Assembly: GCA_963716925.1 (NCBI GenBank)
Contig: CAVQUX010000006.1
Span: 445,388 to 509,387, forward strand
From: an uncultured Acidobacteriota bacterium
Lineage (GTDB): Bacteria > Acidobacteriota > Vicinamibacteria > Marinacidobacterales > SMYC01
Reading direction: 5' to 3'
Length of the DNA stretch: 64,000 nucleotides
Shown here: positions 1 through 64,000 of the stretch, one piece after another
Layout of the letters: each line of letters starts with the position of its first letter
Numbering within the stretch: position 1 is the first letter of the stretch
Made by a program: the position numbers and the translations under genes
Notes under the pieces: generated by a model
Told to the model about the DNA's origin: nothing
Databases searched by the model: none
What the model saw: the letters and a program-made list of their open reading frames with translations, nothing else

Positions 1-1276
1 TGCCGACCCTCCCGGCGATGACCGTGTAGAGGTCGGGATCGTCCACCAGGTCGCCCAGGACCTCAGGGGCGGGTGAGGCGGTGTAGAGGCCGAGCGCCAC
101 CTGCTTTCCCGCTCCCGGACCGGTGACGGAATAGACGGTGACGGTGGCGTCCTCGTCCCCGCACCAGCTCTGGAACACGACGGAGTAGTCGCCGTCCGAG
201 CTGGTGTAGGTGTCGTGATGGAGCCCGCATCCGTCCGCCACTCGCACCATCACTTCGCGCGCGGGCGCGACCGAAGTGAACAGGTCCGAATACTCGTACT
301 GCGGCGCCTTGTCGTGTGCCGGCCCGCCCGGGTCGGCTCCCAGCACGCGGCGATCGTGGGTGATGGTTCCGTAGACGCGGTAGACGCCGGTGGGCTCCTG
401 GCAATAGGGCTTCACCGTTTCGGGATCGGCGTCGCAGTCGAGAGACCAGGCGAACTGCCGTGCTCCACCGACCGCGTGGTTCCCGGAAGCGGCGTCGTAG
501 ATGCCGACCTGGACGGAGAAGACCTTGTCTTCGGCGAGGTCGTGCTGCAACGTCAGCTCGAGCGGGTACTGACACAGGCCTGAGGCGCAGCTCGCTGGAC
601 GGCTGGTGTCGATGGGAACGGCGAAATGGCCGGAGGTCCCCACCTGGCTCAGTTCCAGCGAAGCGACGGCTGCGGGACCGAGCTTCGGCAGACCGATCTC
701 GATCTGAAGCCGGGTCCCTGCGGGGATGCCCCGGGAGTCGTCGAACAGCTTCGGCTCCGGCGGTCCGGGAATCCCTTTCAGGTCCGCCGCGAACCGTGCC
801 TCGCCGATCCGGATGCGGTCGTCGCGCCGGCGTCGCCTGTCCGGATCACGGGCCAGGAAGCTCGCCTGGGCGAGGATCACGCTCGCACGGCCCTCCGGCA
901 GGTATCGGATGTCGACGGACTGCGTCTTCCGGTTCCGGAACGAATCCAGGGCTGCGACACGCACCTCGTAGTCGCCGCTCGGCCGCCCGTTGTCCGGCGA
1001 GAGGCGGTATTCGATGCGGTATCCTCTTTCGAGCTCCACCACGCGCTCGGCGCCCGCGCGATAGACGGAATCGACCGCCGAGAAGTCGGCGCTGAGGCGG
1101 AGCCCCGGCTCCGCGCTCACGTGGAGCACGACCGAGTCGCCCCTTTCGTACCAGGGCCTGGAGGTCGCGACCGAATCGATCGTCACTCGTTCCGCCATCG
1201 GCCGCGTCGCGAGCGTGGCGGGAGACGCCGACACCGGCAGCAGTGAGAGGAAAAAAAGGCCAGCCATCCGTTTCAT
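1..1276 (-). CDS. secreted hypothetical protein (C-terminal end outside window)
   Basis: Absent from the supplied ORF track because there is no stop inside the window. The reverse-strand ATG at 1276-1274 gives MKRMAGLFFLSLLPVSASPATLA, which looks like a signal peptide. My spot translations at about 1200, 900, 600 and 60 stay open and protein-like (PASCASGLCQYPLELTLQH; LGDLVDDPDLYTVIAGRVG). Confidence 0.55.
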   Translation of the reverse strand, partial: MKRMAGLFFLSLLPVSASPATLATRPMAERVTIDSVATSRPWYERGDSVVLHVSAEPGLRLSADFSAVDSVYRAGAERVVELERGYRIEYRLSPDNGRPSGDYEVRVAALDSFRNRKTQSVDIRYLPEGRASVILAQASFLARDPDRRRRRDDRIRIGEARFAADLKGIPGPPEPKLFDDSRGIPAGTRLQIEIGLPKLGPAAVASLELSQVGTSGHFAVPIDTSRPASCASGLCQYPLELTLQHDLAEDKVFSVQVGIYDAASGNHAVGGARQFAWSLDCDADPETVKPYCQEPTGVYRVYGTITHDRRVLGADPGGPAHDKAPQYEYSDLFTSVAPAREVMVRVADGCGLHHDTYTSSDGDYSVVFQSWCGDEDATVTVYSVTGPGAGKQVALGLYTASPAPEVLGDLVDDPDLYTVIAGRVG

Positions 1277-1516
1277 GCCGCAATCCTCCTTGGCGCGAGC
1301 GCCCGACGATTTGGGGGTCGCTCAAGGAACGAAACCACGGGCGGATTCCCCTCACGTTCCCGGTGAATTCTTTTCATTCGCCGAGGGTGATGCCGATGGC
1401 CGGATACTCCCGCCAGAACGCATGGGACAGGAGGGCATAAATCAAGCTCTGGAACCCTGGCGCCGGCTCCGGTGTCGAACCCAGGGAGAACGAACGAGCC
1501 TAGAGGAGTCGCGCCG

Positions 1517-2191
1517 ATGACGAGAGAGAGACTGTTTGGCTGGGTGAGCTCCGTGGCCCTTCAGGTTTTCGCGCTGGGAGCGCTCGGAGTCTCGCCGCTC
1601 TGGAGATACGACGACTTGCCGACACCGCACAACGCCGTCCCGCTCCGCGCCTACGTGCGGGTCATCGAGACGCCGAAGGCTCCCGTCGAGCGCAGAGCCG
1701 CCGCGCGCGGCCGGTCGAAGCCGGATGTCTCCCGCGTCTTCACGGATTTCGTCGCTCCCGTGGCGATTCCGGATGAGATCGCCGAAGACCCGGGATTCTC
1801 TGGCGAGAGCACCGAAGGCGATCCGCTCGGAGTCCCTTTCGGAATCCCCGGCTCGCCGACGGAGGCGCCGCCGGTCGCGATTCGGCGACCGCCTCCTCCG
1901 GATCCCTTGCGCGTGGGAGGCAGCGTCGTCGCGCCGAGAAAGAGGCACAACGTCAACCCGACCTACCCCCCGGTCGCGGCCGCGGCGCGAGTTCAGGGAA
2001 CGGTGATCCTCGAGGCCACCATCGACGAGGACGGGAACGTCGTGAACCTGAGCGTCCTTCGATCGGTGCCGCTCCTGGACGGGGCGGCGCTCGAGGCAGT
2101 CCGTCAGTGGAAGTACGAACCGACTCTCCTCAACGGGAGCCCGGTCCCCATCCTGATGTCGGTCAGCGTCCGCTTCGAGCTCGGCCGCTGA
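1517..2191 (+). CDS. energy transducer TonB family protein
   Basis: ATG at 1517 with GGAG 8 nt upstream. N-terminal TM (LFGWVSSVALQVFALGALGV), Pro-rich linker (RRPPPPDP) and a TonB C-terminal domain pattern (NPTYPPVAAAARVQGTVILEATIDEDGNV...YEPTLLNGSPVPI). Confidence 0.85.
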   Translation: MTRERLFGWVSSVALQVFALGALGVSPLWRYDDLPTPHNAVPLRAYVRVIETPKAPVERRAAARGRSKPDVSRVFTDFVAPVAIPDEIAEDPGFSGESTEGDPLGVPFGIPGSPTEAPPVAIRRPPPPDPLRVGGSVVAPRKRHNVNPTYPPVAAAARVQGTVILEATIDEDGNVVNLSVLRSVPLLDGAALEAVRQWKYEPTLLNGSPVPILMSVSVRFELGR

Positions 2192-2624
2192 CGCGCGGAA
2201 GGGCGAGGGCGCGCTCCTGGGCCCGCGCGAGGAGATCGGGCCCTCCTTCCTGATAGAAGACGTCGAGACGGATGCTGGAGATCCTGAAGCCGCCGTCCCG
2301 CCTCGTGAGCGCGATCCGATAGTGACCCGCGACCATCCAGACGGATCCCTCGAGGTAGTGATAGGCGCGCACGTGGGTCTCGACCGCGGCGGCATCCCGC
2401 CCCCGTTCTTCGATCCGGAGCGGGCCCAGGAGGTGCTGGGTCGCGTCGAACCCGGGAACGATACCCTGCCACGACTCGATGAGCTCGTCGCGCGTGGGAT
2501 GGGCGGCCTCCCCTCCGAAGAGCGATGTGTAGTCGACCTCGATTCGATCGTCGAGCGCGGATCTCACCCCGTCCCAGTCGAGGGCGTCGATGGCGTGGAA
2601 CAGGTCGAGGATCGTCGTTTCCAT
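2163..2624 (-). CDS. SnoaL/NTF2-like fold protein
   Basis: 153-aa ORF with NTF2-like sequence character (LFHAIDALDWDGVRSAL..., HYRIALTRRDGGFRISSIRLD). Convergent with TonB. Confidence 0.55.
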   Translation of the reverse strand: METTILDLFHAIDALDWDGVRSALDDRIEVDYTSLFGGEAAHPTRDELIESWQGIVPGFDATQHLLGPLRIEERGRDAAAVETHVRAYHYLEGSVWMVAGHYRIALTRRDGGFRISSIRLDVFYQEGGPDLLARAQERALALPRVSGRARSGR

Positions 2625-2658
2625 TGGATTATAGTAGCGGGGAACAGGAGGCGATGCG

Positions 2659-5600
2659 ATGAAGGATCGAGGCTTCTTTCTTGCGCTTTCGATCGCGGGA
2701 GTCTTGTCGTTCGCTCACGACGCACCGGCCCAGGTCACCGGCTCGATCTTCGGAGTCGTGAGGGACGCGAGCGGCGGTGTCCTTCCGGGAGCCACGGTGA
2801 CCGCGACGAGCCCGGCGCTGCAGCGGGAGAGCGTTTCCACGGTCACCAACGAGGCGGGGGCGTACCGCATCTCGCTCCTGCCGGCAGGTCTCTACGCGGT
2901 TCGCGTCGAGCTCGCGGGGTTCAACCCGCTGAGCCGCACGGAAATCCCCGTGGCGGTGAACCAGGAAGTCGCGCTCGATCTGACGCTCGACGTCGCCGCG
3001 GTCACCGAGACGGTCGAGGTCACGGCGGCGAGTCCCCTGGTCGAGCCCACACGCGCCGACCTCAGCTCCCGCGTGGGAACCCAGACCATCGACGCTTTGC
3101 CTCTCAACGGCCGGAACTTCGAGGATCTCATCGCCCTCGTGCCCGGGACGAAATCCCTCCCCTCCAACCAGCAAGGGGAGGAGGTCTCCATTTTCGGCGA
3201 GCGGGGCTCGTCGATCTCGTACGTCGTGGACGGGGCGGACAACAACGATCCCTTGAACGGCGGGGCGTTCCAGAGGTTCACCCAGGATTCGATCCAGGAG
3301 TTCGAGGTCATCACCACCGGCTACGAGGCGGAGTTCGGCCGCGCCCAGGGAGGCGTCATCAACATCATCACCCGCTCGGGCACGAACGAGTTCTCGGGGA
3401 GCGCCTTCGGATTCTTCCGCGACGATTCGCTGGACTCGTCGAACGTCGAGGGGCAGGAGCCGCCGACCCTGGAGCGCCAGCAGTGGGGCGGGACCCTGGG
3501 CGGTCCGATCGTATCGGACAAGGCGTTCTTCTTCGGCTCGTTCGAGGTCCTGGACGAGACCCGCGGGGTGAACATCGACCGGGCGCAGATCCCCGGCTTC
3601 GTGCAGGAAGGGCTGGCGACGCCCTCCGGCGTCGAAGACTTCGCCCTCGGGCCCAAGACCGACGGATTCACAGGACTCGCCAAGCTCGATTGGAACCTGA
3701 ACCAGGAGAACCGTCTCACGTTCTCCGTGAACCGCTCGAGCGACGACGTGGGCGGGGAGATCAGCTCCCCCATCGCCGGCACCATCGCGCTTCCGAGCGC
3801 CGAGCGCACCGAGCTCCGGGAATCGACGAGCTTCTCCGCCAGGGAGACCTGGACGATCTCGAGCGACAGTTTCCTCGAGACCAACTTCAAGCTCATCGAC
3901 GGCCGCAGCGGGAACAACCTCGAGCGCGACCAGCGCCTCGAGCCGATCCTGACCCTGCTGCGGAGCGGGTTTCTCCAGACGGCCGCGCCCTTCGGAGGCA
4001 AGTTCGAGCGGAACCTCGATCGAACGCAGCTCGGGCAGGCTTTCACCCTCTTCCGCGACCAGTTGCGGGGCGATCACCAATTCAAGCTCGGGTGGGACTG
4101 GACCCGCTCCGACCTCACGGGCTTCAACGAGGTCACGAACGACGTCGAGTACTCGGCGGCGTTTCTCGCTCCCAACGCGGCCGACATCCAGGGAGCGCTC
4201 TTCGAGCGGTTCGGCTTCGAGCAATCCGCCGCCCGGTTCTTCACCCTTTCCGCGAATCCCGACGGAAGTCTGGACCTCGACATGACGGACAACGGGATTG
4301 GCCTGTACGGACAGGACGAGTGGCGGCCCCGCCCGGACCTCACGCTGAACCTCGGGCTCCGCTACGACTGGTCGAGCCTCTTCGGCGACGACAAGAACAA
4401 CCTGGCGCCGAGGCTCGGCTTCGCCTGGGATCTCGGGGGCGGAGCACGAGACGATCCTCAAGGCGAACTTCGGGATCTTCTTCGACCGGAACCTCCTGAG
4501 CGCGGCGGCGACGGTGCCCGAGCTCGGCGGCATCTTCACCCGGTCCGCGTTCGACGTCGCCCTCCCCCGCCTCGGTGTGGACTACAGCGACTCGCTCATC
4601 GATCTGGTGATCACCTCGGGCTTTCCCGCCGGCGGAGGGGCGCGGACCCCGGCGGAGAACCCCGCGTACCGGCAGTTCGCGGAGGACCTGCGCTCGAATC
4701 CCCTCGCGCTCTACCAGCTCCTCGGAATCCCCGTCGCCGACCCCGCTCTTCCTCCGGTGGTCACCGCCGACAACATCCAGGCGCCTGAGCGGACTCTCCG
4801 CGGCGCAGGCGGTCAATCTCCTGGAAACGACCTATCCCGGAACCGACTGGGAGTTCTTCGACGTTCCCGGGGGCTCGATCGTGGGCGACGGCGTGCTCTC
4901 CTTCTTCCCCCGCGGCCCGCTCGCCTTCAGCCGCGACCTGTCGGTCTACTCCGAAGCGAAGACCCCCTGGACGCGGGCGTTCACCATCGGAATCGATCGA
5001 CAGCTGACGAGCGACATGAGCCTTTCCGTGAGCTACGTGCACCGGAGGAGCCGGGACCTTCTGACGCGGCGCATCACCAACCTGTACGACGTGTCTCCGG
5101 GCGACCCCAATTTCGGACAGACCACCGACGGCGGACCGCGCCTCAGCCAGGTGACCTACGACGGAAGGATCGACTACGACGGCGTCGTGATAGCGCTCCG
5201 CAAGCGCTTCAGCGAGCGATACACCTTCGGAGTCTCGTACACGGGATCGAGAGCGTACGACAACCTCCTCACCGGCGCCGCGGGGTCCGGCTTCAGCGAC
5301 AACAACGACCCCGAGGCCGACTGGGGTCCGTCGAATCTCTCGGCGCCGAACATTTTCGTGACCAACGGCGCCGTCACCGTTCCCTTCGACATCAACGTCA
5401 GCGGCATCGTGAGCTGGCAGAGCGGAGCCGCCTTCAACCCGCGAGGTATCACCGACCAGGACGGCGACGGGCTCGTCGACCAGAGGGACGTGAGCGTTCC
5501 CCGGAACGACTTCCGGACCGACCCGTTCTTCAACATCGATATGAGGGTCGAGAAGGTCTTCCGGGTCGGGAACGACCACTCGTTCGGGATCCTCTTCGAG

Positions 5601-5732
5601 GCGTTCAATCTCACGAACCAGGCGAACGTGCTGAACGTGAACGCGGTCTCCGGACCCGATTTCGGGACCCCGGTAGCCTACTTCCCCGGACGCGAGATCC
5701 AGATCGGCGTGCGGTACCTCTTCGGGCGCTGA
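2659..5732 (+). CDS. TonB-dependent receptor with carboxypeptidase-regulatory-like N-terminal domain (frame interrupted twice)
   Basis: AGGAGG upstream of ATG 2659 and a signal peptide. N-terminus reads GSIFGVVRDASGGVLPGATVTATS...YRISLLPAGLY. Plug region is LNGRNFEDLIALVPG and the C-terminal barrel ends IQIGVRYLFGR. Three track ORFs (2659.., 4514.., 4881..) join into one protein across shifts at about 4438 (G5 run) and about 4783. Confidence 0.85.
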
Positions 5733-5736
5733 CGAC

Positions 5737-6990
5737 GTGGACCCGAGGGAAGCCATTCGGCGGGAAGTCGAGAGCGCCCGGGACGAGATCGTCGACTTCA
5801 CGGCGGAGCTCGTCCGGGTCCCGAGCGTCAATCCGCCCGGAGACGCCTATCGAGAAGCGGCGGAGGCACTCGGCCGGAAGCTCGACGCGTTCGGTTTCGA
5901 GGTCGAGTATCCGATAGCCGTTGGTTATCCCGAGCACACGGAGGCGTACCCGCGGGTGAACGTCGTCGGGCTTCGGCGGGGCAAGGAGCCGCGGCCCCTG
6001 GTCCATTTGAACGGCCACATCGACGTCGTCCCCGCCGGGGATGGATGGACGATGGACCCCTTCGGGGGCGCCGTCCGCGACGGGCGCATCTACGGCCGCG
6101 GCACTGCGGACATGAAAGCGGGAGTCGCGGCGGCGGTCTATGCCGCGGAGTGCGTCAAGCGCGCGGGAGTCGAGCTCGGCGGGAGCGTCGAGGTGAGCGG
6201 GACCGTCGACGAGGAGAGCGGCGGCTTCGCCGGTGCGGCGTTCCTCTGCGAGACGGGCCGCCTCACCCGCGACCGGGTCGACTACGTCATCATCCCCGAG
6301 CCCCTCGGCGTCGATCGCGTCTGCGTGGGCCACCGCGGCGTCTACTGGTTCGAGGTGACGGCGCACGGCCGGGTGGCGCACGGGAGCATGCCGTTTCTGG
6401 GGGTGAGCGCCATCGAGCGGATGGGCCGGCTGCTCGAGTCGGTCCGGACCGGGCTCCTGCCGGCGCTCGCGGCGCGAACCACGCGAGTCCCGGTCGTCCC
6501 CGAGGGCGCCCGCAAGGCGACGCTCAACGTGAACTCGATCCTCGGAGGCCAGGCGGGGAAGACTCCTCAGACTCCCTGCGTCGCCGACCGCTGCTCCGCG
6601 GTCTTCGATCGCAGGTTCCTTCTCGAGGAGGGCTTCGAGGCGACGAAGAAGGAAATCGAGGCGCTCCTCGAAAAAGCGGGCGAGGGCTTCGAGCTCCACG
6701 ACATGATGGTGGTCCACCCCGTCCAGACTCCGGAGCACTCGCCCCTGATTGCGGCTCTCGAGAAGACCATCCCGGAAGTTCTCGGCCGCAGGGCCACGCG
6801 GATCGCGAGCCCTGGAACTTACGACCACAAGCACGTGACCCGGATCGGCGGCATCGAGGACTGCGTCGCTTACGGCCCCGGAATCCTGGAGCTGGCGCAT
6901 CAGATCGACGAGTACTGCGACGTCGACGACCTCGTGCGGTCCACCGAGGTGCTCGCGCTGACGCTGGTCGATCTCCTCGGGTCGGGCTGA
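5737..6990 (+). CDS. M20 family metallopeptidase (ArgE/DapE-type deacylase)
   Basis: 417-aa ORF with motifs HLNGHIDVVP, GRGTADMKAG, DEESGG and AHQIDEY, typical of the ArgE/DapE/CPG2 family. Confidence 0.85.
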   Translation: MDPREAIRREVESARDEIVDFTAELVRVPSVNPPGDAYREAAEALGRKLDAFGFEVEYPIAVGYPEHTEAYPRVNVVGLRRGKEPRPLVHLNGHIDVVPAGDGWTMDPFGGAVRDGRIYGRGTADMKAGVAAAVYAAECVKRAGVELGGSVEVSGTVDEESGGFAGAAFLCETGRLTRDRVDYVIIPEPLGVDRVCVGHRGVYWFEVTAHGRVAHGSMPFLGVSAIERMGRLLESVRTGLLPALAARTTRVPVVPEGARKATLNVNSILGGQAGKTPQTPCVADRCSAVFDRRFLLEEGFEATKKEIEALLEKAGEGFELHDMMVVHPVQTPEHSPLIAALEKTIPEVLGRRATRIASPGTYDHKHVTRIGGIEDCVAYGPGILELAHQIDEYCDVDDLVRSTEVLALTLVDLLGSG

Positions 6991-7042
6991 TTTGCGCTAA
7001 TCTGGAATCGGATTCCAGCGCGCCAAAAAACCAGGAGTATCG

Positions 7043-7879
7043 ATGAGCGAGACGGAGAAGACCCCGCGCATACTGCCGCTCGTCTTGACGATCGTGTTCC
7101 TTCTCGTCGCCTCCGGCCTCGGGTATCTGGGGCTGAAAGTTCTGGATCGGCTCGATGCGATCGAAAGCCAGGTGACGGCTCTGGGAGAAGAAGCGTCGCG
7201 GGCGGCCACCGCTTCGAGCGAAGCGCTCGAGCAGGCTCGACGCGCGGAAGATTCGGCGCGGGCTGCGGCCGAGGGCCGGGAGATCGCAGAGAAGGATAGC
7301 GCTCTCGCGCAGGAAACCGCGGCCACGGCGCAGGAAGAGGCGGCGAGCGCGCAGGAGCAGGCGAAGAGCGCTCGCGAAGAGGCCGATGCGGCCAAGGCGG
7401 AAGCGGATCGCATCCGGCAGGAAGCGGAAGCGGAGCTCACTCGTCTCGAGGAAGCGCTCAGCAAGGTGGTCGAGACCCGGAGGACGGCGCTCGGCCTGGT
7501 GTTGAATCTCGGCGAGGACTCCATCAAGTTCGACTTCGACGAGGCCGAGCTCAAGCCGAAGGAGCGGGAGCTCCTGAGCCGGATCGCCGGAATCCTCCTC
7601 ACGTCGTCGGACTACACCGTGAGCGTGAACGGCCATACCGACGACGTGGGCACCGAGGACTACAACCAGAAGCTCTCGGAGCGCCGCGCGGAAGTCGTGC
7701 ACCGCTATCTCCTCGAGGCGGGCGTTCCCGGCGAGATCATGACCGTCACCGGCTGGGGGAAGACGAAGCCTCGGGTGGAGGGCACTTCCGAAGAGGCGCG
7801 GGCGAAGAATCGCCGCGTGGAGCTCGGGATCGTGAACAGCCGGGTGAACTACCGGCCCACGGCCTTCGACAACCGGTAG
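7043..7879 (+). CDS. OmpA family protein with N-terminal TM and coiled coil
   Basis: TM LPLVLTIVFLLVASGLGYLGL, a long Ala/Glu-rich helix, and a C-terminal OmpA-like domain (FDFDEAELKP...GHTDDVGTEDYNQKLSERRA...NRRVEL). Confidence 0.85.
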   Translation: MSETEKTPRILPLVLTIVFLLVASGLGYLGLKVLDRLDAIESQVTALGEEASRAATASSEALEQARRAEDSARAAAEGREIAEKDSALAQETAATAQEEAASAQEQAKSAREEADAAKAEADRIRQEAEAELTRLEEALSKVVETRRTALGLVLNLGEDSIKFDFDEAELKPKERELLSRIAGILLTSSDYTVSVNGHTDDVGTEDYNQKLSERRAEVVHRYLLEAGVPGEIMTVTGWGKTKPRVEGTSEEARAKNRRVELGIVNSRVNYRPTAFDNR

Positions 7880-10485
7880 AGGTCGGCCAGGAGGTCGGCC
7901 ATGCGCGGATAGCGCGCTTCCGGGGCCTTTCGCATCGCTCTCTGGATGATGGCCTCGAGCTCCGGGGGTATCTTCGGGTTTACGGCGCGGGGCGCTTTGG
8001 GCTCTTCCTGGATGTGCTTCATCGCGATCGCGATGGGCGACTCACCCCGGAACGGAAGGGCGCCGGTGAACATCTCGTAGAGCACCACTCCAAACGAATA
8101 GACGTCGCTCCGGTGGTCCAGATCCGCCTTACCCATCGCCTGCTCGGGCGACATGTAGTCGGGGGTCCCCATGATGATGCCCGTCTGGGTCATCCCCGAT
8201 CGCTCCGATTTCGTCGTGTCGCGCACGATGCCGAAGTCCATGATCTTCACGTCGCTCTGCGGCGTGAGCATGATGTTGTGGGGCTTCACGTCCCGGTGGA
8301 CGACCCCCATGTCGTGGGCGGCGACCAGACCCGCGGCGGCCTGTTTCGCGATCGAAAGCCCCACTCCCAGCGGAAGAGCTCCCTTCGATCGGAAGAGCTG
8401 CTTCAAGGTCATCCCCTGGATGAACTCCATGCTGATGAACTTGATGCCGTCGGCATCGCCGAAATCGTAGGTCCGGACCACGTTGCGATGGGCGATGCGT
8501 CGGGCAACTCGAATCTCGGTCTTGAACCGCTCGAGGATCTGGGGATCCATGCTGGCGATCTCCGGCCTCAGGATCTTCAGAGCCACGGGCTCGTCGAGGT
8601 CGCGGTCGTGCGCCTGGAATACCATGCCCATGCCTCCGCTTCCGAGGACCCGCCGGATCTCGTACCGCCGTCCGAGGACCGTGCCGGGCTCGAGCGAGGA
8701 GAGAGTGAGAGCGGCTTTCTCGCTCACGCCTTCGACCAGCGTCGCGGCGCTGGTCCCGGATGCTCCGGACGCCGTTCGCGCCGATGCGATCTGCTGCTGG
8801 CGGATGGTTCCGGTCGAAAGGCTGTAGACGGGCACGGCCTCGTCGATGCCCTGGAGCTTCAGGGGAGGAAGCGCTTCGGCAGAGGCGCGATCCTGGACCT
8901 TGGCGTAGGCTTCGTGCGAGAGGAGCACGTCACCGGGAAGGGCTTCGTCGGCGAGCCTCCCCGCGACGTGCACTGCGCGGCCGAGGAGGCTGTAGTCGAG
9001 GCGGTTCGAGCTCCCCACGGCGCCGAAGACCGCGTCTCCGGTGGAAACTCCGATGCCGGGAACGAGGGCCGCCTTGTCGCCGTCGGAGTCGAGCAGATGC
9101 TGGATGGATATGGCGCAGCGAATCGCCGGCCACACCTTGTCCTCTCCCTTGAAGATCGCCATCATGCGATCGCCGACGAACTTGTCCACCTGCCCGCCAT
9201 AGCGCTCCACCAGCTCCGCCTGGCGGCTCAGCGAGTGGTTCACCCGGCGGAGGACCTCCTTTGGATCCTCGCTTCCCTCTTTGAAGGAGGCGTGGGCCTT
9301 GAGATCCGAGAACAGGACGGTGACCGGACGTCTCTCGCCCGTCCCGGCGACACCGGGGTCCGTCTTCTGGATCATCTCCGCCGCGGACTTGGAGAGGAAC
9401 TTCTCCATGACCTGTTTTTCCCGGAGCTCGCCCAGCAGAGATCGAAACGCCGACGCCAGGGCCCCGATCTCGCCTCCGGCAGGCGCGTCGACGTCGCTCG
9501 AGTAGTCGCCCTCGCGGATCCGATCGGTGACGGTGACGAGCTTTCGGAGGGGACGCGCGATGCCGCTCGCGAGGAAATGGCTCGCCCCGACCGCGACGGC
9601 AATCCCCAGGATCCCTACCAGCAGGACGCTTCTCTGGAAGCTGCGGAACGCGGCGAGCTCCCGGTCGCGCGAGCGGAGCGCGGCGAAGAGACCGACGGGC
9701 TCGCCGTCTTCCGCCATGGTGAGCGGCACGAAAATCGCCTGGAACGTCTCCCCCTGGAGAGGCAGGCGCACGTCCTCGGACTCTCCCGGCATCGACGCCG
9801 TAGCCAGCCAGTCCCGGAGTGCTTCCGTGCTCCCGGCGAGCGTGGTGCCGGTTTCCCGGTAACCGGCCTCGGTCTTCGCGAAGAACACCACCTCGCAGTC
9901 GGCGAAGTGCTTGATGTCCTTCGCCAGCTCGTCGTCGATCTCGTAACCGGTGACCACGGCGCCCAGAATCTCGTCCCCCACGGCGAACGGAACCGAGACC
10001 GCGTGGTAGAGACGGTCCTCCTCCCTCCACACGCCTCCGAAGCTCTCCCCCTGGATGGCCTTTCCCACGAGCGGTGTCCCGGAGAGGTCCACCCCGGTGA
10101 GCGCGGGAAGGTCGGTGCGAGCGACGATCCTTCCGTTCACGTCGGTGACGATCATGAAGTCGCTTCCCACCTGCTCCACCATGGACTGAGCCGAGTCGAG
10201 AGTGGTGGCGGCATCCATCTCGGCGACCGCGGCCTTGAAGTAGGGGCTCTCGACGATGACCGAGTTGATGAGCTGCAGCTTCTCGAGCCGATCGGCCTCG
10301 AGGTTCTCGTAGAGCTCGCGGGTGGAGGTGAGAGCGACCCTCAGGGAATCCTGGGCGAGCTGGCTCGCGCGCCGGTAGGAGAACCAGAGAAGGGCGCTGG
10401 TGAGGCCTACCACCAGCAGAAGCGAGACCAGGAAGATCTTGGCCTGGAGGCCGAGCCTCGACCAGAAGGAGTCAGTACTTTTCAC
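7849..10485 (-). CDS. membrane sensor fusion: Cache-like periplasmic domain, HAMP, class III nucleotidyl cyclase domain and Ser/Thr protein kinase
   Basis: 878-aa ORF with two TMs flanking a sensor region of about 270 aa. A HAMP-like linker reads RPLRKLVTVTDRIREGDYS. Cyclase motifs are VTVLFSDL, DKFVGDRMMAIF and LLGRAVHVAGRL. Hanks kinase motifs are GSGGMGMVF, VALK, HRDVKPHN, DFG and MSPE. Confidence 0.85.
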   Translation of the reverse strand: MKSTDSFWSRLGLQAKIFLVSLLLVVGLTSALLWFSYRRASQLAQDSLRVALTSTRELYENLEADRLEKLQLINSVIVESPYFKAAVAEMDAATTLDSAQSMVEQVGSDFMIVTDVNGRIVARTDLPALTGVDLSGTPLVGKAIQGESFGGVWREEDRLYHAVSVPFAVGDEILGAVVTGYEIDDELAKDIKHFADCEVVFFAKTEAGYRETGTTLAGSTEALRDWLATASMPGESEDVRLPLQGETFQAIFVPLTMAEDGEPVGLFAALRSRDRELAAFRSFQRSVLLVGILGIAVAVGASHFLASGIARPLRKLVTVTDRIREGDYSSDVDAPAGGEIGALASAFRSLLGELREKQVMEKFLSKSAAEMIQKTDPGVAGTGERRPVTVLFSDLKAHASFKEGSEDPKEVLRRVNHSLSRQAELVERYGGQVDKFVGDRMMAIFKGEDKVWPAIRCAISIQHLLDSDGDKAALVPGIGVSTGDAVFGAVGSSNRLDYSLLGRAVHVAGRLADEALPGDVLLSHEAYAKVQDRASAEALPPLKLQGIDEAVPVYSLSTGTIRQQQIASARTASGASGTSAATLVEGVSEKAALTLSSLEPGTVLGRRYEIRRVLGSGGMGMVFQAHDRDLDEPVALKILRPEIASMDPQILERFKTEIRVARRIAHRNVVRTYDFGDADGIKFISMEFIQGMTLKQLFRSKGALPLGVGLSIAKQAAAGLVAAHDMGVVHRDVKPHNIMLTPQSDVKIMDFGIVRDTTKSERSGMTQTGIIMGTPDYMSPEQAMGKADLDHRSDVYSFGVVLYEMFTGALPFRGESPIAIAMKHIQEEPKAPRAVNPKIPPELEAIIQRAMRKAPEARYPRMADLLADLYRLSKAVGR

Positions 10486-11140
10486 GCTTGTAGGGTTTCC
10501 CGAACTTGTTCAGGTGGGGACGCTTGGCGAACCCGCTGACGTCGATCTGGACTACGAGACCCGTCGCCCCGGACTCGGTGACCGACAGCGGCTGCGTCGT
10601 CTCGCCCTCCTCGTGCCAGGCCTTCAAACGGTAGTTGCCGGGGGGTACGTCGTCGATGAGGAACCCGCCGTCCGGGTTGGTCCAGGCGAAGTACGGGTTC
10701 TCCATGACCTGAAGGAACGCGCTCATCTGCGGATGGATGTTGCAGTAGATGCGAACCAGCCCCGGTGTCTGGAACGTGAAATCCTTCTTGGCTCCGTTCT
10801 TGTAGAGCCCGAGATCGAAGCGGTTTCCCTTCGAGAGGGAGAAAACGTTGTGCATGATGTCGTCGTGGTTGGGGAAGCTCACCGATCCGTTCAGCGGCAC
10901 CACTTCGATGTGGGGCTCGAACGTCTTTTCCCGGGATGCGATTGAGACCGCGCGCTTCTGGAGGGCCGCGGGGATCTCGGCCCGAACGCCCTCGAGAAAC
11001 ACCAGGACCTCCCGCACGACGGGACGCTTCGCGTTCCCTTTCTCCAGCAGTTCGACTTTCCCCGAGACCGGTGCGGAGACGGCGGAGACGGAGGCGGAGA
11101 CGAGAATCGAGATTGTCAAAACCGCAATGCGATGAAGCAT
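10472..11140 (-). CDS. periplasmic cupredoxin-like protein
   Basis: Signal peptide MLHRIAVLTISILVSASVSA. Candidate type-1 Cu ligand pattern HNVFS ... YCNIHPQM. Its 3' end overlaps the start of the sensor gene by 14 nt. Confidence 0.65.
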   Translation of the reverse strand: MLHRIAVLTISILVSASVSAVSAPVSGKVELLEKGNAKRPVVREVLVFLEGVRAEIPAALQKRAVSIASREKTFEPHIEVVPLNGSVSFPNHDDIMHNVFSLSKGNRFDLGLYKNGAKKDFTFQTPGLVRIYCNIHPQMSAFLQVMENPYFAWTNPDGGFLIDDVPPGNYRLKAWHEEGETTQPLSVTESGATGLVVQIDVSGFAKRPHLNKFGKPYKREKY

Positions 11141-11183
11141 GGATCAGCCACCCGAGAAGCGAGCTTCATGGTACCATTTTTTC

Positions 11184-12509
11184 ATGCGCTGGTTTTATCT
11201 CGCTCTCGCGTTCCCGCTCGCCTCCGCGGTCGCCGTCTCCGCACAGGAGCCGGAAGAGGAGCCCTTCGAGGAATCTCAAGGTGTCCAGTTTCGGGTGTCG
11301 GGAGAAGTGAAGGCTCACTATCGCTGGTCGGAGGCCGACAGTTTTCCCCTGCGGTTCTTTCCCCCGGAGTTCGCGCCCGCAGGGCGGAATCAGGTCGAGA
11401 TGCGGACGGTGTCCCCCGGCTCCTCCCTCGAGATCAGCAAGGCGACGGTGTTCTTCGACGTCGACTTTCCCCACAGCGTGACCGGCCGGGTGAAGATCGA
11501 CTTCATCGATCTCTACGACCGAAACCCCACCAGCAGCGACCACAACGTCGACGTGGACGAAGCCTATCTTCGATTCGGCAAGAAGTACGAGTCGCTCGAG
11601 CCCATGCCGGGAACCCACGTCTACGCGTTGTTCGGAAAGGCCCCCAAGTTCGAGCGCCAGCTCTTCCGGAGACTCGAGAGCTATGGTCTGGTCCAGACCG
11701 CCTTCAATCGATTCAACGATATTCAACTGCAGATCGGCGGCAGCGTGGGAAAGAACTTCTATTTCCGCGCTCAGGTCAGCAACGGCAACCCCACGTTCTT
11801 CCGCGATCCCAACGTGCTCGCTGGAGACAACGGCGTCGAGCCGCCCCCGCGCCCCGACATCACCCTCGATTCCGGCTTTCCCATCTTCTATCACGCGGAG
11901 GTCGAGGAGCTGGCCTTCGACGACAACTTCGAAGGCGGGTTCGGCGGAGGCTTTCGCTGGGCCTCCGAGGATCAGCGGCGGGGGTTCGACGTCCTCGGCT
12001 TCTACTACCAGACCACGCTCTCGGACGCGGCGAAGCTGAACGGCACATTCTACGAGGGCGACCTGGATCTCCTCAACGGCGCCGGAGTGAGCCTCCCCAT
12101 CTCGGGAGACGAGCGCACGGAGTGGGGGGTCAACGCCGACGGACAATGGGGAAACCTGGGAGTCTTTCTCCAGTACGTCGACGAGGAGGCCGCCTCGCTT
12201 CCCCGGACGGGGTTCGAGGCCGAAGCCGGCTACGATATCGTGCTCGGCGATCGCGGCGACCCGGGAGCGCTCTTCACCGTGATACAGCCCGTGGTTCGCT
12301 ACAGCCGGCTCGACAACGGCTTTCGATCCCCCCCTGGATTCGTCGCTCCTAGCGTCATGTGGGACTGGACGAAGATCGACGCGGGCGCGCGCGTCACCAT
12401 CCTCCAGAACATCGACGTCACCGTGGAGTACTCCTACCACGACATCGAGGCGAGCCAGCAGATCGATCACGACGAGTTCCTGACGACCCTGCGGTTCCGC
12501 TTCCCCTAG
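11184..12509 (+). CDS. outer-membrane beta-barrel (porin-like) protein
   Basis: ATG 11184 gives the signal peptide MRWFYLALAFPLASAVAVSAQ. The sequence is rich in alternating aromatic and Gly/Asn/Asp residues, and the C-terminus is LRFRFP. Divergent from the cupredoxin gene. Confidence 0.6.
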   Translation: MRWFYLALAFPLASAVAVSAQEPEEEPFEESQGVQFRVSGEVKAHYRWSEADSFPLRFFPPEFAPAGRNQVEMRTVSPGSSLEISKATVFFDVDFPHSVTGRVKIDFIDLYDRNPTSSDHNVDVDEAYLRFGKKYESLEPMPGTHVYALFGKAPKFERQLFRRLESYGLVQTAFNRFNDIQLQIGGSVGKNFYFRAQVSNGNPTFFRDPNVLAGDNGVEPPPRPDITLDSGFPIFYHAEVEELAFDDNFEGGFGGGFRWASEDQRRGFDVLGFYYQTTLSDAAKLNGTFYEGDLDLLNGAGVSLPISGDERTEWGVNADGQWGNLGVFLQYVDEEAASLPRTGFEAEAGYDIVLGDRGDPGALFTVIQPVVRYSRLDNGFRSPPGFVAPSVMWDWTKIDAGARVTILQNIDVTVEYSYHDIEASQQIDHDEFLTTLRFRFP

Positions 12510-12648
12510 CTGTTACCAAGAGTAACGACCCCGCCATCGGCTCCAGCCCCTCGGGAACCACGCAAGTTACTCGTGGATCTACCGATACCGGATCACTTCC
12601 GTTCGTTGGCCTCCTTCTTGCAGTTATTGGGATGGCAGGAGGTGGACC

Positions 12649-12852
12649 ATGATGCACGTGGACGTTCTCCATTCGAGCGAGACGAACGCGCGCGCCGTCT
12701 ACCTGGAGGCCGAAGACGGCGGCGTCAATCCCAAGACCCGGGTCCGGGCGGTGTTTCACGACAGAAACGGCGTACGCGAGACGAGCCGGATCTTCGACAC
12801 CCTGGAGGAAGCCCTCGCTTACGCGCAGACGCTGTATCCGCCGGCGGCGTGA
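12649..12852 (+). CDS. small hypothetical protein (67 aa)
   Basis: AGGAGG about 7 nt upstream of the ATGATG start. The composition looks protein-like, and I recognise no family. Confidence 0.4.
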   Translation: MMHVDVLHSSETNARAVYLEAEDGGVNPKTRVRAVFHDRNGVRETSRIFDTLEEALAYAQTLYPPAA

Positions 12853-12882
12853 TCGCCGCATCGACCGGGTGACGGCGCTCGG

Positions 12883-14025
12883 TTAGGGTCGGAGTCGCCG
12901 GGCGAGGTGGCGAACCGCACGCAACGGGAACCATAAGAGCCTTTTCGCCGCGCGCCTTCCCTTGTGGCGTACGATGCCAAGGAGGCCCCGCGCCTTGCGC
13001 GGGTTCATGGCGAGGAGCCCCCAGCGCTCGCGGCGGTGCGACATCCAGTCCTGCTTGTACGCGTCGTTGCCCTGGAGGAAGTCCACCACTTCGACGCGAT
13101 CCTGGTCGATCACATGGCGCAGCATGTGCGCCGTGAGGATCGTGCCGAGGGAGAGCTTGGCATACTGCGCATCGTAGGCCAGGCTGAAGATGAGGGCGTA
13201 GGAGCCGACCACAATCCAGCACTGAGCGGCCGCAGGCACCTCATCGACGTACACGACGCCCACGCGCAGCCAGCCCTGGTTCGCCCATGCACGCATCAAG
13301 CCGGGGAGAAAGCCCTGATAGCGCCCCTCGGATTGCCAGCCCATCCGGTACACGCGCTCGCAATCGGCAATGGCCGACTCGATGTCCTCGGTCCGCTTGA
13401 AGAGACTGACGCGCGCCCGCGCGGAGGCGTCGAGGCTTCGCGACTTCCGATGGAGGGTGTTCACGAGCCGCGGAGGGAGCCCCCCGAGGATCTCGTCGGC
13501 GCTGCGGCCGGCCACCACGAGATACCAGTTGTAGAAAGAGAAGAAGGGATGGATGACGAGCCCCGCCGCGCGAAGGGCGGCGACGAGGTGCCCGAAGATA
13601 GGTTCCTCTCGCGCGAGGGGCTCCAGCTTCAGACTCTCGCAGCTGGGCTCATTCGCGATATGGACCATCAGGTCTCGCAGAAGCGGTACGGGATCTTCCA
13701 CCGTGTCGGCGATGATGGGGTGGCATCGCGTCGTCCACATGGTCGCGAGGGTCTGAGGTCCGCGCAGGCGAAGGCTCCATCCGCCCGGTGCCCTGAGGCG
13801 CATGGGGAGGACCACGAGTGGGTTCAGTTCCGGAGGGCCGGCGGAGACGACGTAGAACCGGGTGCCCTGGCCGAGGCTCATGGCGTCCTGGGCGAGGAGC
13901 CGATGCCAGGTCAGGCCCGCGGGCGCCTCGCTGCGAACCGAGTCGCGAAACAGGGCGAGGGCGGCCGGCGGCATGTCGGCCAGGCACCGGTACATCGTGA
14001 CAACCGAGCCGGTCGAGCCGACCAT
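12883..14025 (-). CDS. GNAT family N-acetyltransferase (CelD/BcsL, FemAB-like)
   Basis: 380-aa ORF whose C-terminal half has the pattern WLRVGVVYVDEVPAAAQCWIVVGSYALIFSLAYDAQYAKLSLGTILTAHMLRHVID...DFLQGNDAYKQDW, typical of the Acetyltransf_6-type family. Confidence 0.65.
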   Translation of the reverse strand: MVGSTGSVVTMYRCLADMPPAALALFRDSVRSEAPAGLTWHRLLAQDAMSLGQGTRFYVVSAGPPELNPLVVLPMRLRAPGGWSLRLRGPQTLATMWTTRCHPIIADTVEDPVPLLRDLMVHIANEPSCESLKLEPLAREEPIFGHLVAALRAAGLVIHPFFSFYNWYLVVAGRSADEILGGLPPRLVNTLHRKSRSLDASARARVSLFKRTEDIESAIADCERVYRMGWQSEGRYQGFLPGLMRAWANQGWLRVGVVYVDEVPAAAQCWIVVGSYALIFSLAYDAQYAKLSLGTILTAHMLRHVIDQDRVEVVDFLQGNDAYKQDWMSHRRERWGLLAMNPRKARGLLGIVRHKGRRAAKRLLWFPLRAVRHLARRLRP

Positions 14026-14266
14026 GACCTCGCGGACGCTCGGCTAATTCCGGCTCTCCCGCGCGGAGACCTCGGCGGTGAAGAGGTCGAACGTCAGCGG
14101 GCAGAGCGGCTCGCAACGGCGGAGGGAGACGGTCACCTCCGGGACGACGTCGCAGCGGAGGGGCTTCGAGGAAGCACGGTGCACGGCTAGGTAGTATACA
14201 GGAGTCCGCCGTCACCCCGGAAACGAGGGACCCGTTCGTCGCGCGCCTTCGATATGATGGCGAGCC

Positions 14267-16101
14267 GTGCGCAGCACGCCGGTCGGCTACGTCCTTCCCT
14301 TCGCGCTCTTTCTCGGTGGATGCGGGGACGAGTCGATTCTCGCTCATCGAGCTCGCGCCCCCGGGCCAGTCGGCCCGCAAAGTGGGCGGCCTCGAAGCGC
14401 TCACTCCCGGCTTCCCCTCCGAAGTCACGTTCCGCTTGACCCTTCCGGAAGAGCCTTTTCTCGATTTTTCCGTCGCCGTACTCACGGCGAAGGACGTAAA
14501 TCGCGGAACCGTCCGGTTCTCGATACGGCTCTCGGCGGACAACCGGAGCTTCAACGTTTATGACGAAAGCGTCCGCGCGCGCGGTGGCGACGCCTTCCAC
14601 TTCCGAAGAGTGAACCTGGCCGCGTGGCGGGGCCGCGATGTGACGCTCACCCTCGGCGCCGGCCCGGCGCATCCAGAAGCCGCGGGCGCATGGGTGAAAG
14701 ACGTCGCCGTCGCCTGGGGAGCGCCTCGAGTCGAGAACCGCGAGCTCGAGCCGCCCCCGACGCGGCCGTCGATCATACTTCTTCTGGTGGACACTCTCCG
14801 CCGCGACTATCTGGGTTTTCATGGCTTCGAAGGACCCATCTCTCCCAACCTCGATTGGCTCGCGATGGAGTCCGTGGTCTTCGAGAACGCCTTCACCCAG
14901 GCTCCCTGGACGAAGCCGTCCATTGCGAGCCTCTTCACATCCCTTCACCCCGATGCCCACGGGCTCGACAACCACGAGGGTCTCTTCGGTCCTCGGGAAA
15001 ATCGGGCGCTCACGACGGGAGTCCTTCCCTCGGAGGCCGTGACCCTCGCCGAAGCGCTGAAGGGAGCGGGATATCGCACCGCCGCATTCGTGGCGAATCC
15101 CTGGGTCCATGGCCGCTACGGGTTCGATCAAGGATTCGACTCCTACGAGGTCGTTACGACCCTTCCGGAGATTCTCGAGCGGGCCCGCGCTTTTTTTCGA
15201 CAGGACGAGCGACGGCCGTTCTTTCTCTACCTCCATTTCATGGACGTGCACGGACCGTACGACGCTTCGGAAGAGGATTTCGAATCGATGGGGACGAGCC
15301 CGAGTCTCGCCGTTCGAGAGGAGCCGCCGGCGGGCGATCTCTCGAAGCTTCCCTCCTATCTCGCGGGGATCCCCTGGTTCCAGGAGGAAGAGTTCCGGAA
15401 TCGAACGTTCGGGGAGGTCATCGCGTTTCGCCTGTCCCGGAGCCACCCGGTGCGCGCGCGCTACGCGGCGAACGTGCTCGATTACGATCGCCGGATCGGG
15501 CCGTTCCTGAACGAGGTTCGCAACTCCGAGCTCGACCGGAACACGATTCTGGTCCTGACTTCCGATCACGGAGAAGAGCTTCTGGAGCATGGAGGATGGG
15601 ATCACGGCTTCAACCTCTACGAGCAGCAGATTCGCGTTCCGCTCTTGATCCCGGAGGCCCGGCGCCCGCGACGGAGGTCGCAGGGTTGCCGGGGCGGCGA
15701 ATCTGATCGACGTCATGCCGACGCTCCTCGGGCTCGCGAGCCTGGACGTACCCGATGGAATCGAGGGACGGGACTTGTTCCGATCCCGAGCGGCGGACGG
15801 GGCCAGCTATTCCGCGGCGACCAAGCACCGTGAGGGCGTCTATGCCCTCAGGAACGAAAGGTACAAGCTCATTTTCGACTCCAAGACCCGCGCGATCTCG
15901 CTCTTCGATCTCGAAGCCGACCCCGGAGAGTACCGCGACATCGCCGCCGCGCGAGAAGTCGAGGCACAGCGGCTCCTCGGGCTCTTGTCCCGTCACATCG
16001 AAGACTCCCGCCGCTCCCGCTTGCGCCCCGAGAGCGCCGTCATTCCCGAGGAGATGCGGAAGCGGCTCGAGTCTCTGGGCTACCTGACCGAAACCAAATG
16101 A
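14267..16101 (+). CDS. sulfatase-like hydrolase/transferase lipoprotein (frame interrupted twice)
   Basis: GTG 14267 gives MRSTPVGYVLPFALFLGGC, which contains a lipobox. An alkaline-phosphatase-superfamily core follows (IILLLVDTLRRDYLG, APWTKPSIASLFTS, LTSDHGEEL). The C-terminal NLIDVMPTLLGLA lies in the next frame. Shifts are at about 14327 (G4 run) and about 15650 (C3 run). Confidence 0.75.
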
Positions 16102-16111
16102 GAGGAGAGTC

Positions 16112-18106
16112 ATGAATATTCTCGCGACCGTCGCGCTCGCAGCCCTTCTTCTCCGCAGCGACGACTACTTCAAGCTCCGTTCCGTGGGGTCGGTTGCGCT
16201 CTCGCCCGACGGCTCGTCGGTGGCGTACTCCGTCGTCAACAACGATGGAGAGGGCCGCCCGTACCGGCAGCTCTGGATCGCGAGCGTCCAGGGCGGAAGC
16301 CCCCGCCGGATCGGCGGCGACGCCGATCGCGGCGGGGACGCCGTCTGGTCCCCGGACGGCCGCCTCATCGCTTTCAACGGCAGGATCGCCGGCAAGGACG
16401 GACTCCACGTCGTGAGGCCCGACGGGTCGGCGCCCCGGTTTCTCGCCGAGATGATCGGAACGAACAGTCCCCTGACCTACGAGGGGAGCTCGATCGCCTG
16501 GTCGCCGGACTCGAGAGAGCTCGCCTTCGTCTCGACGACTCCCGGCCCCGAGACCGAGCTCGCGAGCGGCGATCCCGTGGTGATCACTCGTTACAAGTAC
16601 AAGCCGGACTACTGGGAAGGCTCGACGAGGTTCAACGACAACCGGAGGCGGCACATCTTCCTCGCGAACCTCGACTCCGGCGCCTTGCGGCAGCTGACGC
16701 CCGACGGGGCCTATGAAGAGCACTCGATCGACTGGTCCCCGCGCGGAGATGAGATCGTGTTCGTTTCGAATCGAGAGCCCGACCCGGACCTGTTCTACAA
16801 CCCGGACGTCTTCTCGGTCCGCGTCGCGGACGGCGTCATCCGGCGGCTATCGGCGACGGAATCCGCCGAGTTCAGGCCGCGGTGGTCCCCCGACGGTGAG
16901 CACGTGGCGTTCATGGGGACGCGGCGCGGACTGACCGACCTCGAGACCGACATGGAGGATCCCCATGTCTGGCTCATGGACCGGGAGGGTGGGAATCGCC
17001 GCGAGCTCGGCTCGGTCCTCGACAACCGCCAGGGCTCGCCCACCTGGTCGCCCGATGGGCGCTTCCTCTACTTCAGCGTGGAGGAGCGGGGCCACGAGCA
17101 CCTCTACCGGATGGCGGCCTCGGGAGGAGCTCCGGAGATCGTCGTGAGCGAGCCGGGCCGCGTGGTCGACTGGTCCCTCGGCGGGAGCGGCGTTCTCGCT
17201 TATGCGTTCCAGGGCCTCGACGACACGGCGCAGCTGTTCCTGGAGGCGGCCCCGGAGCCGCGGCAGATGACGGGTCTGAACGCGGAGGCACTCGCCGGAG
17301 TCGAGATCGCACCCGTGGAATCGTTCACGTTCGTGAGCAACGACTTCCGATTCGACGTGGAGGCGTTCTTGACGAAGCCTCACGGCATGACGGCCGAATC
17401 CAAGCATCCGCTCATCTTGATGATCCACGGAGGTCCGCACGGCCAGCAGGGCCCGGCGTTCAACTTCAAATCACAATTCTATGCCGCACGCGGATGGGCG
17501 ACTCTCCAGGTGAACTATCGCGGCTCGACCGGCTACGGCCAGAAGTTCGCCGATGCCGTCTTCGGGGACCAGAACGGGAACGAGGCCCAGGACGTGCTGT
17601 ACGGGGTCTTCGCCGCCATGAGGCGCAACCCCTGGGTCGATCGCGAAAGGCTCGCGGTCGAAGGGGGAAGCTATGGAGGCCAGCTCAGCTCGTGGCTCGT
17701 CACCCAGACTCACATCTTCCGCGCCGCGATCCCCCTCGCGCCGATCATCAACAATCTCAGCTACAACTACATGACGTACTACAACATGTACGAGCAGATG
17801 GAGTGGGGCCAGATGCCGCACCAGGGAAACCTGATGGACGTGCTCTGGGAGCGCTCGGCGCTGAAGCACGTGGCGAAGGTGAAGACCCCGACGATGCTGG
17901 TCCACGGCGAGAACGACAACGACGTTCCCATCGCCGAGTCCGAGCAGTTCTACGTCGCTCTCAAGGACGTGGGGGTGGAGGCGGTCCTGGTGCGCTACCC
18001 GAGAGAAGGCCACGGCCTCGCCGAGCCCAAGCACATCGTGGATCTCATGGAGCGAAGCGTCCGCTGGTACGAGAGGCACTTCGGCCCGGCGAGGCCTTCG
18101 AACTAG
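16112..18106 (+). CDS. S9 family serine peptidase with TolB-like beta-propeller
   Basis: GGAGAG upstream of the ATG. Repeated WSPDG propeller motifs, and a C-terminal alpha/beta hydrolase with the nucleophile elbow GGSYGG plus HGENDNDVP and EGHG. Confidence 0.9.
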   Translation: MNILATVALAALLLRSDDYFKLRSVGSVALSPDGSSVAYSVVNNDGEGRPYRQLWIASVQGGSPRRIGGDADRGGDAVWSPDGRLIAFNGRIAGKDGLHVVRPDGSAPRFLAEMIGTNSPLTYEGSSIAWSPDSRELAFVSTTPGPETELASGDPVVITRYKYKPDYWEGSTRFNDNRRRHIFLANLDSGALRQLTPDGAYEEHSIDWSPRGDEIVFVSNREPDPDLFYNPDVFSVRVADGVIRRLSATESAEFRPRWSPDGEHVAFMGTRRGLTDLETDMEDPHVWLMDREGGNRRELGSVLDNRQGSPTWSPDGRFLYFSVEERGHEHLYRMAASGGAPEIVVSEPGRVVDWSLGGSGVLAYAFQGLDDTAQLFLEAAPEPRQMTGLNAEALAGVEIAPVESFTFVSNDFRFDVEAFLTKPHGMTAESKHPLILMIHGGPHGQQGPAFNFKSQFYAARGWATLQVNYRGSTGYGQKFADAVFGDQNGNEAQDVLYGVFAAMRRNPWVDRERLAVEGGSYGGQLSSWLVTQTHIFRAAIPLAPIINNLSYNYMTYYNMYEQMEWGQMPHQGNLMDVLWERSALKHVAKVKTPTMLVHGENDNDVPIAESEQFYVALKDVGVEAVLVRYPREGHGLAEPKHIVDLMERSVRWYERHFGPARPSN

Positions 18107-18741
18107 TTCCGATTCGGCTGCGGAGTCACCCGGAGGTAAGGCTTGAGCTCCTTCCAACCCTTGGGGAACTTGCCTTTCGCCTCTTCGTTCGAGACCGCGG
18201 TCACGATGATCACGTCCTCGCCGTCCTTCCAGTTGACGGGAGTCGCCACCTGGTAGTTCGCGGTGAGCTGGAGCGAATCGATGACCCGGAGGATCTCGTC
18301 GAAATTGCGGCCGGTGCTTGCCGGATAGGTGATGGTCAGCTTCACCTTCTTGTCGGGACCGATGACGAAGACCGAGCGGACGGTGAGGGTCTCGCTGGCG
18401 TTCGGATGGATCATGTCGTACAGACCGGAGACCTTGCGGTCGTGATCGTCGATGAGGGGGAAGTTCAGCTTCGCCCCCTGGGTCTCCTCGATGTCCTTGG
18501 CCCACTTGGTGTGGTCTTCGACCTTGTCCACCGAGAGCCCGATGACCTTCACGTTCCGCTTGTCGAACTCCTTCTTCAGCTTCGCGACGGCGCCGAGCTC
18601 CGTGGTACAGACGGGGGTGAAGTCCTTGGGATGGGAGAACAGAATCGCCCAGCCGTTTCCGATCCAGTCGTGGAAGCGGATCGTACCGTCGGTCGTCTTG
18701 ACCTCGAAATCCGGTGCGGTGTCGCCGAGACGAATAGCCAT
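18103..18741 (-). CDS. 1-Cys peroxiredoxin (Prx6-type)
   Basis: 212 aa with WAILFSHPKDFTPVCTTEL, the peroxidatic Cys motif PVCTTE. Length and C-terminal extension are typical of 1-Cys Prx. Confidence 0.9.
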   Translation of the reverse strand: MAIRLGDTAPDFEVKTTDGTIRFHDWIGNGWAILFSHPKDFTPVCTTELGAVAKLKKEFDKRNVKVIGLSVDKVEDHTKWAKDIEETQGAKLNFPLIDDHDRKVSGLYDMIHPNASETLTVRSVFVIGPDKKVKLTITYPASTGRNFDEILRVIDSLQLTANYQVATPVNWKDGEDVIIVTAVSNEEAKGKFPKGWKELKPYLRVTPQPNRN

Positions 18742-18838
18742 GTTTTGGAACCTCCTCTTCAGGTACTACGCAGATTCGTCACTTTGACCGCCTCTGTCAA
18801 GTAAGATGGGCGGTCCGGGAGGTTCGGAAGGGGGAAGC

Positions 18839-19765
18839 ATGATAGCCATCGCATTGGTCGCAGCTCTCGCCGCCGCGCAGACCTGGAGATTTCCTCCGGA
18901 CAGCGCTCGCTGCCCCTCCAAGTGGGGGGCCGACGACGAGCGCGGCTCCGCGAATCATATGGGCCAGGCGTCCGTGCTCCGCGCCCGGGATCTGATCCGG
19001 ACGGGCGAAGTGATCGAGCTCGCCCATGAGCTCAGCTCCGACATGCCGCTCTTCGGCACCCGGCGCTTCGATCTCCATACCAAGCGCACCACGATGAACC
19101 CGCAGTCGAACCGCCGCGGCTCGAACGAGGAGATCGTGATCGCGGAGATCGGGCAGGTAGGGACGCAGTTCGACGGCTTCGCGCACCAGACGCACGAGGA
19201 CCTCTGGTACAACTGCATTCCCGCGAGCGAGAACGCCACTCGGAGCGGGTTTACCCGGCTCGGCATGGAAAAAGTGGGGATGCTGATGACCCGCGGCGTA
19301 CTCCTCGACGTAGCCGGACTCAAGGGAGTCCCGATCCTCCCCGACAATTACGAGATTACGGTTGCCGACCTCGAGGCGGCGCTATCCCGCCAGAATCTGA
19401 AGCTCGCGCCCGGGGACGCCGTACTGATCCACACCGGTTGGGGAACGCTCTGGGAGAAGGACAACGCCCGCTACGTGAAGAGCTGTCCCGGCCTCGGCAT
19501 CGCCGCGGCCGAGTGGCTCGCCCGGCAGGATCCGATGCTCCTCGGCTCCGACAACTGGCCCGTCGAGGTCGCTCCCAACCCGGACCCCGAGCTCTCGCTT
19601 CCGGTGCACCAGATCGCCCTCGTGGTGAACGGCATTCACCTTCTCGAGAACATGAAGCTCGACGAGCTCGCGGCGAAAGGAATCCACGAGTTCGCGTTCG
19701 TGATTCAGCCGATGAAGCTGAAGGGCGGGACGGGATCGACCGTCTCCCCGGCGGCGATCAGATAG
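18839..19765 (+). CDS. cyclase family protein (kynurenine-formamidase-like fold)
   Basis: ATG 18839 gives a signal-like N-terminus, [14 protein letters not shown]. Motifs GTQFDGFAH and the family-typical C-terminus are present. The start is uncertain; GTG 18806 is an alternative. Confidence 0.65.
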
Positions 19766-21198
19766 TCACGACGGCCAGGCTCGGATCGTTTCCGAAGCCT
19801 CGGACCAGCAGGACGTTCTGTCCCTCGACCCCGAGACCGAGATCGCGGGCCAGGCGGCGAGCCAGATCCTCCGGGCGCTCGAACTCCTTCTCCTCCACCA
19901 GCCGGGGAATGATGCCCCAGAGAACGCCGGTCTTCCGGCACGTGCTCGGGTCGGGGGAGGTCGCGACGATCGGCGCCGCGGGCCGCGACGCGCTCATGAC
20001 CTGAGCGGTGCGGCCGCTCTTCGAGATCACGACGATCGCCCGCGCTTGCATGTCCCGCGACAGCTGGGCCATCGCTTTCGCGAGCGCGTCCTCCGCCGGC
20101 ATGGGGGCCACGGAGTCCTGATTCTGCGAGAGCCCGCGGAAGCCTCCCGCGTGCCAGAGATAGGCCTCGGTCTCTCGAGCGACGGTGTCCATCATCTCGA
20201 CGGCCTGGACGGGATACTTCCCCGTCGCCGACTCCGCCGAGAGCATCACCGCGTCCGCCCCGCTTCGCACGGCGAGAGCCACGTCCGAGACCTCGGCCCG
20301 GGTGGGCCGGGGCTTTTCCACCATCGATTCCAGCATCTGGGTCGCCACGATCACCGGCTTCGCCTTGGCCCGCGCGAGGTCGGTGAGCTGAATCTGGATC
20401 AGAGGCACTTTCTGCGGGGGCATCTCGACTCCGAGGTCTCCGCGCGCGACCATGATGCCGTCCGCCGCGTCCAGGATGGCGTCGATATCGTCGAGCGCCT
20501 CCGGCCTTTCGATCTTGGCGATGATGGAAGCGCGGTGCGCCGCTCGCGGCGACCAGGCTCCTCAGCTCCTCGACGTCGGAGGCGCGCCGAACGAACGACA
20601 GGGCCAGGAAGTCGACCCCGAGCCCCAGAGCGAACCGGGCATCGCTCTGGTCCTTCTCGGTCAGCGACGGCGTCGACAGAGCGACACCCGGGAGATTCAT
20701 TCCCTTGCGACTCTTGAGCTCCCCGCCCGCCTCGACCTCGCAGGAGACCTCCGTCCCTTCGACTCGGAGGACGCGAAGCGCGAGGGCCCCGTCGTCGAGG
20801 AGAATGCGATCGCCTTCCTTGACGTCCCGCGCGAGCGCCTCGTAGTGGGTGGGGATGAGGTCCCCGCCGCCGGGAACGGCGCGGGTGGTGACCGTCACCC
20901 GCCGGCCCTTCTCGAGGAGGATGCTCCCTTCCGGAAAATCCCCCACGCGGATCTTGGGACCGCTCAGATCGGCGAGGATCGCCGTGGGTCGCCGCCTCGA
21001 TTCGGCGGCGCTCCGCACGCGGGCGTAGGTCGCGCCGTGGCCCTCCTGCGTGCCGTGCGAGAAGTTGAGCCGGAAGACGTCGACCCCTGTTTCGATGAGC
21101 CGCGAGAGCGTCGGCTCATCGCTCGAGGCCGGTCCGAGCGTGGCGACAATCTTGGTCCGGCGATACTTGAGAGGCTCGATACGAGAGCCGATGCGCAT
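19758..21198 (-). CDS. pyk: pyruvate kinase (frame interrupted once)
   Basis: N-terminus reads [13 protein letters not shown]...FRLNFSHG...ADLSGPKIR. After a shift at about 20527 the next frame continues with [15 protein letters not shown]...[10 protein letters not shown]...VATQMLESM.... Confidence 0.9.
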
Positions 21199-21316
21199 CC
21201 TGTCATTTTGTCATGATCCGGCGACCCGCATCGTGCTGTCAGGAGCGACTCCGAGGCACCGCGTCCTCGAGCTCGACTCGCACTCATGCTCCGGGGACTG
21301 GCCATCGCGCGAGGAC

Positions 21317-22297
21317 CTAGAACCGACCAGTGGAATGGTCCAGTGGTCGCATGCACTGGCGCAGTGAGGCGAGGACCGACGGCGTGCATTGGGCGTGGGC
21401 CCGGAACCGGGGGCGGCCCGCGAGGCGGCCGTGCAGCGCGGGGAGGCTGTAGAAGGGCACGCTCGGGTACCAGTGGTGCTCGATGTGATAGCCGACGTTG
21501 CGCGGGAGGACGAAGAAGCGCGCGAGCGGACCCGGGACGGTGGTTCGCGTTCGGGCGTAGCGCGGGTCCTCGGAGCGCACAGCGGAGTGCTCGCACACGA
21601 GGCGGATGTACTGCGCAGCGGCGTGCCACGTGCAGTAGGGCAGGACCCAGTAGATGGCGAACTCGAGCCAGAGCCCGTAGCGAGTCAGCAGCGCGAAGAC
21701 GGCAGCCCACCAGAGCATCCGCACGCCGTGCGCGGCCGCGGACGCGCCGTACATGAAGCCGCCGACCAGACCGCGCGCGATCCAGAACATCCCCGTCAGC
21801 ACGGCGGCACGGCGCAGCAGCTTCAACACGACCTGCAGCGGGGTCTTCGGGTAGCGCCACTCGGGCGCCAGCCGGCCCTCGGCGTCGTGCGTGTGCCACA
21901 GCGATCGATTGCCGTCGCCTGCCTTGCCGAGGTGGCGATGGTGCGAACCGTGGAAGTGGCGAAAGCCCTGCACGGAGATGAACATCGGCCAGGCGAGGAA
22001 GATGTTGGCTACCCAGTCGTTCCATGCGCGGCGCGGCAGCAGGCGAAAATGCGTCGCGTCATGGTTGATGACGGTCAACGCGTGCTGGCGCGCGCCGATC
22101 ACGAGGATCGCGATGACCGTGACGGGCCACGCGTCGGCGGCGATGGCGACCGAGATCGCGGCCGCGAGGATGGACCATTCGACCGCGATCGCGCCGAGTG
22201 CCCGCGTGGGCGAGAGCTGGGAGAGCGCGAAAAGCTCGTCGGCGGCGAGCCGGTCCGGGACCGGCTCCAGGGCGTCGTGCGGGTGCGTCGAGCTCAT
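21317..22297 (-). CDS. membrane fatty acid desaturase family protein
   Basis: ATG 22297 overlaps the upstream stop (ATGA). Three His boxes are present: HDATH, HGSHHRH and HIEHH. Several hydrophobic segments. This is the C-terminal third of the 773-aa track ORF; the rest of that ORF is an out-of-frame shadow. Confidence 0.85.
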   Translation of the reverse strand: MSSTHPHDALEPVPDRLAADELFALSQLSPTRALGAIAVEWSILAAAISVAIAADAWPVTVIAILVIGARQHALTVINHDATHFRLLPRRAWNDWVANIFLAWPMFISVQGFRHFHGSHHRHLGKAGDGNRSLWHTHDAEGRLAPEWRYPKTPLQVVLKLLRRAAVLTGMFWIARGLVGGFMYGASAAAHGVRMLWWAAVFALLTRYGLWLEFAIYWVLPYCTWHAAAQYIRLVCEHSAVRSEDPRYARTRTTVPGPLARFFVLPRNVGYHIEHHWYPSVPFYSLPALHGRLAGRPRFRAHAQCTPSVLASLRQCMRPLDHSTGRF

Positions 22298-23361
22298 GCG
22301 GCCTGCTCCGGATAGAGCTCGGCGAGGGCGGCGAAGCCGGGCTGACAGGCGTCGTCGAGCGCACGCAGCTCGGCGGTGTCGACGCTCTCCGCCTTCGTCG
22401 CGGAGGGCCGGATCTTCTGAGCCGCCGCGCGCACCCACCCGTCGTCCACGTACTCGGGTCCGAGGAACGCGGCGAGTCGCGAGAGCGAGCGCTCCGGATC
22501 GGCGAGGAAGTCCTCGTAGCGCATCGTGAGCACGCGATCGCGCGGAAGCGAGGCCAGTTCGCGCACGCCCGCCCTGATCTCGCCCGACCAGTAGTGGCCG
22601 CACAGAGGCAAGGGCGTCTCCCAGCCGCGAAACGCCTCGGCGTCGAACGCCTCGGGCAGAAACGGCATGAGATCGTCGGGGACGTCGCCGATGAAGGTGC
22701 GGTCGCTCGACTCGTACGGATCGACGCCGAGGATCTCGGTCAGCTGCATCGCGGTCAGGGCCATGCGAAACCCGTAGTGGCGGCTCATCGACCGCGCGCA
22801 GGCTCGGCCGTCGCGCACGATGTGAACGAATCGCGCGCCGGGGAACGTTTGCACGAGGCGTCGCACGATGCGGAGCGAGCCGCCCGAACGCTCGACCCAG
22901 ATCCGCTTGCCGAAGCGCTCGGTCAGCCAGGCGAACAGCCGCGCATAGTGCTCCGCCATCGTGGCCGGAGGCAACCCGGCGACGAAGACCTCGACTTCCG
23001 AGAACAGCGCGTTCGCATCGGGCGTGAGATGCGGGAGAGTCGTCTGCATCAGCGCGGGAACGCCCGTCTCGGCAGAGAATCGCGTCGAGGAGTCGGGCCG
23101 ATAGAGCATTTCCGGAATCCCGACGCCGTGGCGCACCATCGTGGATTGCTTGGGGTGCGCGCCGGCGAGGTGGCGCCAGAGATCGCCCGCGTCGACCGCC
23201 TCCGGCGCGAATGCCTGCGCGATTCGCCCGCCGAAGTCGGTCGTGAAGCAGAAGAACTCCGAAAGGCTCAGCACGCGGTCGTGCTCGCGCAGGAGGTCCG
23301 AGAGCATCGTCGATCCGCAGCGACCGGTCCCGACGACGAAGAACGGCGAGGGCCCGGCCAT
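22294..23361 (-). CDS. sulfotransferase family protein
   Basis: 355 aa. A PAPS 5'-phosphosulfate-binding loop lies at the N-terminus (FFVVGTGRCGSTML), and there is a later IVRDGRACARS motif. The gene starts 2 nt after the upstream stop. Confidence 0.8.
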   Translation of the reverse strand: MAGPSPFFVVGTGRCGSTMLSDLLREHDRVLSLSEFFCFTTDFGGRIAQAFAPEAVDAGDLWRHLAGAHPKQSTMVRHGVGIPEMLYRPDSSTRFSAETGVPALMQTTLPHLTPDANALFSEVEVFVAGLPPATMAEHYARLFAWLTERFGKRIWVERSGGSLRIVRRLVQTFPGARFVHIVRDGRACARSMSRHYGFRMALTAMQLTEILGVDPYESSDRTFIGDVPDDLMPFLPEAFDAEAFRGWETPLPLCGHYWSGEIRAGVRELASLPRDRVLTMRYEDFLADPERSLSRLAAFLGPEYVDDGWVRAAAQKIRPSATKAESVDTAELRALDDACQPGFAALAELYPEQAA

Positions 23362-23363
23362 CG

Positions 23364-24665
23364 TCAGCTGGCCACCGGGAGATTGCGGCGCTCGCGCTCG
23401 AGTCGGGCGAGGTACCAGCGGCCGAGAGACTGGATGCTCGCGGCATCGTAGACGGTGTCATCGCATCGCTCGCCGCCGAGTGCCGAATCCGTGCGGCTCC
23501 GGTCGAAGCGGCGGTCGGCGGTGATGTACGAGCGGTAGAAATCGAGACGCTCGTCGAAGCGCGCGTCGAGCCACTGGAGCTCGGCCGTATCGCGGACGAA
23601 GATCGGCCGAGGGAGCTCGAGCACGTCGAAGATGGCATTGACGGCCATTGCGATCGGAGGCGGCGACGGGTTGGTCAGGTGATAGACGCCATTTGACACT
23701 GCCGAGCGGCCAATCGAGACCGCCTCCCGGGCCACGGCGTCGATCGGTACGAGGTTGATCAGCGCCTCCGGATCGATCCGCAGGCGCAGCGGCCTGCGCT
23801 CCAGCAAGCCGGCCTGCATCCGGTTCACCATCCCGCGAAACTGCACCAGCTGGCGCACGAAGCCGTAGAACCCGGTGAACGTCGTCGCCGAAAGCGTGCG
23901 GCTGTGGCCGACGACGATGCTCGGACGGAAGATACGGACACGCTGGCCGAACGCGAAGCGGACGATGCTTTCCGCATCGACCTTGCTACGCTCGTAATGG
24001 TTGTTCACTTCCACTTCGGCGATGGGTTGCTCGCGAATGATCCCCGTCCTCCGTCCAGCGACGTAAGCCGTGCTCACGTGGTTGAAGGACTCGGCGCCGA
24101 GCTCCGCCGCCAGCTCCAGCACGCGCCGCGTGCCGTCGACGTTGGTGGCACGTATCTCGTCGGCATAGCGGTCTTCGTAGCGAAGCGAGGCGGCACAATG
24201 CCAAACCTGGGTGACGCGCCCGATGCTCGCACTCGTCACGCCGCACGCTTCCCTGGCCACGTCGCCCGCGACGACGCGACACCTCGCGAGGGCGGCAGGG
24301 ATGTCGACCGGGGAGGAGTAGGCCTCGGCCGCATGGGTGAGCGCTTCGGCGAAGCGAGTCCCAGCTGTCTTTGCTCCTGGGCGTGCGAGCACGACGATGC
24401 GGTCGGTCGTCCGCGCCAGAAGCTCGAGTACGATTGCGGCGCCGACGAAACCTGTCGCTCCAGTGACGAGGTGGGTCGAGGTCACGGCCGCCGGGTGCGC
24501 GGTTCGAAAGTCGAAGGCGGGCTCATGTCGAGGACACACCGGTCGCCCGTTGAGGCTTGCCTTCTCGCTCTCCCCATCGGCGAGAAACGGGAATGCCAGT
24601 GAGTCGCGCTTTTCGCGCGCCCGACGGCGGAGGCGGTAGGTCAGGGGGACGGCTCGATTTCGCAT
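23364..24665 (-). CDS. SDR-superfamily thioester/fatty-acyl reductase-like protein (NAD_binding_4 type)
   Basis: Rossmann motif VTGATGFVGAAIV and catalytic YERSK (YxxxK), plus the long C-terminal region typical of terminal reductase domains. The start is uncertain. ATG 24665 is the longest plausible start, and an internal GTG just before the Rossmann fold is also possible. Confidence 0.75.
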   Translation of the reverse strand: MRNRAVPLTYRLRRRAREKRDSLAFPFLADGESEKASLNGRPVCPRHEPAFDFRTAHPAAVTSTHLVTGATGFVGAAIVLELLARTTDRIVVLARPGAKTAGTRFAEALTHAAEAYSSPVDIPAALARCRVVAGDVAREACGVTSASIGRVTQVWHCAASLRYEDRYADEIRATNVDGTRRVLELAAELGAESFNHVSTAYVAGRRTGIIREQPIAEVEVNNHYERSKVDAESIVRFAFGQRVRIFRPSIVVGHSRTLSATTFTGFYGFVRQLVQFRGMVNRMQAGLLERRPLRLRIDPEALINLVPIDAVAREAVSIGRSAVSNGVYHLTNPSPPPIAMAVNAIFDVLELPRPIFVRDTAELQWLDARFDERLDFYRSYITADRRFDRSRTDSALGGERCDDTVYDAASIQSLGRWYLARLERERRNLPVAS

Positions 24666-24710
24666 CGCATCGGACTCCTCATGATCTGCTCTGGCGGAAC
24701 GCTTCCCTTC

Positions 24711-24760
24711 CAGCAACTTCCAGCAACTTCCAGCGACTTCCAGCAACGTCTAGCAACTTC
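24711..24760. repeat. five tandem 10-bp repeats (consensus CAGCAACTTC)
   Basis: Read directly: CAGCAACTTC CAGCAACTTC CAGCGACTTC CAGCAACGTC TAGCAACTTC. Lies 46-95 nt upstream of the reductase-sulfotransferase-desaturase operon start. Confidence 0.95.
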
Positions 24761-25088
24761 CGCGCCAGGGATGGAGAAGGAGCCGGTTCCTGCGAAACCC
24801 TTCCCGCGGTGGTGGTTGGCGCGAAGACGACGAGGGTTCCTTGTAGCTCGAGGCACTACAGGAGGCGGTCCGGAATGATTGTCGCCGCGAGTGAAACTAC
24901 AGTAATCAGGAAAGAGAATTGCTCTCCTCGGGCATAAGGAAAGGGCATGTCTCGATGAAGGCGCCGGCCGATGGAGTCGCTGACCGGTAGCTCTCCGCGC
25001 CGGGTGGCGTCGAGGTTCGCTCCGTTCAGCCCGAGCGACATCCCGAAGCGAGTGGATCGCCTGGCCGGACCCGACTAAGCTTCTGCTC

Positions 25089-26093
25089 ATGAAGACACCT
25101 CGTTTCGCACGATGGTTTCTCGGTCTTCCATTGTTCATTGCGACCTCCCTCGACGCCGCTCCCGGTTACCAGTACTTCGTCGCCGGCAATCCCGCGGACG
25201 TGACCACCCCGACGAGCGGTCTCCTAGTGCTCCAGGGTGGCGGCACGGACGTCGACCAGAACTTCATCGCCATGGGGGAGCGCTCGGGCGGAGGCGACTT
25301 CGTGGTGATCCGGGCCTCGGGAACGGACGCTTACAATCCGTACATCCTCGAGCTCTGCGGCTGCGATTCGGTCGCGACCATCATCTTCAAGAACCACAAC
25401 GCATCCTTCAACAGGTTCGTCATCGATACCATCCGGAACGCCGAGGCTCTCTTCATCGCCGGGGGAGACCAGTCCGACTACGTGAAGTTGTGGAAAAATA
25501 CGCCCATCGAAGACGCGATTCATCACGTCGCCGCGAAGCCGGCACCCGTCGGCGGGACGAGCGCCGGAATGGCCATCATGAGCGAGTTCCTGTACTCGGC
25601 GATGAGCAACAGCAGCTTGACGTCCGAGGAAGGCCTGTCCGATCCGTTTCACCGCGACCTGACCCTGGACCGCGACTTTCTCGCGCTCCCGAAGCTCCAG
25701 GGAACCATCACCGATCAGCACCTGCAGGAGCGCGACCGGATGGGCCGCACCGTCGCGTTTCTCGCGCGCCTGGTGAAGGATGGATGGACCGCGGAGGGCC
25801 GGGCGATCGCCGCCGACCGGGAGACCGCGCTCCACGTCGACCCGGTGGATGGATCGTCGGAGGTCTTCTCGACAGCCGCGCATCCGACGCCCTTCGTGTA
25901 CTTTCTCCGGACGCCCGGTCCGCCTGAAGTCTGCATTCCGGAAACGCCTCTGACCTATCGCAACGTCGCCGTTTACCGGATCGGTCCCGGCGGAACGTTC
26001 GACCTGCACCGTTGGCGCGGAACCGGCGGAATCCACTACACCTTGACCGCGGAAAACGGGGTTCTCACCTCGTCGAACGGCCAGATCTACTGA
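25089..26093 (+). CDS. secreted peptidase S51 / cyanophycinase-like protein
   Basis: Signal peptide MKTPRFARWFLGLPLFIATSLDA. Also LVLQGGG, FIAGGDQ and the nucleophile motif GGTSAGMAIM. Confidence 0.75.
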   Translation: MKTPRFARWFLGLPLFIATSLDAAPGYQYFVAGNPADVTTPTSGLLVLQGGGTDVDQNFIAMGERSGGGDFVVIRASGTDAYNPYILELCGCDSVATIIFKNHNASFNRFVIDTIRNAEALFIAGGDQSDYVKLWKNTPIEDAIHHVAAKPAPVGGTSAGMAIMSEFLYSAMSNSSLTSEEGLSDPFHRDLTLDRDFLALPKLQGTITDQHLQERDRMGRTVAFLARLVKDGWTAEGRAIAADRETALHVDPVDGSSEVFSTAAHPTPFVYFLRTPGPPEVCIPETPLTYRNVAVYRIGPGGTFDLHRWRGTGGIHYTLTAENGVLTSSNGQIY

Positions 26094-29000
26094 AGGCCGA
26101 TCCGGTCCGTCCGGAACGTTTCCGCGGAAACCTCCCCTCCAGGTCTGTTTACCACCAACTTCGTAACCCACAGGTAGAACGTGGGGAGCGCCAGGAGGGT
26201 GAACGCGGTCGAGGTGACCAGACCTCCCACCATCACGATCGCCAGCGGCCGCTCGATCTCCGTTCCATGGAGCGGAAGCAGGAGAAGCGGCAGGAGGCCG
26301 AGGGTCGCCGTCGCGGCGGTCAGAAGCTTCGGTCTCACGCGGCCGATGCTCGCCTCCCGGAGTGCGTCCTCGAACGGCCGTCCATCGGCCGCGAGCGCGC
26401 GGGTCTGGGAGACCAGCACCAGTCCGTTCTGGACGGCGATGCCGAAGAGCCCCATGAGGCCGACGAGAGACGAAACGTTCCAGGTCTCACCGGCGAGGAA
26501 GAGCGCCAGAATGCCTCCGACGAAAGCGTCGGGGAGAGTCGCCAGGATCACCAGCGTCTCAGCCACCGAGCCGAGGGCGAGGTACAAAAGAATGAATACC
26601 GCGGCCACGGCGACCCCGATGGCCACGGCGAGGGATCGGCCGGCGCGCTCCTGGCTCTCCACTCTGCCGGCGACGTCGAAGAAGTAGCCGGCGGGAAGCT
26701 CGAGACTCGCGACCAGCCGTCGGCGGACTTCTCCGGCGACGCTTCCGAGGTCCCGCCCTGAAACTCCGGATTCGATCGCGATTCTCCTCGTCCCCGCCTC
26801 GCGCCGGATGACGCCGGGCCCGAAGCCCTCCTCGACCCGGGCAAGCTGCTCCACGGGAATCCGCGTCCCGTCGTGTCCGTGGAGCAGAAGAGAGCGAATC
26901 GCGGAGACGCTCCCGCGTGCCTCGTCGCCGAGTCGCACGACGAGGTCGAAGCGCCGCTGGCCGACCCATATCTCCGACGGCTCCGCCCCGGCGAGAGCGA
27001 CCCTCACCGCGGTCACCACGTCCCCCGGCGTGAGCCCGACGCGGGCGACTGCCGGCCGATCCACCGCAACCTGGATCTGCGGCTGGCCTACGAGCTGCTC
27101 CACGCGGAGGTCCGTGACCCCCTCGACTTCCGCAAGGATCCGACCGGCCTCGCGGCCGAGCTCTGCGAGGCGATCGAGGTCCGGGCCGAAGATGCGAACG
27201 GAGATATCGGCCGGCGTTCCCCCGAGGCCCTCGTCGATGCGCATGCCGAGAGGGGTTGTGAAGAGCACCGACACTCCAGGTATGCTCTTTAGCGCCTCGC
27301 GCATCTCCTCCTCGATCTGCTCGAGGCCGCGCGCGCGATCTCGCTTCAGGATCACGAGAACGTCCGAAAGGGTGTGGGGCATGGGATCCTCGGTGCGCTC
27401 CGCCCGGCCGGTCCGGCGCACGACGTCCTCGACCTCCGGAATTCCACGGAGCGCGTCCTCGACCCGGTGGTTCACGCGGTCCACCTCGTCGAGGGAGGCC
27501 TCGCTCGGAAGAACGGTCTGTAGTAGAAGCGCGCCTTCGTCGAGACGCGGCATGAAATCAGTCCCCAGTCGAAAGGCGAGCACGATCGCGGGGACGGTCA
27601 ATGCGAGCGAAGCCACGCGGACCGCGGCACCGTGGCGGAGCGCGCGGTCGAGCAGAGGCGCGTACCCCGCCTTGATGCGCCGCAGCAGGCGAACGTCCTC
27701 AGGGTGATCCGCGGGAGGGGCGCGAAGCACGCGGGCACCCACGGTCGGCACGAGAGTCAGCGCCAGAAGAAGCGAAGCGGAGAGCGTCGCGATGACCGCG
27801 GCCGCCAGGGGCCGGTACATGCGCCCTTCGATTCCGGTCATCGCGAAGAGCGGAAGGAAGACCGCGATCACAATCAGCGTCGCGAAGGCGATCGGCCGGG
27901 CGACTTCGGAGGCGGCTCGAAACACCGTCTCCCGCCGCGGCCGGTCGCGATCCGTTCTCAACCGGTGGACCGCGTTCTCGGTCACGATGATCGCGGCATC
28001 CACGAGAAGACCGACGGCGATCGCGAGACCGCCCAGGGTCAGGGTGTTGAGTCCGACTCCGAGCGGCCGCAGCAGGAGCCCGGCGAGGGCGACCGAGAGC
28101 GGAAGGGTGAGGGTGACGAGGAGGGCCGCGCGCGCGTCGCCGAGGAGGAGAAAGAGGACGGCGACGACGAGAACCGCACCCACCAGGACCGCCCTCCCGA
28201 CTCCGCTGAGAGCGTCGTTCACGAGCTGGGATTGGTCGTAGACGACCCGCACTTCGATTCCCGCCGGAAGCGATCGCCTCAGGTCCTCGATCGCGCCGCG
28301 CAGGTTCGCCGCGACCCGCACCGTGTCCGCGCCGAACTGCTTGACGACGCGGCAGCTCACCACCTCGCCCCGCAGGCGATGGGCGATTCCGCGGCGAATC
28401 GCCGGCGCCTCCCGGACCTCCGCCACGTCGCCGAGGAGCACCGGAGCTCCGCCCCGAATCGCGACGACCGTCGACCTCAGGTCCTCGACCGAATCGGCAC
28501 GGCCGATGGCGCGCACGACCCACTCGATGGAGCCCTGGGTGATGAAGCCGCCCGCGGCGTTGAGGTTCGCCCCCTCCGCCGCGTGCAGGACTTCGTCGAG
28601 CGTCACGTTTCGCGCCGACATCCGGTCGGGATCGAGCTGCACCTGGAACTGGCGGAGGTAGCCTCCGAGCCGCTCCACCGCGGCGACTCCGGGAACGGCG
28701 AGAAGGCGGTTCCTCACCTCGAACTCCGCGAAGTCGCGAAGCGTCATCAGGTCCGCGGCGCCTGGCTCGGCTTCGAGGGTGAACTCGAAGATCTCGTTCA
28801 ACCTTCCCGTGAGGCTCGAGAGAAGCGGCGTCTCGGTGCCGGGAGGAAGCCCTGGAGTCGCCTGCCCCAGGCGCTCGGCCACGAGCTGGCGGCTCAGGAA
28901 GTAGTCCGCGTCGGGCTCGAACTCGACGGTGATCTGGGAGACGCCCATTTGAGACGACGAGCGAACGCGGCGGACCTCGGGCAGACCCGCGAGAGCGGTC

Positions 29001-29206
29001 TCGATGGGGATGGCGACCGCGGTCTCGAGCTCCTCCGCTCCCATCGCTTTGTTCTGGACGATGACGTTGAAGATGGGGATCGAGAGATCGGGAAAGACGT
29101 CTCGCGGAAGATCCCGGAGCCAGAGCGCGCCGAGAGCGGCTCCGGCCAGGACGAGGACGACGGTGAGGGCGGGCTTTCGAAACGACGCGCGCAGGAGGGA
29201 ATCCAT
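26087..29206 (-). CDS. heavy-metal efflux RND transporter, CusA/CzcA family
   Basis: 1039-aa intact ORF with 12-TM RND architecture and family-typical segments (IPIFNVIVQNKAMGAEELE, LGGLAIAVGLLVDAAIIVTENA). Confidence 0.9.
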   Translation of the reverse strand: MDSLLRASFRKPALTVVLVLAGAALGALWLRDLPRDVFPDLSIPIFNVIVQNKAMGAEELETAVAIPIETALAGLPEVRRVRSSSQMGVSQITVEFEPDADYFLSRQLVAERLGQATPGLPPGTETPLLSSLTGRLNEIFEFTLEAEPGAADLMTLRDFAEFEVRNRLLAVPGVAAVERLGGYLRQFQVQLDPDRMSARNVTLDEVLHAAEGANLNAAGGFITQGSIEWVVRAIGRADSVEDLRSTVVAIRGGAPVLLGDVAEVREAPAIRRGIAHRLRGEVVSCRVVKQFGADTVRVAANLRGAIEDLRRSLPAGIEVRVVYDQSQLVNDALSGVGRAVLVGAVLVVAVLFLLLGDARAALLVTLTLPLSVALAGLLLRPLGVGLNTLTLGGLAIAVGLLVDAAIIVTENAVHRLRTDRDRPRRETVFRAASEVARPIAFATLIVIAVFLPLFAMTGIEGRMYRPLAAAVIATLSASLLLALTLVPTVGARVLRAPPADHPEDVRLLRRIKAGYAPLLDRALRHGAAVRVASLALTVPAIVLAFRLGTDFMPRLDEGALLLQTVLPSEASLDEVDRVNHRVEDALRGIPEVEDVVRRTGRAERTEDPMPHTLSDVLVILKRDRARGLEQIEEEMREALKSIPGVSVLFTTPLGMRIDEGLGGTPADISVRIFGPDLDRLAELGREAGRILAEVEGVTDLRVEQLVGQPQIQVAVDRPAVARVGLTPGDVVTAVRVALAGAEPSEIWVGQRRFDLVVRLGDEARGSVSAIRSLLLHGHDGTRIPVEQLARVEEGFGPGVIRREAGTRRIAIESGVSGRDLGSVAGEVRRRLVASLELPAGYFFDVAGRVESQERAGRSLAVAIGVAVAAVFILLYLALGSVAETLVILATLPDAFVGGILALFLAGETWNVSSLVGLMGLFGIAVQNGLVLVSQTRALAADGRPFEDALREASIGRVRPKLLTAATATLGLLPLLLLPLHGTEIERPLAIVMVGGLVTSTAFTLLALPTFYLWVTKLVVNRPGGEVSAETFRTDRIGLQ

Positions 29207-29208
29207 CT

Positions 29209-30378
29209 CTAGTGCTCGTGCGCATCGCCCGCGCCGCGGGCCTTGTCCGCCTCGGCTTTCAGCAGAAAGGCGCCTTCGACCACCACCGTCTCGCCGGCCG
29301 AAAGGCCGGAGACCACCTCCATCTCACCCCCGAGGTCCCGGCCCCGTCCGACGGTGCGGATCTCGAAAGCCCCCGCTTCACGCGGGAGGAACACCACCCA
29401 GTCGTCCTCGACCCTCTGCATGGAGGCGGCAGGCACCGCGACCACGGAAATGCCGTCCCCTCCGAGATCGATGGCGGCCGTCGCCGACATGCCGGGCCGG
29501 AACAGGCCATCGGGGTTCTTCAGCGTGAGCCGGATCGGCACGGTGCGTGAATCGGCGTCGACCTGGAGGCCGACCTGATCGACCCTGGCCTCGAACGTTC
29601 TTCCGGGAAGCGCCGGGAACGTGACGCGCGCCAGGGCACCCACGCGAACCCGGGCCGCGTCGCGCTCGAAGGCTTGCACCACCAGCCAGAGCGTCTCGAG
29701 AGCCGCGATCTCGAAGAGGGGCTGCGAGGGGTCAGCCTGCTGCCCCACCACCGCCGTTCGTTCGAGCACCACGCCCGCGAGCGGGGAGCGGAGCTCGAAG
29801 AGCGAGGGATCGTCACCCTCGGACTTCGGCGCCGCTCCGAGCGAAGCCAGCGAGGCGCTCGCGGCCCGGAGCTCGGCATCGGCGGCTTTCATATCCGCCT
29901 CAGCTTGCTCGACTTCCCGCCGGGACGCGATGCGCTCGGACGAGAGCGCTCTCTTGCGATCGAGCGTCTGGCGAGCGAGCTCCACCCGCGCTTCCGCGCT
30001 GATGTGCTCGGCACGGGCCCTTCCGAGCTCTACGCTCCGGAGCTCGACCAGGATCTCCCCCCGATCGACGCGCTCGTTCGAAGCCGCGTGCAGCCGAATC
30101 ACCTGCGCCGGGATCGGCGAAGCGACTTGCGCGTGATGGTTCGCGTCGACCCGGAGCTCTCCGAGCATGGAGGCTTCGTCCGCGCCGCGATGCGCCTCCA
30201 CCTGGAGCGTCGTGATCTTCAGGTCTCGAAGCATGTCCGGTGCGATCCGTAGAAACCCCTCAGGATCGTCCGCGCCTTCCTCGGCGCCACTCTCTTCGAT
30301 CGACCCTTGTTCGACGGGTCGCTCCCTCGGACCGCAAGCGGGAAGCAAGAGGAGAAGGAAACCGCTCCATCGGCTCAT
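29209..30378 (-). CDS. efflux RND periplasmic adaptor (membrane fusion protein)
   Basis: 389 aa. A lipoprotein-like N-terminus (LLLLLPACG), a coiled-coil hairpin and beta-barrel regions. The gene starts 2 nt before the RND pump gene. Confidence 0.85.
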   Translation of the reverse strand: MSRWSGFLLLLLPACGPRERPVEQGSIEESGAEEGADDPEGFLRIAPDMLRDLKITTLQVEAHRGADEASMLGELRVDANHHAQVASPIPAQVIRLHAASNERVDRGEILVELRSVELGRARAEHISAEARVELARQTLDRKRALSSERIASRREVEQAEADMKAADAELRAASASLASLGAAPKSEGDDPSLFELRSPLAGVVLERTAVVGQQADPSQPLFEIAALETLWLVVQAFERDAARVRVGALARVTFPALPGRTFEARVDQVGLQVDADSRTVPIRLTLKNPDGLFRPGMSATAAIDLGGDGISVVAVPAASMQRVEDDWVVFLPREAGAFEIRTVGRGRDLGGEMEVVSGLSAGETVVVEGAFLLKAEADKARGAGDAHEH

Positions 30379-31604
30379 GGCAGCACCCCCGCGGCGAGCT
30401 CGAAGTCGACGGCAGCGACAGCGAGCTCGAGCTCTCGCTCAATCGTCAAGACCCGCACCTCGAGCGCGTCCCGGCGCAGGAGGAAATACTCGAGAAGCCC
30501 GATTTCTCCCGCCTCGTAGCTCCGCGCGGCGAGAACCTCGTTGTCCGAGACGGACGGGAGCGCGCCAGCCGTCATCGCCTCAGCCGCGTCCGATCGTTCG
30601 CGGTAGACCTCGTATGCCGTCTGCAGCTCGGCCGCGACCGCAGTGCGAGCCCCCGCGAGCTCCAGCGCGAGGCGGCGGCCGCGCGCCTCAGCTTCTGCGC
30701 GACGGGCTTCGCCGGTCGCGGTCCAGGGAAGTGCCAGAATCCCCCCGAACCGGACGACGTCGCTCCCTTCCTCGCGCTCGTAGTCGACGCTCACCCCTAC
30801 GTCGAGGCGGCCTTCCGCACCGCCGAGGCGCTCCTCCGCCTCCGCCCCGCGAACCTCGGCGGCGAAGGCGCGGAGCTCGGGGCGCTCCGCCGCGCGGGCG
30901 AGGATCTCGTCCGCAACGAGTCGGCCGTGCTCCGAGAGGTCGCCTTCGAGGAGGATCGGGATCTCGCTCGCGATCGCGAGGAGAGATCGAAGACGCCCTT
31001 CCGCCGCGAGCTTCTCCGCCGAAGCCTCCGCGAGAGCAGCCCTCGTACGGGCCTCGGCGATCCGGGCGAGGTTGAGGTCGATGGCCCCGACGTCTCCGAG
31101 CTCGAACCGGCGTTCGGTGGCCCGCCGGAGCTCCGCCGCGTCGTTCAGAGTCTCGGTCGCGAGGGAGAGCCGGTCCCTTGCCGCGAGTCCGCGAAGGAAC
31201 GCCGAGCCGACGTCGCGCAGCTCCCGGCGGAGCGCGATCTCGCTCGCTGCGGTCTCGCGATCGATATCCGCCTCCGCCGAGGAAATGCGGGCGCCGCGGT
31301 GGCCGCCGACCTCGAAGAGCTGCTCGAAGCCGACGTCGACGTCCACGGTTCCGCTGTCCGGGCCGTCGCGCGGTCCCGCGGAAGCCGCTACCGCCGGCCG
31401 CGCCCGAAGACGCGCTGCGGCGCCGATACGCCGCGCCCGGGCTTCCTCGATCCGGGCGCGGGCCGCGAGGACCGAGGGCGCGCTCTCGCGCGCCCTTCGA
31501 AAAGCGGACTCGAGGGTCAGGATCTCCTGGGCTCCCCGGGTCGGCGCGGGCACCGCCACAGAGAGAAGAACCACCGCCAGAACGAAACACGATCTTCGGG
31601 ACAT
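30375..31604 (-). CDS. TolC-family outer-membrane efflux protein
   Basis: 409 aa with a signal peptide and two repeated Ala/Arg/Glu-rich helical halves. ATGA overlap with the adaptor gene. Confidence 0.8.
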   Translation of the reverse strand: MSRRSCFVLAVVLLSVAVPAPTRGAQEILTLESAFRRARESAPSVLAARARIEEARARRIGAAARLRARPAVAASAGPRDGPDSGTVDVDVGFEQLFEVGGHRGARISSAEADIDRETAASEIALRRELRDVGSAFLRGLAARDRLSLATETLNDAAELRRATERRFELGDVGAIDLNLARIAEARTRAALAEASAEKLAAEGRLRSLLAIASEIPILLEGDLSEHGRLVADEILARAAERPELRAFAAEVRGAEAEERLGGAEGRLDVGVSVDYEREEGSDVVRFGGILALPWTATGEARRAEAEARGRRLALELAGARTAVAAELQTAYEVYRERSDAAEAMTAGALPSVSDNEVLAARSYEAGEIGLLEYFLLRRDALEVRVLTIERELELAVAAVDFELAAGVLP

Positions 31605-31652
31605 AACACTCCTGTTTCTTCGTGCCGGCCGAGGCCGGCGGATTGCGAAGCG

Positions 31653-31955
31653 TCAGGAGAGTTTCGGTATGTGCAGGATTTCGCTCGGAAGAGGAGGAGG
31701 CAGGGACGGGTCACGCGCCACGCAAACGCCCGCGGGAAGGAGGAGCGCGCCCGGCAAAGGAGCGACAGCCGCTATCGTGAGTGGCTGGCGCAAGCAGCAG
31801 GCGCAGAGGAGACAGCCTCGCTCGCAGTCGTCGTCCTCACCGCCGCCCATCTCGTTCACGGCGGAAGCGCACTCGTCGGGAAGGAGAATCGCGTAGGCTC
31901 CTGAAGCACCCAACGTCGATGCGATCAGAACGAGCGCCGCCGCCGAGCGAGGCAT
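31653..31955 (-). CDS. small secreted Cys-rich protein (100 aa)
   Basis: Signal peptide MPRSAAALVLIASTLGASGAYA, followed by DECASAVNEMGGGEDDDCERGCLLCACCLRQ. Ends 48 nt upstream of the efflux operon on the same strand. Confidence 0.45.
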   Translation of the reverse strand: MPRSAAALVLIASTLGASGAYAILLPDECASAVNEMGGGEDDDCERGCLLCACCLRQPLTIAAVAPLPGALLLPAGVCVARDPSLPPPLPSEILHIPKLS

Positions 31956-32039
31956 GGGGTTATTCTAACGCACATGCGAGCGGCCTTTCCGCTCCTCCTC
32001 CTCGTCTCCGGATGCGCGCCGAGTTCGGTCGTAATGAAT

Positions 32040-32063
32040 CAGGCCGTTTCCATGACCGGCCTG
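32040..32063 (-). terminator. candidate stem-loop downstream of the tubulin-like paralogue
   Basis: CAGGCCG-N10-CGGCCTG (7-bp stem), 60 nt past the stop at 32123. The downstream tract is only weakly U-rich. Confidence 0.25.
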
Positions 32064-32122
32064 ACGTCCTCGCTGAACCCGAGAACTTCCAGCACTCCTG
32101 GCTCCCTCTTTTCCGGGAGGGC

Positions 32123-34216
32123 CTAGGCCTCCGGGCTCTCGTGCCGGTCGAGAGACGCGTACTGCCGCAGCGCGCGGAACGGGAGGTTGTACAGCTCCAT
32201 CAGCTGGAGCGCCTGGAACGGCAGGTTCTTGACCACGAACACGTCCGAGAGGTCGATGCCGTCCCTCTTGCGCGTCGTGCCGAGGGAGCTCGCGAGGGTC
32301 TCGTCCTTGTGGCAGAGGAACATCGCCTGGCGGTAGGCCGCCTGGGGATGCTCCTTGTACTTCATGTCGAAGATGGAGTTCACCTGGGCGTCGGCGATGT
32401 CCTGCAGAATCCTTACGACTTCTCGATAGTCGACCTTCATCTCCGAAACGACTTTCTCGATCGCCGGGCGGGCTTCGAGACGGATGGCTTCCATTAGACC
32501 CTTTTCGGCTTCGTCGAACGACAACGCCGGGTCGGGAAGCCACTTCTTGAAGAAAAAGCTCTCCATGACCTTCGATAGCGAGTCCTCGGAGGCGGTCTTC
32601 CGCACCTCCTCGATCTTCCGCTCGATCTCCTTGTCCAGCAGGCGCTGGCGAAAGACCTGGTTGAAGACGTAGAGGTAGAGCTCGCGCCGCCTCAGGTACG
32701 CGTCCCGCCTCTGGTGCAGATGGGCAAGAAGAGCGGGGCGCTTCTTCAGGAGATCCGCGAAGGTGTGGTGGATGCGGTCGTAGCTCTCGCGCAGACGGCT
32801 CTCCAAATTCGCCTCGCCCGCGAGCCCCTCGACCGCGCTCAAGGCGATCGACTTCTCCAGAATCTCCCGAATGCTGATCCTGGAGAAGACGTCCTTCACC
32901 TTCGCTTCGGTGTCGCTTCCCTTCTTCAGCTTGGCTCCGCGATCCGAGGCCACCTGTTTCAGCTCCGTCACCTTCGATTCGATGTCCGAGCGGATGCGCT
33001 TCCAGTCGGAAGTGAGCTGCTGCGCCGTGCCGCTCCGATGGTCGAGAAGCTGCTGGACTCGGAAGAACGCCTGAGTGAACAGGGAGTCGATTTCCGCGAG
33101 GTCGAGACCCGCGGCGCCCGCGGTGAGGGCGTCCCGGATCCGGTCGGGCACCTGAAGAATCATCTCGAGAGCGAGGTCCCGCACTCTCCCTGCGAAGCGG
33201 CTGCGCTCGTGGTCGAGCTGGGAGAGGAATCGCTGGAGGTAAGCGTCGGGCGGCGCCGACATCTCGATGTCGTACTTCGCGAGGACATCGATGGCGGCGA
33301 GGTCGAACCAGCGCTCGTTCTCGAGCGAGTGCCGCACGACCTCCTGGAGGAGCTGGGTGAGCTTCGCCGCATGGGCCCTGGCGAGAAGCGGTTCCACCAT
33401 CTTTTCGACCTTCCCCGGTGCCGGAGGACCCGAGGGGAAGAACTTCTCGCACAGGCGGATCATCAGCAGGTACTCCATCTCGTCCCGCACCATCTGCTGG
33501 ATGGAGGGAAGGAACGAGAGCGCCGTTCCCGAGATCGGAGCGAACCCCTGTCCCGCGGGAAAGCCCCGGTAGAACTCCTGTACGCCTTCGCTCGCGCTGA
33601 TGCGCTCCGGCAGGAGGACGAGATCGAAATAGACCTTGGTCGCCGCCGCCTGCCCCGAGACCTCCATATCGTCTTCGTCGAGGGACTCGCAGTAGCAGAA
33701 GACGACGTCTTCGAACGGAGGGCCGGAGATCGAGGGCAGGCTTCGCTTGAGGTCGGGGTAGCGCGGCTGGAAGGGCTCCTTGAGCGACGCATGGCTGTCG
33801 ATCTCCTCGAGCACCTTCCGCGTCGCTGGCAGCCACGCGTAGGCGCTCTCGGGAATAATCGTGGGAAAGGCGGTCAGCACCTTGATGCGCGGGCTCAGGA
33901 TGATGTTCTCGCGAAAGAAGCTCTTGAAGAGATAGCCGAGGTGCATCAGGTTCGAAGCCATGTGCTCCTCGACGAGAAGGCCCACCAGGTAGACGGTCAA
34001 AGGGGTGTTGGCGAAGTTGAAGACTTCGCGGTTGAGGAGCCCGAGGAGCCGCTCCCGATACGGGAGGTACGACTCAGCCACCGGTTTTCCCCCATCGATC
34101 TCGAGCTGGTGGTAGACGATGTTCCTCTCGATGGGGAGCGCCTTGACGCGCTCGATGACCGAGCTTCCGAACCCGCCCAGGCCGACGACCAGGTACTGGC
34201 TCAGAGACTGATCCAT
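32123..34216 (-). CDS. tubulin-like paralogue lacking the GTP-binding signature loop
   Basis: ATG 34216 overlaps the upstream stop (ATGGATCAGTCTCTGA); 697 aa. The N-terminus YLVVGLGGFGSSVIERV aligns with VIVLGVGGTGMKTL of the upstream gene. At the signature-loop position it reads VYLVGLLVEEHMASNLMHLGYLF, so there is no GGTG. The C-terminal half is long, helical and charged. Confidence 0.7.
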   Translation of the reverse strand: MDQSLSQYLVVGLGGFGSSVIERVKALPIERNIVYHQLEIDGGKPVAESYLPYRERLLGLLNREVFNFANTPLTVYLVGLLVEEHMASNLMHLGYLFKSFFRENIILSPRIKVLTAFPTIIPESAYAWLPATRKVLEEIDSHASLKEPFQPRYPDLKRSLPSISGPPFEDVVFCYCESLDEDDMEVSGQAAATKVYFDLVLLPERISASEGVQEFYRGFPAGQGFAPISGTALSFLPSIQQMVRDEMEYLLMIRLCEKFFPSGPPAPGKVEKMVEPLLARAHAAKLTQLLQEVVRHSLENERWFDLAAIDVLAKYDIEMSAPPDAYLQRFLSQLDHERSRFAGRVRDLALEMILQVPDRIRDALTAGAAGLDLAEIDSLFTQAFFRVQQLLDHRSGTAQQLTSDWKRIRSDIESKVTELKQVASDRGAKLKKGSDTEAKVKDVFSRISIREILEKSIALSAVEGLAGEANLESRLRESYDRIHHTFADLLKKRPALLAHLHQRRDAYLRRRELYLYVFNQVFRQRLLDKEIERKIEEVRKTASEDSLSKVMESFFFKKWLPDPALSFDEAEKGLMEAIRLEARPAIEKVVSEMKVDYREVVRILQDIADAQVNSIFDMKYKEHPQAAYRQAMFLCHKDETLASSLGTTRKRDGIDLSDVFVVKNLPFQALQLMELYNLPFRALRQYASLDRHESPEA

Positions 34217-37163
34217 CGTCCCTCCGAGAGCGCCTGGCCGAGGTTGAAGATCCTCCGCTTCTCCTGATCGTCCAGAGCCGAGCTCTCCTTCTCGACGAAA
34301 GCCAGGACCTCCCGTCCGAGCTCGCGGGGGCTCTCCTTCCTCTCCCCGAGCCTTTTCGCCATCGAGTCGAACGCGGCGCGCACGGCGCCCGAGAGCTCCG
34401 CCTCGGGCGAGTGATAGTTGTCGAGGATCGAGCCGATGTCGGGTCCGAGCTTGCACGCTCGGGGGAAGGTTCAGCTTCAGATCGGCGTCGGCGCGGAACA
34501 GGAACGTCTCCTCCTGAGGGCTCCAGACGATCCAGCCGCTCGCGAACGAGAGATAGAAGTGGTCCTTGAGGCGTTCGAGCGTTTTGTTGGGAAGCGCCTC
34601 CTTCAGGTCGTAGAGCTTCGTCGGACCGAACATGTGGATCTTCTCGTGGCCGAGGAGGTGATTGCGGTAGATCCCCGCGGAGTCGCTGATGAGGTGGAGG
34701 AGGCTCGAGGCGGTGAACCCGTGGTAGAGGGACAGGAAGTGGATCTCGTGGCGCCCCGCCATGTGGCCGACGCTCGTCCCCTCCGGAAGCGACTCGAGAA
34801 TGGACCGCTTCAGGCAATTATCGTATTTGTCGCACTCCGCGTCCGATCGGACCGGGCAGCGGTTCAGGATCTGCTCGCAGGGCTTTCCGGTGTAGGTATT
34901 GGGGATGGCGATGAACCGCGCGGCGTTGTGCTGCTCCGAGAAGCCGTACTTCGAGGCGTCGACGGTGTCGAGCACCACGAACGGACGGGAGAAGTTGAGC
35001 CAGGTCTTGATCTGGGTGTTCATGTCCCCGAGCGCCGTCACCCGTTCGTCGAGGGAGGACTGGTCCATCACTGCGGAGAAGCGCTCCCCCACCGCCTGGA
35101 AGAGACGCCGGAAGCTCTCGTCCAGACTCAGCGTCTCCAGGCCGTCGAGGTCCGTACCCAGAACCTCCTCGGTGTGGATCTTCTTCCGGGCTTCGTCCCG
35201 CCCTCCCCGGCTTACCTTCACCTCCTGAATCACGGGCTCGACGTCGCGGTGGTAGTCGAACGCCACCTTGTAGAACTCGCCGTCGGCCACCGAGTGGCGG
35301 GTCTTCTCGATGTCCAGGATCCGCTCCTTCAGCTCCTTGAGGACCGCCACTTTCTTCAGATAGGACTCGCGCTCGCGAACCAGAGTCGCCTCGGCGCCGG
35401 TGCGTACGTCCGTCTCCGCGGCCGAGGGCTCGCCGCGAAGGACGAGGAGGGCGTTTCGGAGCACCACCGCCCTGCGCTTCTGGAGCCAGTAGTTCTCGAG
35501 GATCTCCCGGGTCTCGCCGATGAGCGCCGCCATGTTCTTCTTGACCGTCATGAGGCTGAAGAGGCTCTTGGAGGACGCCGTTTGCCGCAGCTTCAGGAAC
35601 TGGTTCTCGAGCGAGCTCTTCAGGCCCGGAAGCTGCTTCTCCGTCTGCTGGGCGAGCGTCTCGATCGCCTGGACGTCCTCGTGGACCTGGCGGTACAGGG
35701 CCTCGACGAAGAGGTGCACCTGGCGGACGCTCCCGCTCTGCGGCGGGATCGGCGAGCTTCTGGATCTCCGCCTCGAGGTGCGTGCGGAGGTCGCGAAGGA
35801 TGCTTCACCGCCTCTCGACGCGAGTCGGCTTCGAAGAGAGCCAGATCGGTGGTCGAGAAACGGGTGTCGTACTCCCGAAGGAGGGCTTCGTGGCTCTCCG
35901 GCGGCTCGCTCGCGAGGTCGATGTTGGCCACCGTCGAGCCGATGGTGTCCTGGATGTTGACCCTGCTGCCCGGTCGAGTCGGTGTAGAACGACAGGGTTT
36001 GCAGGATCTGCGGCGACTGGTTGCTGAAGTGAACCTTGTTGGCCGTGAGGAATGCATCCGAGGCCTTGTCCAGATCGCGCTCGGCGGCGGCGGTGACCAG
36101 CTCCTGCTCCACCACGTCGAGGGCCAGGTCGGCGGCGGCGAGCTGGACCGCTACCGACTTCGGGAAAGACCACCGAGTAGTAGCCGAAGGACGAGTAGCA
36201 GGTGGGCTTGTTGAGCATCCGGTTGACCCCGCGGATCTTGGGGTTCAGGTTGTTGTCGATGCTGTTGTAGTCCTGGGTCAGCTCTCCGCAGACCATGAGG
36301 TAGATGTAGCGGGCCATCATCTCGTAGACCTGGGAGGAGGAGATGTTCACCCGGCCGTTGCTGTTGTCGAACACGAAGACCCGGTCGAAGGGAGCGAAGC
36401 CGTAGCTCTCGCTCGCCTCCACGTAAGGATAGTCGGTCTTGAACGCGAGCCCGGGATCCATGTACACGTCCTTGTTCATGAAATGATCGAGCTCTTTCAT
36501 CGAAGCGTAGGCGTTCGAACGAATCCTCTCGGTGCCCTGGCTGATGTCGGAGAAGACGCTGGGAAGCGCGAGAAGGCCGCAGACCTTGGTGTTGAAGCGG
36601 TTCCACTTCCTCTTCCAGAGGTTGGTCAGGGTGTAGGCGACGTCCAGGAACATCCCCGCGCCCGTACCGCCGCAGACCGAAGTCACCACGAACACCAGAG
36701 GGTCGTCCACCTGATGGACCTCGAGCTTCTTCAGGAGCTTGGAGTCCACCATGCCGCGGAGGGGCTCGACGAGCTTCAGGAACTTCCCGAAGTTCCAGGC
36801 GAAGAGCAGCCGGCCGAGCGACTTGTATTGCTTGCATCCCGTCGAGAGGTCGGGGATGAAGTACTCGAGCTCGCGAGGGAACCAGCTCTTCGCCCGGTCG
36901 AGGTCGTCGTAGCCGACGTTTCCGGGGATCTCGAGCTTCAGATATTCGTTCGTGGGGTCGAGCGAGATCTCGGAGACGGGTATCGACGCGTCGGGCGATG
37001 CCGTGGGGCGGATGAGGTCGTCGGAGTCGATGCACAGAAGACGCAGTGCGGGGAGATCCCGCATTCCACCGGGCCGGTTGAGGGCGATCATCTTCTTGAG
37101 CTGGAGAAGGGTTTTCATCCCCGTTCCCCCGACTCCGAGAACGATAACGGGTGTTACTGGCAC
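34201..37163 (-). CDS. large tubulin/FtsZ-like GTPase domain protein (Tubulin_2-like; frame interrupted five times)
   Basis: GTG 37163 with GGAG 8 nt upstream. Motifs are VIVLGVGGTGMKT (T1-like), VVTSVCGGTGAGMFLDVA (compare the tubulin signature GGGTGSGM), LLALPSVF and VFVFDNSNG. A protein-like reading continues to TGA 34201 only if the frame is changed at about 36165, 35965, 35805, 35730 and 34465. The total is about 987 aa. Confidence 0.7.
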
Positions 37164-37174
37164 TGTGGTCGCTC

Positions 37175-38683
37175 CTAACGGAAATCCACCCCGCCCGGCG
37201 ACGTCGGCCTGGGCGCCGAGGGGACGGGCCGCGGCTTCACCGGAGTCGCCTTCTTCTGGAACCGCACGAACCGGACGATCTTTCGCCCGCCCTCCGCGGT
37301 GCTCACCTCCACGGCGTCGCCGAGGCTGTACTCCGGGAGGGTCGGGACGAGGTCCGGTTTCGACGAGACGAGCGCGAACGAATCGACCGACCTCCTCTCG
37401 AGTACCGCCACCTTTTGAGGCAGTCCCACGAGGCGAAATCGATCGGAGGCGCCTCCGCCCAGGCTCGAGTGGCCATGGATGCGGAAGGGGACGGGCCGCA
37501 TGGACGAAGCTTCGCCCTCGACCACCATGGTCACGGGAATGGGACGCCTGCGGTGGAAGACGAGCCCGAGGGCGCCGAAAGCGAGCGCCGCTCCCCCTCC
37601 TCCGAGCGCGAGCCCGTAGCGCTCCCAGAACGAGGGAACGTGGAACGTGAAGCTCGCCTGCGGTGGGTAGAACTTCACCGCGCTCGACTGGTCGAAGCTC
37701 ACGCTCGCTTCGAAGTCTCCCGAGGGGAAATCGGGCGGGAGCGCGACCCGGATGGCGAAGCTCCCCTCCTGGCGGGGCAGGAGCGCCCAGCGAGGCTCGC
37801 CGCCGAGGCTCGCGGTCGCCGACAGGGCTTCCTCACCGGTGCGAGCGGCGAGTCGCCTCAAGCCGGCCACCGTGACCCCCGCTACATGCACCTCACGTTC
37901 CTGCTCTGATGTCGACTGCAGGCGTACGTCGAGGGCCATCTCTTCACCCGGAAGACAGGGCTCGTCCGGGCCCGAGAGCCCCGCGAGGTTGATGGTGTCG
38001 TCCCAGAATCGCGAGAGGCCTTTCGCCAGCTCCTCGGAGTTGAACTCCTTCAGGAGGGTGTACCCGGCGCCGAGTGCCTCTCCCAGCTTTCGCGCGTCGG
38101 TGACCGTCCCGATTCCGACGACGTGAGTGCGGAATCCCTGCTCCGACAGTCTTTTCACCTGAGCGAGGAACTTCTCGCTGAAGTCGGAGGTCGGGGGAAG
38201 GCCCTTCCCCGTATCCCGCTTCACCGGCGCGAAGTAGGGGCTCTCCCGCGGGGGATGGTTCACGCCGTCGGTCAGGATCAGGACGACCTGCTGGTGCGAA
38301 GGATCGGAGAGGCGCTCGAGCTGCTTCAACGCCTCCTCGAGCGCCCGGCCCATGTCGGTATACCCCTGCGGCACGACGTTGAGAGTGCGGACGAGCTCCC
38401 CCAGGTTCTCTTTCTCCGCCTCCGACGACAGTCTCTGGCTCACGCGGATGCGGGCCTCGCTGCTGAAACCGACGACGCAGAGGTAGTCTCCGGGCTCGAG
38501 GTAATCCCGAACCAGCGCCTCGGAAACGAAGGTCGTGACTTTCGAGAAGATGGGCTTCATGCTGCCCGATTCGTCGAGCACCAGGAACACGTCCACGTTT
38601 CCCGCGCGCTCTCGAGCGCCGATAGCGAGCTCGGGGGCGAGCGCCAGGAGCGCGATTCCGAGAAGCAGTCTTCGTCCGATCAC
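37175..38683 (-). CDS. bitopic von Willebrand factor A domain protein
   Basis: An N-terminal hydrophobic segment, then MIDAS DESGSM and later LILTDG. A second TM (YGLALGGGGAALAFGALGLVF) is followed by HRRR and a C-terminal domain of about 110 aa. The start is either GTG 38683 (7 nt after the flotillin stop) or GTG 38728. Confidence 0.8.
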   Translation of the reverse strand: MIGRRLLLGIALLALAPELAIGARERAGNVDVFLVLDESGSMKPIFSKVTTFVSEALVRDYLEPGDYLCVVGFSSEARIRVSQRLSSEAEKENLGELVRTLNVVPQGYTDMGRALEEALKQLERLSDPSHQQVVLILTDGVNHPPRESPYFAPVKRDTGKGLPPTSDFSEKFLAQVKRLSEQGFRTHVVGIGTVTDARKLGEALGAGYTLLKEFNSEELAKGLSRFWDDTINLAGLSGPDEPCLPGEEMALDVRLQSTSEQEREVHVAGVTVAGLRRLAARTGEEALSATASLGGEPRWALLPRQEGSFAIRVALPPDFPSGDFEASVSFDQSSAVKFYPPQASFTFHVPSFWERYGLALGGGGAALAFGALGLVFHRRRPIPVTMVVEGEASSMRPVPFRIHGHSSLGGGASDRFRLVGLPQKVAVLERRSVDSFALVSSKPDLVPTLPEYSLGDAVEVSTAEGGRKIVRFVRFQKKATPVKPRPVPSAPRPTSPGGVDFR

Positions 38684-38690
38684 GAAAGTC

Positions 38691-40213
38691 CTACTTCTTC
38701 GGAGGCTCCTCCTTCGGCGGGCTCTCACGCAGATGGTCGAAGAGCTTCTCCATGTTGAGACCGGTCAAGGACTCGACCACCGGCGGCACCTGGGTGATCA
38801 CTTTCGCGATCTCGTTCGTCACCCGCGAGATTCCCGAATCCCCGTTTCCGGTGTTCACCAGGGTGATGCGATCGATCTTGGAAAGGGGCTCGGCGATGGC
38901 GCGGGCGATCTCGGGGAGGATGGGCGCGAGAATCTGGAGGACGGCGGCCTCGTTGTACTTCTTCCAGGCCTCGGCCTTCTTCTCCATCGCCAGCGCCTCG
39001 GCGAGGCCCTGCGCTTTCTGCGCTTCGGCCGCCGCGAGACCCTTCGCCTGCTGAATCTGGGCCTCGGCGATACCCTTCGCCTTGTTGACCTCCGCCTCGG
39101 CGGTGCCGTAGGTCTGCTTCACTTCGGCATCGGCGAAACCCTGGCTCTTGGTGGCCGCCGCCTGGTTCTCGACCCGCTTCAATTCGGCGGCGGCCAGAGT
39201 CTCGATCTCGTACCGCTTGGCGTCGGCCTGGCGCCTGATGGTGGCGTCGAGCTCCTTCTCCCGGCGCAGGATCTCCTGCTCCTGGACCTGGATCTCTATG
39301 GTCTTCTTCTGGAGCTCGTAGGCCATGTCGGCGTCGGCCTTCTTCAAGTTGGCCTCGCGCTGCTGCTCGGCGATGGCCTGCGCCGCCTGGGAGTTCGCGA
39401 CCTCGGACGCGCGGTGCGCCGTCCGCCTGCGCCTCCGCCTGGCGCCGGTTCTTGTCGGCTTGCGCCTCCGCGACCGCGGCGTCGCGCTTGGCTTCGGCCT
39501 CCTGGGCGAGCTTCGATGCTTCGGCCTGCCGCTCTCGAGTCTCGCGCTCCGCGTCGGCCTGGGCGACCATCGACTCCTTGGTCGCGACGGCTTCGGCGAT
39601 GGCGGCGGTGCGCTTCACCTCCGCGATAGCCGCCTTTCCCAGAGCCTCGAGGTAGCCGTGCTTGTCGCGGATGTCGCGGATGGTGAAAGAGTCGATGCCG
39701 AGGCCCATGTTGCGCAAGGTCGCCGGCGGAGATCTCCTGGACCTTCTGCGCGAACTGATCGCGGTTCTTGTAGATGTCCTCGACGCTGAGAGTGCCCAGG
39801 ATCGCGCGCAGGTGGCCCTGCACCGTCTCGAGAGCGATCTTGGCGATCTCCTGAGGCGGCTTGCCCAGGAAGCGCTCGGCGGCGGCATGGAGTGACGCTT
39901 CGTCCTTCTTGATCTTGATCTGGGCGACGCCGTCCACCATGATGGGAACGCCCTGCGAGGTGTAGACCTCGGGGGTGGTCACGTCGAGGGTCATCACCTC
40001 GAGCGACAGGCTGTTCCAGGTATGGAACAGCGGGATCACCATGTCGGCGCCCCCGGTGATGAACTTCACCCTTCCTCGGCCCGAGACCACGATGACCTCG
40101 TTCGGTCCCGCTTTCTTGAGAAAAGCGAGGTAGGTGAGGATGTAGCCAACCACCGCGATGGCAATCACCGCGAGAGCGGCCAGCAAGAGCACGTTTCCGA
40201 AAATGAGCTCCAT
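38691..40213 (-). CDS. flotillin / SPFH (band 7) family protein (frame interrupted twice)
   Basis: N-terminal TM plus an SPFH domain (PNEVIVVSGRG...MVIPLFHTWNSLSLEVMTLDV...PIMVDGVAQIKI). An Ala/Glu/Gln-rich flotillin repeat region and the C-terminus (ILAPILPEIARAIAEPLSKIDRITLV) follow in successive frames. Shifts are at about 39715 and about 39425. Confidence 0.85.
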
Positions 40214-40230
40214 AGCAGGCGTCCTTCTTT

Positions 40231-40851
40231 CTAAGAACCCGAGTTCGATTCCACGAGGAGCGTCGATCCCACCATCCTCAGCACCTTCACCTGGGCGCCT
40301 CTCGGAACCTCTCGTCCCTGGGCTTCCCGGGCGGGAGCGGTGTACCGCTGTCCGGACACGAGCGCCGCAACCTCACCCAGGCCCTCTTTGGGAATGGGGG
40401 TGATTACTTCGGCGTAGACCCCGACTAGGTCCTGGAGGCGAATCTGGCTCGAGCCGCGGGAGCTCCCCACGATCCGCCAGCCGGCGTAGGTGATGAGGTA
40501 GGCGGTGACGACCGCCGCCGGGATGGCGGCGAGAATGCTGGCGGTGTCTTTCGCGCGAAAGCCGTAGAGCGCGATGAGTCCGTAGCCGCCGATGCAGGCG
40601 AAGAGCGTCGCCAGCGCGAGAGGCGAGAAGAACGGAAAATGGAACTCGGCCGCGTGGGGAGCGTGGGCCGAAGCCGAGGCGTGGCCGCCGGCATCGACCC
40701 CGTAGTCCATGTGTGCGTCCCCGTCATGAGGGCCGTGGTGGCCGGCATCGCCATGACCCTCCCCCCCGAGGTCGGAGTGTCCCAGGAACACCGACAACAG
40801 GAGGTAGCCCGCCCCAAGGACGGCGAGGGCGAGATAGGTGAGGGTCAGCAA
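40231..40851 (-). CDS. NfeD-family membrane protein (YqiJ-like)
   Basis: TTG start with GGAGAGGAAG upstream. TM helices, a His/Asp-rich loop, and a C-terminal NfeD OB-fold pattern (GVYAEVITPIPKEGLGEVAALVSGQRYTAPA...VKVLRMVGSTLLVE). Lies 17 nt upstream of the flotillin gene. Confidence 0.8.
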   Translation of the reverse strand: MLTLTYLALAVLGAGYLLLSVFLGHSDLGGEGHGDAGHHGPHDGDAHMDYGVDAGGHASASAHAPHAAEFHFPFFSPLALATLFACIGGYGLIALYGFRAKDTASILAAIPAAVVTAYLITYAGWRIVGSSRGSSQIRLQDLVGVYAEVITPIPKEGLGEVAALVSGQRYTAPAREAQGREVPRGAQVKVLRMVGSTLLVESNSGS

Positions 40852-40933
40852 GGCGGCTTCCTCTCCGGTTTCGTTCCCGAAAAACGTTGTGAGTCTGGGT
40901 GAAGTAGGGACTGTTGAAATAAATGTAGCGGTT

Positions 40934-41476
40934 TTACCGGCGGCGCGTCAAACCCAGTGTCTGGAGGCTCCCGTCGGGAAGCTTCGCCAGGACTCCGTAG
41001 AGCTTGAGGGGCGGGAGCGACGCGCGGCGCGAGACGTCGATCTCGACGAGGTAGACCTCCACCTTGCGAAATTGATAGACCACGCGACCTTCGGCGTCGG
41101 TACCGGTCGCCTTCAGGTCCGCGCTCGCCGCCGCCGGCCCTTCGAGGAGGCGCCCGTCGATCGACAGGACCACGTCCTCCGTCCGGGACACGCGCACGCC
41201 CGCGGCGATGCCGCCGTTTTCCCGGGGCACGAACGTGGCGTCTTCGTTCGGAGCGAGCTCGATGCCGTCGCCGGAAAGGCGCGCCCGCGCCTCCTCCAGT
41301 ACGCCTTCGGCGGCGAGCTCCTGCGCGATTCGATCCCGGAAGTCCACCGACTGCCGCTGCCACCGGAGCGCGAGGGTCGCGAGGAGAATCGTCGGGGGCA
41401 GGAGCACGATGATGGCGACGAGCACCGTCACCAGCGCCGCGCCCTCCTCGCGGCTCAGAAGACGCTTTTCTTCCAC
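40934..41476 (-). CDS. PilX-N/minor-pseudopilin-like membrane-anchored protein
   Basis: GTG 41476 overlaps the end of the upstream gene. The N-terminus EEGAALVTVLVAIIVLLPPTILLATLAL resembles the hydrophobic N-terminus of a minor pilin or GspK. About 180 aa. Confidence 0.45.
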   Translation of the reverse strand: MEEKRLLSREEGAALVTVLVAIIVLLPPTILLATLALRWQRQSVDFRDRIAQELAAEGVLEEARARLSGDGIELAPNEDATFVPRENGGIAAGVRVSRTEDVVLSIDGRLLEGPAAASADLKATGTDAEGRVVYQFRKVEVYLVEIDVSRRASLPPLKLYGVLAKLPDGSLQTLGLTRRR

Positions 41477-43383
41477 GCGTGCATCCGGATCAAGGGCGAG
41501 AGACCTTCGCCCCGCTCCACCACGCCCGCCGCGAGCCCGATGACGTAACGGCCCGACGGACGATCGAGCTCGAACTTCAGCACCAGGCTCGCCTTCCGGC
41601 ATCCCATGTAGAGCGAGCCGAAGGAGTCGAATGACAGGAAATCCAGCTCCTCGATCTCGAGGCTGGGAAGGGCTTCGACCCCTTCGAGCGCGAACGGCAG
41701 GGTACGAGGATCGGACTTGACGTCCATGAGTCCGTCGCGCCACCCCCGGAGTGAAAAGAGAGGCCGCGGCTCCGCCAGTCCCTTGAGGAAGCCCCGGCCG
41801 AGCTCCAGCACGACGAAATCCGCGGTCGGGTCCCTCACGAGCGCGAAGAGGTCGCCCGAGACCGGATCCCGTGCCAGGGAGACGGCGAGACCGGGGAGTG
41901 CCGAGACCGGCACCGGCTCCTGCGGGGTGAGCGTCTCGTCGAACGCCATTTTCCAGAGCGAGCCGCGCTCGCCGTGGTTCATGAGGAAGTAGAGATGGCC
42001 GTCCGTGCCTTCCACGAGCGCTCCCGGCGTGCCCGTGAGACGGAACAGCCGCTCGGGGCTTCCGGGATTTCCCGTTGGACCGAACCGGTATCGGAAGACC
42101 GCCCCTTTCTCCTGGCTCACGACGTAGAGGCCGTCGTCCGCGCCGAAAGCGATGCCTCCGGCCTGGGCGATGGCCTCGGTGCCTTCGAACGTCGTGACCG
42201 GGGAGTCCCGGGAAAGCCCGCCGCGCTCGTCGGGAGCGATGCGGGAGAGATGCCCGATCCGAAGACCCCAGGCGGCGACGAAGAGTGATCCGGCGAGACG
42301 CCCCCCCTCGGGGCCGAAGGTGAGGGAGACGGGCGCGCGGACGTCCTCGAGAAAGATCACGTCGTCCACGCTCGCGCTCATGAACCGCTTCTCCATCTCG
42401 AAGGTGTAGAGATAGGCCGGATCCTGGCTTGGGATCTTGCCGGAAGCGAGGATGAGCGCGAAGCGGGAGCCGATACGGGAGGCGACTCCCGCGGGGTTGT
42501 CGATGGGATAGAAGACCCGCGAGAGCCGGAATCCGAGATCCGGTCGCTCGAAATCGACGTTCCCGGAGCGCGGCTCGAGGGCGACGGTCGTCGACAAACT
42601 CTTCGGGAAAAGCGCGTCGTCACCGGGAAGAAATCGCAGCGACACCCGCACGGACCGAAGCTCCGGAGTCGACTCCACCTTCGAGAGCGAGATGGGCTCG
42701 TTGTCGCCGTCGAGATACTCGAAGCCGAGGGACAGGACGTCGCGGCTCAGGACCCGCGGCCCCACACCAACGACGTCCTTTACCAGATCCCGGCGTCCGT
42801 CGGCCCGCGGCTCTCCGAGGAAATAGCGAACCTCCCGAAGGCCGAGGACCCTCGCGCCTCGGTCCGGGGAGAACGAACCGCGAAAACCACCGCCGGTCTC
42901 CTCGAGCGGGCTGAGGGCGATCGTCGTCGCGCCGGCTCGCACCACGAGCGCGCCCTCCCCCCCTCCCGCGCTGTCGGTCAGGAGGACCCGCGAGCCTTTC
43001 TCGAACCCGGCGGAAGGATCGACGATCACGTCTTCTCCCTCCTCGAGCTCGCTCCCGAGACCGCTCGCTCGCACCTCGGGGTTCGAGCGCAGAGTCAGGG
43101 CATCGCTCGCGATCGCCGAGCCCGGGAGTCGGGGAACGACGGCGGCGGGTCCTTCACCGAGTCCCTGGCCCGCGAGCGAAAGCTCGTAGGTGACGTCGTC
43201 GAGAGCGAGCGACGCGGCCGAAGAGCTCACGGCGAGCTCGCTTTCTCTCTCGTGGATCCGTGCCACGTGGCCCATGGTCTGCCCCACGAGCCCCATCACC
43301 ACCAGGGTGATGGCGAGCGCGAGGAGGACCTCGAGGAGACTGAAGCCGCGAGCGCCGCCCGATAGGAACCGCGAACGAAACAC
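41455..43383 (-). CDS. prepilin-type N-terminal cleavage/methylation domain protein with beta-propeller-like C-terminal region
   Basis: GTG 43383/43386 precedes GARGFSLLEVLLALAITLVVMGLVG, a class III signal (G/FSLLE). The C-terminal half has NHL/SMP30-like repeats (GIAFGADDGLYVVSQEKGAVFRY, GTDGHLYFLMN, SGDLFALV, FGSLYMG). Confidence 0.65.
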   Translation of the reverse strand: MFRSRFLSGGARGFSLLEVLLALAITLVVMGLVGQTMGHVARIHERESELAVSSSAASLALDDVTYELSLAGQGLGEGPAAVVPRLPGSAIASDALTLRSNPEVRASGLGSELEEGEDVIVDPSAGFEKGSRVLLTDSAGGGEGALVVRAGATTIALSPLEETGGGFRGSFSPDRGARVLGLREVRYFLGEPRADGRRDLVKDVVGVGPRVLSRDVLSLGFEYLDGDNEPISLSKVESTPELRSVRVSLRFLPGDDALFPKSLSTTVALEPRSGNVDFERPDLGFRLSRVFYPIDNPAGVASRIGSRFALILASGKIPSQDPAYLYTFEMEKRFMSASVDDVIFLEDVRAPVSLTFGPEGGRLAGSLFVAAWGLRIGHLSRIAPDERGGLSRDSPVTTFEGTEAIAQAGGIAFGADDGLYVVSQEKGAVFRYRFGPTGNPGSPERLFRLTGTPGALVEGTDGHLYFLMNHGERGSLWKMAFDETLTPQEPVPVSALPGLAVSLARDPVSGDLFALVRDPTADFVVLELGRGFLKGLAEPRPLFSLRGWRDGLMDVKSDPRTLPFALEGVEALPSLEIEELDFLSFDSFGSLYMGCRKASLVLKFELDRPSGRYVIGLAAGVVERGEGLSPLIRMHAWKKSVF

Positions 43384-43432
43384 CACCGAGTGGATCGTCG
43401 CAGATCGCGGGGCCGGGGGCCAGCGCGAAAGG

Positions 43433-44698
43433 TCAGAGTGTAGCCAGCTTCCTTTTCGCCTCGGGATAGGCGAGAGCCCTCTCGATCCCGTTGGCGGTGG
43501 AGCCGACGACCTCCGCGTATGTCTTTCGCGCTGCATCCTTCTCGCCCTTGCGCTCGTAAGCGCGCGCGAGAAGGAGCCGGTGGAAAGGATCCTGCGGGTT
43601 GGCTTTCTCCAGGTGCTCGATGGCCTGGTCGAGCTCACCGCGCTCGAGCTTCAAGTAGCCCGCGAGGTAGTGATAGGCGGGGAGGTACTGCGCTCCCGCT
43701 TCTCCTCCATCCTCGATCATCTTCCTCACCTTTTCCGCTTCCGCCCAGGCCTCCTCGTGCTTTCCCATCTTGGCGAGGGTGCGGCACTTGCCGTGCAGCA
43801 GGCGACCGTACCAGACCTGCTTCTGGTCTTCGGGAAGCGTCGAGCCGGGGACGCTCTCGTAGCCCTTCTCGTAGGCCTTCATCGCCTCCGCGGTATTTCC
43901 GTTCTCGAGGTGGATGCGAGCGATGGAGTTCCAGATGAAAACATCGGGGAAACCCTGGCTCGCGCCGCTCTCCCGGTACGCGGCGAGGTATCTCTCGAGA
44001 GCCTCGACCGCCGGCGCCGGGTGACCTTCATAGAGGTAGCTGAAGGCGACGCCATAACGAATGACGAAAGGGAGAGACTCCTTGGGAAGGTCGCGTTCTA
44101 TCGCCTCGAAGGTGCTGCGCGCCTCCGTATACTTCTCCCGAAGGAGATCGTCGTTCGCGAGAAAGGAGCGCGCGCGGGCGCTCGGGGGACCGATAGCGAG
44201 CGCTTTCTCGAACGCGGCCCTCGCCTTGGCGCTGTCGTTGGTTCCCTGGTACAGCTGGCCGAGGAGCATGTACGTCAGCCGCTCGTCCGGATAGTCGGCG
44301 GCGACCTTTTCGAGAAGAGGAATGCCATCGGCGAAGTTCGCGCCCTGGTTCGCGCGGGCCACCGCCATGCCCTCGATGAAGCGACGCTCTCCGTCGGAGG
44401 CGCTCTTCGCGAGCTCTACCGCCTTCTCGAGGTGGGTCGGACCTTCGTTCGGCGGCGCCACCGCCGAGAGGTAGTAGACCCCCATCGCGAAGTTCGGATC
44501 GGCGGCGACGATCTTGCGGGCGATCTCCGCCAGGTGCGGTCCGGCCTCGAAGTTCTCGATTCGGGCCTGGAGGTCCGAAAGGAGCTTCCGGGCTTCGTCC
44601 GATTTCGTCGTCCACTCGAACTTCTTCCCGGCCGCGAGGCCCAGGTGTGCGCACAAAAGAAAAAAAGCGGCGGTGGCGATGCCACGACGTCGATTCAT
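43433..44698 (-). CDS. secreted tetratricopeptide repeat protein
   Basis: ATG 44698 gives the signal peptide MNRRRGIATAAFFLLCAHLGLAAG. Multiple TPR-like units are present (AKARAAFEKALAI, AEAMKAYEKGYE, AIEHLEKANP, AARKTYAEVV). Confidence 0.8.
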   Translation of the reverse strand: MNRRRGIATAAFFLLCAHLGLAAGKKFEWTTKSDEARKLLSDLQARIENFEAGPHLAEIARKIVAADPNFAMGVYYLSAVAPPNEGPTHLEKAVELAKSASDGERRFIEGMAVARANQGANFADGIPLLEKVAADYPDERLTYMLLGQLYQGTNDSAKARAAFEKALAIGPPSARARSFLANDDLLREKYTEARSTFEAIERDLPKESLPFVIRYGVAFSYLYEGHPAPAVEALERYLAAYRESGASQGFPDVFIWNSIARIHLENGNTAEAMKAYEKGYESVPGSTLPEDQKQVWYGRLLHGKCRTLAKMGKHEEAWAEAEKVRKMIEDGGEAGAQYLPAYHYLAGYLKLERGELDQAIEHLEKANPQDPFHRLLLARAYERKGEKDAARKTYAEVVGSTANGIERALAYPEAKRKLATL

Positions 44699-44880
44699 GG
44701 AATTGACTCCTCTATTCAAATTGTTGAATGGATACACTCCGAGCCCGTCAAGAACTACGTTGAGAGGACGGGCGGAGTTTCGTCAGCGCCGCAAAAACGA
44801 ACCGCCACCGCCGATCGAAGTCGAGGTCCGCGCCCTTCGAAAGTCTCCGAGGCCGACTGCTCTTGAAGCGCCGTCCGGAG

Positions 44881-45234
44881 TTACGCCCACGTAAGAAACT
44901 GGGGAGGCGCAAGGAGGCCTCGCTTGCGGAGCGGAGCGGGACCCTCCTCCTCGCAAAGCCGCCGAAGTCGCGGCATGGTCTCGGCGGCGCGGACGAGGAA
45001 GACCGTCGTCGGGCTAGCGGGAGCGGCCAAGGCCCAGGCGGGCGCGGGTTGTCCCGCGCGGGAGGCCATCAGTTCCACCACGCCCGCCGCGACGGCGCGT
45101 CCAACCGGAGAGAGTCCCTCGGGACTCTCAAGCTCCGACCACGAGAGGCCATTGCGGGCGGCATCGATCACCCACTGACGTGCCTCGAGTGTGTCCCCGC
45201 GAAGAAGCGCGTCCACGAGATCACGGAGGTCCAT
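44881..45234 (-). CDS. hypothetical protein
   Basis: ORF of about 117 aa from ATG 45234 (MDLRDLVDALLRGDTLEARQWVIDAARNG...). I recognise no family. Confidence 0.35.
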   Translation of the reverse strand: MDLRDLVDALLRGDTLEARQWVIDAARNGLSWSELESPEGLSPVGRAVAAGVVELMASRAGQPAPAWALAAPASPTTVFLVRAAETMPRLRRLCEEEGPAPLRKRGLLAPPQFLTWA

Positions 45235-45418
45235 GAAGCGCCTCCCACAAATCTTCGAACGCATATCGCGCCTTCAATTCTCTTCCGGGAACCAGGTGAC
45301 GATCGATCGCCACGTCGCGCCCAAGCTTCGCATCCTTCGCCCGATACACCTCACCCATGCCGCCTCTTCCGATCGACGCCAGGATTTCGTAGTGCGCGAG
45401 CTTCTGGCCGGAAATCAA
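45221..45418 (-). pseudogene. N-terminal remnant of a Ser/Thr protein kinase
   Basis: 65-aa ORF with only the Gly-rich loop and start of subdomain II (YEILASIGRGGMGEVYRAKDAKLGRDVAI), then unrelated sequence and a stop. No catalytic loop follows in any frame. Confidence 0.6.
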
Positions 45419-45654
45419 TTGCCCTCCAGCCTGGAATCTTAGGTCCCCGGTGGACAGGGGCGCAAGGTCGAACGAACGCGCATCGTATGAACACCCGTCG
45501 CGCAGTCAAGCCTGTTTTAGATATACGAGTAAGAGGACGACCCTGTACGTTCTACCTTGAGCCGGATGTGAAGCTTCGCCTCGTTAACCACCTCCCCGGT
45601 AAAGCCCGCGGATTGCCCGCGAGCCGGCCCAGGACATAATATCCCCGGCTCGAC

Positions 45655-47148
45655 ATGCGACTCGTACGGCTGCTGCTTCCGCTGCTCCTCGTTCGATGCG
45701 CCCCCGCGACCGCACCGACGGCGATTCGCGTCGGGACCGACGTCGACGCTTCGTCGCTCGATCCACGCCTCATGCGCGATACCACTTCGTACCGTGTGGT
45801 CGACCTGCTCTACGACGGCCTCGTCCGCCTCGATCGCGAGCTCACGCCCCTCCCCGCCCTCGCGACCTCCTGGGAGAGTCCCGAGCCCACCCGATGGATC
45901 TTCCACCTCCGCGAGGATGTGAGGTTTCACGACGGGAGCGAGCTCACCTCCGAGGACGTGGTCCATACTCTCGAGACTCTGCGGGATCCCGGCTTCGGCG
46001 CTCCCCTCCGTTCGCTCTACAAGCCCATTGCCCGGGTGGAAGCGCCCGACGCGCGGACCGTGGTCATCCACGTGGAGAGGCCCTACGCGCCTCTCCTCAG
46101 CTACCTCGACGTCGGCATCGTGCCGCGCGAACGGGCAGATCTCGGAAGTCATCCCATCGGAACCGGACCGTACCGGCTGAAGCGATGGGATCGAGGGAGC
46201 AGGATCTCGCTCGAAGCCAACCGGGAGTACTGGGGCGGTGCCCCGAAGCTCGACGCAATCGAGATCGTGGTCGTACCCGACAACACCGCCCGCGCCCAGG
46301 CGTTCGAGGCCGGCGACCTCGACCTCATCCAGTCGCCGCTATCGCCCCAGGACATCCGCCGTCTTTCCGCCGACCCGCGGTTCGAGAGCCACGTCGAGAG
46401 CGGCGCCGCGATCACTTACTTCAACTTCAACACGTCGCGGCCCCCTCTCGATCAGCCGGACGTTCGCCGGGCGATCGCCATGCTCATCGACCAGGAGACG
46501 ATTCTGAACCGCATCTACGAAGGGAGCGACGAGCGCGGCCGCTCGGTGCTCCTCCCCTCCTCCTGGGCGTTCTCCAGCGAGGTGGCGCAGCCGACGTATG
46601 ATCCCGAACGTGCGGAGGCGCTGCTCGAAGAGTTGGGATTCCGCGACGCGGACGGCGATGGAGTCCGCGAACGGGGCGGCCGGAAGCTGGCTTTCGAGCT
46701 CGGGACGCACGGCGAAGACGTGAATCGCGTCCAGACCGTCGAGTATCTCCAGACCCAGCTGAAGTCCCACGGCATCGAGGTCGGTTTACGCATCGCCGAC
46801 TGGCCCAGTTTTTCCATGCGCCGCGACGCCTCCGACTTCGACGTCATTCTCCTCGGCTGGACGCAGCTCGTCGATCCCGACAAGGGGCTCTACGATCAGT
46901 TCCGCTCCGAGGGCGGCCTCAACTGGGGACGTTACCGCAACCCGCAGGTCGATGAGCTTCTGGAGAAGGGCCGCGCGACGCTCGACCGAAGTGATCGGGC
47001 GTCGATCTATCGCGAGGTGGCCGCGATCATCGCCTCCGACGTCCCTTATTACGTTCTCTCGTACCAGGGCTATCACGTCTTTCACTCGAAGCGCATCGCG
47101 GGTTTCGATACGGACCCTCGCGGGATGCTCCGGGGTTTTCACGACTGA
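45655..47148 (+). CDS. ABC transporter substrate-binding protein, family 5 (peptide/nickel type)
   Basis: 497 aa with a signal peptide and family-5 SBP patterns (DPRLMRDTTSYRVVDLLYDGLVRLD, WHDGSELTSEDV-like, NTSRPPLDQPDVRRAI). Confidence 0.85.
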   Translation: MRLVRLLLPLLLVRCAPATAPTAIRVGTDVDASSLDPRLMRDTTSYRVVDLLYDGLVRLDRELTPLPALATSWESPEPTRWIFHLREDVRFHDGSELTSEDVVHTLETLRDPGFGAPLRSLYKPIARVEAPDARTVVIHVERPYAPLLSYLDVGIVPRERADLGSHPIGTGPYRLKRWDRGSRISLEANREYWGGAPKLDAIEIVVVPDNTARAQAFEAGDLDLIQSPLSPQDIRRLSADPRFESHVESGAAITYFNFNTSRPPLDQPDVRRAIAMLIDQETILNRIYEGSDERGRSVLLPSSWAFSSEVAQPTYDPERAEALLEELGFRDADGDGVRERGGRKLAFELGTHGEDVNRVQTVEYLQTQLKSHGIEVGLRIADWPSFSMRRDASDFDVILLGWTQLVDPDKGLYDQFRSEGGLNWGRYRNPQVDELLEKGRATLDRSDRASIYREVAAIIASDVPYYVLSYQGYHVFHSKRIAGFDTDPRGMLRGFHD

Positions 47149-47150
47149 GC

Positions 47151-48092
47151 GTGTTGCGCTACATCGTTCGAAGGCTTTCCGTCTTCGTCCTGACGCTGCT
47201 CGGTGTGGCCGTCGGCGTCTCCGCGCTCCTGCGACTCGTGCCCGGCGACCCGGCGGTGGTGTTTCTGGGCGAGAACGCCACTCCGGAGAACGTGGCGGAG
47301 CTCCGGCACGCGCTCGGGCTCGACCTCCCCTGGCCGGTCCATCTCGCGCGCTACGTCTCCGGCATCCCGACGGGCAACCTCGGCCTGTCGCTGTTCCAGA
47401 GGGTGCCGGTCTCCGAGCTCATCGCGGAGAGACTCCCCGCGACTCTGGAGCTCGCGCTCGCGGCGCTTCTGTTCGGAGTGGCGATCGGCTTCGCCCTGGG
47501 CGTGATCTCTGCTCTGAAGCGGGGCTCGCTCGCCGATCTCGCGGTCCTGGTCTTCGCCCAGCTCGGGGTCTCGATGCCGGTCTTCTGGCTCGGAATCCTG
47601 CTCTCGGCGCTCTTCGCCGTGCGTTGGGGCTTGTTCCCCGCCGTGGGCCGGGGCTCCCTCGCCCATCTCGTTCTTCCGGCGCTCACCCTGGGGCTGGGGC
47701 TCGCTTCCATCGCGAGCCGCCTCGTGCGCGCCTCTCTTCTCGATACGCTCCAGGAAGTCTACGTGCTCGGCGCGCGTGCGCGCGGTCTTCCCCGCTTTCG
47801 GGTAATCGCCCATGCCCTGCGAAACGCTCTGCTTCCCGTGGTGAGCGTTCTCGGGGTCCGGTTCGGAACGCTTCTCGGAGGCTCGGTCCTGACGGAGAGC
47901 GTCTTCGGCTGGCCGGGACTCGGGACGCTCGCGGTGGGGGCGATCTCGCAGCGGGATTTTCCGCTGGTCCAGGGAATCGTCTTCGTCTTCGCGACGCTCT
48001 TCCTCGCCCTCCACCTCGCCGTAGACCTCGTCTATGGGGTGTTGGACCCTCGCATCCGGATCGAAGCCGGAGGTGGCCCATCCGCAGACTGA
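47151..48092 (+). CDS. ABC transporter permease (DppB/OppB-like)
   Basis: 313 aa. N-terminus MLRYIVRRLSVFVLTLLGV, six TMs, and the C-terminus VDLVYGVLDPRIR. Confidence 0.9.
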   Translation: MLRYIVRRLSVFVLTLLGVAVGVSALLRLVPGDPAVVFLGENATPENVAELRHALGLDLPWPVHLARYVSGIPTGNLGLSLFQRVPVSELIAERLPATLELALAALLFGVAIGFALGVISALKRGSLADLAVLVFAQLGVSMPVFWLGILLSALFAVRWGLFPAVGRGSLAHLVLPALTLGLGLASIASRLVRASLLDTLQEVYVLGARARGLPRFRVIAHALRNALLPVVSVLGVRFGTLLGGSVLTESVFGWPGLGTLAVGAISQRDFPLVQGIVFVFATLFLALHLAVDLVYGVLDPRIRIEAGGGPSAD

Positions 48093-48106
48093 GCCTTCCC
48101 CTCCCT

Positions 48107-48904
48107 TTGGGCGGCCTGCTGGTCGTCCTCGTGCTCAGCGTGTCGGTGTTCGCCCCCTGGCTCACCGGCCACGCACCCGAGGAAATGGACATGGAAGCGA
48201 GGCTCTCGAGCCCCTCGGCCGCCCACTGGCTCGGAACCGACAACTTCGGACGCGACCTCTGGGCGCGAATCGCCTTCGGTTCGAGAATCTCCCTCACCAT
48301 CGCCCTCACGTCCGTCACTGCGGCTCTCGTCCTGGGGACTCTGGTGGGGCTCGCCTCCGGATACTTCGGAGGGCTCCTCGATCACGCGTTCATGCGGATC
48401 GCCGATCTGTTCCTGGCCTTTCCTCCGTTCATCCTCGTACTCGCGCTCGTGGCGGTTCTCGGCCCCGGGGTATCGAGCGTCACCCTGGCTCTCACCGCGA
48501 TCTCCTGGACGGAGTACGCGCGGCTGGTCCGCGCGATCACCCTCTCCGAGGCACGGCGCGACTACGTCACCGCGGCGAGGTCGCTCGGGGCGACTCACGC
48601 GAATCTCATGTTCCGGCAGGTCCTGCCTCGCGCCTTCGGCCCGCTGTCGGTCGTTGCGACGCTCGGCATCGGCACCGCGATCGTCGCCGAGTCGGGTCTG
48701 AGCTTTCTCGGATTCGGCGTCGAGCCGCCCGCGCCCACCTGGGGCTGGACTCTCGCCTATGGGATGCGCTACTTAAGGAGCCACATGTGGCTTTCGACGG
48801 CGCCGGGGCTCGCGATCCTGGTGACGGTGCTCGGATTCAATCTGCTCGGAGACGGCCTGCGGGATCGGCTGGATCCCCGAGGTCTCGTGCGAGGCCCTTC
48901 ATGA
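48107..48904 (+). CDS. ABC transporter permease (DppC/OppC-like)
   Basis: Frame-2 reading gives GGLLVVLVLSVSVFAPWLTGHAPEE...HWLGTDNFGRDLWARI...LGFNLLGDGLRDRLDPR. The start is uncertain: TTG 48107 or CTG 48089, with no in-frame ATG or GTG nearby. Confidence 0.8.
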   Translation: MGGLLVVLVLSVSVFAPWLTGHAPEEMDMEARLSSPSAAHWLGTDNFGRDLWARIAFGSRISLTIALTSVTAALVLGTLVGLASGYFGGLLDHAFMRIADLFLAFPPFILVLALVAVLGPGVSSVTLALTAISWTEYARLVRAITLSEARRDYVTAARSLGATHANLMFRQVLPRAFGPLSVVATLGIGTAIVAESGLSFLGFGVEPPAPTWGWTLAYGMRYLRSHMWLSTAPGLAILVTVLGFNLLGDGLRDRLDPRGLVRGPS

Positions 48905-49824
48905 CGAACGTTTCCAGAATCCCCCTCGCTTCGATGGCGGACGGCGGCGAAATGGCGCTCTACCTCCACGAGATCCAGGGCTTTTCGGGGGACGGTCCTA
49001 CGGTCGGGATCTGCGCCGGCATCCATGGAAACGAAAGGACCGGCACCGAGATCGTTCTCGAGATCGCGAGGCGATTCACCGAGGGGCGGTTCCGGGGACG
49101 CCTGGTTCTCCTTCCCGTCGCCGATCCTCCCGCATTCGCCGCCAACCGCCGGCATGCGCCCGTCGATGACCTGAACTTGAACCGCGTCTTCCCCGGCGAT
49201 GGACGCGGCTGGTTCTCGGACCATCTCGCAGAAGTCATCACTTCGGAGTTCCTCGAGCGCATCGACGTCCTTCTCGATCTCCACTCCGGAGGCGACCGGC
49301 CGACCGTCGACTACATCTATATCCGCAACGCCGAGGAGCTCTCGCGCGCGTTCGGCTCTCGGGTTCTCTACCGACAGACGGAGGGGAAGGAAGGCACCAT
49401 CTTCTCCGGCACCTCCGTCGGGGTTGCGGAAAAGCGCGGCATTCCCGCGGTCACGGTGGAGCTCGGCGGCGGGCTCGTCGACCAGAGGCCGTACGTCGCC
49501 CGCGGGGTTCGCGGAATCGCGAACGTCCTCGCGAAGTTGAGGATGACCGATGAGGCGCTCTCGCCGCCGCCGGAGCAGATCGTCGCGGCCTCGATCGTCA
49601 CCATCCGTCCCCGCATGGGAGGTTTTCTCGAGACCGAAGCTCCTCCGCTGGGAGAGACCATCGAGGAGGGCGCTGTCCTCGGCCGCGTGGTGAGCCCCTA
49701 CACGTTCGAGGAGCTCGAGGTGATCCGGAACCCCGTCCCCAAAGGGATCATGATCCTCTCTCACTTGACGAGAAACGTCGTCGAGCCGGGGGACTACGGA
49801 TACATGGTGGGCGAGCCAGCTTGA
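48901..49824 (+). CDS. succinylglutamate desuccinylase/aspartoacylase (AstE/AspA, M14-like) family protein
   Basis: ATGA overlap with the permease stop. Zn-site patterns GIHGNERTG, NRVFPG and DLHSGG. Confidence 0.8.
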   Translation: MTNVSRIPLASMADGGEMALYLHEIQGFSGDGPTVGICAGIHGNERTGTEIVLEIARRFTEGRFRGRLVLLPVADPPAFAANRRHAPVDDLNLNRVFPGDGRGWFSDHLAEVITSEFLERIDVLLDLHSGGDRPTVDYIYIRNAEELSRAFGSRVLYRQTEGKEGTIFSGTSVGVAEKRGIPAVTVELGGGLVDQRPYVARGVRGIANVLAKLRMTDEALSPPPEQIVAASIVTIRPRMGGFLETEAPPLGETIEEGAVLGRVVSPYTFEELEVIRNPVPKGIMILSHLTRNVVEPGDYGYMVGEPA

Positions 49825-49837
49825 CTATCGGCCCCGC

Positions 49838-49861
49838 CTTGACATATCTTGAATCGTCAAG
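49838..49861 (+). promoter_or_regulatory. inverted repeat CTTGAC-N12-GTCAAG abutting the antitoxin start (candidate operator/promoter)
   Basis: Read directly. TTGACT (49821-49826) and TATCTT (49845-49850) could serve as -35 and -10 elements with an 18-nt spacer. The position fits autoregulation by an RHH antitoxin. Confidence 0.3.
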
Positions 49862-50074
49862 ATGGCTACCATCAAGATTAGCTCGAAGGTCGATGCCGCG
49901 CTGTGGGAAGAAATGAAAGAGCTCGCGGAAGAGTCTCACCAAAGTATCTCGGGTCTGCTCACGGATGCGATTCGCGACTTCCTGCGAAAGAGGCGAGTAC
50001 GGCCAGAGGTCTTGAAGCATCTCGAGTCCTCCCTCGCCGACAACGAGGAATTGGGCCGACTCCTTGCCCGGTGA
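49862..50074 (+). CDS. ribbon-helix-helix (CopG-like) antitoxin
   Basis: 70 aa. The N-terminal MATIKISSKVDAALWEEMKELAEE fits a beta-strand plus two-helix RHH layout. Its 3' end overlaps the Doc gene by 11 nt. Confidence 0.7.
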   Translation: MATIKISSKVDAALWEEMKELAEESHQSISGLLTDAIRDFLRKRRVRPEVLKHLESSLADNEELGRLLAR

Positions 50075-50453
50075 GACCGTTTCCTTCCTCACCGTCGATG
50101 AAGTTCTCGCGATTCACGAGGGATTGATCCGGGCATTCGGAGGACCTCCGGGAGTTCGGGATTTGGGGCTTCTGGAGAGCGCACTCTTCCGACCGCAAAC
50201 CGGCTACTACGAAGACCTCACCGCGATGGCTGCAGCGCTTTTCGAATCGCTCCTCATGAACCACCCGTTCATCGACGGAAACAAGCGTGTCGCATTCTTT
50301 GCGACCGATGTGTTCCTTCGATTGAACGACTGGCGCTTGAGAGTCGATGCGAAGGAGGCGCACAGCTTTCTCATCGGACTGCTGGAGCGAAGGGTCTGCG
50401 ACTTCGACCACCTGCTACCCTGGATCCGGCGATCGCTCACTCGGCTCGAGTGA
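50064..50453 (+). CDS. doc: Fic/Doc family toxin (death-on-curing)
   Basis: 129 aa with the Doc-type Fic motif HPFIDGNKR. TTG start. Confidence 0.85.
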   Translation: MPGETVSFLTVDEVLAIHEGLIRAFGGPPGVRDLGLLESALFRPQTGYYEDLTAMAAALFESLLMNHPFIDGNKRVAFFATDVFLRLNDWRLRVDAKEAHSFLIGLLERRVCDFDHLLPWIRRSLTRLE

Positions 50454-50930
50454 ACGCGCCGGTATCCAGGAACTTCTGACATAGCTCCGCGGTGTCCGAC
50501 GCATCATGATGAGCGTATGCGTGTGATGCAGAACGACGAAGTCCGACATTCCCTCGAGCTTGGCGCCCTCGACCGAGACCGCCCCGTCGTTGGGCTCGTC
50601 GACGCCGATGCGGTGTCCGCGGTCTCCGACGATGACCCCGAACTCGACCGGCGGCACGGGAAGCGTTCGGAAGAACTCCGGGTCGGCGAGCTTCTGCCCG
50701 GAGTCTCCCGTCCACAGCTGGAACAGGCGGTTCTGTCGAAGGGCAGAGGCGAGCTGCGCCAGTCGAGCGTGCGGGAGAGCATCACGATCCGGCCGAGTCC
50801 CTGGGCGAAATCCTTCGCGGAATTCGTTGCGCACGATGACTTTTCCCAGAGAATGTCCGATGAAGCGATCGATCGCGATCCGGCCCCTCCTCAATGCGCG
50901 AACCGTGTACGCCGGACCGGTCCCGCCCAC
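50437..50930 (-). pseudogene. truncated, frameshifted copy of the alpha/beta hydrolase gene at 59835-60458
   Basis: 50483-50870 aligns base for base with 59878-60265 at the same length (388 nt), with about nine in ten positions identical by eye in the central part. The copy retains GHSLG but lacks the N-terminal 80 aa or so and needs frame changes (for example GACGCATCATG versus GACGCCATCATG). Confidence 0.8.
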
Positions 50931-51021
50931 GAGTGCCGTTCTCTTCGCGCACCTTTACAGGCTAATCGCGGAAAAGAATTTCCTTTCTCAGGGGTCGGTC
51001 GATAAGAAATCCGACTCCGCC

Positions 51022-52176
51022 TCACGGGGACAAGCCGCGCACGTGCCATAGTACGGCATGCGTCTCCCCGCTCGCTATAGTGCTGAAACCGACGATCTGA
51101 CCGCGAAGATTCACCGCCATAGCAGCGCTAACGGTGCCGCCCAGAGTACCAAGGTCGATCATCCCGTTCGACGCCGTCCACAAGAAAGCATGTGCTTCGT
51201 TTCTATTCGATAAAGAGCTGATTCCCACCACGTGGCCGCGGGCATTTACCGAAAGTGCTTGGGACTCTCCGCCCAGGGTACCGAGATCGATCATCCCGCC
51301 CGACTTCGTCCACGAGAACGCGTGCACTTCCGCATCTCCCGTTGTATGGCTGAAGCCGACGACCTGGCCACGGGCGTTCACCGCATAGGCTCTGCTAGAG
51401 GTGCCGCCGACGGTGCCGAGGTCGATCATTCCACCTGACTGAGTCCACGAGAACGCATGCATTGGGGAACTGTCCGTATCGGGGATGACCTGGCTCTCGC
51501 CGACGACCTGGCCGCGGAAGTTGACCGCCCAAGCTATGCTGAGGCGGCCGCCCAGGGTGCCGAGGTCGACCATCCCGCCCGACGGCGTCCACGAGAACGC
51601 ATGCTCCGGGGGATTGCCGGCGGGGTAGCTGCTGCCGACGACCTGGCCGCGGGCGTTCACCGCATAGGCTTCGCTGGAGACGCCGCCCAGGGTGCCAAGA
51701 TCGACCATCCCGCCCGACTCCGTCCACGAGAACGCATGCCCGGACGATTCGCCGACGACCTGGCCGCGGGCGTTCACCGCAAAGGCTTTGCTGAACGTGC
51801 CGCCGAGGTCGATCATCCCGCCCGACTTCGTCCACGAGTACGCGTGCAATTCCGCATCTCCCGTTGTAGTGCTGATGCCGACGACCTGGCCGCGGACGTT
51901 CACCGCGAAGGCTTCGCTGTGCGAGCCGCCCAGAGTGCCAAGGTCGATCATCCCGCCTGACCGCGTCCACAAAAACGCGTGCATCTCGCCGGCCGCGGTA
52001 GTGCTGTTTCCGACGACCTGCCCGCGGATGTTCAACGCTCTGGCTTCGCTGACCGTGCCGCCTAGCGTCCCGAGATCGACCGGGACGGGTGGTGTTACGA
52101 CCTGAGCGCTCCCCGCAACCGCAACGAAGAGAACCGCAACCAGGACGATCAGCCCCCCAATGTTCCTCAACCCCAT
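51022..52176 (-). CDS. HAF-family extracellular repeat protein (paralogue 1)
   Basis: Signal peptide MGLRNIGGLIVLVAVLFVAVAGSAQV, then about eight repeats of about 44 aa (HAFSWT.SGGMIDLGTLGG..S.A.AVN.RGQVVG). Confidence 0.85.
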   Translation of the reverse strand: MGLRNIGGLIVLVAVLFVAVAGSAQVVTPPVPVDLGTLGGTVSEARALNIRGQVVGNSTTAAGEMHAFLWTRSGGMIDLGTLGGSHSEAFAVNVRGQVVGISTTTGDAELHAYSWTKSGGMIDLGGTFSKAFAVNARGQVVGESSGHAFSWTESGGMVDLGTLGGVSSEAYAVNARGQVVGSSYPAGNPPEHAFSWTPSGGMVDLGTLGGRLSIAWAVNFRGQVVGESQVIPDTDSSPMHAFSWTQSGGMIDLGTVGGTSSRAYAVNARGQVVGFSHTTGDAEVHAFSWTKSGGMIDLGTLGGESQALSVNARGHVVGISSLSNRNEAHAFLWTASNGMIDLGTLGGTVSAAMAVNLRGQIVGFSTIASGETHAVLWHVRGLSP

Positions 52177-52337
52177 TTCGCACCGCCTCAAAGCGGGAAC
52201 CGCGGACGCCGAACCGTCCCCGCTCACGAATGTTGTTCTGTCAGCGCCCCTCTACAGAGAATCGCGGAAAAGAACGTCTTTTTTTTCAGGTCTGTCGAGA
52301 GGAATTCGAATCTGCCTCAGCGAGATACCTGGCCGCG

Positions 52338-53495
52338 TCAGCGGCGTACGTGCCACAGTACGGCATGCGTTTCACCGCTCGCGGTAGTGCTGTAGCCGAC
52401 GATCTGGCCGCGGAGATTCACCGCTTGAGCAACGCTGGACGTGCCGCCCAGCGTGCCAAGGTCGATCATCCCGCTCGACGCCGTCCACAAAAAAGCATGT
52501 GGTGCGTTTCCCGTCGGTAGAAAGCCGTAGCCCACCACGTGGCCGCGGGCGTTTACCGAAACGGGTTCGGTAGTTTGGCCGCCCAGGGTACCGAGGTCGA
52601 TCATCCCGCCCGACGGCGTCCACGAGAACGGATGGAATTCCGCATCTCCCGTTGTACTGCTGACGCCGACGACCTGGCCGCGGGCGTTCACCGCATAGGC
52701 TCTGCTACTGCTGCCGCCGAGAGTGCCGAGGTCGATGATCCCACCTGACTGGGTCCACGAGAACGCATGCATCGGGGAATCGTCCGTATCCGGGATGACC
52801 TGGCTTTCGCCGACGACCTGGCCGCGGAAGTTCACCGCCCAAGCTATGCCGAGGCGGCCGCCCAAGGTGCCGAGATCGATCATCCCGCCCGACGGCGTCC
52901 ACGAGAACGCATGCTCCGGAGGATTGCCAGCGGGGTAGCTGCGGCCGACGACCTGGCCGCGGAAATTCACCGCGGTGGCACTGCTGGAGACGCCGCCAAG
53001 GGTGCCAAGATCGACCATCCCGCTTGACGCCGTCCACAAAAATGCATGTGAGACTCCATTCGGTAAAGTGCCATAGCCGACCACGTGGCCGCGGGCGCTT
53101 ACCGCAAGGGCAGAGCTGTCATTGCCGCCCAGGGTACCCAGGTCGATCATCCCGCCCGACTTCGTCCACGAGAACGCATGTAACTCCGCGTCTCCTGTTG
53201 TCGTGCTGATGCCGACGACCTGGCCGCGGACGTTCACCGCGCCGGCATTGCTGTGCGTGCCTCCCAGGGTGCCAAGGTCGGTCATCCCGCCCCGCTTCGT
53301 CCACAAAAACGCATGGAGCTCCCCGGCCGCGGTAGCGCTGACTCCGACGACCTGACCGCGGATGTTCAACGCACTGGCTCCGCTGAACGTGCCGCCTAAC
53401 GTGCCGAGATCGACCGGGACGGGTGGTGTTACGACCTGAGCGCTCCCCGCAACCGCAACGAAGAGAACCGCAAGCAGCATCAGCCTCGACCTCAT
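52338..53495 (-). CDS. HAF-family extracellular repeat protein (paralogue 2)
   Basis: MRSRLMLLAVLFVAVAGSAQV, with eight DLGTLGG-containing repeats counted. Ends ETHAVLWHVRR. Confidence 0.85.
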   Translation of the reverse strand: MRSRLMLLAVLFVAVAGSAQVVTPPVPVDLGTLGGTFSGASALNIRGQVVGVSATAAGELHAFLWTKRGGMTDLGTLGGTHSNAGAVNVRGQVVGISTTTGDAELHAFSWTKSGGMIDLGTLGGNDSSALAVSARGHVVGYGTLPNGVSHAFLWTASSGMVDLGTLGGVSSSATAVNFRGQVVGRSYPAGNPPEHAFSWTPSGGMIDLGTLGGRLGIAWAVNFRGQVVGESQVIPDTDDSPMHAFSWTQSGGIIDLGTLGGSSSRAYAVNARGQVVGVSSTTGDAEFHPFSWTPSGGMIDLGTLGGQTTEPVSVNARGHVVGYGFLPTGNAPHAFLWTASSGMIDLGTLGGTSSVAQAVNLRGQIVGYSTTASGETHAVLWHVRR

Positions 53496-53657
53496 TTCGC
53501 ACCGCCTCCATGCGGGGAACCGTGGACGCCGAACCGGTCCCGCCGATGAATGTTGTTCCGTCAGCGCCCATCTACAGGGAATCGCGGAAAAGAACGTCTT
53601 TTTTTCAGATCTGTCGAGAAGAAGTTCGACTCTGCCTCAGGGAGACATCTGGCCGCA

Positions 53658-54827
53658 TCATCGGCGTACGTGCCAAAGTACCGCATGAGTCTCACCGCTC
53701 GCGGTAGTGCTGTTGCCGACGATCTGGCCGCGGGCGCTTACCGCCTGAGCCACGCTGAAGGTGCCGCCGAGGGTACCGAGGTCGGTCATCCCGCTCGACG
53801 CCGTCCACAAAAATGCATGGGTCTCTCCGGCCGCGGTAACGCTGTAGCCGACGATCTGGCCGCGCGCGTTTACCGCTTGAGCAACGCTGAGGGTGCCGCC
53901 TAGGGTACCAAGGTCGATCATCCCGCTCGACGCCGTCCACGAGAACGCATGAAAATGCGCATCTCGGGTTGGAGTGCTGATGCCGACGACTTGACCGCGG
54001 AAATTCACCGCGTGAGCACGGCTGGATTTGCCGCCGAGGGTACCGATGTCGATCATCCCACCTGACTGGGTCCAAGAGTACGCATGGGGGAAGTCGTCTT
54101 CCTCGCCGCCCAAGTTTCTAAAGCTGCTGCCGACGACCTGGCCACGGAAGTTTACCGCGCTGGCTCCGGTGGAGCCGCCCAGCGTGCCGAGATCGATCAT
54201 CCCGCCCGACTGTGTCCACGAGAACGCATGGGTCTCGGCGTTGCCCGTGATGTAGCTGTTGCCGACGACCTGGCCGCGGAAACTCACCGCGCCGGCACAG
54301 CTGGAGTTGCCGCCGAGGGTACCAAGATCGATCATCCCGCCCGACTGTGTCCACGAGAACGCTACCTGAGTAGTTCCGGTTGCATCTCTACAGCCGACGA
54401 CCTGACCGCGGGCATTCACCGCCAAGGCCTCGCTGCGTGCGCCTCCCAGAATGCCAACGTCGGTCATCCCGCTCGACTGTGTCCACGAGAACGCATGCAA
54501 TTCCGCATCTCCCGTTGTAGTGCTGCTGCCGACGACCTGGCCGCGTGCGTTCACCGCGAAGGCATCGCTTCTAGTGCCTCCCAGGGTGCCAAGGTCGGTC
54601 ATCCCGCCCGACGCCGTCCACAAGAACGCATGGGCTTCACCGGCCGTGGTATGACTGTAGCCGACGACCTGACCGCGGATGTTCAACGCTCTGGCTTCGC
54701 TGAACGTGCCGCCTAGCGTGCCCAGATCGACAGGCACCGGTGGTGTTGCGACCTGGGCGCTGCCCGCAACTGCAACGAAGAGAACCGCAAGCAGGACGAT
54801 CAGCCCCCCAATGTTCCTCAACCTCAT
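53658..54827 (-). CDS. HAF-family extracellular repeat protein (paralogue 3)
   Basis: ATG 54827 (MRLRNIGGLIVLLAVLFVAVAGSAQV). Same repeat architecture and C-terminus as the neighbouring paralogues. Confidence 0.85.
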   Translation of the reverse strand: MRLRNIGGLIVLLAVLFVAVAGSAQVATPPVPVDLGTLGGTFSEARALNIRGQVVGYSHTTAGEAHAFLWTASGGMTDLGTLGGTRSDAFAVNARGQVVGSSTTTGDAELHAFSWTQSSGMTDVGILGGARSEALAVNARGQVVGCRDATGTTQVAFSWTQSGGMIDLGTLGGNSSCAGAVSFRGQVVGNSYITGNAETHAFSWTQSGGMIDLGTLGGSTGASAVNFRGQVVGSSFRNLGGEEDDFPHAYSWTQSGGMIDIGTLGGKSSRAHAVNFRGQVVGISTPTRDAHFHAFSWTASSGMIDLGTLGGTLSVAQAVNARGQIVGYSVTAAGETHAFLWTASSGMTDLGTLGGTFSVAQAVSARGQIVGNSTTASGETHAVLWHVRR

Positions 54828-54992
54828 TTCGCACCGCCTCAATGCGGGAACCGTGGACGCCGAAACCGGTCCCGCTGACGAATGTTGTTCTGTCAGCGCC
54901 CCTCTACAGGGAATCGCGGAAAAAGGACGTCCTTTTTTTCAGGTCTGTCGAGAAGCAGTTCGACTCTGCCCCAAGGGAGAGACCTGGCCGCA

Positions 54993-56153
54993 TCAGCGGC
55001 GTACGTGCCACAGTACGGCATGCGTCTCACCGCTCGCTGTAGTGCTGAAACCGACGATCTGACCGCGGAGATTCACCGCGTAAGCAACGCTGACGGTGCC
55101 GCCGAGGGTACCAAGGTCGATCATCCCGCTCGACGGCGTCCACAAGAAAGCATGTGTTTCGGTTCCATTCGATAGAGAGCTGGAGCCCACCACGTGGCCG
55201 CGGGCGTTTACCGACAAGGCTTGGGCAGATTGGCCGCCCAGGGTACCGAGGTCGATCATCCCGCCGGACTGCGTCCACGAAAACGGATGAACTCCCGCAT
55301 CTCCCGTTGTATGGCTGAAGCCGACGACCTGGCCGCGCGCGTTCACCGCATAGGCTCTGCTAGAGGTGCCGCCGACGGTGCCGAGGTCGATCATTCCAGC
55401 TGACTGGGTCCACGAGAACGCACGCATTGGGGAACCGTCGTTATCGGGGATGGCCTGGCTCTCGCCGACGACCTGGCCGCGGAAGTTGACCGCCCAAGCT
55501 ATGCTGTTGCGGCCGCCGAGCGTGCCGAGATCGATCATCCCACCCGACTGCGTCCACGAGAACGCATGCTCATAGGGATTGGGGCCGGTGGCGTAGCTGC
55601 GTCCGACGACCTGGCTGCGGAAACTCACCGCGGTGGCTTGGCTGGAGGGGCCGCCCAGGGTGCCAAGATCGACCATCCCGCCCGACTCCGTCCACAAAAA
55701 TGCATGTCGGAGTCCATTCGGTAAAGCGCCCTCGCCGACCACGTGGCCGCGGGCGCTTACCGCAAGGGCAGAGCCGTAATCGCCGCCCAAGGCACCGAGG
55801 TCGATCATCCCGGCCGACTTCGTCCACGAGAACGCATGCACATCCGCATCTCCCGTTGTAGTGCTGAGGCCGACGACCTGGCCGCGGACGTTCACCGCGA
55901 AGGCTTCGCTGTGCGAGCCGCCCAGAGTGCCAAGGTCGATCATCCCGCCGGACCGCGTCCAGGAGAACGCATGGATCTCGCCAGCCGCGGTAGCGCTGAC
56001 TCCGACGACCTGCCCGCGGATGTTCAACGCTCTGGCTTCGCAGATCGTGCCGCCTAGCGTGCCGAGATCGACCGGGACGGGTGGTGTTGCGACCTGAGCG
56101 CTCCCCGCAACCGCAACGAAGAGAACCACAAGCAGGATCAGCCTCAACCTCAT
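54993..56153 (-). CDS. HAF-family extracellular repeat protein (paralogue 4)
   Basis: ATG 56153 (MRLRLILLVVLFVAVAGSAQV). The longer 529-aa track ORF carries an Arg/Ser-rich, non-coding-looking extension upstream of this start. Confidence 0.85.
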   Translation of the reverse strand: MRLRLILLVVLFVAVAGSAQVATPPVPVDLGTLGGTICEARALNIRGQVVGVSATAAGEIHAFSWTRSGGMIDLGTLGGSHSEAFAVNVRGQVVGLSTTTGDADVHAFSWTKSAGMIDLGALGGDYGSALAVSARGHVVGEGALPNGLRHAFLWTESGGMVDLGTLGGPSSQATAVSFRSQVVGRSYATGPNPYEHAFSWTQSGGMIDLGTLGGRNSIAWAVNFRGQVVGESQAIPDNDGSPMRAFSWTQSAGMIDLGTVGGTSSRAYAVNARGQVVGFSHTTGDAGVHPFSWTQSGGMIDLGTLGGQSAQALSVNARGHVVGSSSLSNGTETHAFLWTPSSGMIDLGTLGGTVSVAYAVNLRGQIVGFSTTASGETHAVLWHVRR

Positions 56154-56286
56154 TTCGCACCGCCTCACTGCGGGAACCATGGACGCCGAACCGTTCCCGC
56201 TGACGAATGTTGTTCTCTCAGCGCCCCCTACAGGGAATCGCGCAGAAGGGCGTCCATTTTTTCCAGACCCGCGGGAATTTTTTTGG

Positions 56287-58884
56287 CTACCGCACGGGCG
56301 GGCAGCGTGCGAGCCAGCCCGAAAGGCGGTCGAGCTCGTTCGCCCCCCCTGGGTGCAGCTCTCCCTTGGCGCGAAGCCCGAGCCAGAACGTCCGGACGCG
56401 CTCCAGGGCCTCGCATCCCTCGGCGATACTCTCACTCGTCCCCTGCGAAACGAGCGCGCGGCCGAGCCCGTACTCCGCCACGGCTGCCTCCAGCCCGGCG
56501 TATTTGTACTGGGGATCCTCTTCGACCGCCTGGGTGGCCAAGCGGAGCGCTTGGCGGAAGCGACGGGCGCTCCCGCGCGCATCGCGAGCCTTCAGCAGCA
56601 CGTCACCGAGCGCGTTCGCGGCTACGACGAGCGCCATCTGGCTCCAGCGGTCGTGCGGATCCCGGCCCCACGCTTCCTCAGCCACCTCCAAGGCATGTTC
56701 TCGGACCAGGACCGCGCCGGGCACGTCGCCCAAACGCCAGAGGTACTCGCTTTCTCCGTTTAGAGCGAAGAGCAGGATCCGGGTCTTCTGGGCGTCGAGA
56801 GGATCCTCGCGGAGCCCGGCCTCCAGCAGGCCCCGGGCCTGCCGCGTCCGCTCGAGGGCTTCGCCGTAGCGCTCTTGACGAGCCAGGGCCACCGCGAGCT
56901 CGTACGAGGCGGCCGCCAGTCCGGAGCGCGATGCGGCGTCTTCCGGTTGCGCACGCCAGGCGGCCTCGGCTTCCGTCTGGGCCTTACTCGCCCAGTGGAG
57001 CGCGTCATCGCGCCTGCCCTGGAAAGTCTGCACTTCGGCCAGCCGCTGGTAGACGCTCGCCAGGTGTCGGTGGGCGTCGGCGGGAGCGCCCTCGCCGACC
57101 AGTGCCTCGAGGCGCGAAGCCGCGGACAGGAAGGACCGCTCCGCCAGTGCGGGCTCCCCAGTGACTCTCTGTAGAGCGCCCAGCTCGAACTCGATGAGTG
57201 CGAGCCCGAGCACATCCGGCGATTCGACGGGGCTTCGGGCGGCCAGGGACTGACGAATGGTCAGAGCCTTGCCGTAGCTATCGAGAGCGCCCTCTGTATC
57301 ACCGAGGTTGGCGCCAACACCGCCGCCCTGGACCTGCGCGATGCGCTGGTAGGCGTCGGCCAGCTCGCGTCTGAGCGCGAGGTCGTCGCGGGCCTCGCCT
57401 GCAAGCCGGTCGAGGTACTCGAGCGCTCGCGTGACCAGCAAGCGACGCGCTTCCGTCGCGCCGGGCAGGTTGGCGATCGCATCGTGCAGCTCGTAGATGA
57501 CCGAGTTCGCCAACCGGCGAACGTCCTGGAAGCGCGCCTCGGCCTTTCTGCGCTCGGCCTCGGCCACCCGCGCCTGCCGCACGGCGACTCCGAGGCCCGT
57601 CACCAAACTCAGCACCACCATGGCTGCCGCAGCCACTCCCGCCCGGTGCCTCCGCAGGAACTTCGCCGCCCGGTAGGCGCGTCGATCGGCCCGCGCCCGG
57701 ACCGGGAACCCGTCCAGATGTCGACGAACGTCCTCGCCCAGCTCGGCCGCGGTCGCATAGCGTCCCGCCGGATCCCTGCGGAGCGCCTTGAGCACGATGT
57801 TGTCGAGGTCGCCCCGCAGTCCCTTACGCAGCTTTCCGGGAGCCGCCTGCCGCCGCGCGCTGACGTCCGCGGGCGTGATGCTCGGCATCGCGCTTCCGTC
57901 CCGCGCGGTGACTTTCTCCGTGCGAATCAGGGCCGTGGACGGCGGGACCAACGCCTGCTCGAAGATCGCCCGCTCGATCTCCGCTGCGGTCCTGCCACTC
58001 ACCCGGTAGGGACGGTGGCCCGAGAGCAACTCATAGAGGATCACGCCCAGCGAATACACGTCGCTGGCCGTGGTTACCCGCTCGCCGCGCACCTGCTCCG
58101 GGCTCGCGTAGTCGGGGGTCATGAGGCGAATCACCGACGCCGTCTCGTCCACCCCGTCGCCTTCGAACGTGGGACTCAGAAGCTTCGCGATCCCGAAGTC
58201 GAGGAGCTTCGGATTTCCCTCGGCTGTGACGATGACGTTCGACGGCTTGAGGTCGCGGTGGACCACCAAGCTCTGATGCGCGTACTGGACCGCCTCGCAA
58301 ACGCGCAGGAAGAGTAGGAGGCGGACCGGGATCGGGAGCCGACGCGCATCGCAATAGGTGAGCAGATCCTCGCCATCCACGTACTCCATCACGAAGTACG
58401 GAAGCCCTTCGTCGGTCGTCCCACCATCGTAGAGGCGCGCGATCCCGGGATGCTCCAGTCCCGCGAGGATCCGCCGTTCCTGACGGAACCGGCGCACCAC
58501 GAACGCGGTGTCCATCCCCTGCCGGACGACTTTGATCGCGACTTCTTGGCGCAGCCCTGGCTCATCGCGCTCCGCGACGTACACCGTTCCCATCCCGCCC
58601 CGGCCCAGCTCGCGCAGGATGACGTAGTGTCCGATGCGGGGCGGCGGGAGCGCGTCGTCACGCAGGGCGCCATCGCCGCGTTCGGCGGGGTCGAACTCGC
58701 TCGCGGGCGGCGAGTCGAGCACCCCGGGCGCACTGGCGTGGGCGCGCAGCATTCGCTCCACGGCCTCCCGCAGCTCAGCATCACCCGCACAGGCCGCATC
58801 CAGAAGCTCTCCCTGTTCGGACGGCTCAAGCTCGAACGCTCTCTGGAAGACCGCCTTCACTTGATCCCAGCGCGGCGATTTCAT
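56287..58884 (-). CDS. Ser/Thr protein kinase with TM segment and TPR-rich extracytoplasmic region
   Basis: 865 aa. Motifs are GRGGMGTVY, VAIK, HRDLKPSN, DFG and SPE, followed by the TM AGVAAAAMVVLSLVTGLGVAV and a long TPR-like region. Confidence 0.9.
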   Translation of the reverse strand: MKSPRWDQVKAVFQRAFELEPSEQGELLDAACAGDAELREAVERMLRAHASAPGVLDSPPASEFDPAERGDGALRDDALPPPRIGHYVILRELGRGGMGTVYVAERDEPGLRQEVAIKVVRQGMDTAFVVRRFRQERRILAGLEHPGIARLYDGGTTDEGLPYFVMEYVDGEDLLTYCDARRLPIPVRLLLFLRVCEAVQYAHQSLVVHRDLKPSNVIVTAEGNPKLLDFGIAKLLSPTFEGDGVDETASVIRLMTPDYASPEQVRGERVTTASDVYSLGVILYELLSGHRPYRVSGRTAAEIERAIFEQALVPPSTALIRTEKVTARDGSAMPSITPADVSARRQAAPGKLRKGLRGDLDNIVLKALRRDPAGRYATAAELGEDVRRHLDGFPVRARADRRAYRAAKFLRRHRAGVAAAAMVVLSLVTGLGVAVRQARVAEAERRKAEARFQDVRRLANSVIYELHDAIANLPGATEARRLLVTRALEYLDRLAGEARDDLALRRELADAYQRIAQVQGGGVGANLGDTEGALDSYGKALTIRQSLAARSPVESPDVLGLALIEFELGALQRVTGEPALAERSFLSAASRLEALVGEGAPADAHRHLASVYQRLAEVQTFQGRRDDALHWASKAQTEAEAAWRAQPEDAASRSGLAAASYELAVALARQERYGEALERTRQARGLLEAGLREDPLDAQKTRILLFALNGESEYLWRLGDVPGAVLVREHALEVAEEAWGRDPHDRWSQMALVVAANALGDVLLKARDARGSARRFRQALRLATQAVEEDPQYKYAGLEAAVAEYGLGRALVSQGTSESIAEGCEALERVRTFWLGLRAKGELHPGGANELDRLSGWLARCPPVR

Positions 58885-58897
58885 TGGCTGCTCGGTA

Positions 58898-59464
58898 CTA
58901 GCCGGTGCTGAGCGAGTCGTAGAGCCACGCGCGGGCTGTGTTCCAGTCGCGCCACGCGCTCGTGGTCGAGATACGGAGGACTTCGGCGATCTCTTCGAAA
59001 GTCAGCCCTCCGAAGAAGCGCAGTTCCACCACCCGGCTCAGATGAGCGTCGAATCCTCCGAGCCGTGTCAGCGCCTCGTCGAGCGCCAAAAGCCCGCCGT
59101 CGGGCGCTATGCCCGGCTCGGTCACGTCGTTCAGCGAGAGATTGGGCGCCCCCGATCCCCGCTTCGACGCGCGCCGCTTGCGCGCCTCGTCGAGGAGCAC
59201 GCGCCGCATCACGGTGGCCGCCAGGCCAAAGAAATGAGCCCGGTTCTCCGGCCGGGAGCGGTTCTGGTCGACCAGACGAAGATAGGCCTCGTGGACGAGC
59301 GCCGTAGTGCCGATGGTGCCGCCGGGCCGCTCCCGTCTCCGCTGCGCGTGGGCCAGCCGACGGAGGTTCTCGTAGACCAGAGGAAGCAACTGATCGAGGG
59401 CGTCCCGATCTCCCCCGCTCCAGGCGACGAGGAGAACGGTGAGGTCCTCCGCAGGCTCTGCCAT
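58898..59464 (-). CDS. ECF-type RNA polymerase sigma factor (Sigma70_ECF / kinase-associated group)
   Basis: ATG 59464 (MAEPAEDLTVLL...). Contains TTALVHEAYLRLVDQ and a region-4 HTH (LTFEEIAEVLRISTTSAWRDW). Lies 13 nt upstream of the kinase gene. Confidence 0.85.
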   Translation of the reverse strand: MAEPAEDLTVLLVAWSGGDRDALDQLLPLVYENLRRLAHAQRRRERPGGTIGTTALVHEAYLRLVDQNRSRPENRAHFFGLAATVMRRVLLDEARKRRASKRGSGAPNLSLNDVTEPGIAPDGGLLALDEALTRLGGFDAHLSRVVELRFFGGLTFEEIAEVLRISTTSAWRDWNTARAWLYDSLSTG

Positions 59465-59704
59465 GGTCCAATCCGGGGAGATTCTATAGCTTCCGTTGTC
59501 GCGCCGCTCCGGTCCGACTTGAAGCGCTGCCATGGATCGAAAGGATAGGGAATTTCATCCTTCGCGGACGAGTGGGGAGGGCGCAGGGGTGGGTTTGAGT
59601 GAGTAGGTGAGTTCGTCATCGAGTCCGGAGGGAGGGAAGGGGCCCCGGATGCCGACAAGGAGCTCGCCAGTATCGGGTGCCGGCACGGCAAGCACGGGCC
59701 GATT

Positions 59705-59833
59705 GACCGTCGGCGTCGCCGAGAAGCGCGGGATCCCCGCGGTCACCGTCGAGCTCGACGGGGGGCTCGTCGACCAGAGGCCTTGACGAGAAACGTCGTC
59801 GAGCCGGGGGACTACGGATACAAGGTGGGCGAG
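59705..59833 (+). pseudogene. internally deleted remnant of the AstE/AspA-like gene 3' end
   Basis: 59705-59780 matches about 49413-49488 (GAGAAGCGCGGGATCCCCGCGGTCACCGTCGAGCTCGACGGGGGGCTCGTCGACCAGAGGCC). 59781-59833 matches about 49765-49822 (TTGACGAGAAACGTCGTCGAGCCGGGGGACTACGGATACA.GGTGGGCGAGCC). The roughly 275 nt between these segments in the intact gene are missing. Confidence 0.8.
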
Positions 59834-59834
59834 C

Positions 59835-60458
59835 CTACGTCGGATTGAAGCGCCCCTTCTCCAGAAATCGCCGGCACAGCTCCGCGGTGTCCGACGCCAT
59901 CATGATGAGCGTGTGGGTATGGTGGACGACGATGAAGTCCGACATTCCCTCGAGCTTGGCGCCCTCGACCGAGACCACCCCGTCGTTGGGCTCGTCGAAG
60001 CCGATGCGGTGTCCGCGGTCTCCGACGATGACCCCGAACTCGACGGGCGGGACGGGAAGCGTTCGGAAGAACTCCGGGTCGGCGAGCTTCTGCCCGGAGT
60101 CTCCCGTCCACCGCTGGAACAGGCGGTTCTGGCGAAGGGCGGAGGCGAGCTTCGCCGGCCGGTTCGGCGGGGAGAGCATCACGATCCGGCCGAGTCCCGG
60201 GCGGAAGCCTTCACGAAACCCGTTGCGCACGATGATATTTCCGAGGGAATGGCCGACGAAGTGATACGGGGACGCCTGTACTTTCTCCTCGACGAATCTC
60301 CGGAGCGCGCGCGAGAGCTCGTCGAGAGTCGGCCGACTCGGGTGGTAGCCGAAGAGATGGGCTTCGTAGCCCCGGCGCTTCAGGCGATGACCGAGAAGGG
60401 CCATCGAGATCCAGGAGCGCCCCATTCCATGGAGGAGAACGACGGCTTCGCGCTTCAC
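59835..60458 (-). CDS. alpha/beta hydrolase (lipase/esterase-like)
   Basis: GTG 60458 (VKREAVVLLHGMG), 4 nt after the macro-domain stop. Nucleophile elbow GHSLG, and a C-terminal HHTHT motif. Confidence 0.8.
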   Translation of the reverse strand: MKREAVVLLHGMGRSWISMALLGHRLKRRGYEAHLFGYHPSRPTLDELSRALRRFVEEKVQASPYHFVGHSLGNIIVRNGFREGFRPGLGRIVMLSPPNRPAKLASALRQNRLFQRWTGDSGQKLADPEFFRTLPVPPVEFGVIVGDRGHRIGFDEPNDGVVSVEGAKLEGMSDFIVVHHTHTLIMMASDTAELCRRFLEKGRFNPT

Positions 60459-60462
60459 CGGT

Positions 60463-60999
60463 TCACGTGGAGATACCGAGCACCCGCCGCGCAACGCCCG
60501 CGTAAACCAGCCGGTCCGCTTCCGAGAAGCAGCAGAAGACGACGCGATCGGGAAGGGCGTTCATCTCGAGAAACGCCTTCACCGTGGACTGCGCCACTCC
60601 GGCCGCGAGCTCGATGGGGTAGCCGAAGGCCCCGGTGGATATCGACGGAAAGGCGATGGAAGTGAGGCCATGGTCGCGTGCCAGCGTGAGGCTCTTCGCG
60701 TAGCAGCTCGCGAGAAGCTCCGGCTCGCTTCTTTCACCCGCGTGCCACACGGGCCCCACGGTATGAATCACGTGCTTCGCCTTGAGCCTGTAGCCCCTCG
60801 TGATCTTTGCGTCTCCCGTCAGAGCCCCGCCGAGCGTCCGGCACTCGGCGAGGAGCTCCGGTCCGGCTGCGCGGTGGATCGCGCCGTCGACTCCCCCACC
60901 CCCGAGAAGCGTCGAGTTCGCCGCGTTCACGATCGCGTCCACGTCGAGCCCGGTAATGTCGCTGCGCACGATCGAAATGCGGCCCTGGACCGGCGGCAT
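60463..60999 (-). CDS. macro domain protein (O-acetyl-ADP-ribose deacetylase, YmdB-like)
   Basis: 178 aa with [28 protein letters not shown] and [15 protein letters not shown]. Confidence 0.9.
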
Positions 61000-61001
61000 G
61001 G

Positions 61002-64000
61002 TTATCGTCCGGCGATGGGTCGATCGTCGGTCTCGTAAATCCCTTCGAGGAGCCAGGGGTAGTCTCCGTACGGCTTCGTCCGCGGCCAGACCTCATCGAG
61101 CGTAGCGCCGTCGTAGAGAACGCCGTCCTTCATCACGTAGACGATGTCCTTCGTGTTCCGGATGTCGTCGAGAGGGTTCCTTTCGAGCACCATCAGGTCG
61201 CCGAGCTTTCCCGGCACGATCGAGCCGAGCTCGTCTCCGAGGCCTAGAAAGTACGCGCCGCCAAGGCTCGCGACCTCGAGCGCGCCCATGGGGCCGAGGG
61301 CGGAGGCCGCCATCCAGACCTCCCAATGCGAGCCCAGACCGTGGTGCTGTCCGTGAGAGCCGATGGCGCCCTGCCCGCCCTCGGCGATGATGTCCGCGAG
61401 GCCCTGAGCGATGAGAGGGTAGCTGTAGTCGGTCGTGGGCCGCTGCGGCCGGCGACGAGTGTGCGGAACGAGCATGCGCCAGGGAAGGAATCGCTGCTGC
61501 TTCGGGTCCCTCCAGATCTCGCTCTCCTGCCAGAAGTACTCCTCGTTCCAGACCGCCGGACCGCCGACGACGAAGGTCGCGGAATAGACGGCTTTCGCGC
61601 GCCCGAAGAACCTGGCGACGTCGGAGTAGATCGGGGCGTAGCTGAGCGGATGCTCCCAGCCCGTCTGTCCATCGAGCATCAGGCTCAGGTTGTACTCGAG
61701 ATCGCCGCCTTCTCCGGTGACTTTCAAGCCGCGTTTCCGGGAGACGTCGGCTATCCACTGCCTCTGGTCGCGGCGAGGCTGCTGGTAGGACTTGATGCTC
61801 GGAGCGCCCCAGGAAGCCAGGCGGGCCACGTTCTGCTCCGCCACTTCATAGCTCGAGATCTCGTTCTGGCGGGGGCCGTCTCCGGAATAGAGCGGATCGC
61901 CCGTAGAGAACGTGCGCGGCCCGAGCATCTCGCCCGCCTCGACGAGCTCCGCGGCGGTAAAGACGTTCTGGGACCACATCGAGTTGTCGAGCGTGGTGGT
62001 GACGCCGTAGGCGAGGTAGACGGCGGACTCCCAGTTGTGGCGAGGAATGACACCGGTGTGATCGCGATGGTGGTGTGCGTGCATGTCGATGAAGCCGGGG
62101 ATGATGGTCTTCCCCGAGACGTCGACGACGCGGTCGACGGACGCCGTCGGGCAATCCGTGCCGGCGCAGCGGATCCAGCCGTCTTCGACCACCACCGTCC
62201 CCCGCTCGACGACCCGCCGGTTGTCGAGGGTCACGATCCGCGCTCCGGTGAGGGCGATGGCCCCTCGCGCCCGTGCCCGGGGAAGCGCGAGCGCGATCTC
62301 CGTCGTGGACGTCGTCTTCGAGGCGATGTCGTACGCGAAGTGGCGCGCGCCGCTTCCGTAATCGAGAACGCCGGCGCTTCTCCAACGGGGGAAGAGACCT
62401 CCCTCGAAGCTGAGCTGGGTCACGGGGAGCTTCGGCTTCTTGCGGTCGATGTGGGGAGGCTCCTTCCCCGCGCCCGCGAAGGGAAGCGGCGCCAGGTAGA
62501 CGTTGTCGCCCTCGGAGAACGCGACCCACTTGCCATCGGGAGACGGCACCGCCTCGTCGGCGTAGGGAAACGTCATATGGACTCTCTTGTCCGAACCGTC
62601 GAGCTTCACCGAGATGAGCGCGGTCTGCTCCAGGGTCTCCCCTTCGTTCTTGATGCCGCTCTGCTCGGGATAGAACACTCGACCTTCGGGTCCGAACGAG
62701 GGAGCCACGATCTGGCGGCGCGGCATCAGAGGCCGTCCTTCGTTGAACGGCCGCTTGGTCTTCACGATGAGCTCCGCCTCGCCACCCACAGCGGGGATGC
62801 GGAGGAGGTCGTACCAGAGGTTGTTCGACCAGGAACGGCCGCGCTGGGTCGCGCCCGAGCCGCGCGCGAGGACGATCGAAGCGCCGTCGGGCGACCAGAC
62901 CGGATGCAGATACTCACCCGGCTCGCGGCTGAGCTTCTCCGGAGCTCCTCCCGAGGCCGGGATCCGCCAGAGATCCCCCACGGTGTCGTCCCAGCTGGTG
63001 AACGCGATCCACTTTCCATCGGGGGAAAAGGCCGGGGAGAGCTCGAAGCTCGTGAACCCGGAAGGCGAGAGCCTTCTCGGCACGCCCGCAGGCAGGTCCT
63101 GGATCCAGATCTTCCCCGCGGCGGTGAACGCGAGCTTGGTTCCGTCGGGCGATACCGAGGGCCAGCGGGTGAAGCGAACGGGGAACGTCGGGCTCTTCAC
63201 GCTGATCTTTCCGTAGGCCATCTCGGAGACCGGGCGGCGCACGCGGGCGGTGAAGGGGATCCTCGAAGTCGCCCCCGTCGCCACGTCGAGCCTCTCGAGC
63301 CTGCCCCCGCGGGAGAGAAAGATCTCTTTCCCGTCGCGCGTGAACACGTACCCTGGAAGGACTCGCAGGGTCTTCATGCCCTCGGCGGCGTCCATCTCGA
63401 TCGGATCGAGAAGGATCCGCTCGCCACCGGTCCGGAGATCGCGAAGCCAGAGAGCGTTGCGCGGCCCGAAGCGGTGGCCTTTGTAAGAGATGGTCCCTCC
63501 GGGAATCCGGCGGGCGAAGGCGAGGAATCGCCCGTCGGGGGAGGACTCGGGAGCGATGGCGCCGCCGCTCGAGCCCTGGTACTGCTGTTGGACCACCCCG
63601 GCCGTTACCTCGATGGTCTCTCCCGTCTCCCGATCCAAGCGGTTGAGCTGAAAGCCGCCGCGGAGGAGATCCACTTCCTCCCCGCCGGAAGCGGTCGAGT
63701 ACTGGTAATAGAGGTAGCGGCCGTCGGGAGAGAGCGACGGCCAGCCCGCGCGACGAACGTCCTTGCCCACGAGCTCGATGCCCTCGCCTCCATCCCGGTG
63801 GTACATCCAGATGCCGGCGGTCCTCGGCTGGCCGAGGGTCTGACGCGACACCACGACGTACTCGCCGTCCGGAGTCCAGACGGGCTCGACCACCCGGGTC
63901 ATCAGGTCCTGGAACACTGGACGAGGGTTGCCCCCGTCGGCGTCCATGATCCACAGATTGTTCTGTCCGGCGCGATCGGAGACGAAAGCGATGGATCGGC
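61002..64000 (-). CDS. TolB-like beta-propeller / amidohydrolase fusion protein (N-terminus outside window)
   Basis: The ORF stays open to the window edge; upstream it reads ...[21 protein letters not shown]. Many SPDG propeller repeats are followed by a metal-dependent amidohydrolase domain ([10 protein letters not shown]...). Confidence 0.85.

Follow-up and report, generated by a model that had tools for sequence, protein, structure and literature searches.

An FtsZl1-family GTPase gene and a putative remote paralogue without GTP loops in a vWA- and flotillin-linked operon of an Acidobacteriota bacterium

Two adjacent genes in the 64,000-nucleotide stretch of DNA analysed here (the window) raise the question of whether a tubulin-like GTPase is made together with a paralogue that can no longer bind GTP, and of what such a pair might build. 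The upstream gene, gene A, belongs to the FtsZl1 family, which was described from vWA-linked operons (Makarova and Koonin 2010, PMC2875224) and corresponds to Pfam Tubulin_2 (PF13809). Few branches of the tubulin superfamily are as divergent as this family, and in the literature searched we found neither an experimental study of it nor a description of a live and a dead FtsZl1 pair as a two-subunit assembly. An earlier note, made from the letters of this DNA, had aligned the two proteins by eye at four motif pairs, all of which are present where they were reported. The account developed below combines an operon that encodes a live A and a GTP-dead paralogue B, a wider class of such partners, a hetero-complex of the two proteins, and frame breaks in gene A that are sequence errors; taken as a whole, we regard it as probable, with modest confidence.

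Operon organization and the reading frame of gene A

Genes A and B close a five-gene operon on the minus strand, to which all features below belong, in the order NfeD, flotillin, exported vWA protein, gene A, and gene B. The first gene (40231..40851) encodes an NfeD-like membrane protein with three hydrophobic segments, found at the same position in relatives; its match to the Pfam NfeD C-terminal domain (E 8e-6) is under the Pfam cut-off. The flotillin/SPFH (Band_7) gene (38691..40213) is present as ORF pieces in three frames, with candidate frameshifts near 39418 and 39717, and its intact orthologues of 505−519 aa contain Band_7 and Flot. The vWA gene (37175..38728) encodes a 517-aa protein (Pfam VWA, E 1.1e-13) with the MIDAS motif DESGS inside VLDESGS (38561−38581), and hydropathy predicts an N-terminal signal or transmembrane segment at residues 14−39, a second transmembrane segment at 372−391, and a cytoplasmic tail of ∼125 aa. 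This gene ends 11 nt upstream of gene A, and the vWA-to-A arrangement recurs in relatives. Scanning the window for Rfam families and tRNAs returned no matches. From translations read by eye, the genes flanking the operon resemble an RND efflux set and genes for prepilin-like proteins.

Gene A (34201..37163; GTG start at 37161−37163, TGA stop at 34201−34203) encodes 985 aa when its frame is corrected. Residues 7−351 match Tubulin_2 with 171.2 bits (cut-off 27, E 5e-50), and the match spans profile positions 1−355 of 356. The T1 loop GVGGTG (37119−37136) and the T4 signature GGTGAG (36654−36671) are intact, and both are invariant across the family alignment. The family-specific T1−T4 inserts described for FtsZl1 (PMC2875224) also occur in gene A. 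As a criterion we used the family architecture of an FtsZ-like domain at the N-terminal end, a long coiled coil, and an alpha-helical C-terminal domain, and gene A, at 985 aa and with its FtsZ-like domain at the N-terminus, was compared with the family (∼1000 aa) on length and domain position. Judged from its sequence, gene A encodes a predicted divergent FtsZ-tubulin GTPase of the FtsZl1/Tubulin_2 family with both nucleotide loops intact.

There is no continuous ORF for gene A in the window, where its frame changes five times. Alignment to the relative L005 (92% identical DNA) places extra bases at 36157, 35966, 35801, 35741, and 34454, and a sixth at 37166, just 5′ of the start. A reading in which A and flotillin are genuine pseudogenes in this genome, and B an intact leftover, draws on the clustering of the breaks: five fall in the 3 kb of A against about six across the remaining window, namely two in the 1.5 kb of flotillin and four candidates in the other ∼45 kb of coding DNA, and neither gene B nor the vWA gene is broken. 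However, each of the five breaks in A is a one-base (+1) insertion relative to L005, their deletion gives 985 aa, the same length as in intact orthologues, and the corrected frame contains zero stop codons. The dN/dS of corrected A versus L005 is 0.087, close to the 0.076 of intact orthologue pairs. Because all breaks in A are of the +1 type, dN/dS is near that of intact pairs, and unrelated genes in the window are broken too, the five breaks are most likely sequence errors and not gene decay, which we consider improbable. In the related assembly L007 both A and B are frame-broken, which points to assembly quality as the cause. Programmed frameshifting was set aside, since the breaks are five separate +1 events that are absent from close relatives.

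Gene B (32123..34216) is a single intact ORF of 697 aa. At the A/B junction (34201..34225), a GGAGGG Shine-Dalgarno sequence (34220−34225) precedes the B ATG (34214−34216), which lies upstream of the A TGA, so that the two genes share the 16 nt ATGGATCAGTCTCTGA (34201−34216). The overlap of stop and start codons proposed earlier is thus real, with the correction that gene A is interrupted by the five insertions in the window. The same junction is found in L001, L002, L004, L005, L015, L016, and L022, and a short spacer without overlap separates the genes in L006 and L020; the overlap with its Shine-Dalgarno sequence is kept in 8/10 junctions. B lies directly 3′ of every A orthologue whose locus extends far enough, A is upstream at every B locus, and wherever a locus includes the junction the order is vWA-A-B.

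Gene B and its relationship to the FtsZl1 GTPase domain

The N-terminal α/β domain of B comprises residues 1−260 (33437..34216) and was compared with the FtsZl1 GTPase domain and its relatives by hhalign, a HMMER N-domain HMM, AlphaFold, and Foldseek. At the T1 position it carries the remnant GLGGFG (34166−34183), in which an aromatic residue takes the place of the Thr of GGTG; across the B family the loop reads G-[LIV]-x-x-[FY]-G, with full invariance confined to G12 and G17 and near-invariance at F16. The T4-loop position reads GLLVEEHMA (33956−33982), with no glycine run but with nearly invariant G79, E83, and H85 and an invariant A87, and the landmark VLTAFPTIIPE follows at 33848−33880. 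Profile alignment with A further indicates that B is missing the T1−T4 segment that bears the conserved G..Q..GRL motif. Because B has neither the T4 glycine loop nor the T1−T4 insert and retains only a remnant of T1, canonical GTP binding by B is predicted to be precluded.

Downstream of this domain, a full-length AlphaFold model (pLDDT 85.7) places many helices of 15−30 residues in a stalk at residues 270−613 (32378..33409), followed by β-strands at 629−678. The C-terminal β-rich segment (residues 629−690; 32147..32332) contains the nearly invariant LPF..L.....YNLPFRALRQY. The long coiled-coil tail that had been ascribed to B is therefore an internal helical stalk with β-strands at its end, and a direct role of B as a membrane adaptor, also proposed earlier, finds no support, the protein having no hydrophobic segment. 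B is under strong constraint (mean column identity 67%, dN/dS 0.068), and its 45 homologues, at 48−93% identity, come from named sources that are all Vicinamibacteria/Acidobacteria. Neither Pfam nor NCBIfam matches B (Tubulin_2 is absent at E up to 0.1), and precomputed assignments give Tubulin_2 for 0/45 homologues. With an HMM of the N-terminal 345 residues, 1.84 billion representatives yielded only the B family itself and so no bridging sequences, and PDB sequences gave nothing even at E 10.

The relationship between the two N-terminal domains becomes visible in profile comparisons. A BLASTP of the A N-domain against B gave a best E of 0.4, with top matches that were non-collinear and nothing usable. 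Alignment of the full-length B profile to five close A orthologues with hhalign gave no signal, indicating that a diverse Tubulin_2 profile is needed. A word-indexed search with the A N-domain alone yielded only 12 mostly fragmentary matches, and after this poor single-sequence yield the search was redone from an alignment. In hhalign, B 74−294 aligns on A 156−391 with 88% probability and E 2.8e-6, and a second collinear piece places B 5−32 on A 3−30 (E 2.2e-4). The real profiles scored 43.6 and 61.1, and the 21 controls (1 reversed and 20 column-shuffled) reached at most 21.3 in the same comparison that gave 43.6. A significant profile alignment, with controls far lower, is the outcome of a check that the earlier note had called for; its register is that of the landmarks recognized by eye, and it bears out the claim that B, remotely homologous to its neighbour, has lost the Gly-rich loop. 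A self-built Tubulin_2 N-domain HMM matches B at a single-comparison E of 8e-8 (P about 1e-7); across B and its orthologues the single-comparison E is 8e-8 to 5e-3, mostly in two collinear pieces. Outside the N-domain, similarity between A and B is not significant, and a weak C-terminal hint to A 803−830 (E 0.011−0.16) was not accepted.

Comparison of predicted structures points to the same superfamily. The AlphaFold N-domain of B (pLDDT 80−94 over residues 1−210) has TubZ (2xka) as its top PDB match in Foldseek (probability 1.00, TMq 0.35, E 1.7e-3), with FtsZ 8gzv and 6y1v as further matches (probability 0.99) and phage FtsZ/tubulin at probability 1.00 and 0.99. TubZ and FtsZ align with the B models over 229−283 columns at an rmsd of 4.3−7.3 Å and 10−12% identity, with TM-scores of 0.30−0.41 and E values of only 1e-3 to 0.16. 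For full-length B, Foldseek ranked long-helix proteins such as MxA and ClyA-type toxins first, at TM <0.2, and this list was uninformative. Together, the profile alignment, the Tubulin_2 HMM, the AlphaFold/Foldseek comparisons, and the conserved synteny support the assignment of the B N-domain as a paralogue, though a very distant one, of the FtsZl1 GTPase domain.

Partner genes at distant FtsZl1 loci

B probably belongs to a wider unannotated class of partner proteins whose genes lie immediately downstream of FtsZl1 where an exported vWA gene heads the operon. The order exported vWA, FtsZl1, and a motif-less partner that starts with G-x-G-x-[F/W]-G occurs in about 40% of distant FtsZl1 loci. 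At E <1e-3, the N-domain HMM matches the downstream neighbour in 16/54 distant loci and the upstream neighbour in 0/49. Those upstream genes that were tested encode exported vWA proteins. The T4 signature GG[TS]G[SAT]G is carried by 77/77 sampled Tubulin_2 (FtsZl1) proteins versus 0/58 downstream proteins, the latter drawn from the 54 distant loci and 4 B orthologues. The 54 distant loci contain 19 downstream ORFs with a length of 850 aa or more, and each of these is of the partner type; 17 of them begin with hydrophobic residues and then G-x-G-x-[F/W/V]-G, as in B, and the remaining two start with GLGAAG and GLGAAS. This start, a pattern set post hoc from the same data, is absent from the upstream and FtsZl1 proteins. 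Whether both copies always occur together, as the earlier note had asked, can thus be answered with yes for every informative close locus; the wider family is mixed, with partners among the long downstream ORFs and unrelated downstream genes in other FtsZl1 subtypes.

In L026, the nearest pair outside the B family, the partner shares the compact domain of B and has a matching motif at the T4 position (VGDLYEDITSN versus VGLLVEEHMASN); BLASTP relates this partner to B 9−241 at E 0.003. B scores lower with profiles built from 21 partner sequences than with the FtsZl1 profile of 112 sequences, and single-sequence comparisons are weak, so orthology between B and the partners is argued only by the shared motifs and L026. 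These scores gave no support for placing B nearer to the partners than to FtsZl1 itself.

These loci also bear on the reading that the B N-domain is an unrelated Rossmann-like (flavodoxin- or Ras-like) domain, its landmarks being generic and its adjacency to A coincidental. The unproductive BLASTP and the empty Pfam, NCBIfam, and PDB-sequence searches would agree with it, as would the Foldseek matches of B to Ras-like and flavodoxin-like folds at similar E, with RhoA, WrbA, and CENP-M at 4e-3 to 2e-2, near the value for TubZ. Against this, the hhalign scores stand well above those of all 21 controls, the two pieces are collinear and in the expected register, and the HMM finds downstream but not upstream neighbours. 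Partners in the same position can be clearly Tubulin_2 (X_L010, 2.4e-44; X_L011, 5.5e-17; D_L074, 4e-15), and in three Foldseek searches the tubulin family gave the highest TM-score and the longest alignment, at probability 0.99−1.00. We therefore think it very unlikely that the domain is unrelated and retain the assignment of B as a remote FtsZl1 paralogue.

Proposed assembly and comparison with known systems

From the sequences, we infer that A and B form a heteromer. The 16-nt overlap would ensure that the two proteins are co-produced, and they may then enter one hetero-complex in which GTP is cycled by A only. The dead nucleotide face of B would make a constitutive, nucleotide-independent contact and the live face of A a GTP-regulated one, a logic that can be likened to the structural N-site and exchangeable E-site of α/β-tubulin. 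The complex could lie beneath the membrane, beside the cytoplasmic tail of the vWA protein, in a flotillin/NfeD microdomain. Through the linked exported vWA protein, an outside signal could control GTP-dependent assembly in the cytoplasm. We tentatively extend this to FtsZl1 and its motif-less partners in general, as an obligate heterodimer that would polymerize in the manner of α/β-tubulin through a nucleotide-free structural and a GTP-regulated interface. Prokaryotes would then have their own, independent form of the tubulin-heterodimer principle with a wide phylogenetic spread, and the assembly would connect through the membrane with an exported vWA sensor and, among Vicinamibacteria, with flotillin microdomains; we hold this to be possible but doubtful. 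Equivalents of T7/H7 were not found in FtsZl1 (Makarova and Koonin, PMC2875224), which makes a tubulin-type longitudinal interface uncertain.

B could instead be a true FtsZl1 relative that regulates or caps an assembly made of A only, or acts as its decoy or effector, possibly in conflict or defence rather than in housekeeping membrane remodelling. Related vWA-FtsZl1-partner triads lie within type III CRISPR-Cas/RT-Cas1 loci in L009, from a Chloroflexi (Anaerolineae) MAG, and in L013, Tubulin_2-TIR fusions exist, and one solo Tubulin_2 gene adjoins an integrase and a STAND-like NTPase. CRISPR association of vWA and tubulin genes has been reported (Altae-Tran et al. 2023, PMC10910872), and Kaur et al. 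2020 (PMC7159879) place tubulin and vWA genes in GTPase-centred conflict systems and describe frequent inactive enzymatic domains that may be decoys; the conserved VE.HMA at the T4 position of B likewise suggests that a new function was gained and not merely an old one lost. However, PADLOC models gave no match for A, B, or the vWA protein, the neighbours in this clade are flotillin and NfeD and not defence genes, and tight translational coupling suits a stoichiometric partner at least equally well. We regard such a role as rather unlikely and keep the hetero-complex of A and B as the working model.

If the usual partner of FtsZl1 is a GTP-dead copy, reconstitution should co-express both proteins. 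Hundreds of "hypothetical proteins" from Acidobacteriota and other bacteria, L009 included, would gain a fold and a role, and a repeated origin of hetero-paired tubulin-like polymers would become directly testable. The same module is tied to flotillin or to CRISPR-Cas loci, depending on the lineage.

The pairs α/β-tubulin and BtubA/BtubB, which the earlier note had offered as analogues, are likewise two adjacent or co-expressed superfamily paralogues with unequal nucleotide handling. In both, each subunit binds GTP, so the analogy is imperfect. Both subunits of tubulin and BtubA/B keep the T1 and T4 loops, whereas B has lost both; unlike them, A and B are not matched by Pfam Tubulin (PF00091) or Tubulin_C, and each has a putative helical stalk of 300-plus residues. 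In geometry, TubZ and FtsZ (2xka, 8gzv, 6y1v) come closest to the AlphaFold models of B, which differs from them in having no GGGTG(S/T)G and in a 340-residue helical insertion before the C-terminal strands. Among the FtsZl1 operons of PMC2875224, most other genes are lineage-specific and without recognizable domains, and an inactive paralogue is unmentioned; here the downstream gene encodes a degenerate FtsZl1-like protein that recurs at distant loci, and flotillin and NfeD are found instead of the GTPase, OmpA, and protein kinase partners. The Firmicute modules of Kaur et al. 2020 (PMC7159879), as far as the available part of that paper describes them, combine two tubulin-domain genes with C-terminal coiled coils and a vWA protein in the membrane that has its vWA domain outside the cell, the same topology as here. 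A tubulin copy without GTP loops is not described in that part. Of the genes that accompany its GAP1-N2 systems, neither the GAP1-type (TRAFAC) GTPase nor the FNIII and HSP70 genes are seen among the NfeD, flotillin, vWA, A, and B genes of this operon. Compared with those modules, the present one belongs to Acidobacteriota and is linked in its operon to flotillin.

Gene cluster and reading frame of gene A

Five tightly packed minus-strand genes span 40851 to 32123 in the window and encode an NfeD-like membrane protein (40231-40851), a flotillin/SPFH protein (38691-40213), a 517-aa vWA protein (37175-38728), the tubulin-like protein A (34201-37163) and the 697-aa protein B (32123-34216). The A protein matches Pfam Tubulin_2 (PF13809) with 171 bits and E 5e-50 over residues 7-351, and the protein encoded upstream of it matches Pfam VWA (E 1e-13); for B, a Pfam scan gave no relevant match and an NCBIfam scan gave none. 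The A stop codon TGA (34201-34203) lies 13 nt 3' of the B start codon ATG (34214-34216). The two genes thus overlap by 16 nt, and GGAGGG stands ahead of the overlap at 34220-34225. The identical arrangement is found in seven relatives' contigs (L001, L002, L004, L005, L015, L016, L022), and a short spacer replaces the overlap in two more distant loci (L006, L020).

All motifs quoted in the earlier note lie at the expected coordinates. Gene A is not a single open reading frame in the window: translation of the three minus-strand frames shows the protein-like reading shifting frame five times. Alignment with the relative's contig L005 (92% DNA identity, A gene intact) traces every jump to a single additional base in the window (36157, 35966, 35801, 35741 and 34454), and a sixth extra base lies just 5' of the A start, at 37166. 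Deletion of the five bases yields a protein of 985 aa, the length of the L004, L005 and L006 orthologues (984 aa in L001, 986 aa in L002). Four of the six insertions in or beside gene A directly precede a CA dinucleotide (GCAG, GCAG, GCAA, ACAG). The breaks are enriched in gene A, which would fit real, recent decay, a reading that we consider improbable. Relaxation of selection is not seen: dN/dS is 0.087 for corrected A against L005, 0.076 for an intact pair and 0.068 for B. A window-wide screen with a codon-position GC Viterbi track placed further candidate breaks at 4431, 4781, 15684 and 20525, all in unrelated genes, and at 39418 and 39717 within the flotillin gene, which suggests that the window sequence carries indel errors in general; all six switches stay on the same strand, with no stop codon nearby. 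Because dN/dS is unrelaxed and other genes are broken too, the frame breaks in A are probably sequence errors. In the relative L007 (contig CAWGBY010000003.1; 84% DNA identity, syntenic over 12.8 kb), both A and B have frame breaks (10001-15038). The truncated database protein P0034 may derive from that contig, and some database entries for this protein family are fragments.

Elsewhere in the window, translations read by eye place an RND-type efflux operon just downstream of B (26087-31604, minus strand), with an outer-membrane factor of 409 aa, a membrane-fusion protein of 389 aa and an RND pump of 1039 aa. About 520 nt (31605-32122) separate it from B, and the composition track labels 31348-32123 non-coding. 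Four tandem paralogous genes occupy 51022-56582 on the minus strand; three are ORFs of 385-401 aa, and the fourth (54993-56582) is listed as 529 aa, its N-terminal part not being protein-like. Each product has a signal peptide and then ~40-aa repeats with the pattern HAFSWT.SGGMIDLGTLGG..S.A.AVN.RGQVVG. The composition track labels this 6.5-kb block non-coding, since the GC3 coding signature seen in the remaining window is missing from it, which points to atypical codon usage.

B is a remote homologue of A without nucleotide loops

Pairwise comparison of A with B gave nothing (best E 0.4), and an HMM of B residues 1-345 matched B's own family alone among 1.84 billion representatives and had zero matches among PDB sequences. 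The A-B signal in profile-profile comparison grows with the diversity of the Tubulin_2 profile. A profile of 8 sequences reached E 9e-4 (probability 23%), and one of 112 N-terminal sequences aligned B 71-281 with A 153-375 (E 3.1e-5, probability 73%) and, as a separate collinear piece, B 5-32 with A 3-30 (E 2.2e-4). With 92 full-length sequences, B 74-294 aligned with A 156-391 (E 2.8e-6, probability 88%). A low alignment threshold gave a collinear match of B 3-219 with A 1-317. Control templates (1 reversed, 20 column-shuffled) gave top scores of 10-21 versus 43.6 in the comparison controlled. A self-built Tubulin_2 N-domain HMM (HMMER) matched B at a single-comparison E of 8e-8 and six B homologues at 1e-4 to 5e-3, the match falling in two collinear pieces in the L015, L016 and L022 orthologues. 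These alignments bear out the register drawn by eye in the earlier note at strand 1/T1, strand 4/T4/helix 4, strand 5 and strand 6. Beyond these lie a fifth landmark, SGTALSFLP in B and SSFGYYSVVFP in A, and a helix after it.

At the T4 nucleotide loop, A has GGTGAG and B has GLLVEEHMA; at T1, A has GVGGTG and B has GLGGFG, in which no residue but G12 and G17 is invariant across the B family, although F16 is almost so. The stretch between the loops, ~150 residues in A with a family-invariant G..Q....L motif, is cut to ~67 residues in B and lacks the motif. With T4, T1 and this motif altered or lost, canonical GTP binding by B is, as judged from sequence, very unlikely. The residues that replace the loops are conserved, the mean column identity of the B family is 67%, and B is a protein under constraint rather than a relic. 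The A/B feature is real, and the earlier note had read both the homology and the loss of the GTP signature correctly.

An AlphaFold2 model of B residues 1-345, built with 29 homologues, has pLDDT 72, with residues 1-210 (80-94) forming a predicted five-strand alpha/beta core. Its best Foldseek match in the PDB is TubZ (2xka_F; E 1.7e-3, probability 1.00, TMq 0.35, 255 columns), with other TubZ chains at probability 0.96-0.99; Ras-like and flavodoxin-like folds have similar E at TMq ≤0.30, mostly 0.19-0.26. In BFVD, a phage FtsZ (probability 1.00, rmsd 4.7 Å, TMq 0.38) and a phage tubulin (probability 0.99) match best in geometry. The full-length model is better (pLDDT 85.7, pTM 0.68). Where a long coiled-coil tail had been proposed, it has, beyond the N-domain and an extra strand (228-236), numerous helices of 15-30 residues that make up a stalk (270-613) and then C-terminal strands (629-678). 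The Foldseek list for this model includes FtsZ 8gzv_A (probability 0.99, 283 columns, TMt 0.41) and 6y1v_A (probability 0.99, rmsd 4.3 Å); it is headed by long-helix proteins with TM <0.2, which we regard as uninformative. The predicted structures are consistent, if weak in E-value, and point to one superfamily.

Pairing of FtsZl1 proteins with a downstream partner

Every contig found via B has a Tubulin_2 gene (982-986 aa) directly upstream and, where it reaches far enough, a vWA gene upstream of A; contigs found via A have B downstream wherever they extend far enough. NfeD and flotillin genes precede the vWA gene in most loci and are absent in L002, and in L001 a kinase gene (12123-13442) directly follows B. 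All B homologues with a source name come from Vicinamibacteria/Acidobacteria metagenome bins. The two genes, A and B, are coupled in translation and inherited together.

Six distant Tubulin_2 loci were first viewed singly. Four (L009, L010, L011, L013) are flanked upstream by a vWA gene and downstream by a large gene without annotation, and the two without the vWA gene also lack the large downstream gene. The L010 neighbour itself belongs to Pfam Tubulin_2, and its loops are altered (GLGPLG; GGLGDSAGSG); that of L011, with no recorded Pfam match, matches the self-built Tubulin_2 HMM at 5.5e-17 and has ALDPFA at T1 and SSSDAFAAGS at T4. In L010 (1-7945), genes for a Ser/Thr kinase, FHA proteins, a vWA-FHA fusion and a PP2C phosphatase precede the paired genes, a phospho-signalling context.

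A subsequent scan of metagenomes yielded 80 loci, of which 68 are distant (25-36% identity). An N-domain-only HMM (E <1e-3) matched the downstream neighbour in 16 of 54 distant loci and the upstream neighbour in 0 of 49, and the T4 signature GG[TS]G[SAT]G is present in 77/77 FtsZl1 proteins and 0/58 downstream proteins. Among the 19 downstream ORFs ≥850 aa, 17 open with a hydrophobic strand and then G-x-G-x-[F/W/V]-G, and the other two start GLGAAG and GLGAAS; partner starts such as CFGGWG, GLGEFG, GAGDFG and GLGDVG are like GLGGFG of B. This pattern was formulated after the data had been seen, and the control sets therefore matter: it is absent from the upstream and FtsZl1 proteins. All four upstream genes tested in scan loci encode exported vWA proteins. 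The FtsZl1 closest to A outside the clade is that of locus L026 (36% identity), whose partner has the same compact N-domain as B, VGDLYEDITSN at the T4 position versus VGLLVEEHMASN in B, and a BLASTP match to B 9-241 at E 0.003. We infer that B represents, in Vicinamibacteria, an old lineage of partner proteins; the profiles fall short of proving this.

The triad of vWA, FtsZl1 and partner is widespread. The expectation that homologous loci encode both copies holds on every sufficiently long contig of the clade but not universally: since other FtsZl1 subtypes have an unrelated downstream gene (membrane, ~550 aa; ~207 aa; or secreted, 250 aa), the pairing is common rather than universal. One subtype of ~1083 aa (T1 LV[IV]GLGGTGKR; L059, L066, L068, L070, L071, L073, L080, L088) has downstream of it a gene for a small conserved protein whose NSFG....G motif is characteristic and which by eye resembles a macro-type domain (ORFs of 179-208 aa, that of L059 cut by the contig end). 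Another of ~1050-1124 aa (T1 [IL]CIG[LI]GGTG.D; L037-L039, L051, L053, L058, L061, L075, L077, L087, L090, L091, L093) has a downstream neighbour of 520-680 aa that starts with a transmembrane helix and is not of the partner type; a ~370-386-aa gene lies upstream in the 11 loci with an upstream ORF called, two being truncated at the contig start.

Topology, proposed mechanism and known systems

The vWA protein has an intact MIDAS motif (DESGS) and hydrophobic segments at 14-39, its N-terminus, and 372-391, a layout that would expose the vWA domain to the exterior and keep a ~125-residue tail in the cytoplasm. B has no hydrophobic segment, and the sole one of A (residues 155-173) corresponds to the buried strand that runs into T4. 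By this criterion neither looks membrane-spanning, so any membrane association would run via the vWA tail or the flotillin/NfeD pair.

A belongs to FtsZl1 and keeps both nucleotide loops; in the reading that we prefer, A and B would form one hetero-complex in which A alone cycles GTP. The main rival makes B a homologue that serves as regulator, cap or decoy of A, possibly in a defence context. It is favoured by vWA, FtsZl1 and partner triads embedded in CRISPR loci and by TIR fusions of Tubulin_2 proteins; we hold it to be unlikely, though well above negligible. For a hetero-complex, the dead face of B would provide a constitutive contact and the live face of A a regulated one, with the complex tethered beneath the membrane close to the vWA tail.

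The triads inside CRISPR-Cas loci are those of two distant relatives, L009 (1-18177) and L013 (1167-17148). One side carries RAMP, Csx19 and Cas6 genes in L009, and Cas6 and EAD7-SAVED genes in L013; the other carries RT, Cas1 and Cas2 in both. A small GTPase gene is also present in L013. This setting fits the vWA and tubulin genes near CRISPR loci of Altae-Tran et al. 2023 (PMC10910872). The TIR-fused (PF13676, PF01582, PF08937) Tubulin_2 proteins are shorter, ~570-710 aa (P0055, P0117, P0119, P0121, P0132, P0134, P0137, P0147), and suggest a role in immune or conflict systems for some members of the family.

Makarova and Koonin 2010 (PMC2875224) defined the FtsZl1 family together with its architecture and the operons that link it to vWA genes, proposed a membrane-remodelling role, found the other operon genes mostly lineage-specific and without recognisable domains, and do not mention an inactive FtsZl1 paralogue. 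The Tubulin_2 group served solely as the root of the overview tree of Santana-Molina et al. 2023 (PMC9871819). In the portion of the journals covered by our literature search, the GTP-motif-less partner class, the B family and a B-flotillin link are undescribed. The firmicute GTPase-centred conflict systems of Kaur et al. 2020 (PMC7159879) comprise two tubulin-domain genes and membrane vWA proteins.
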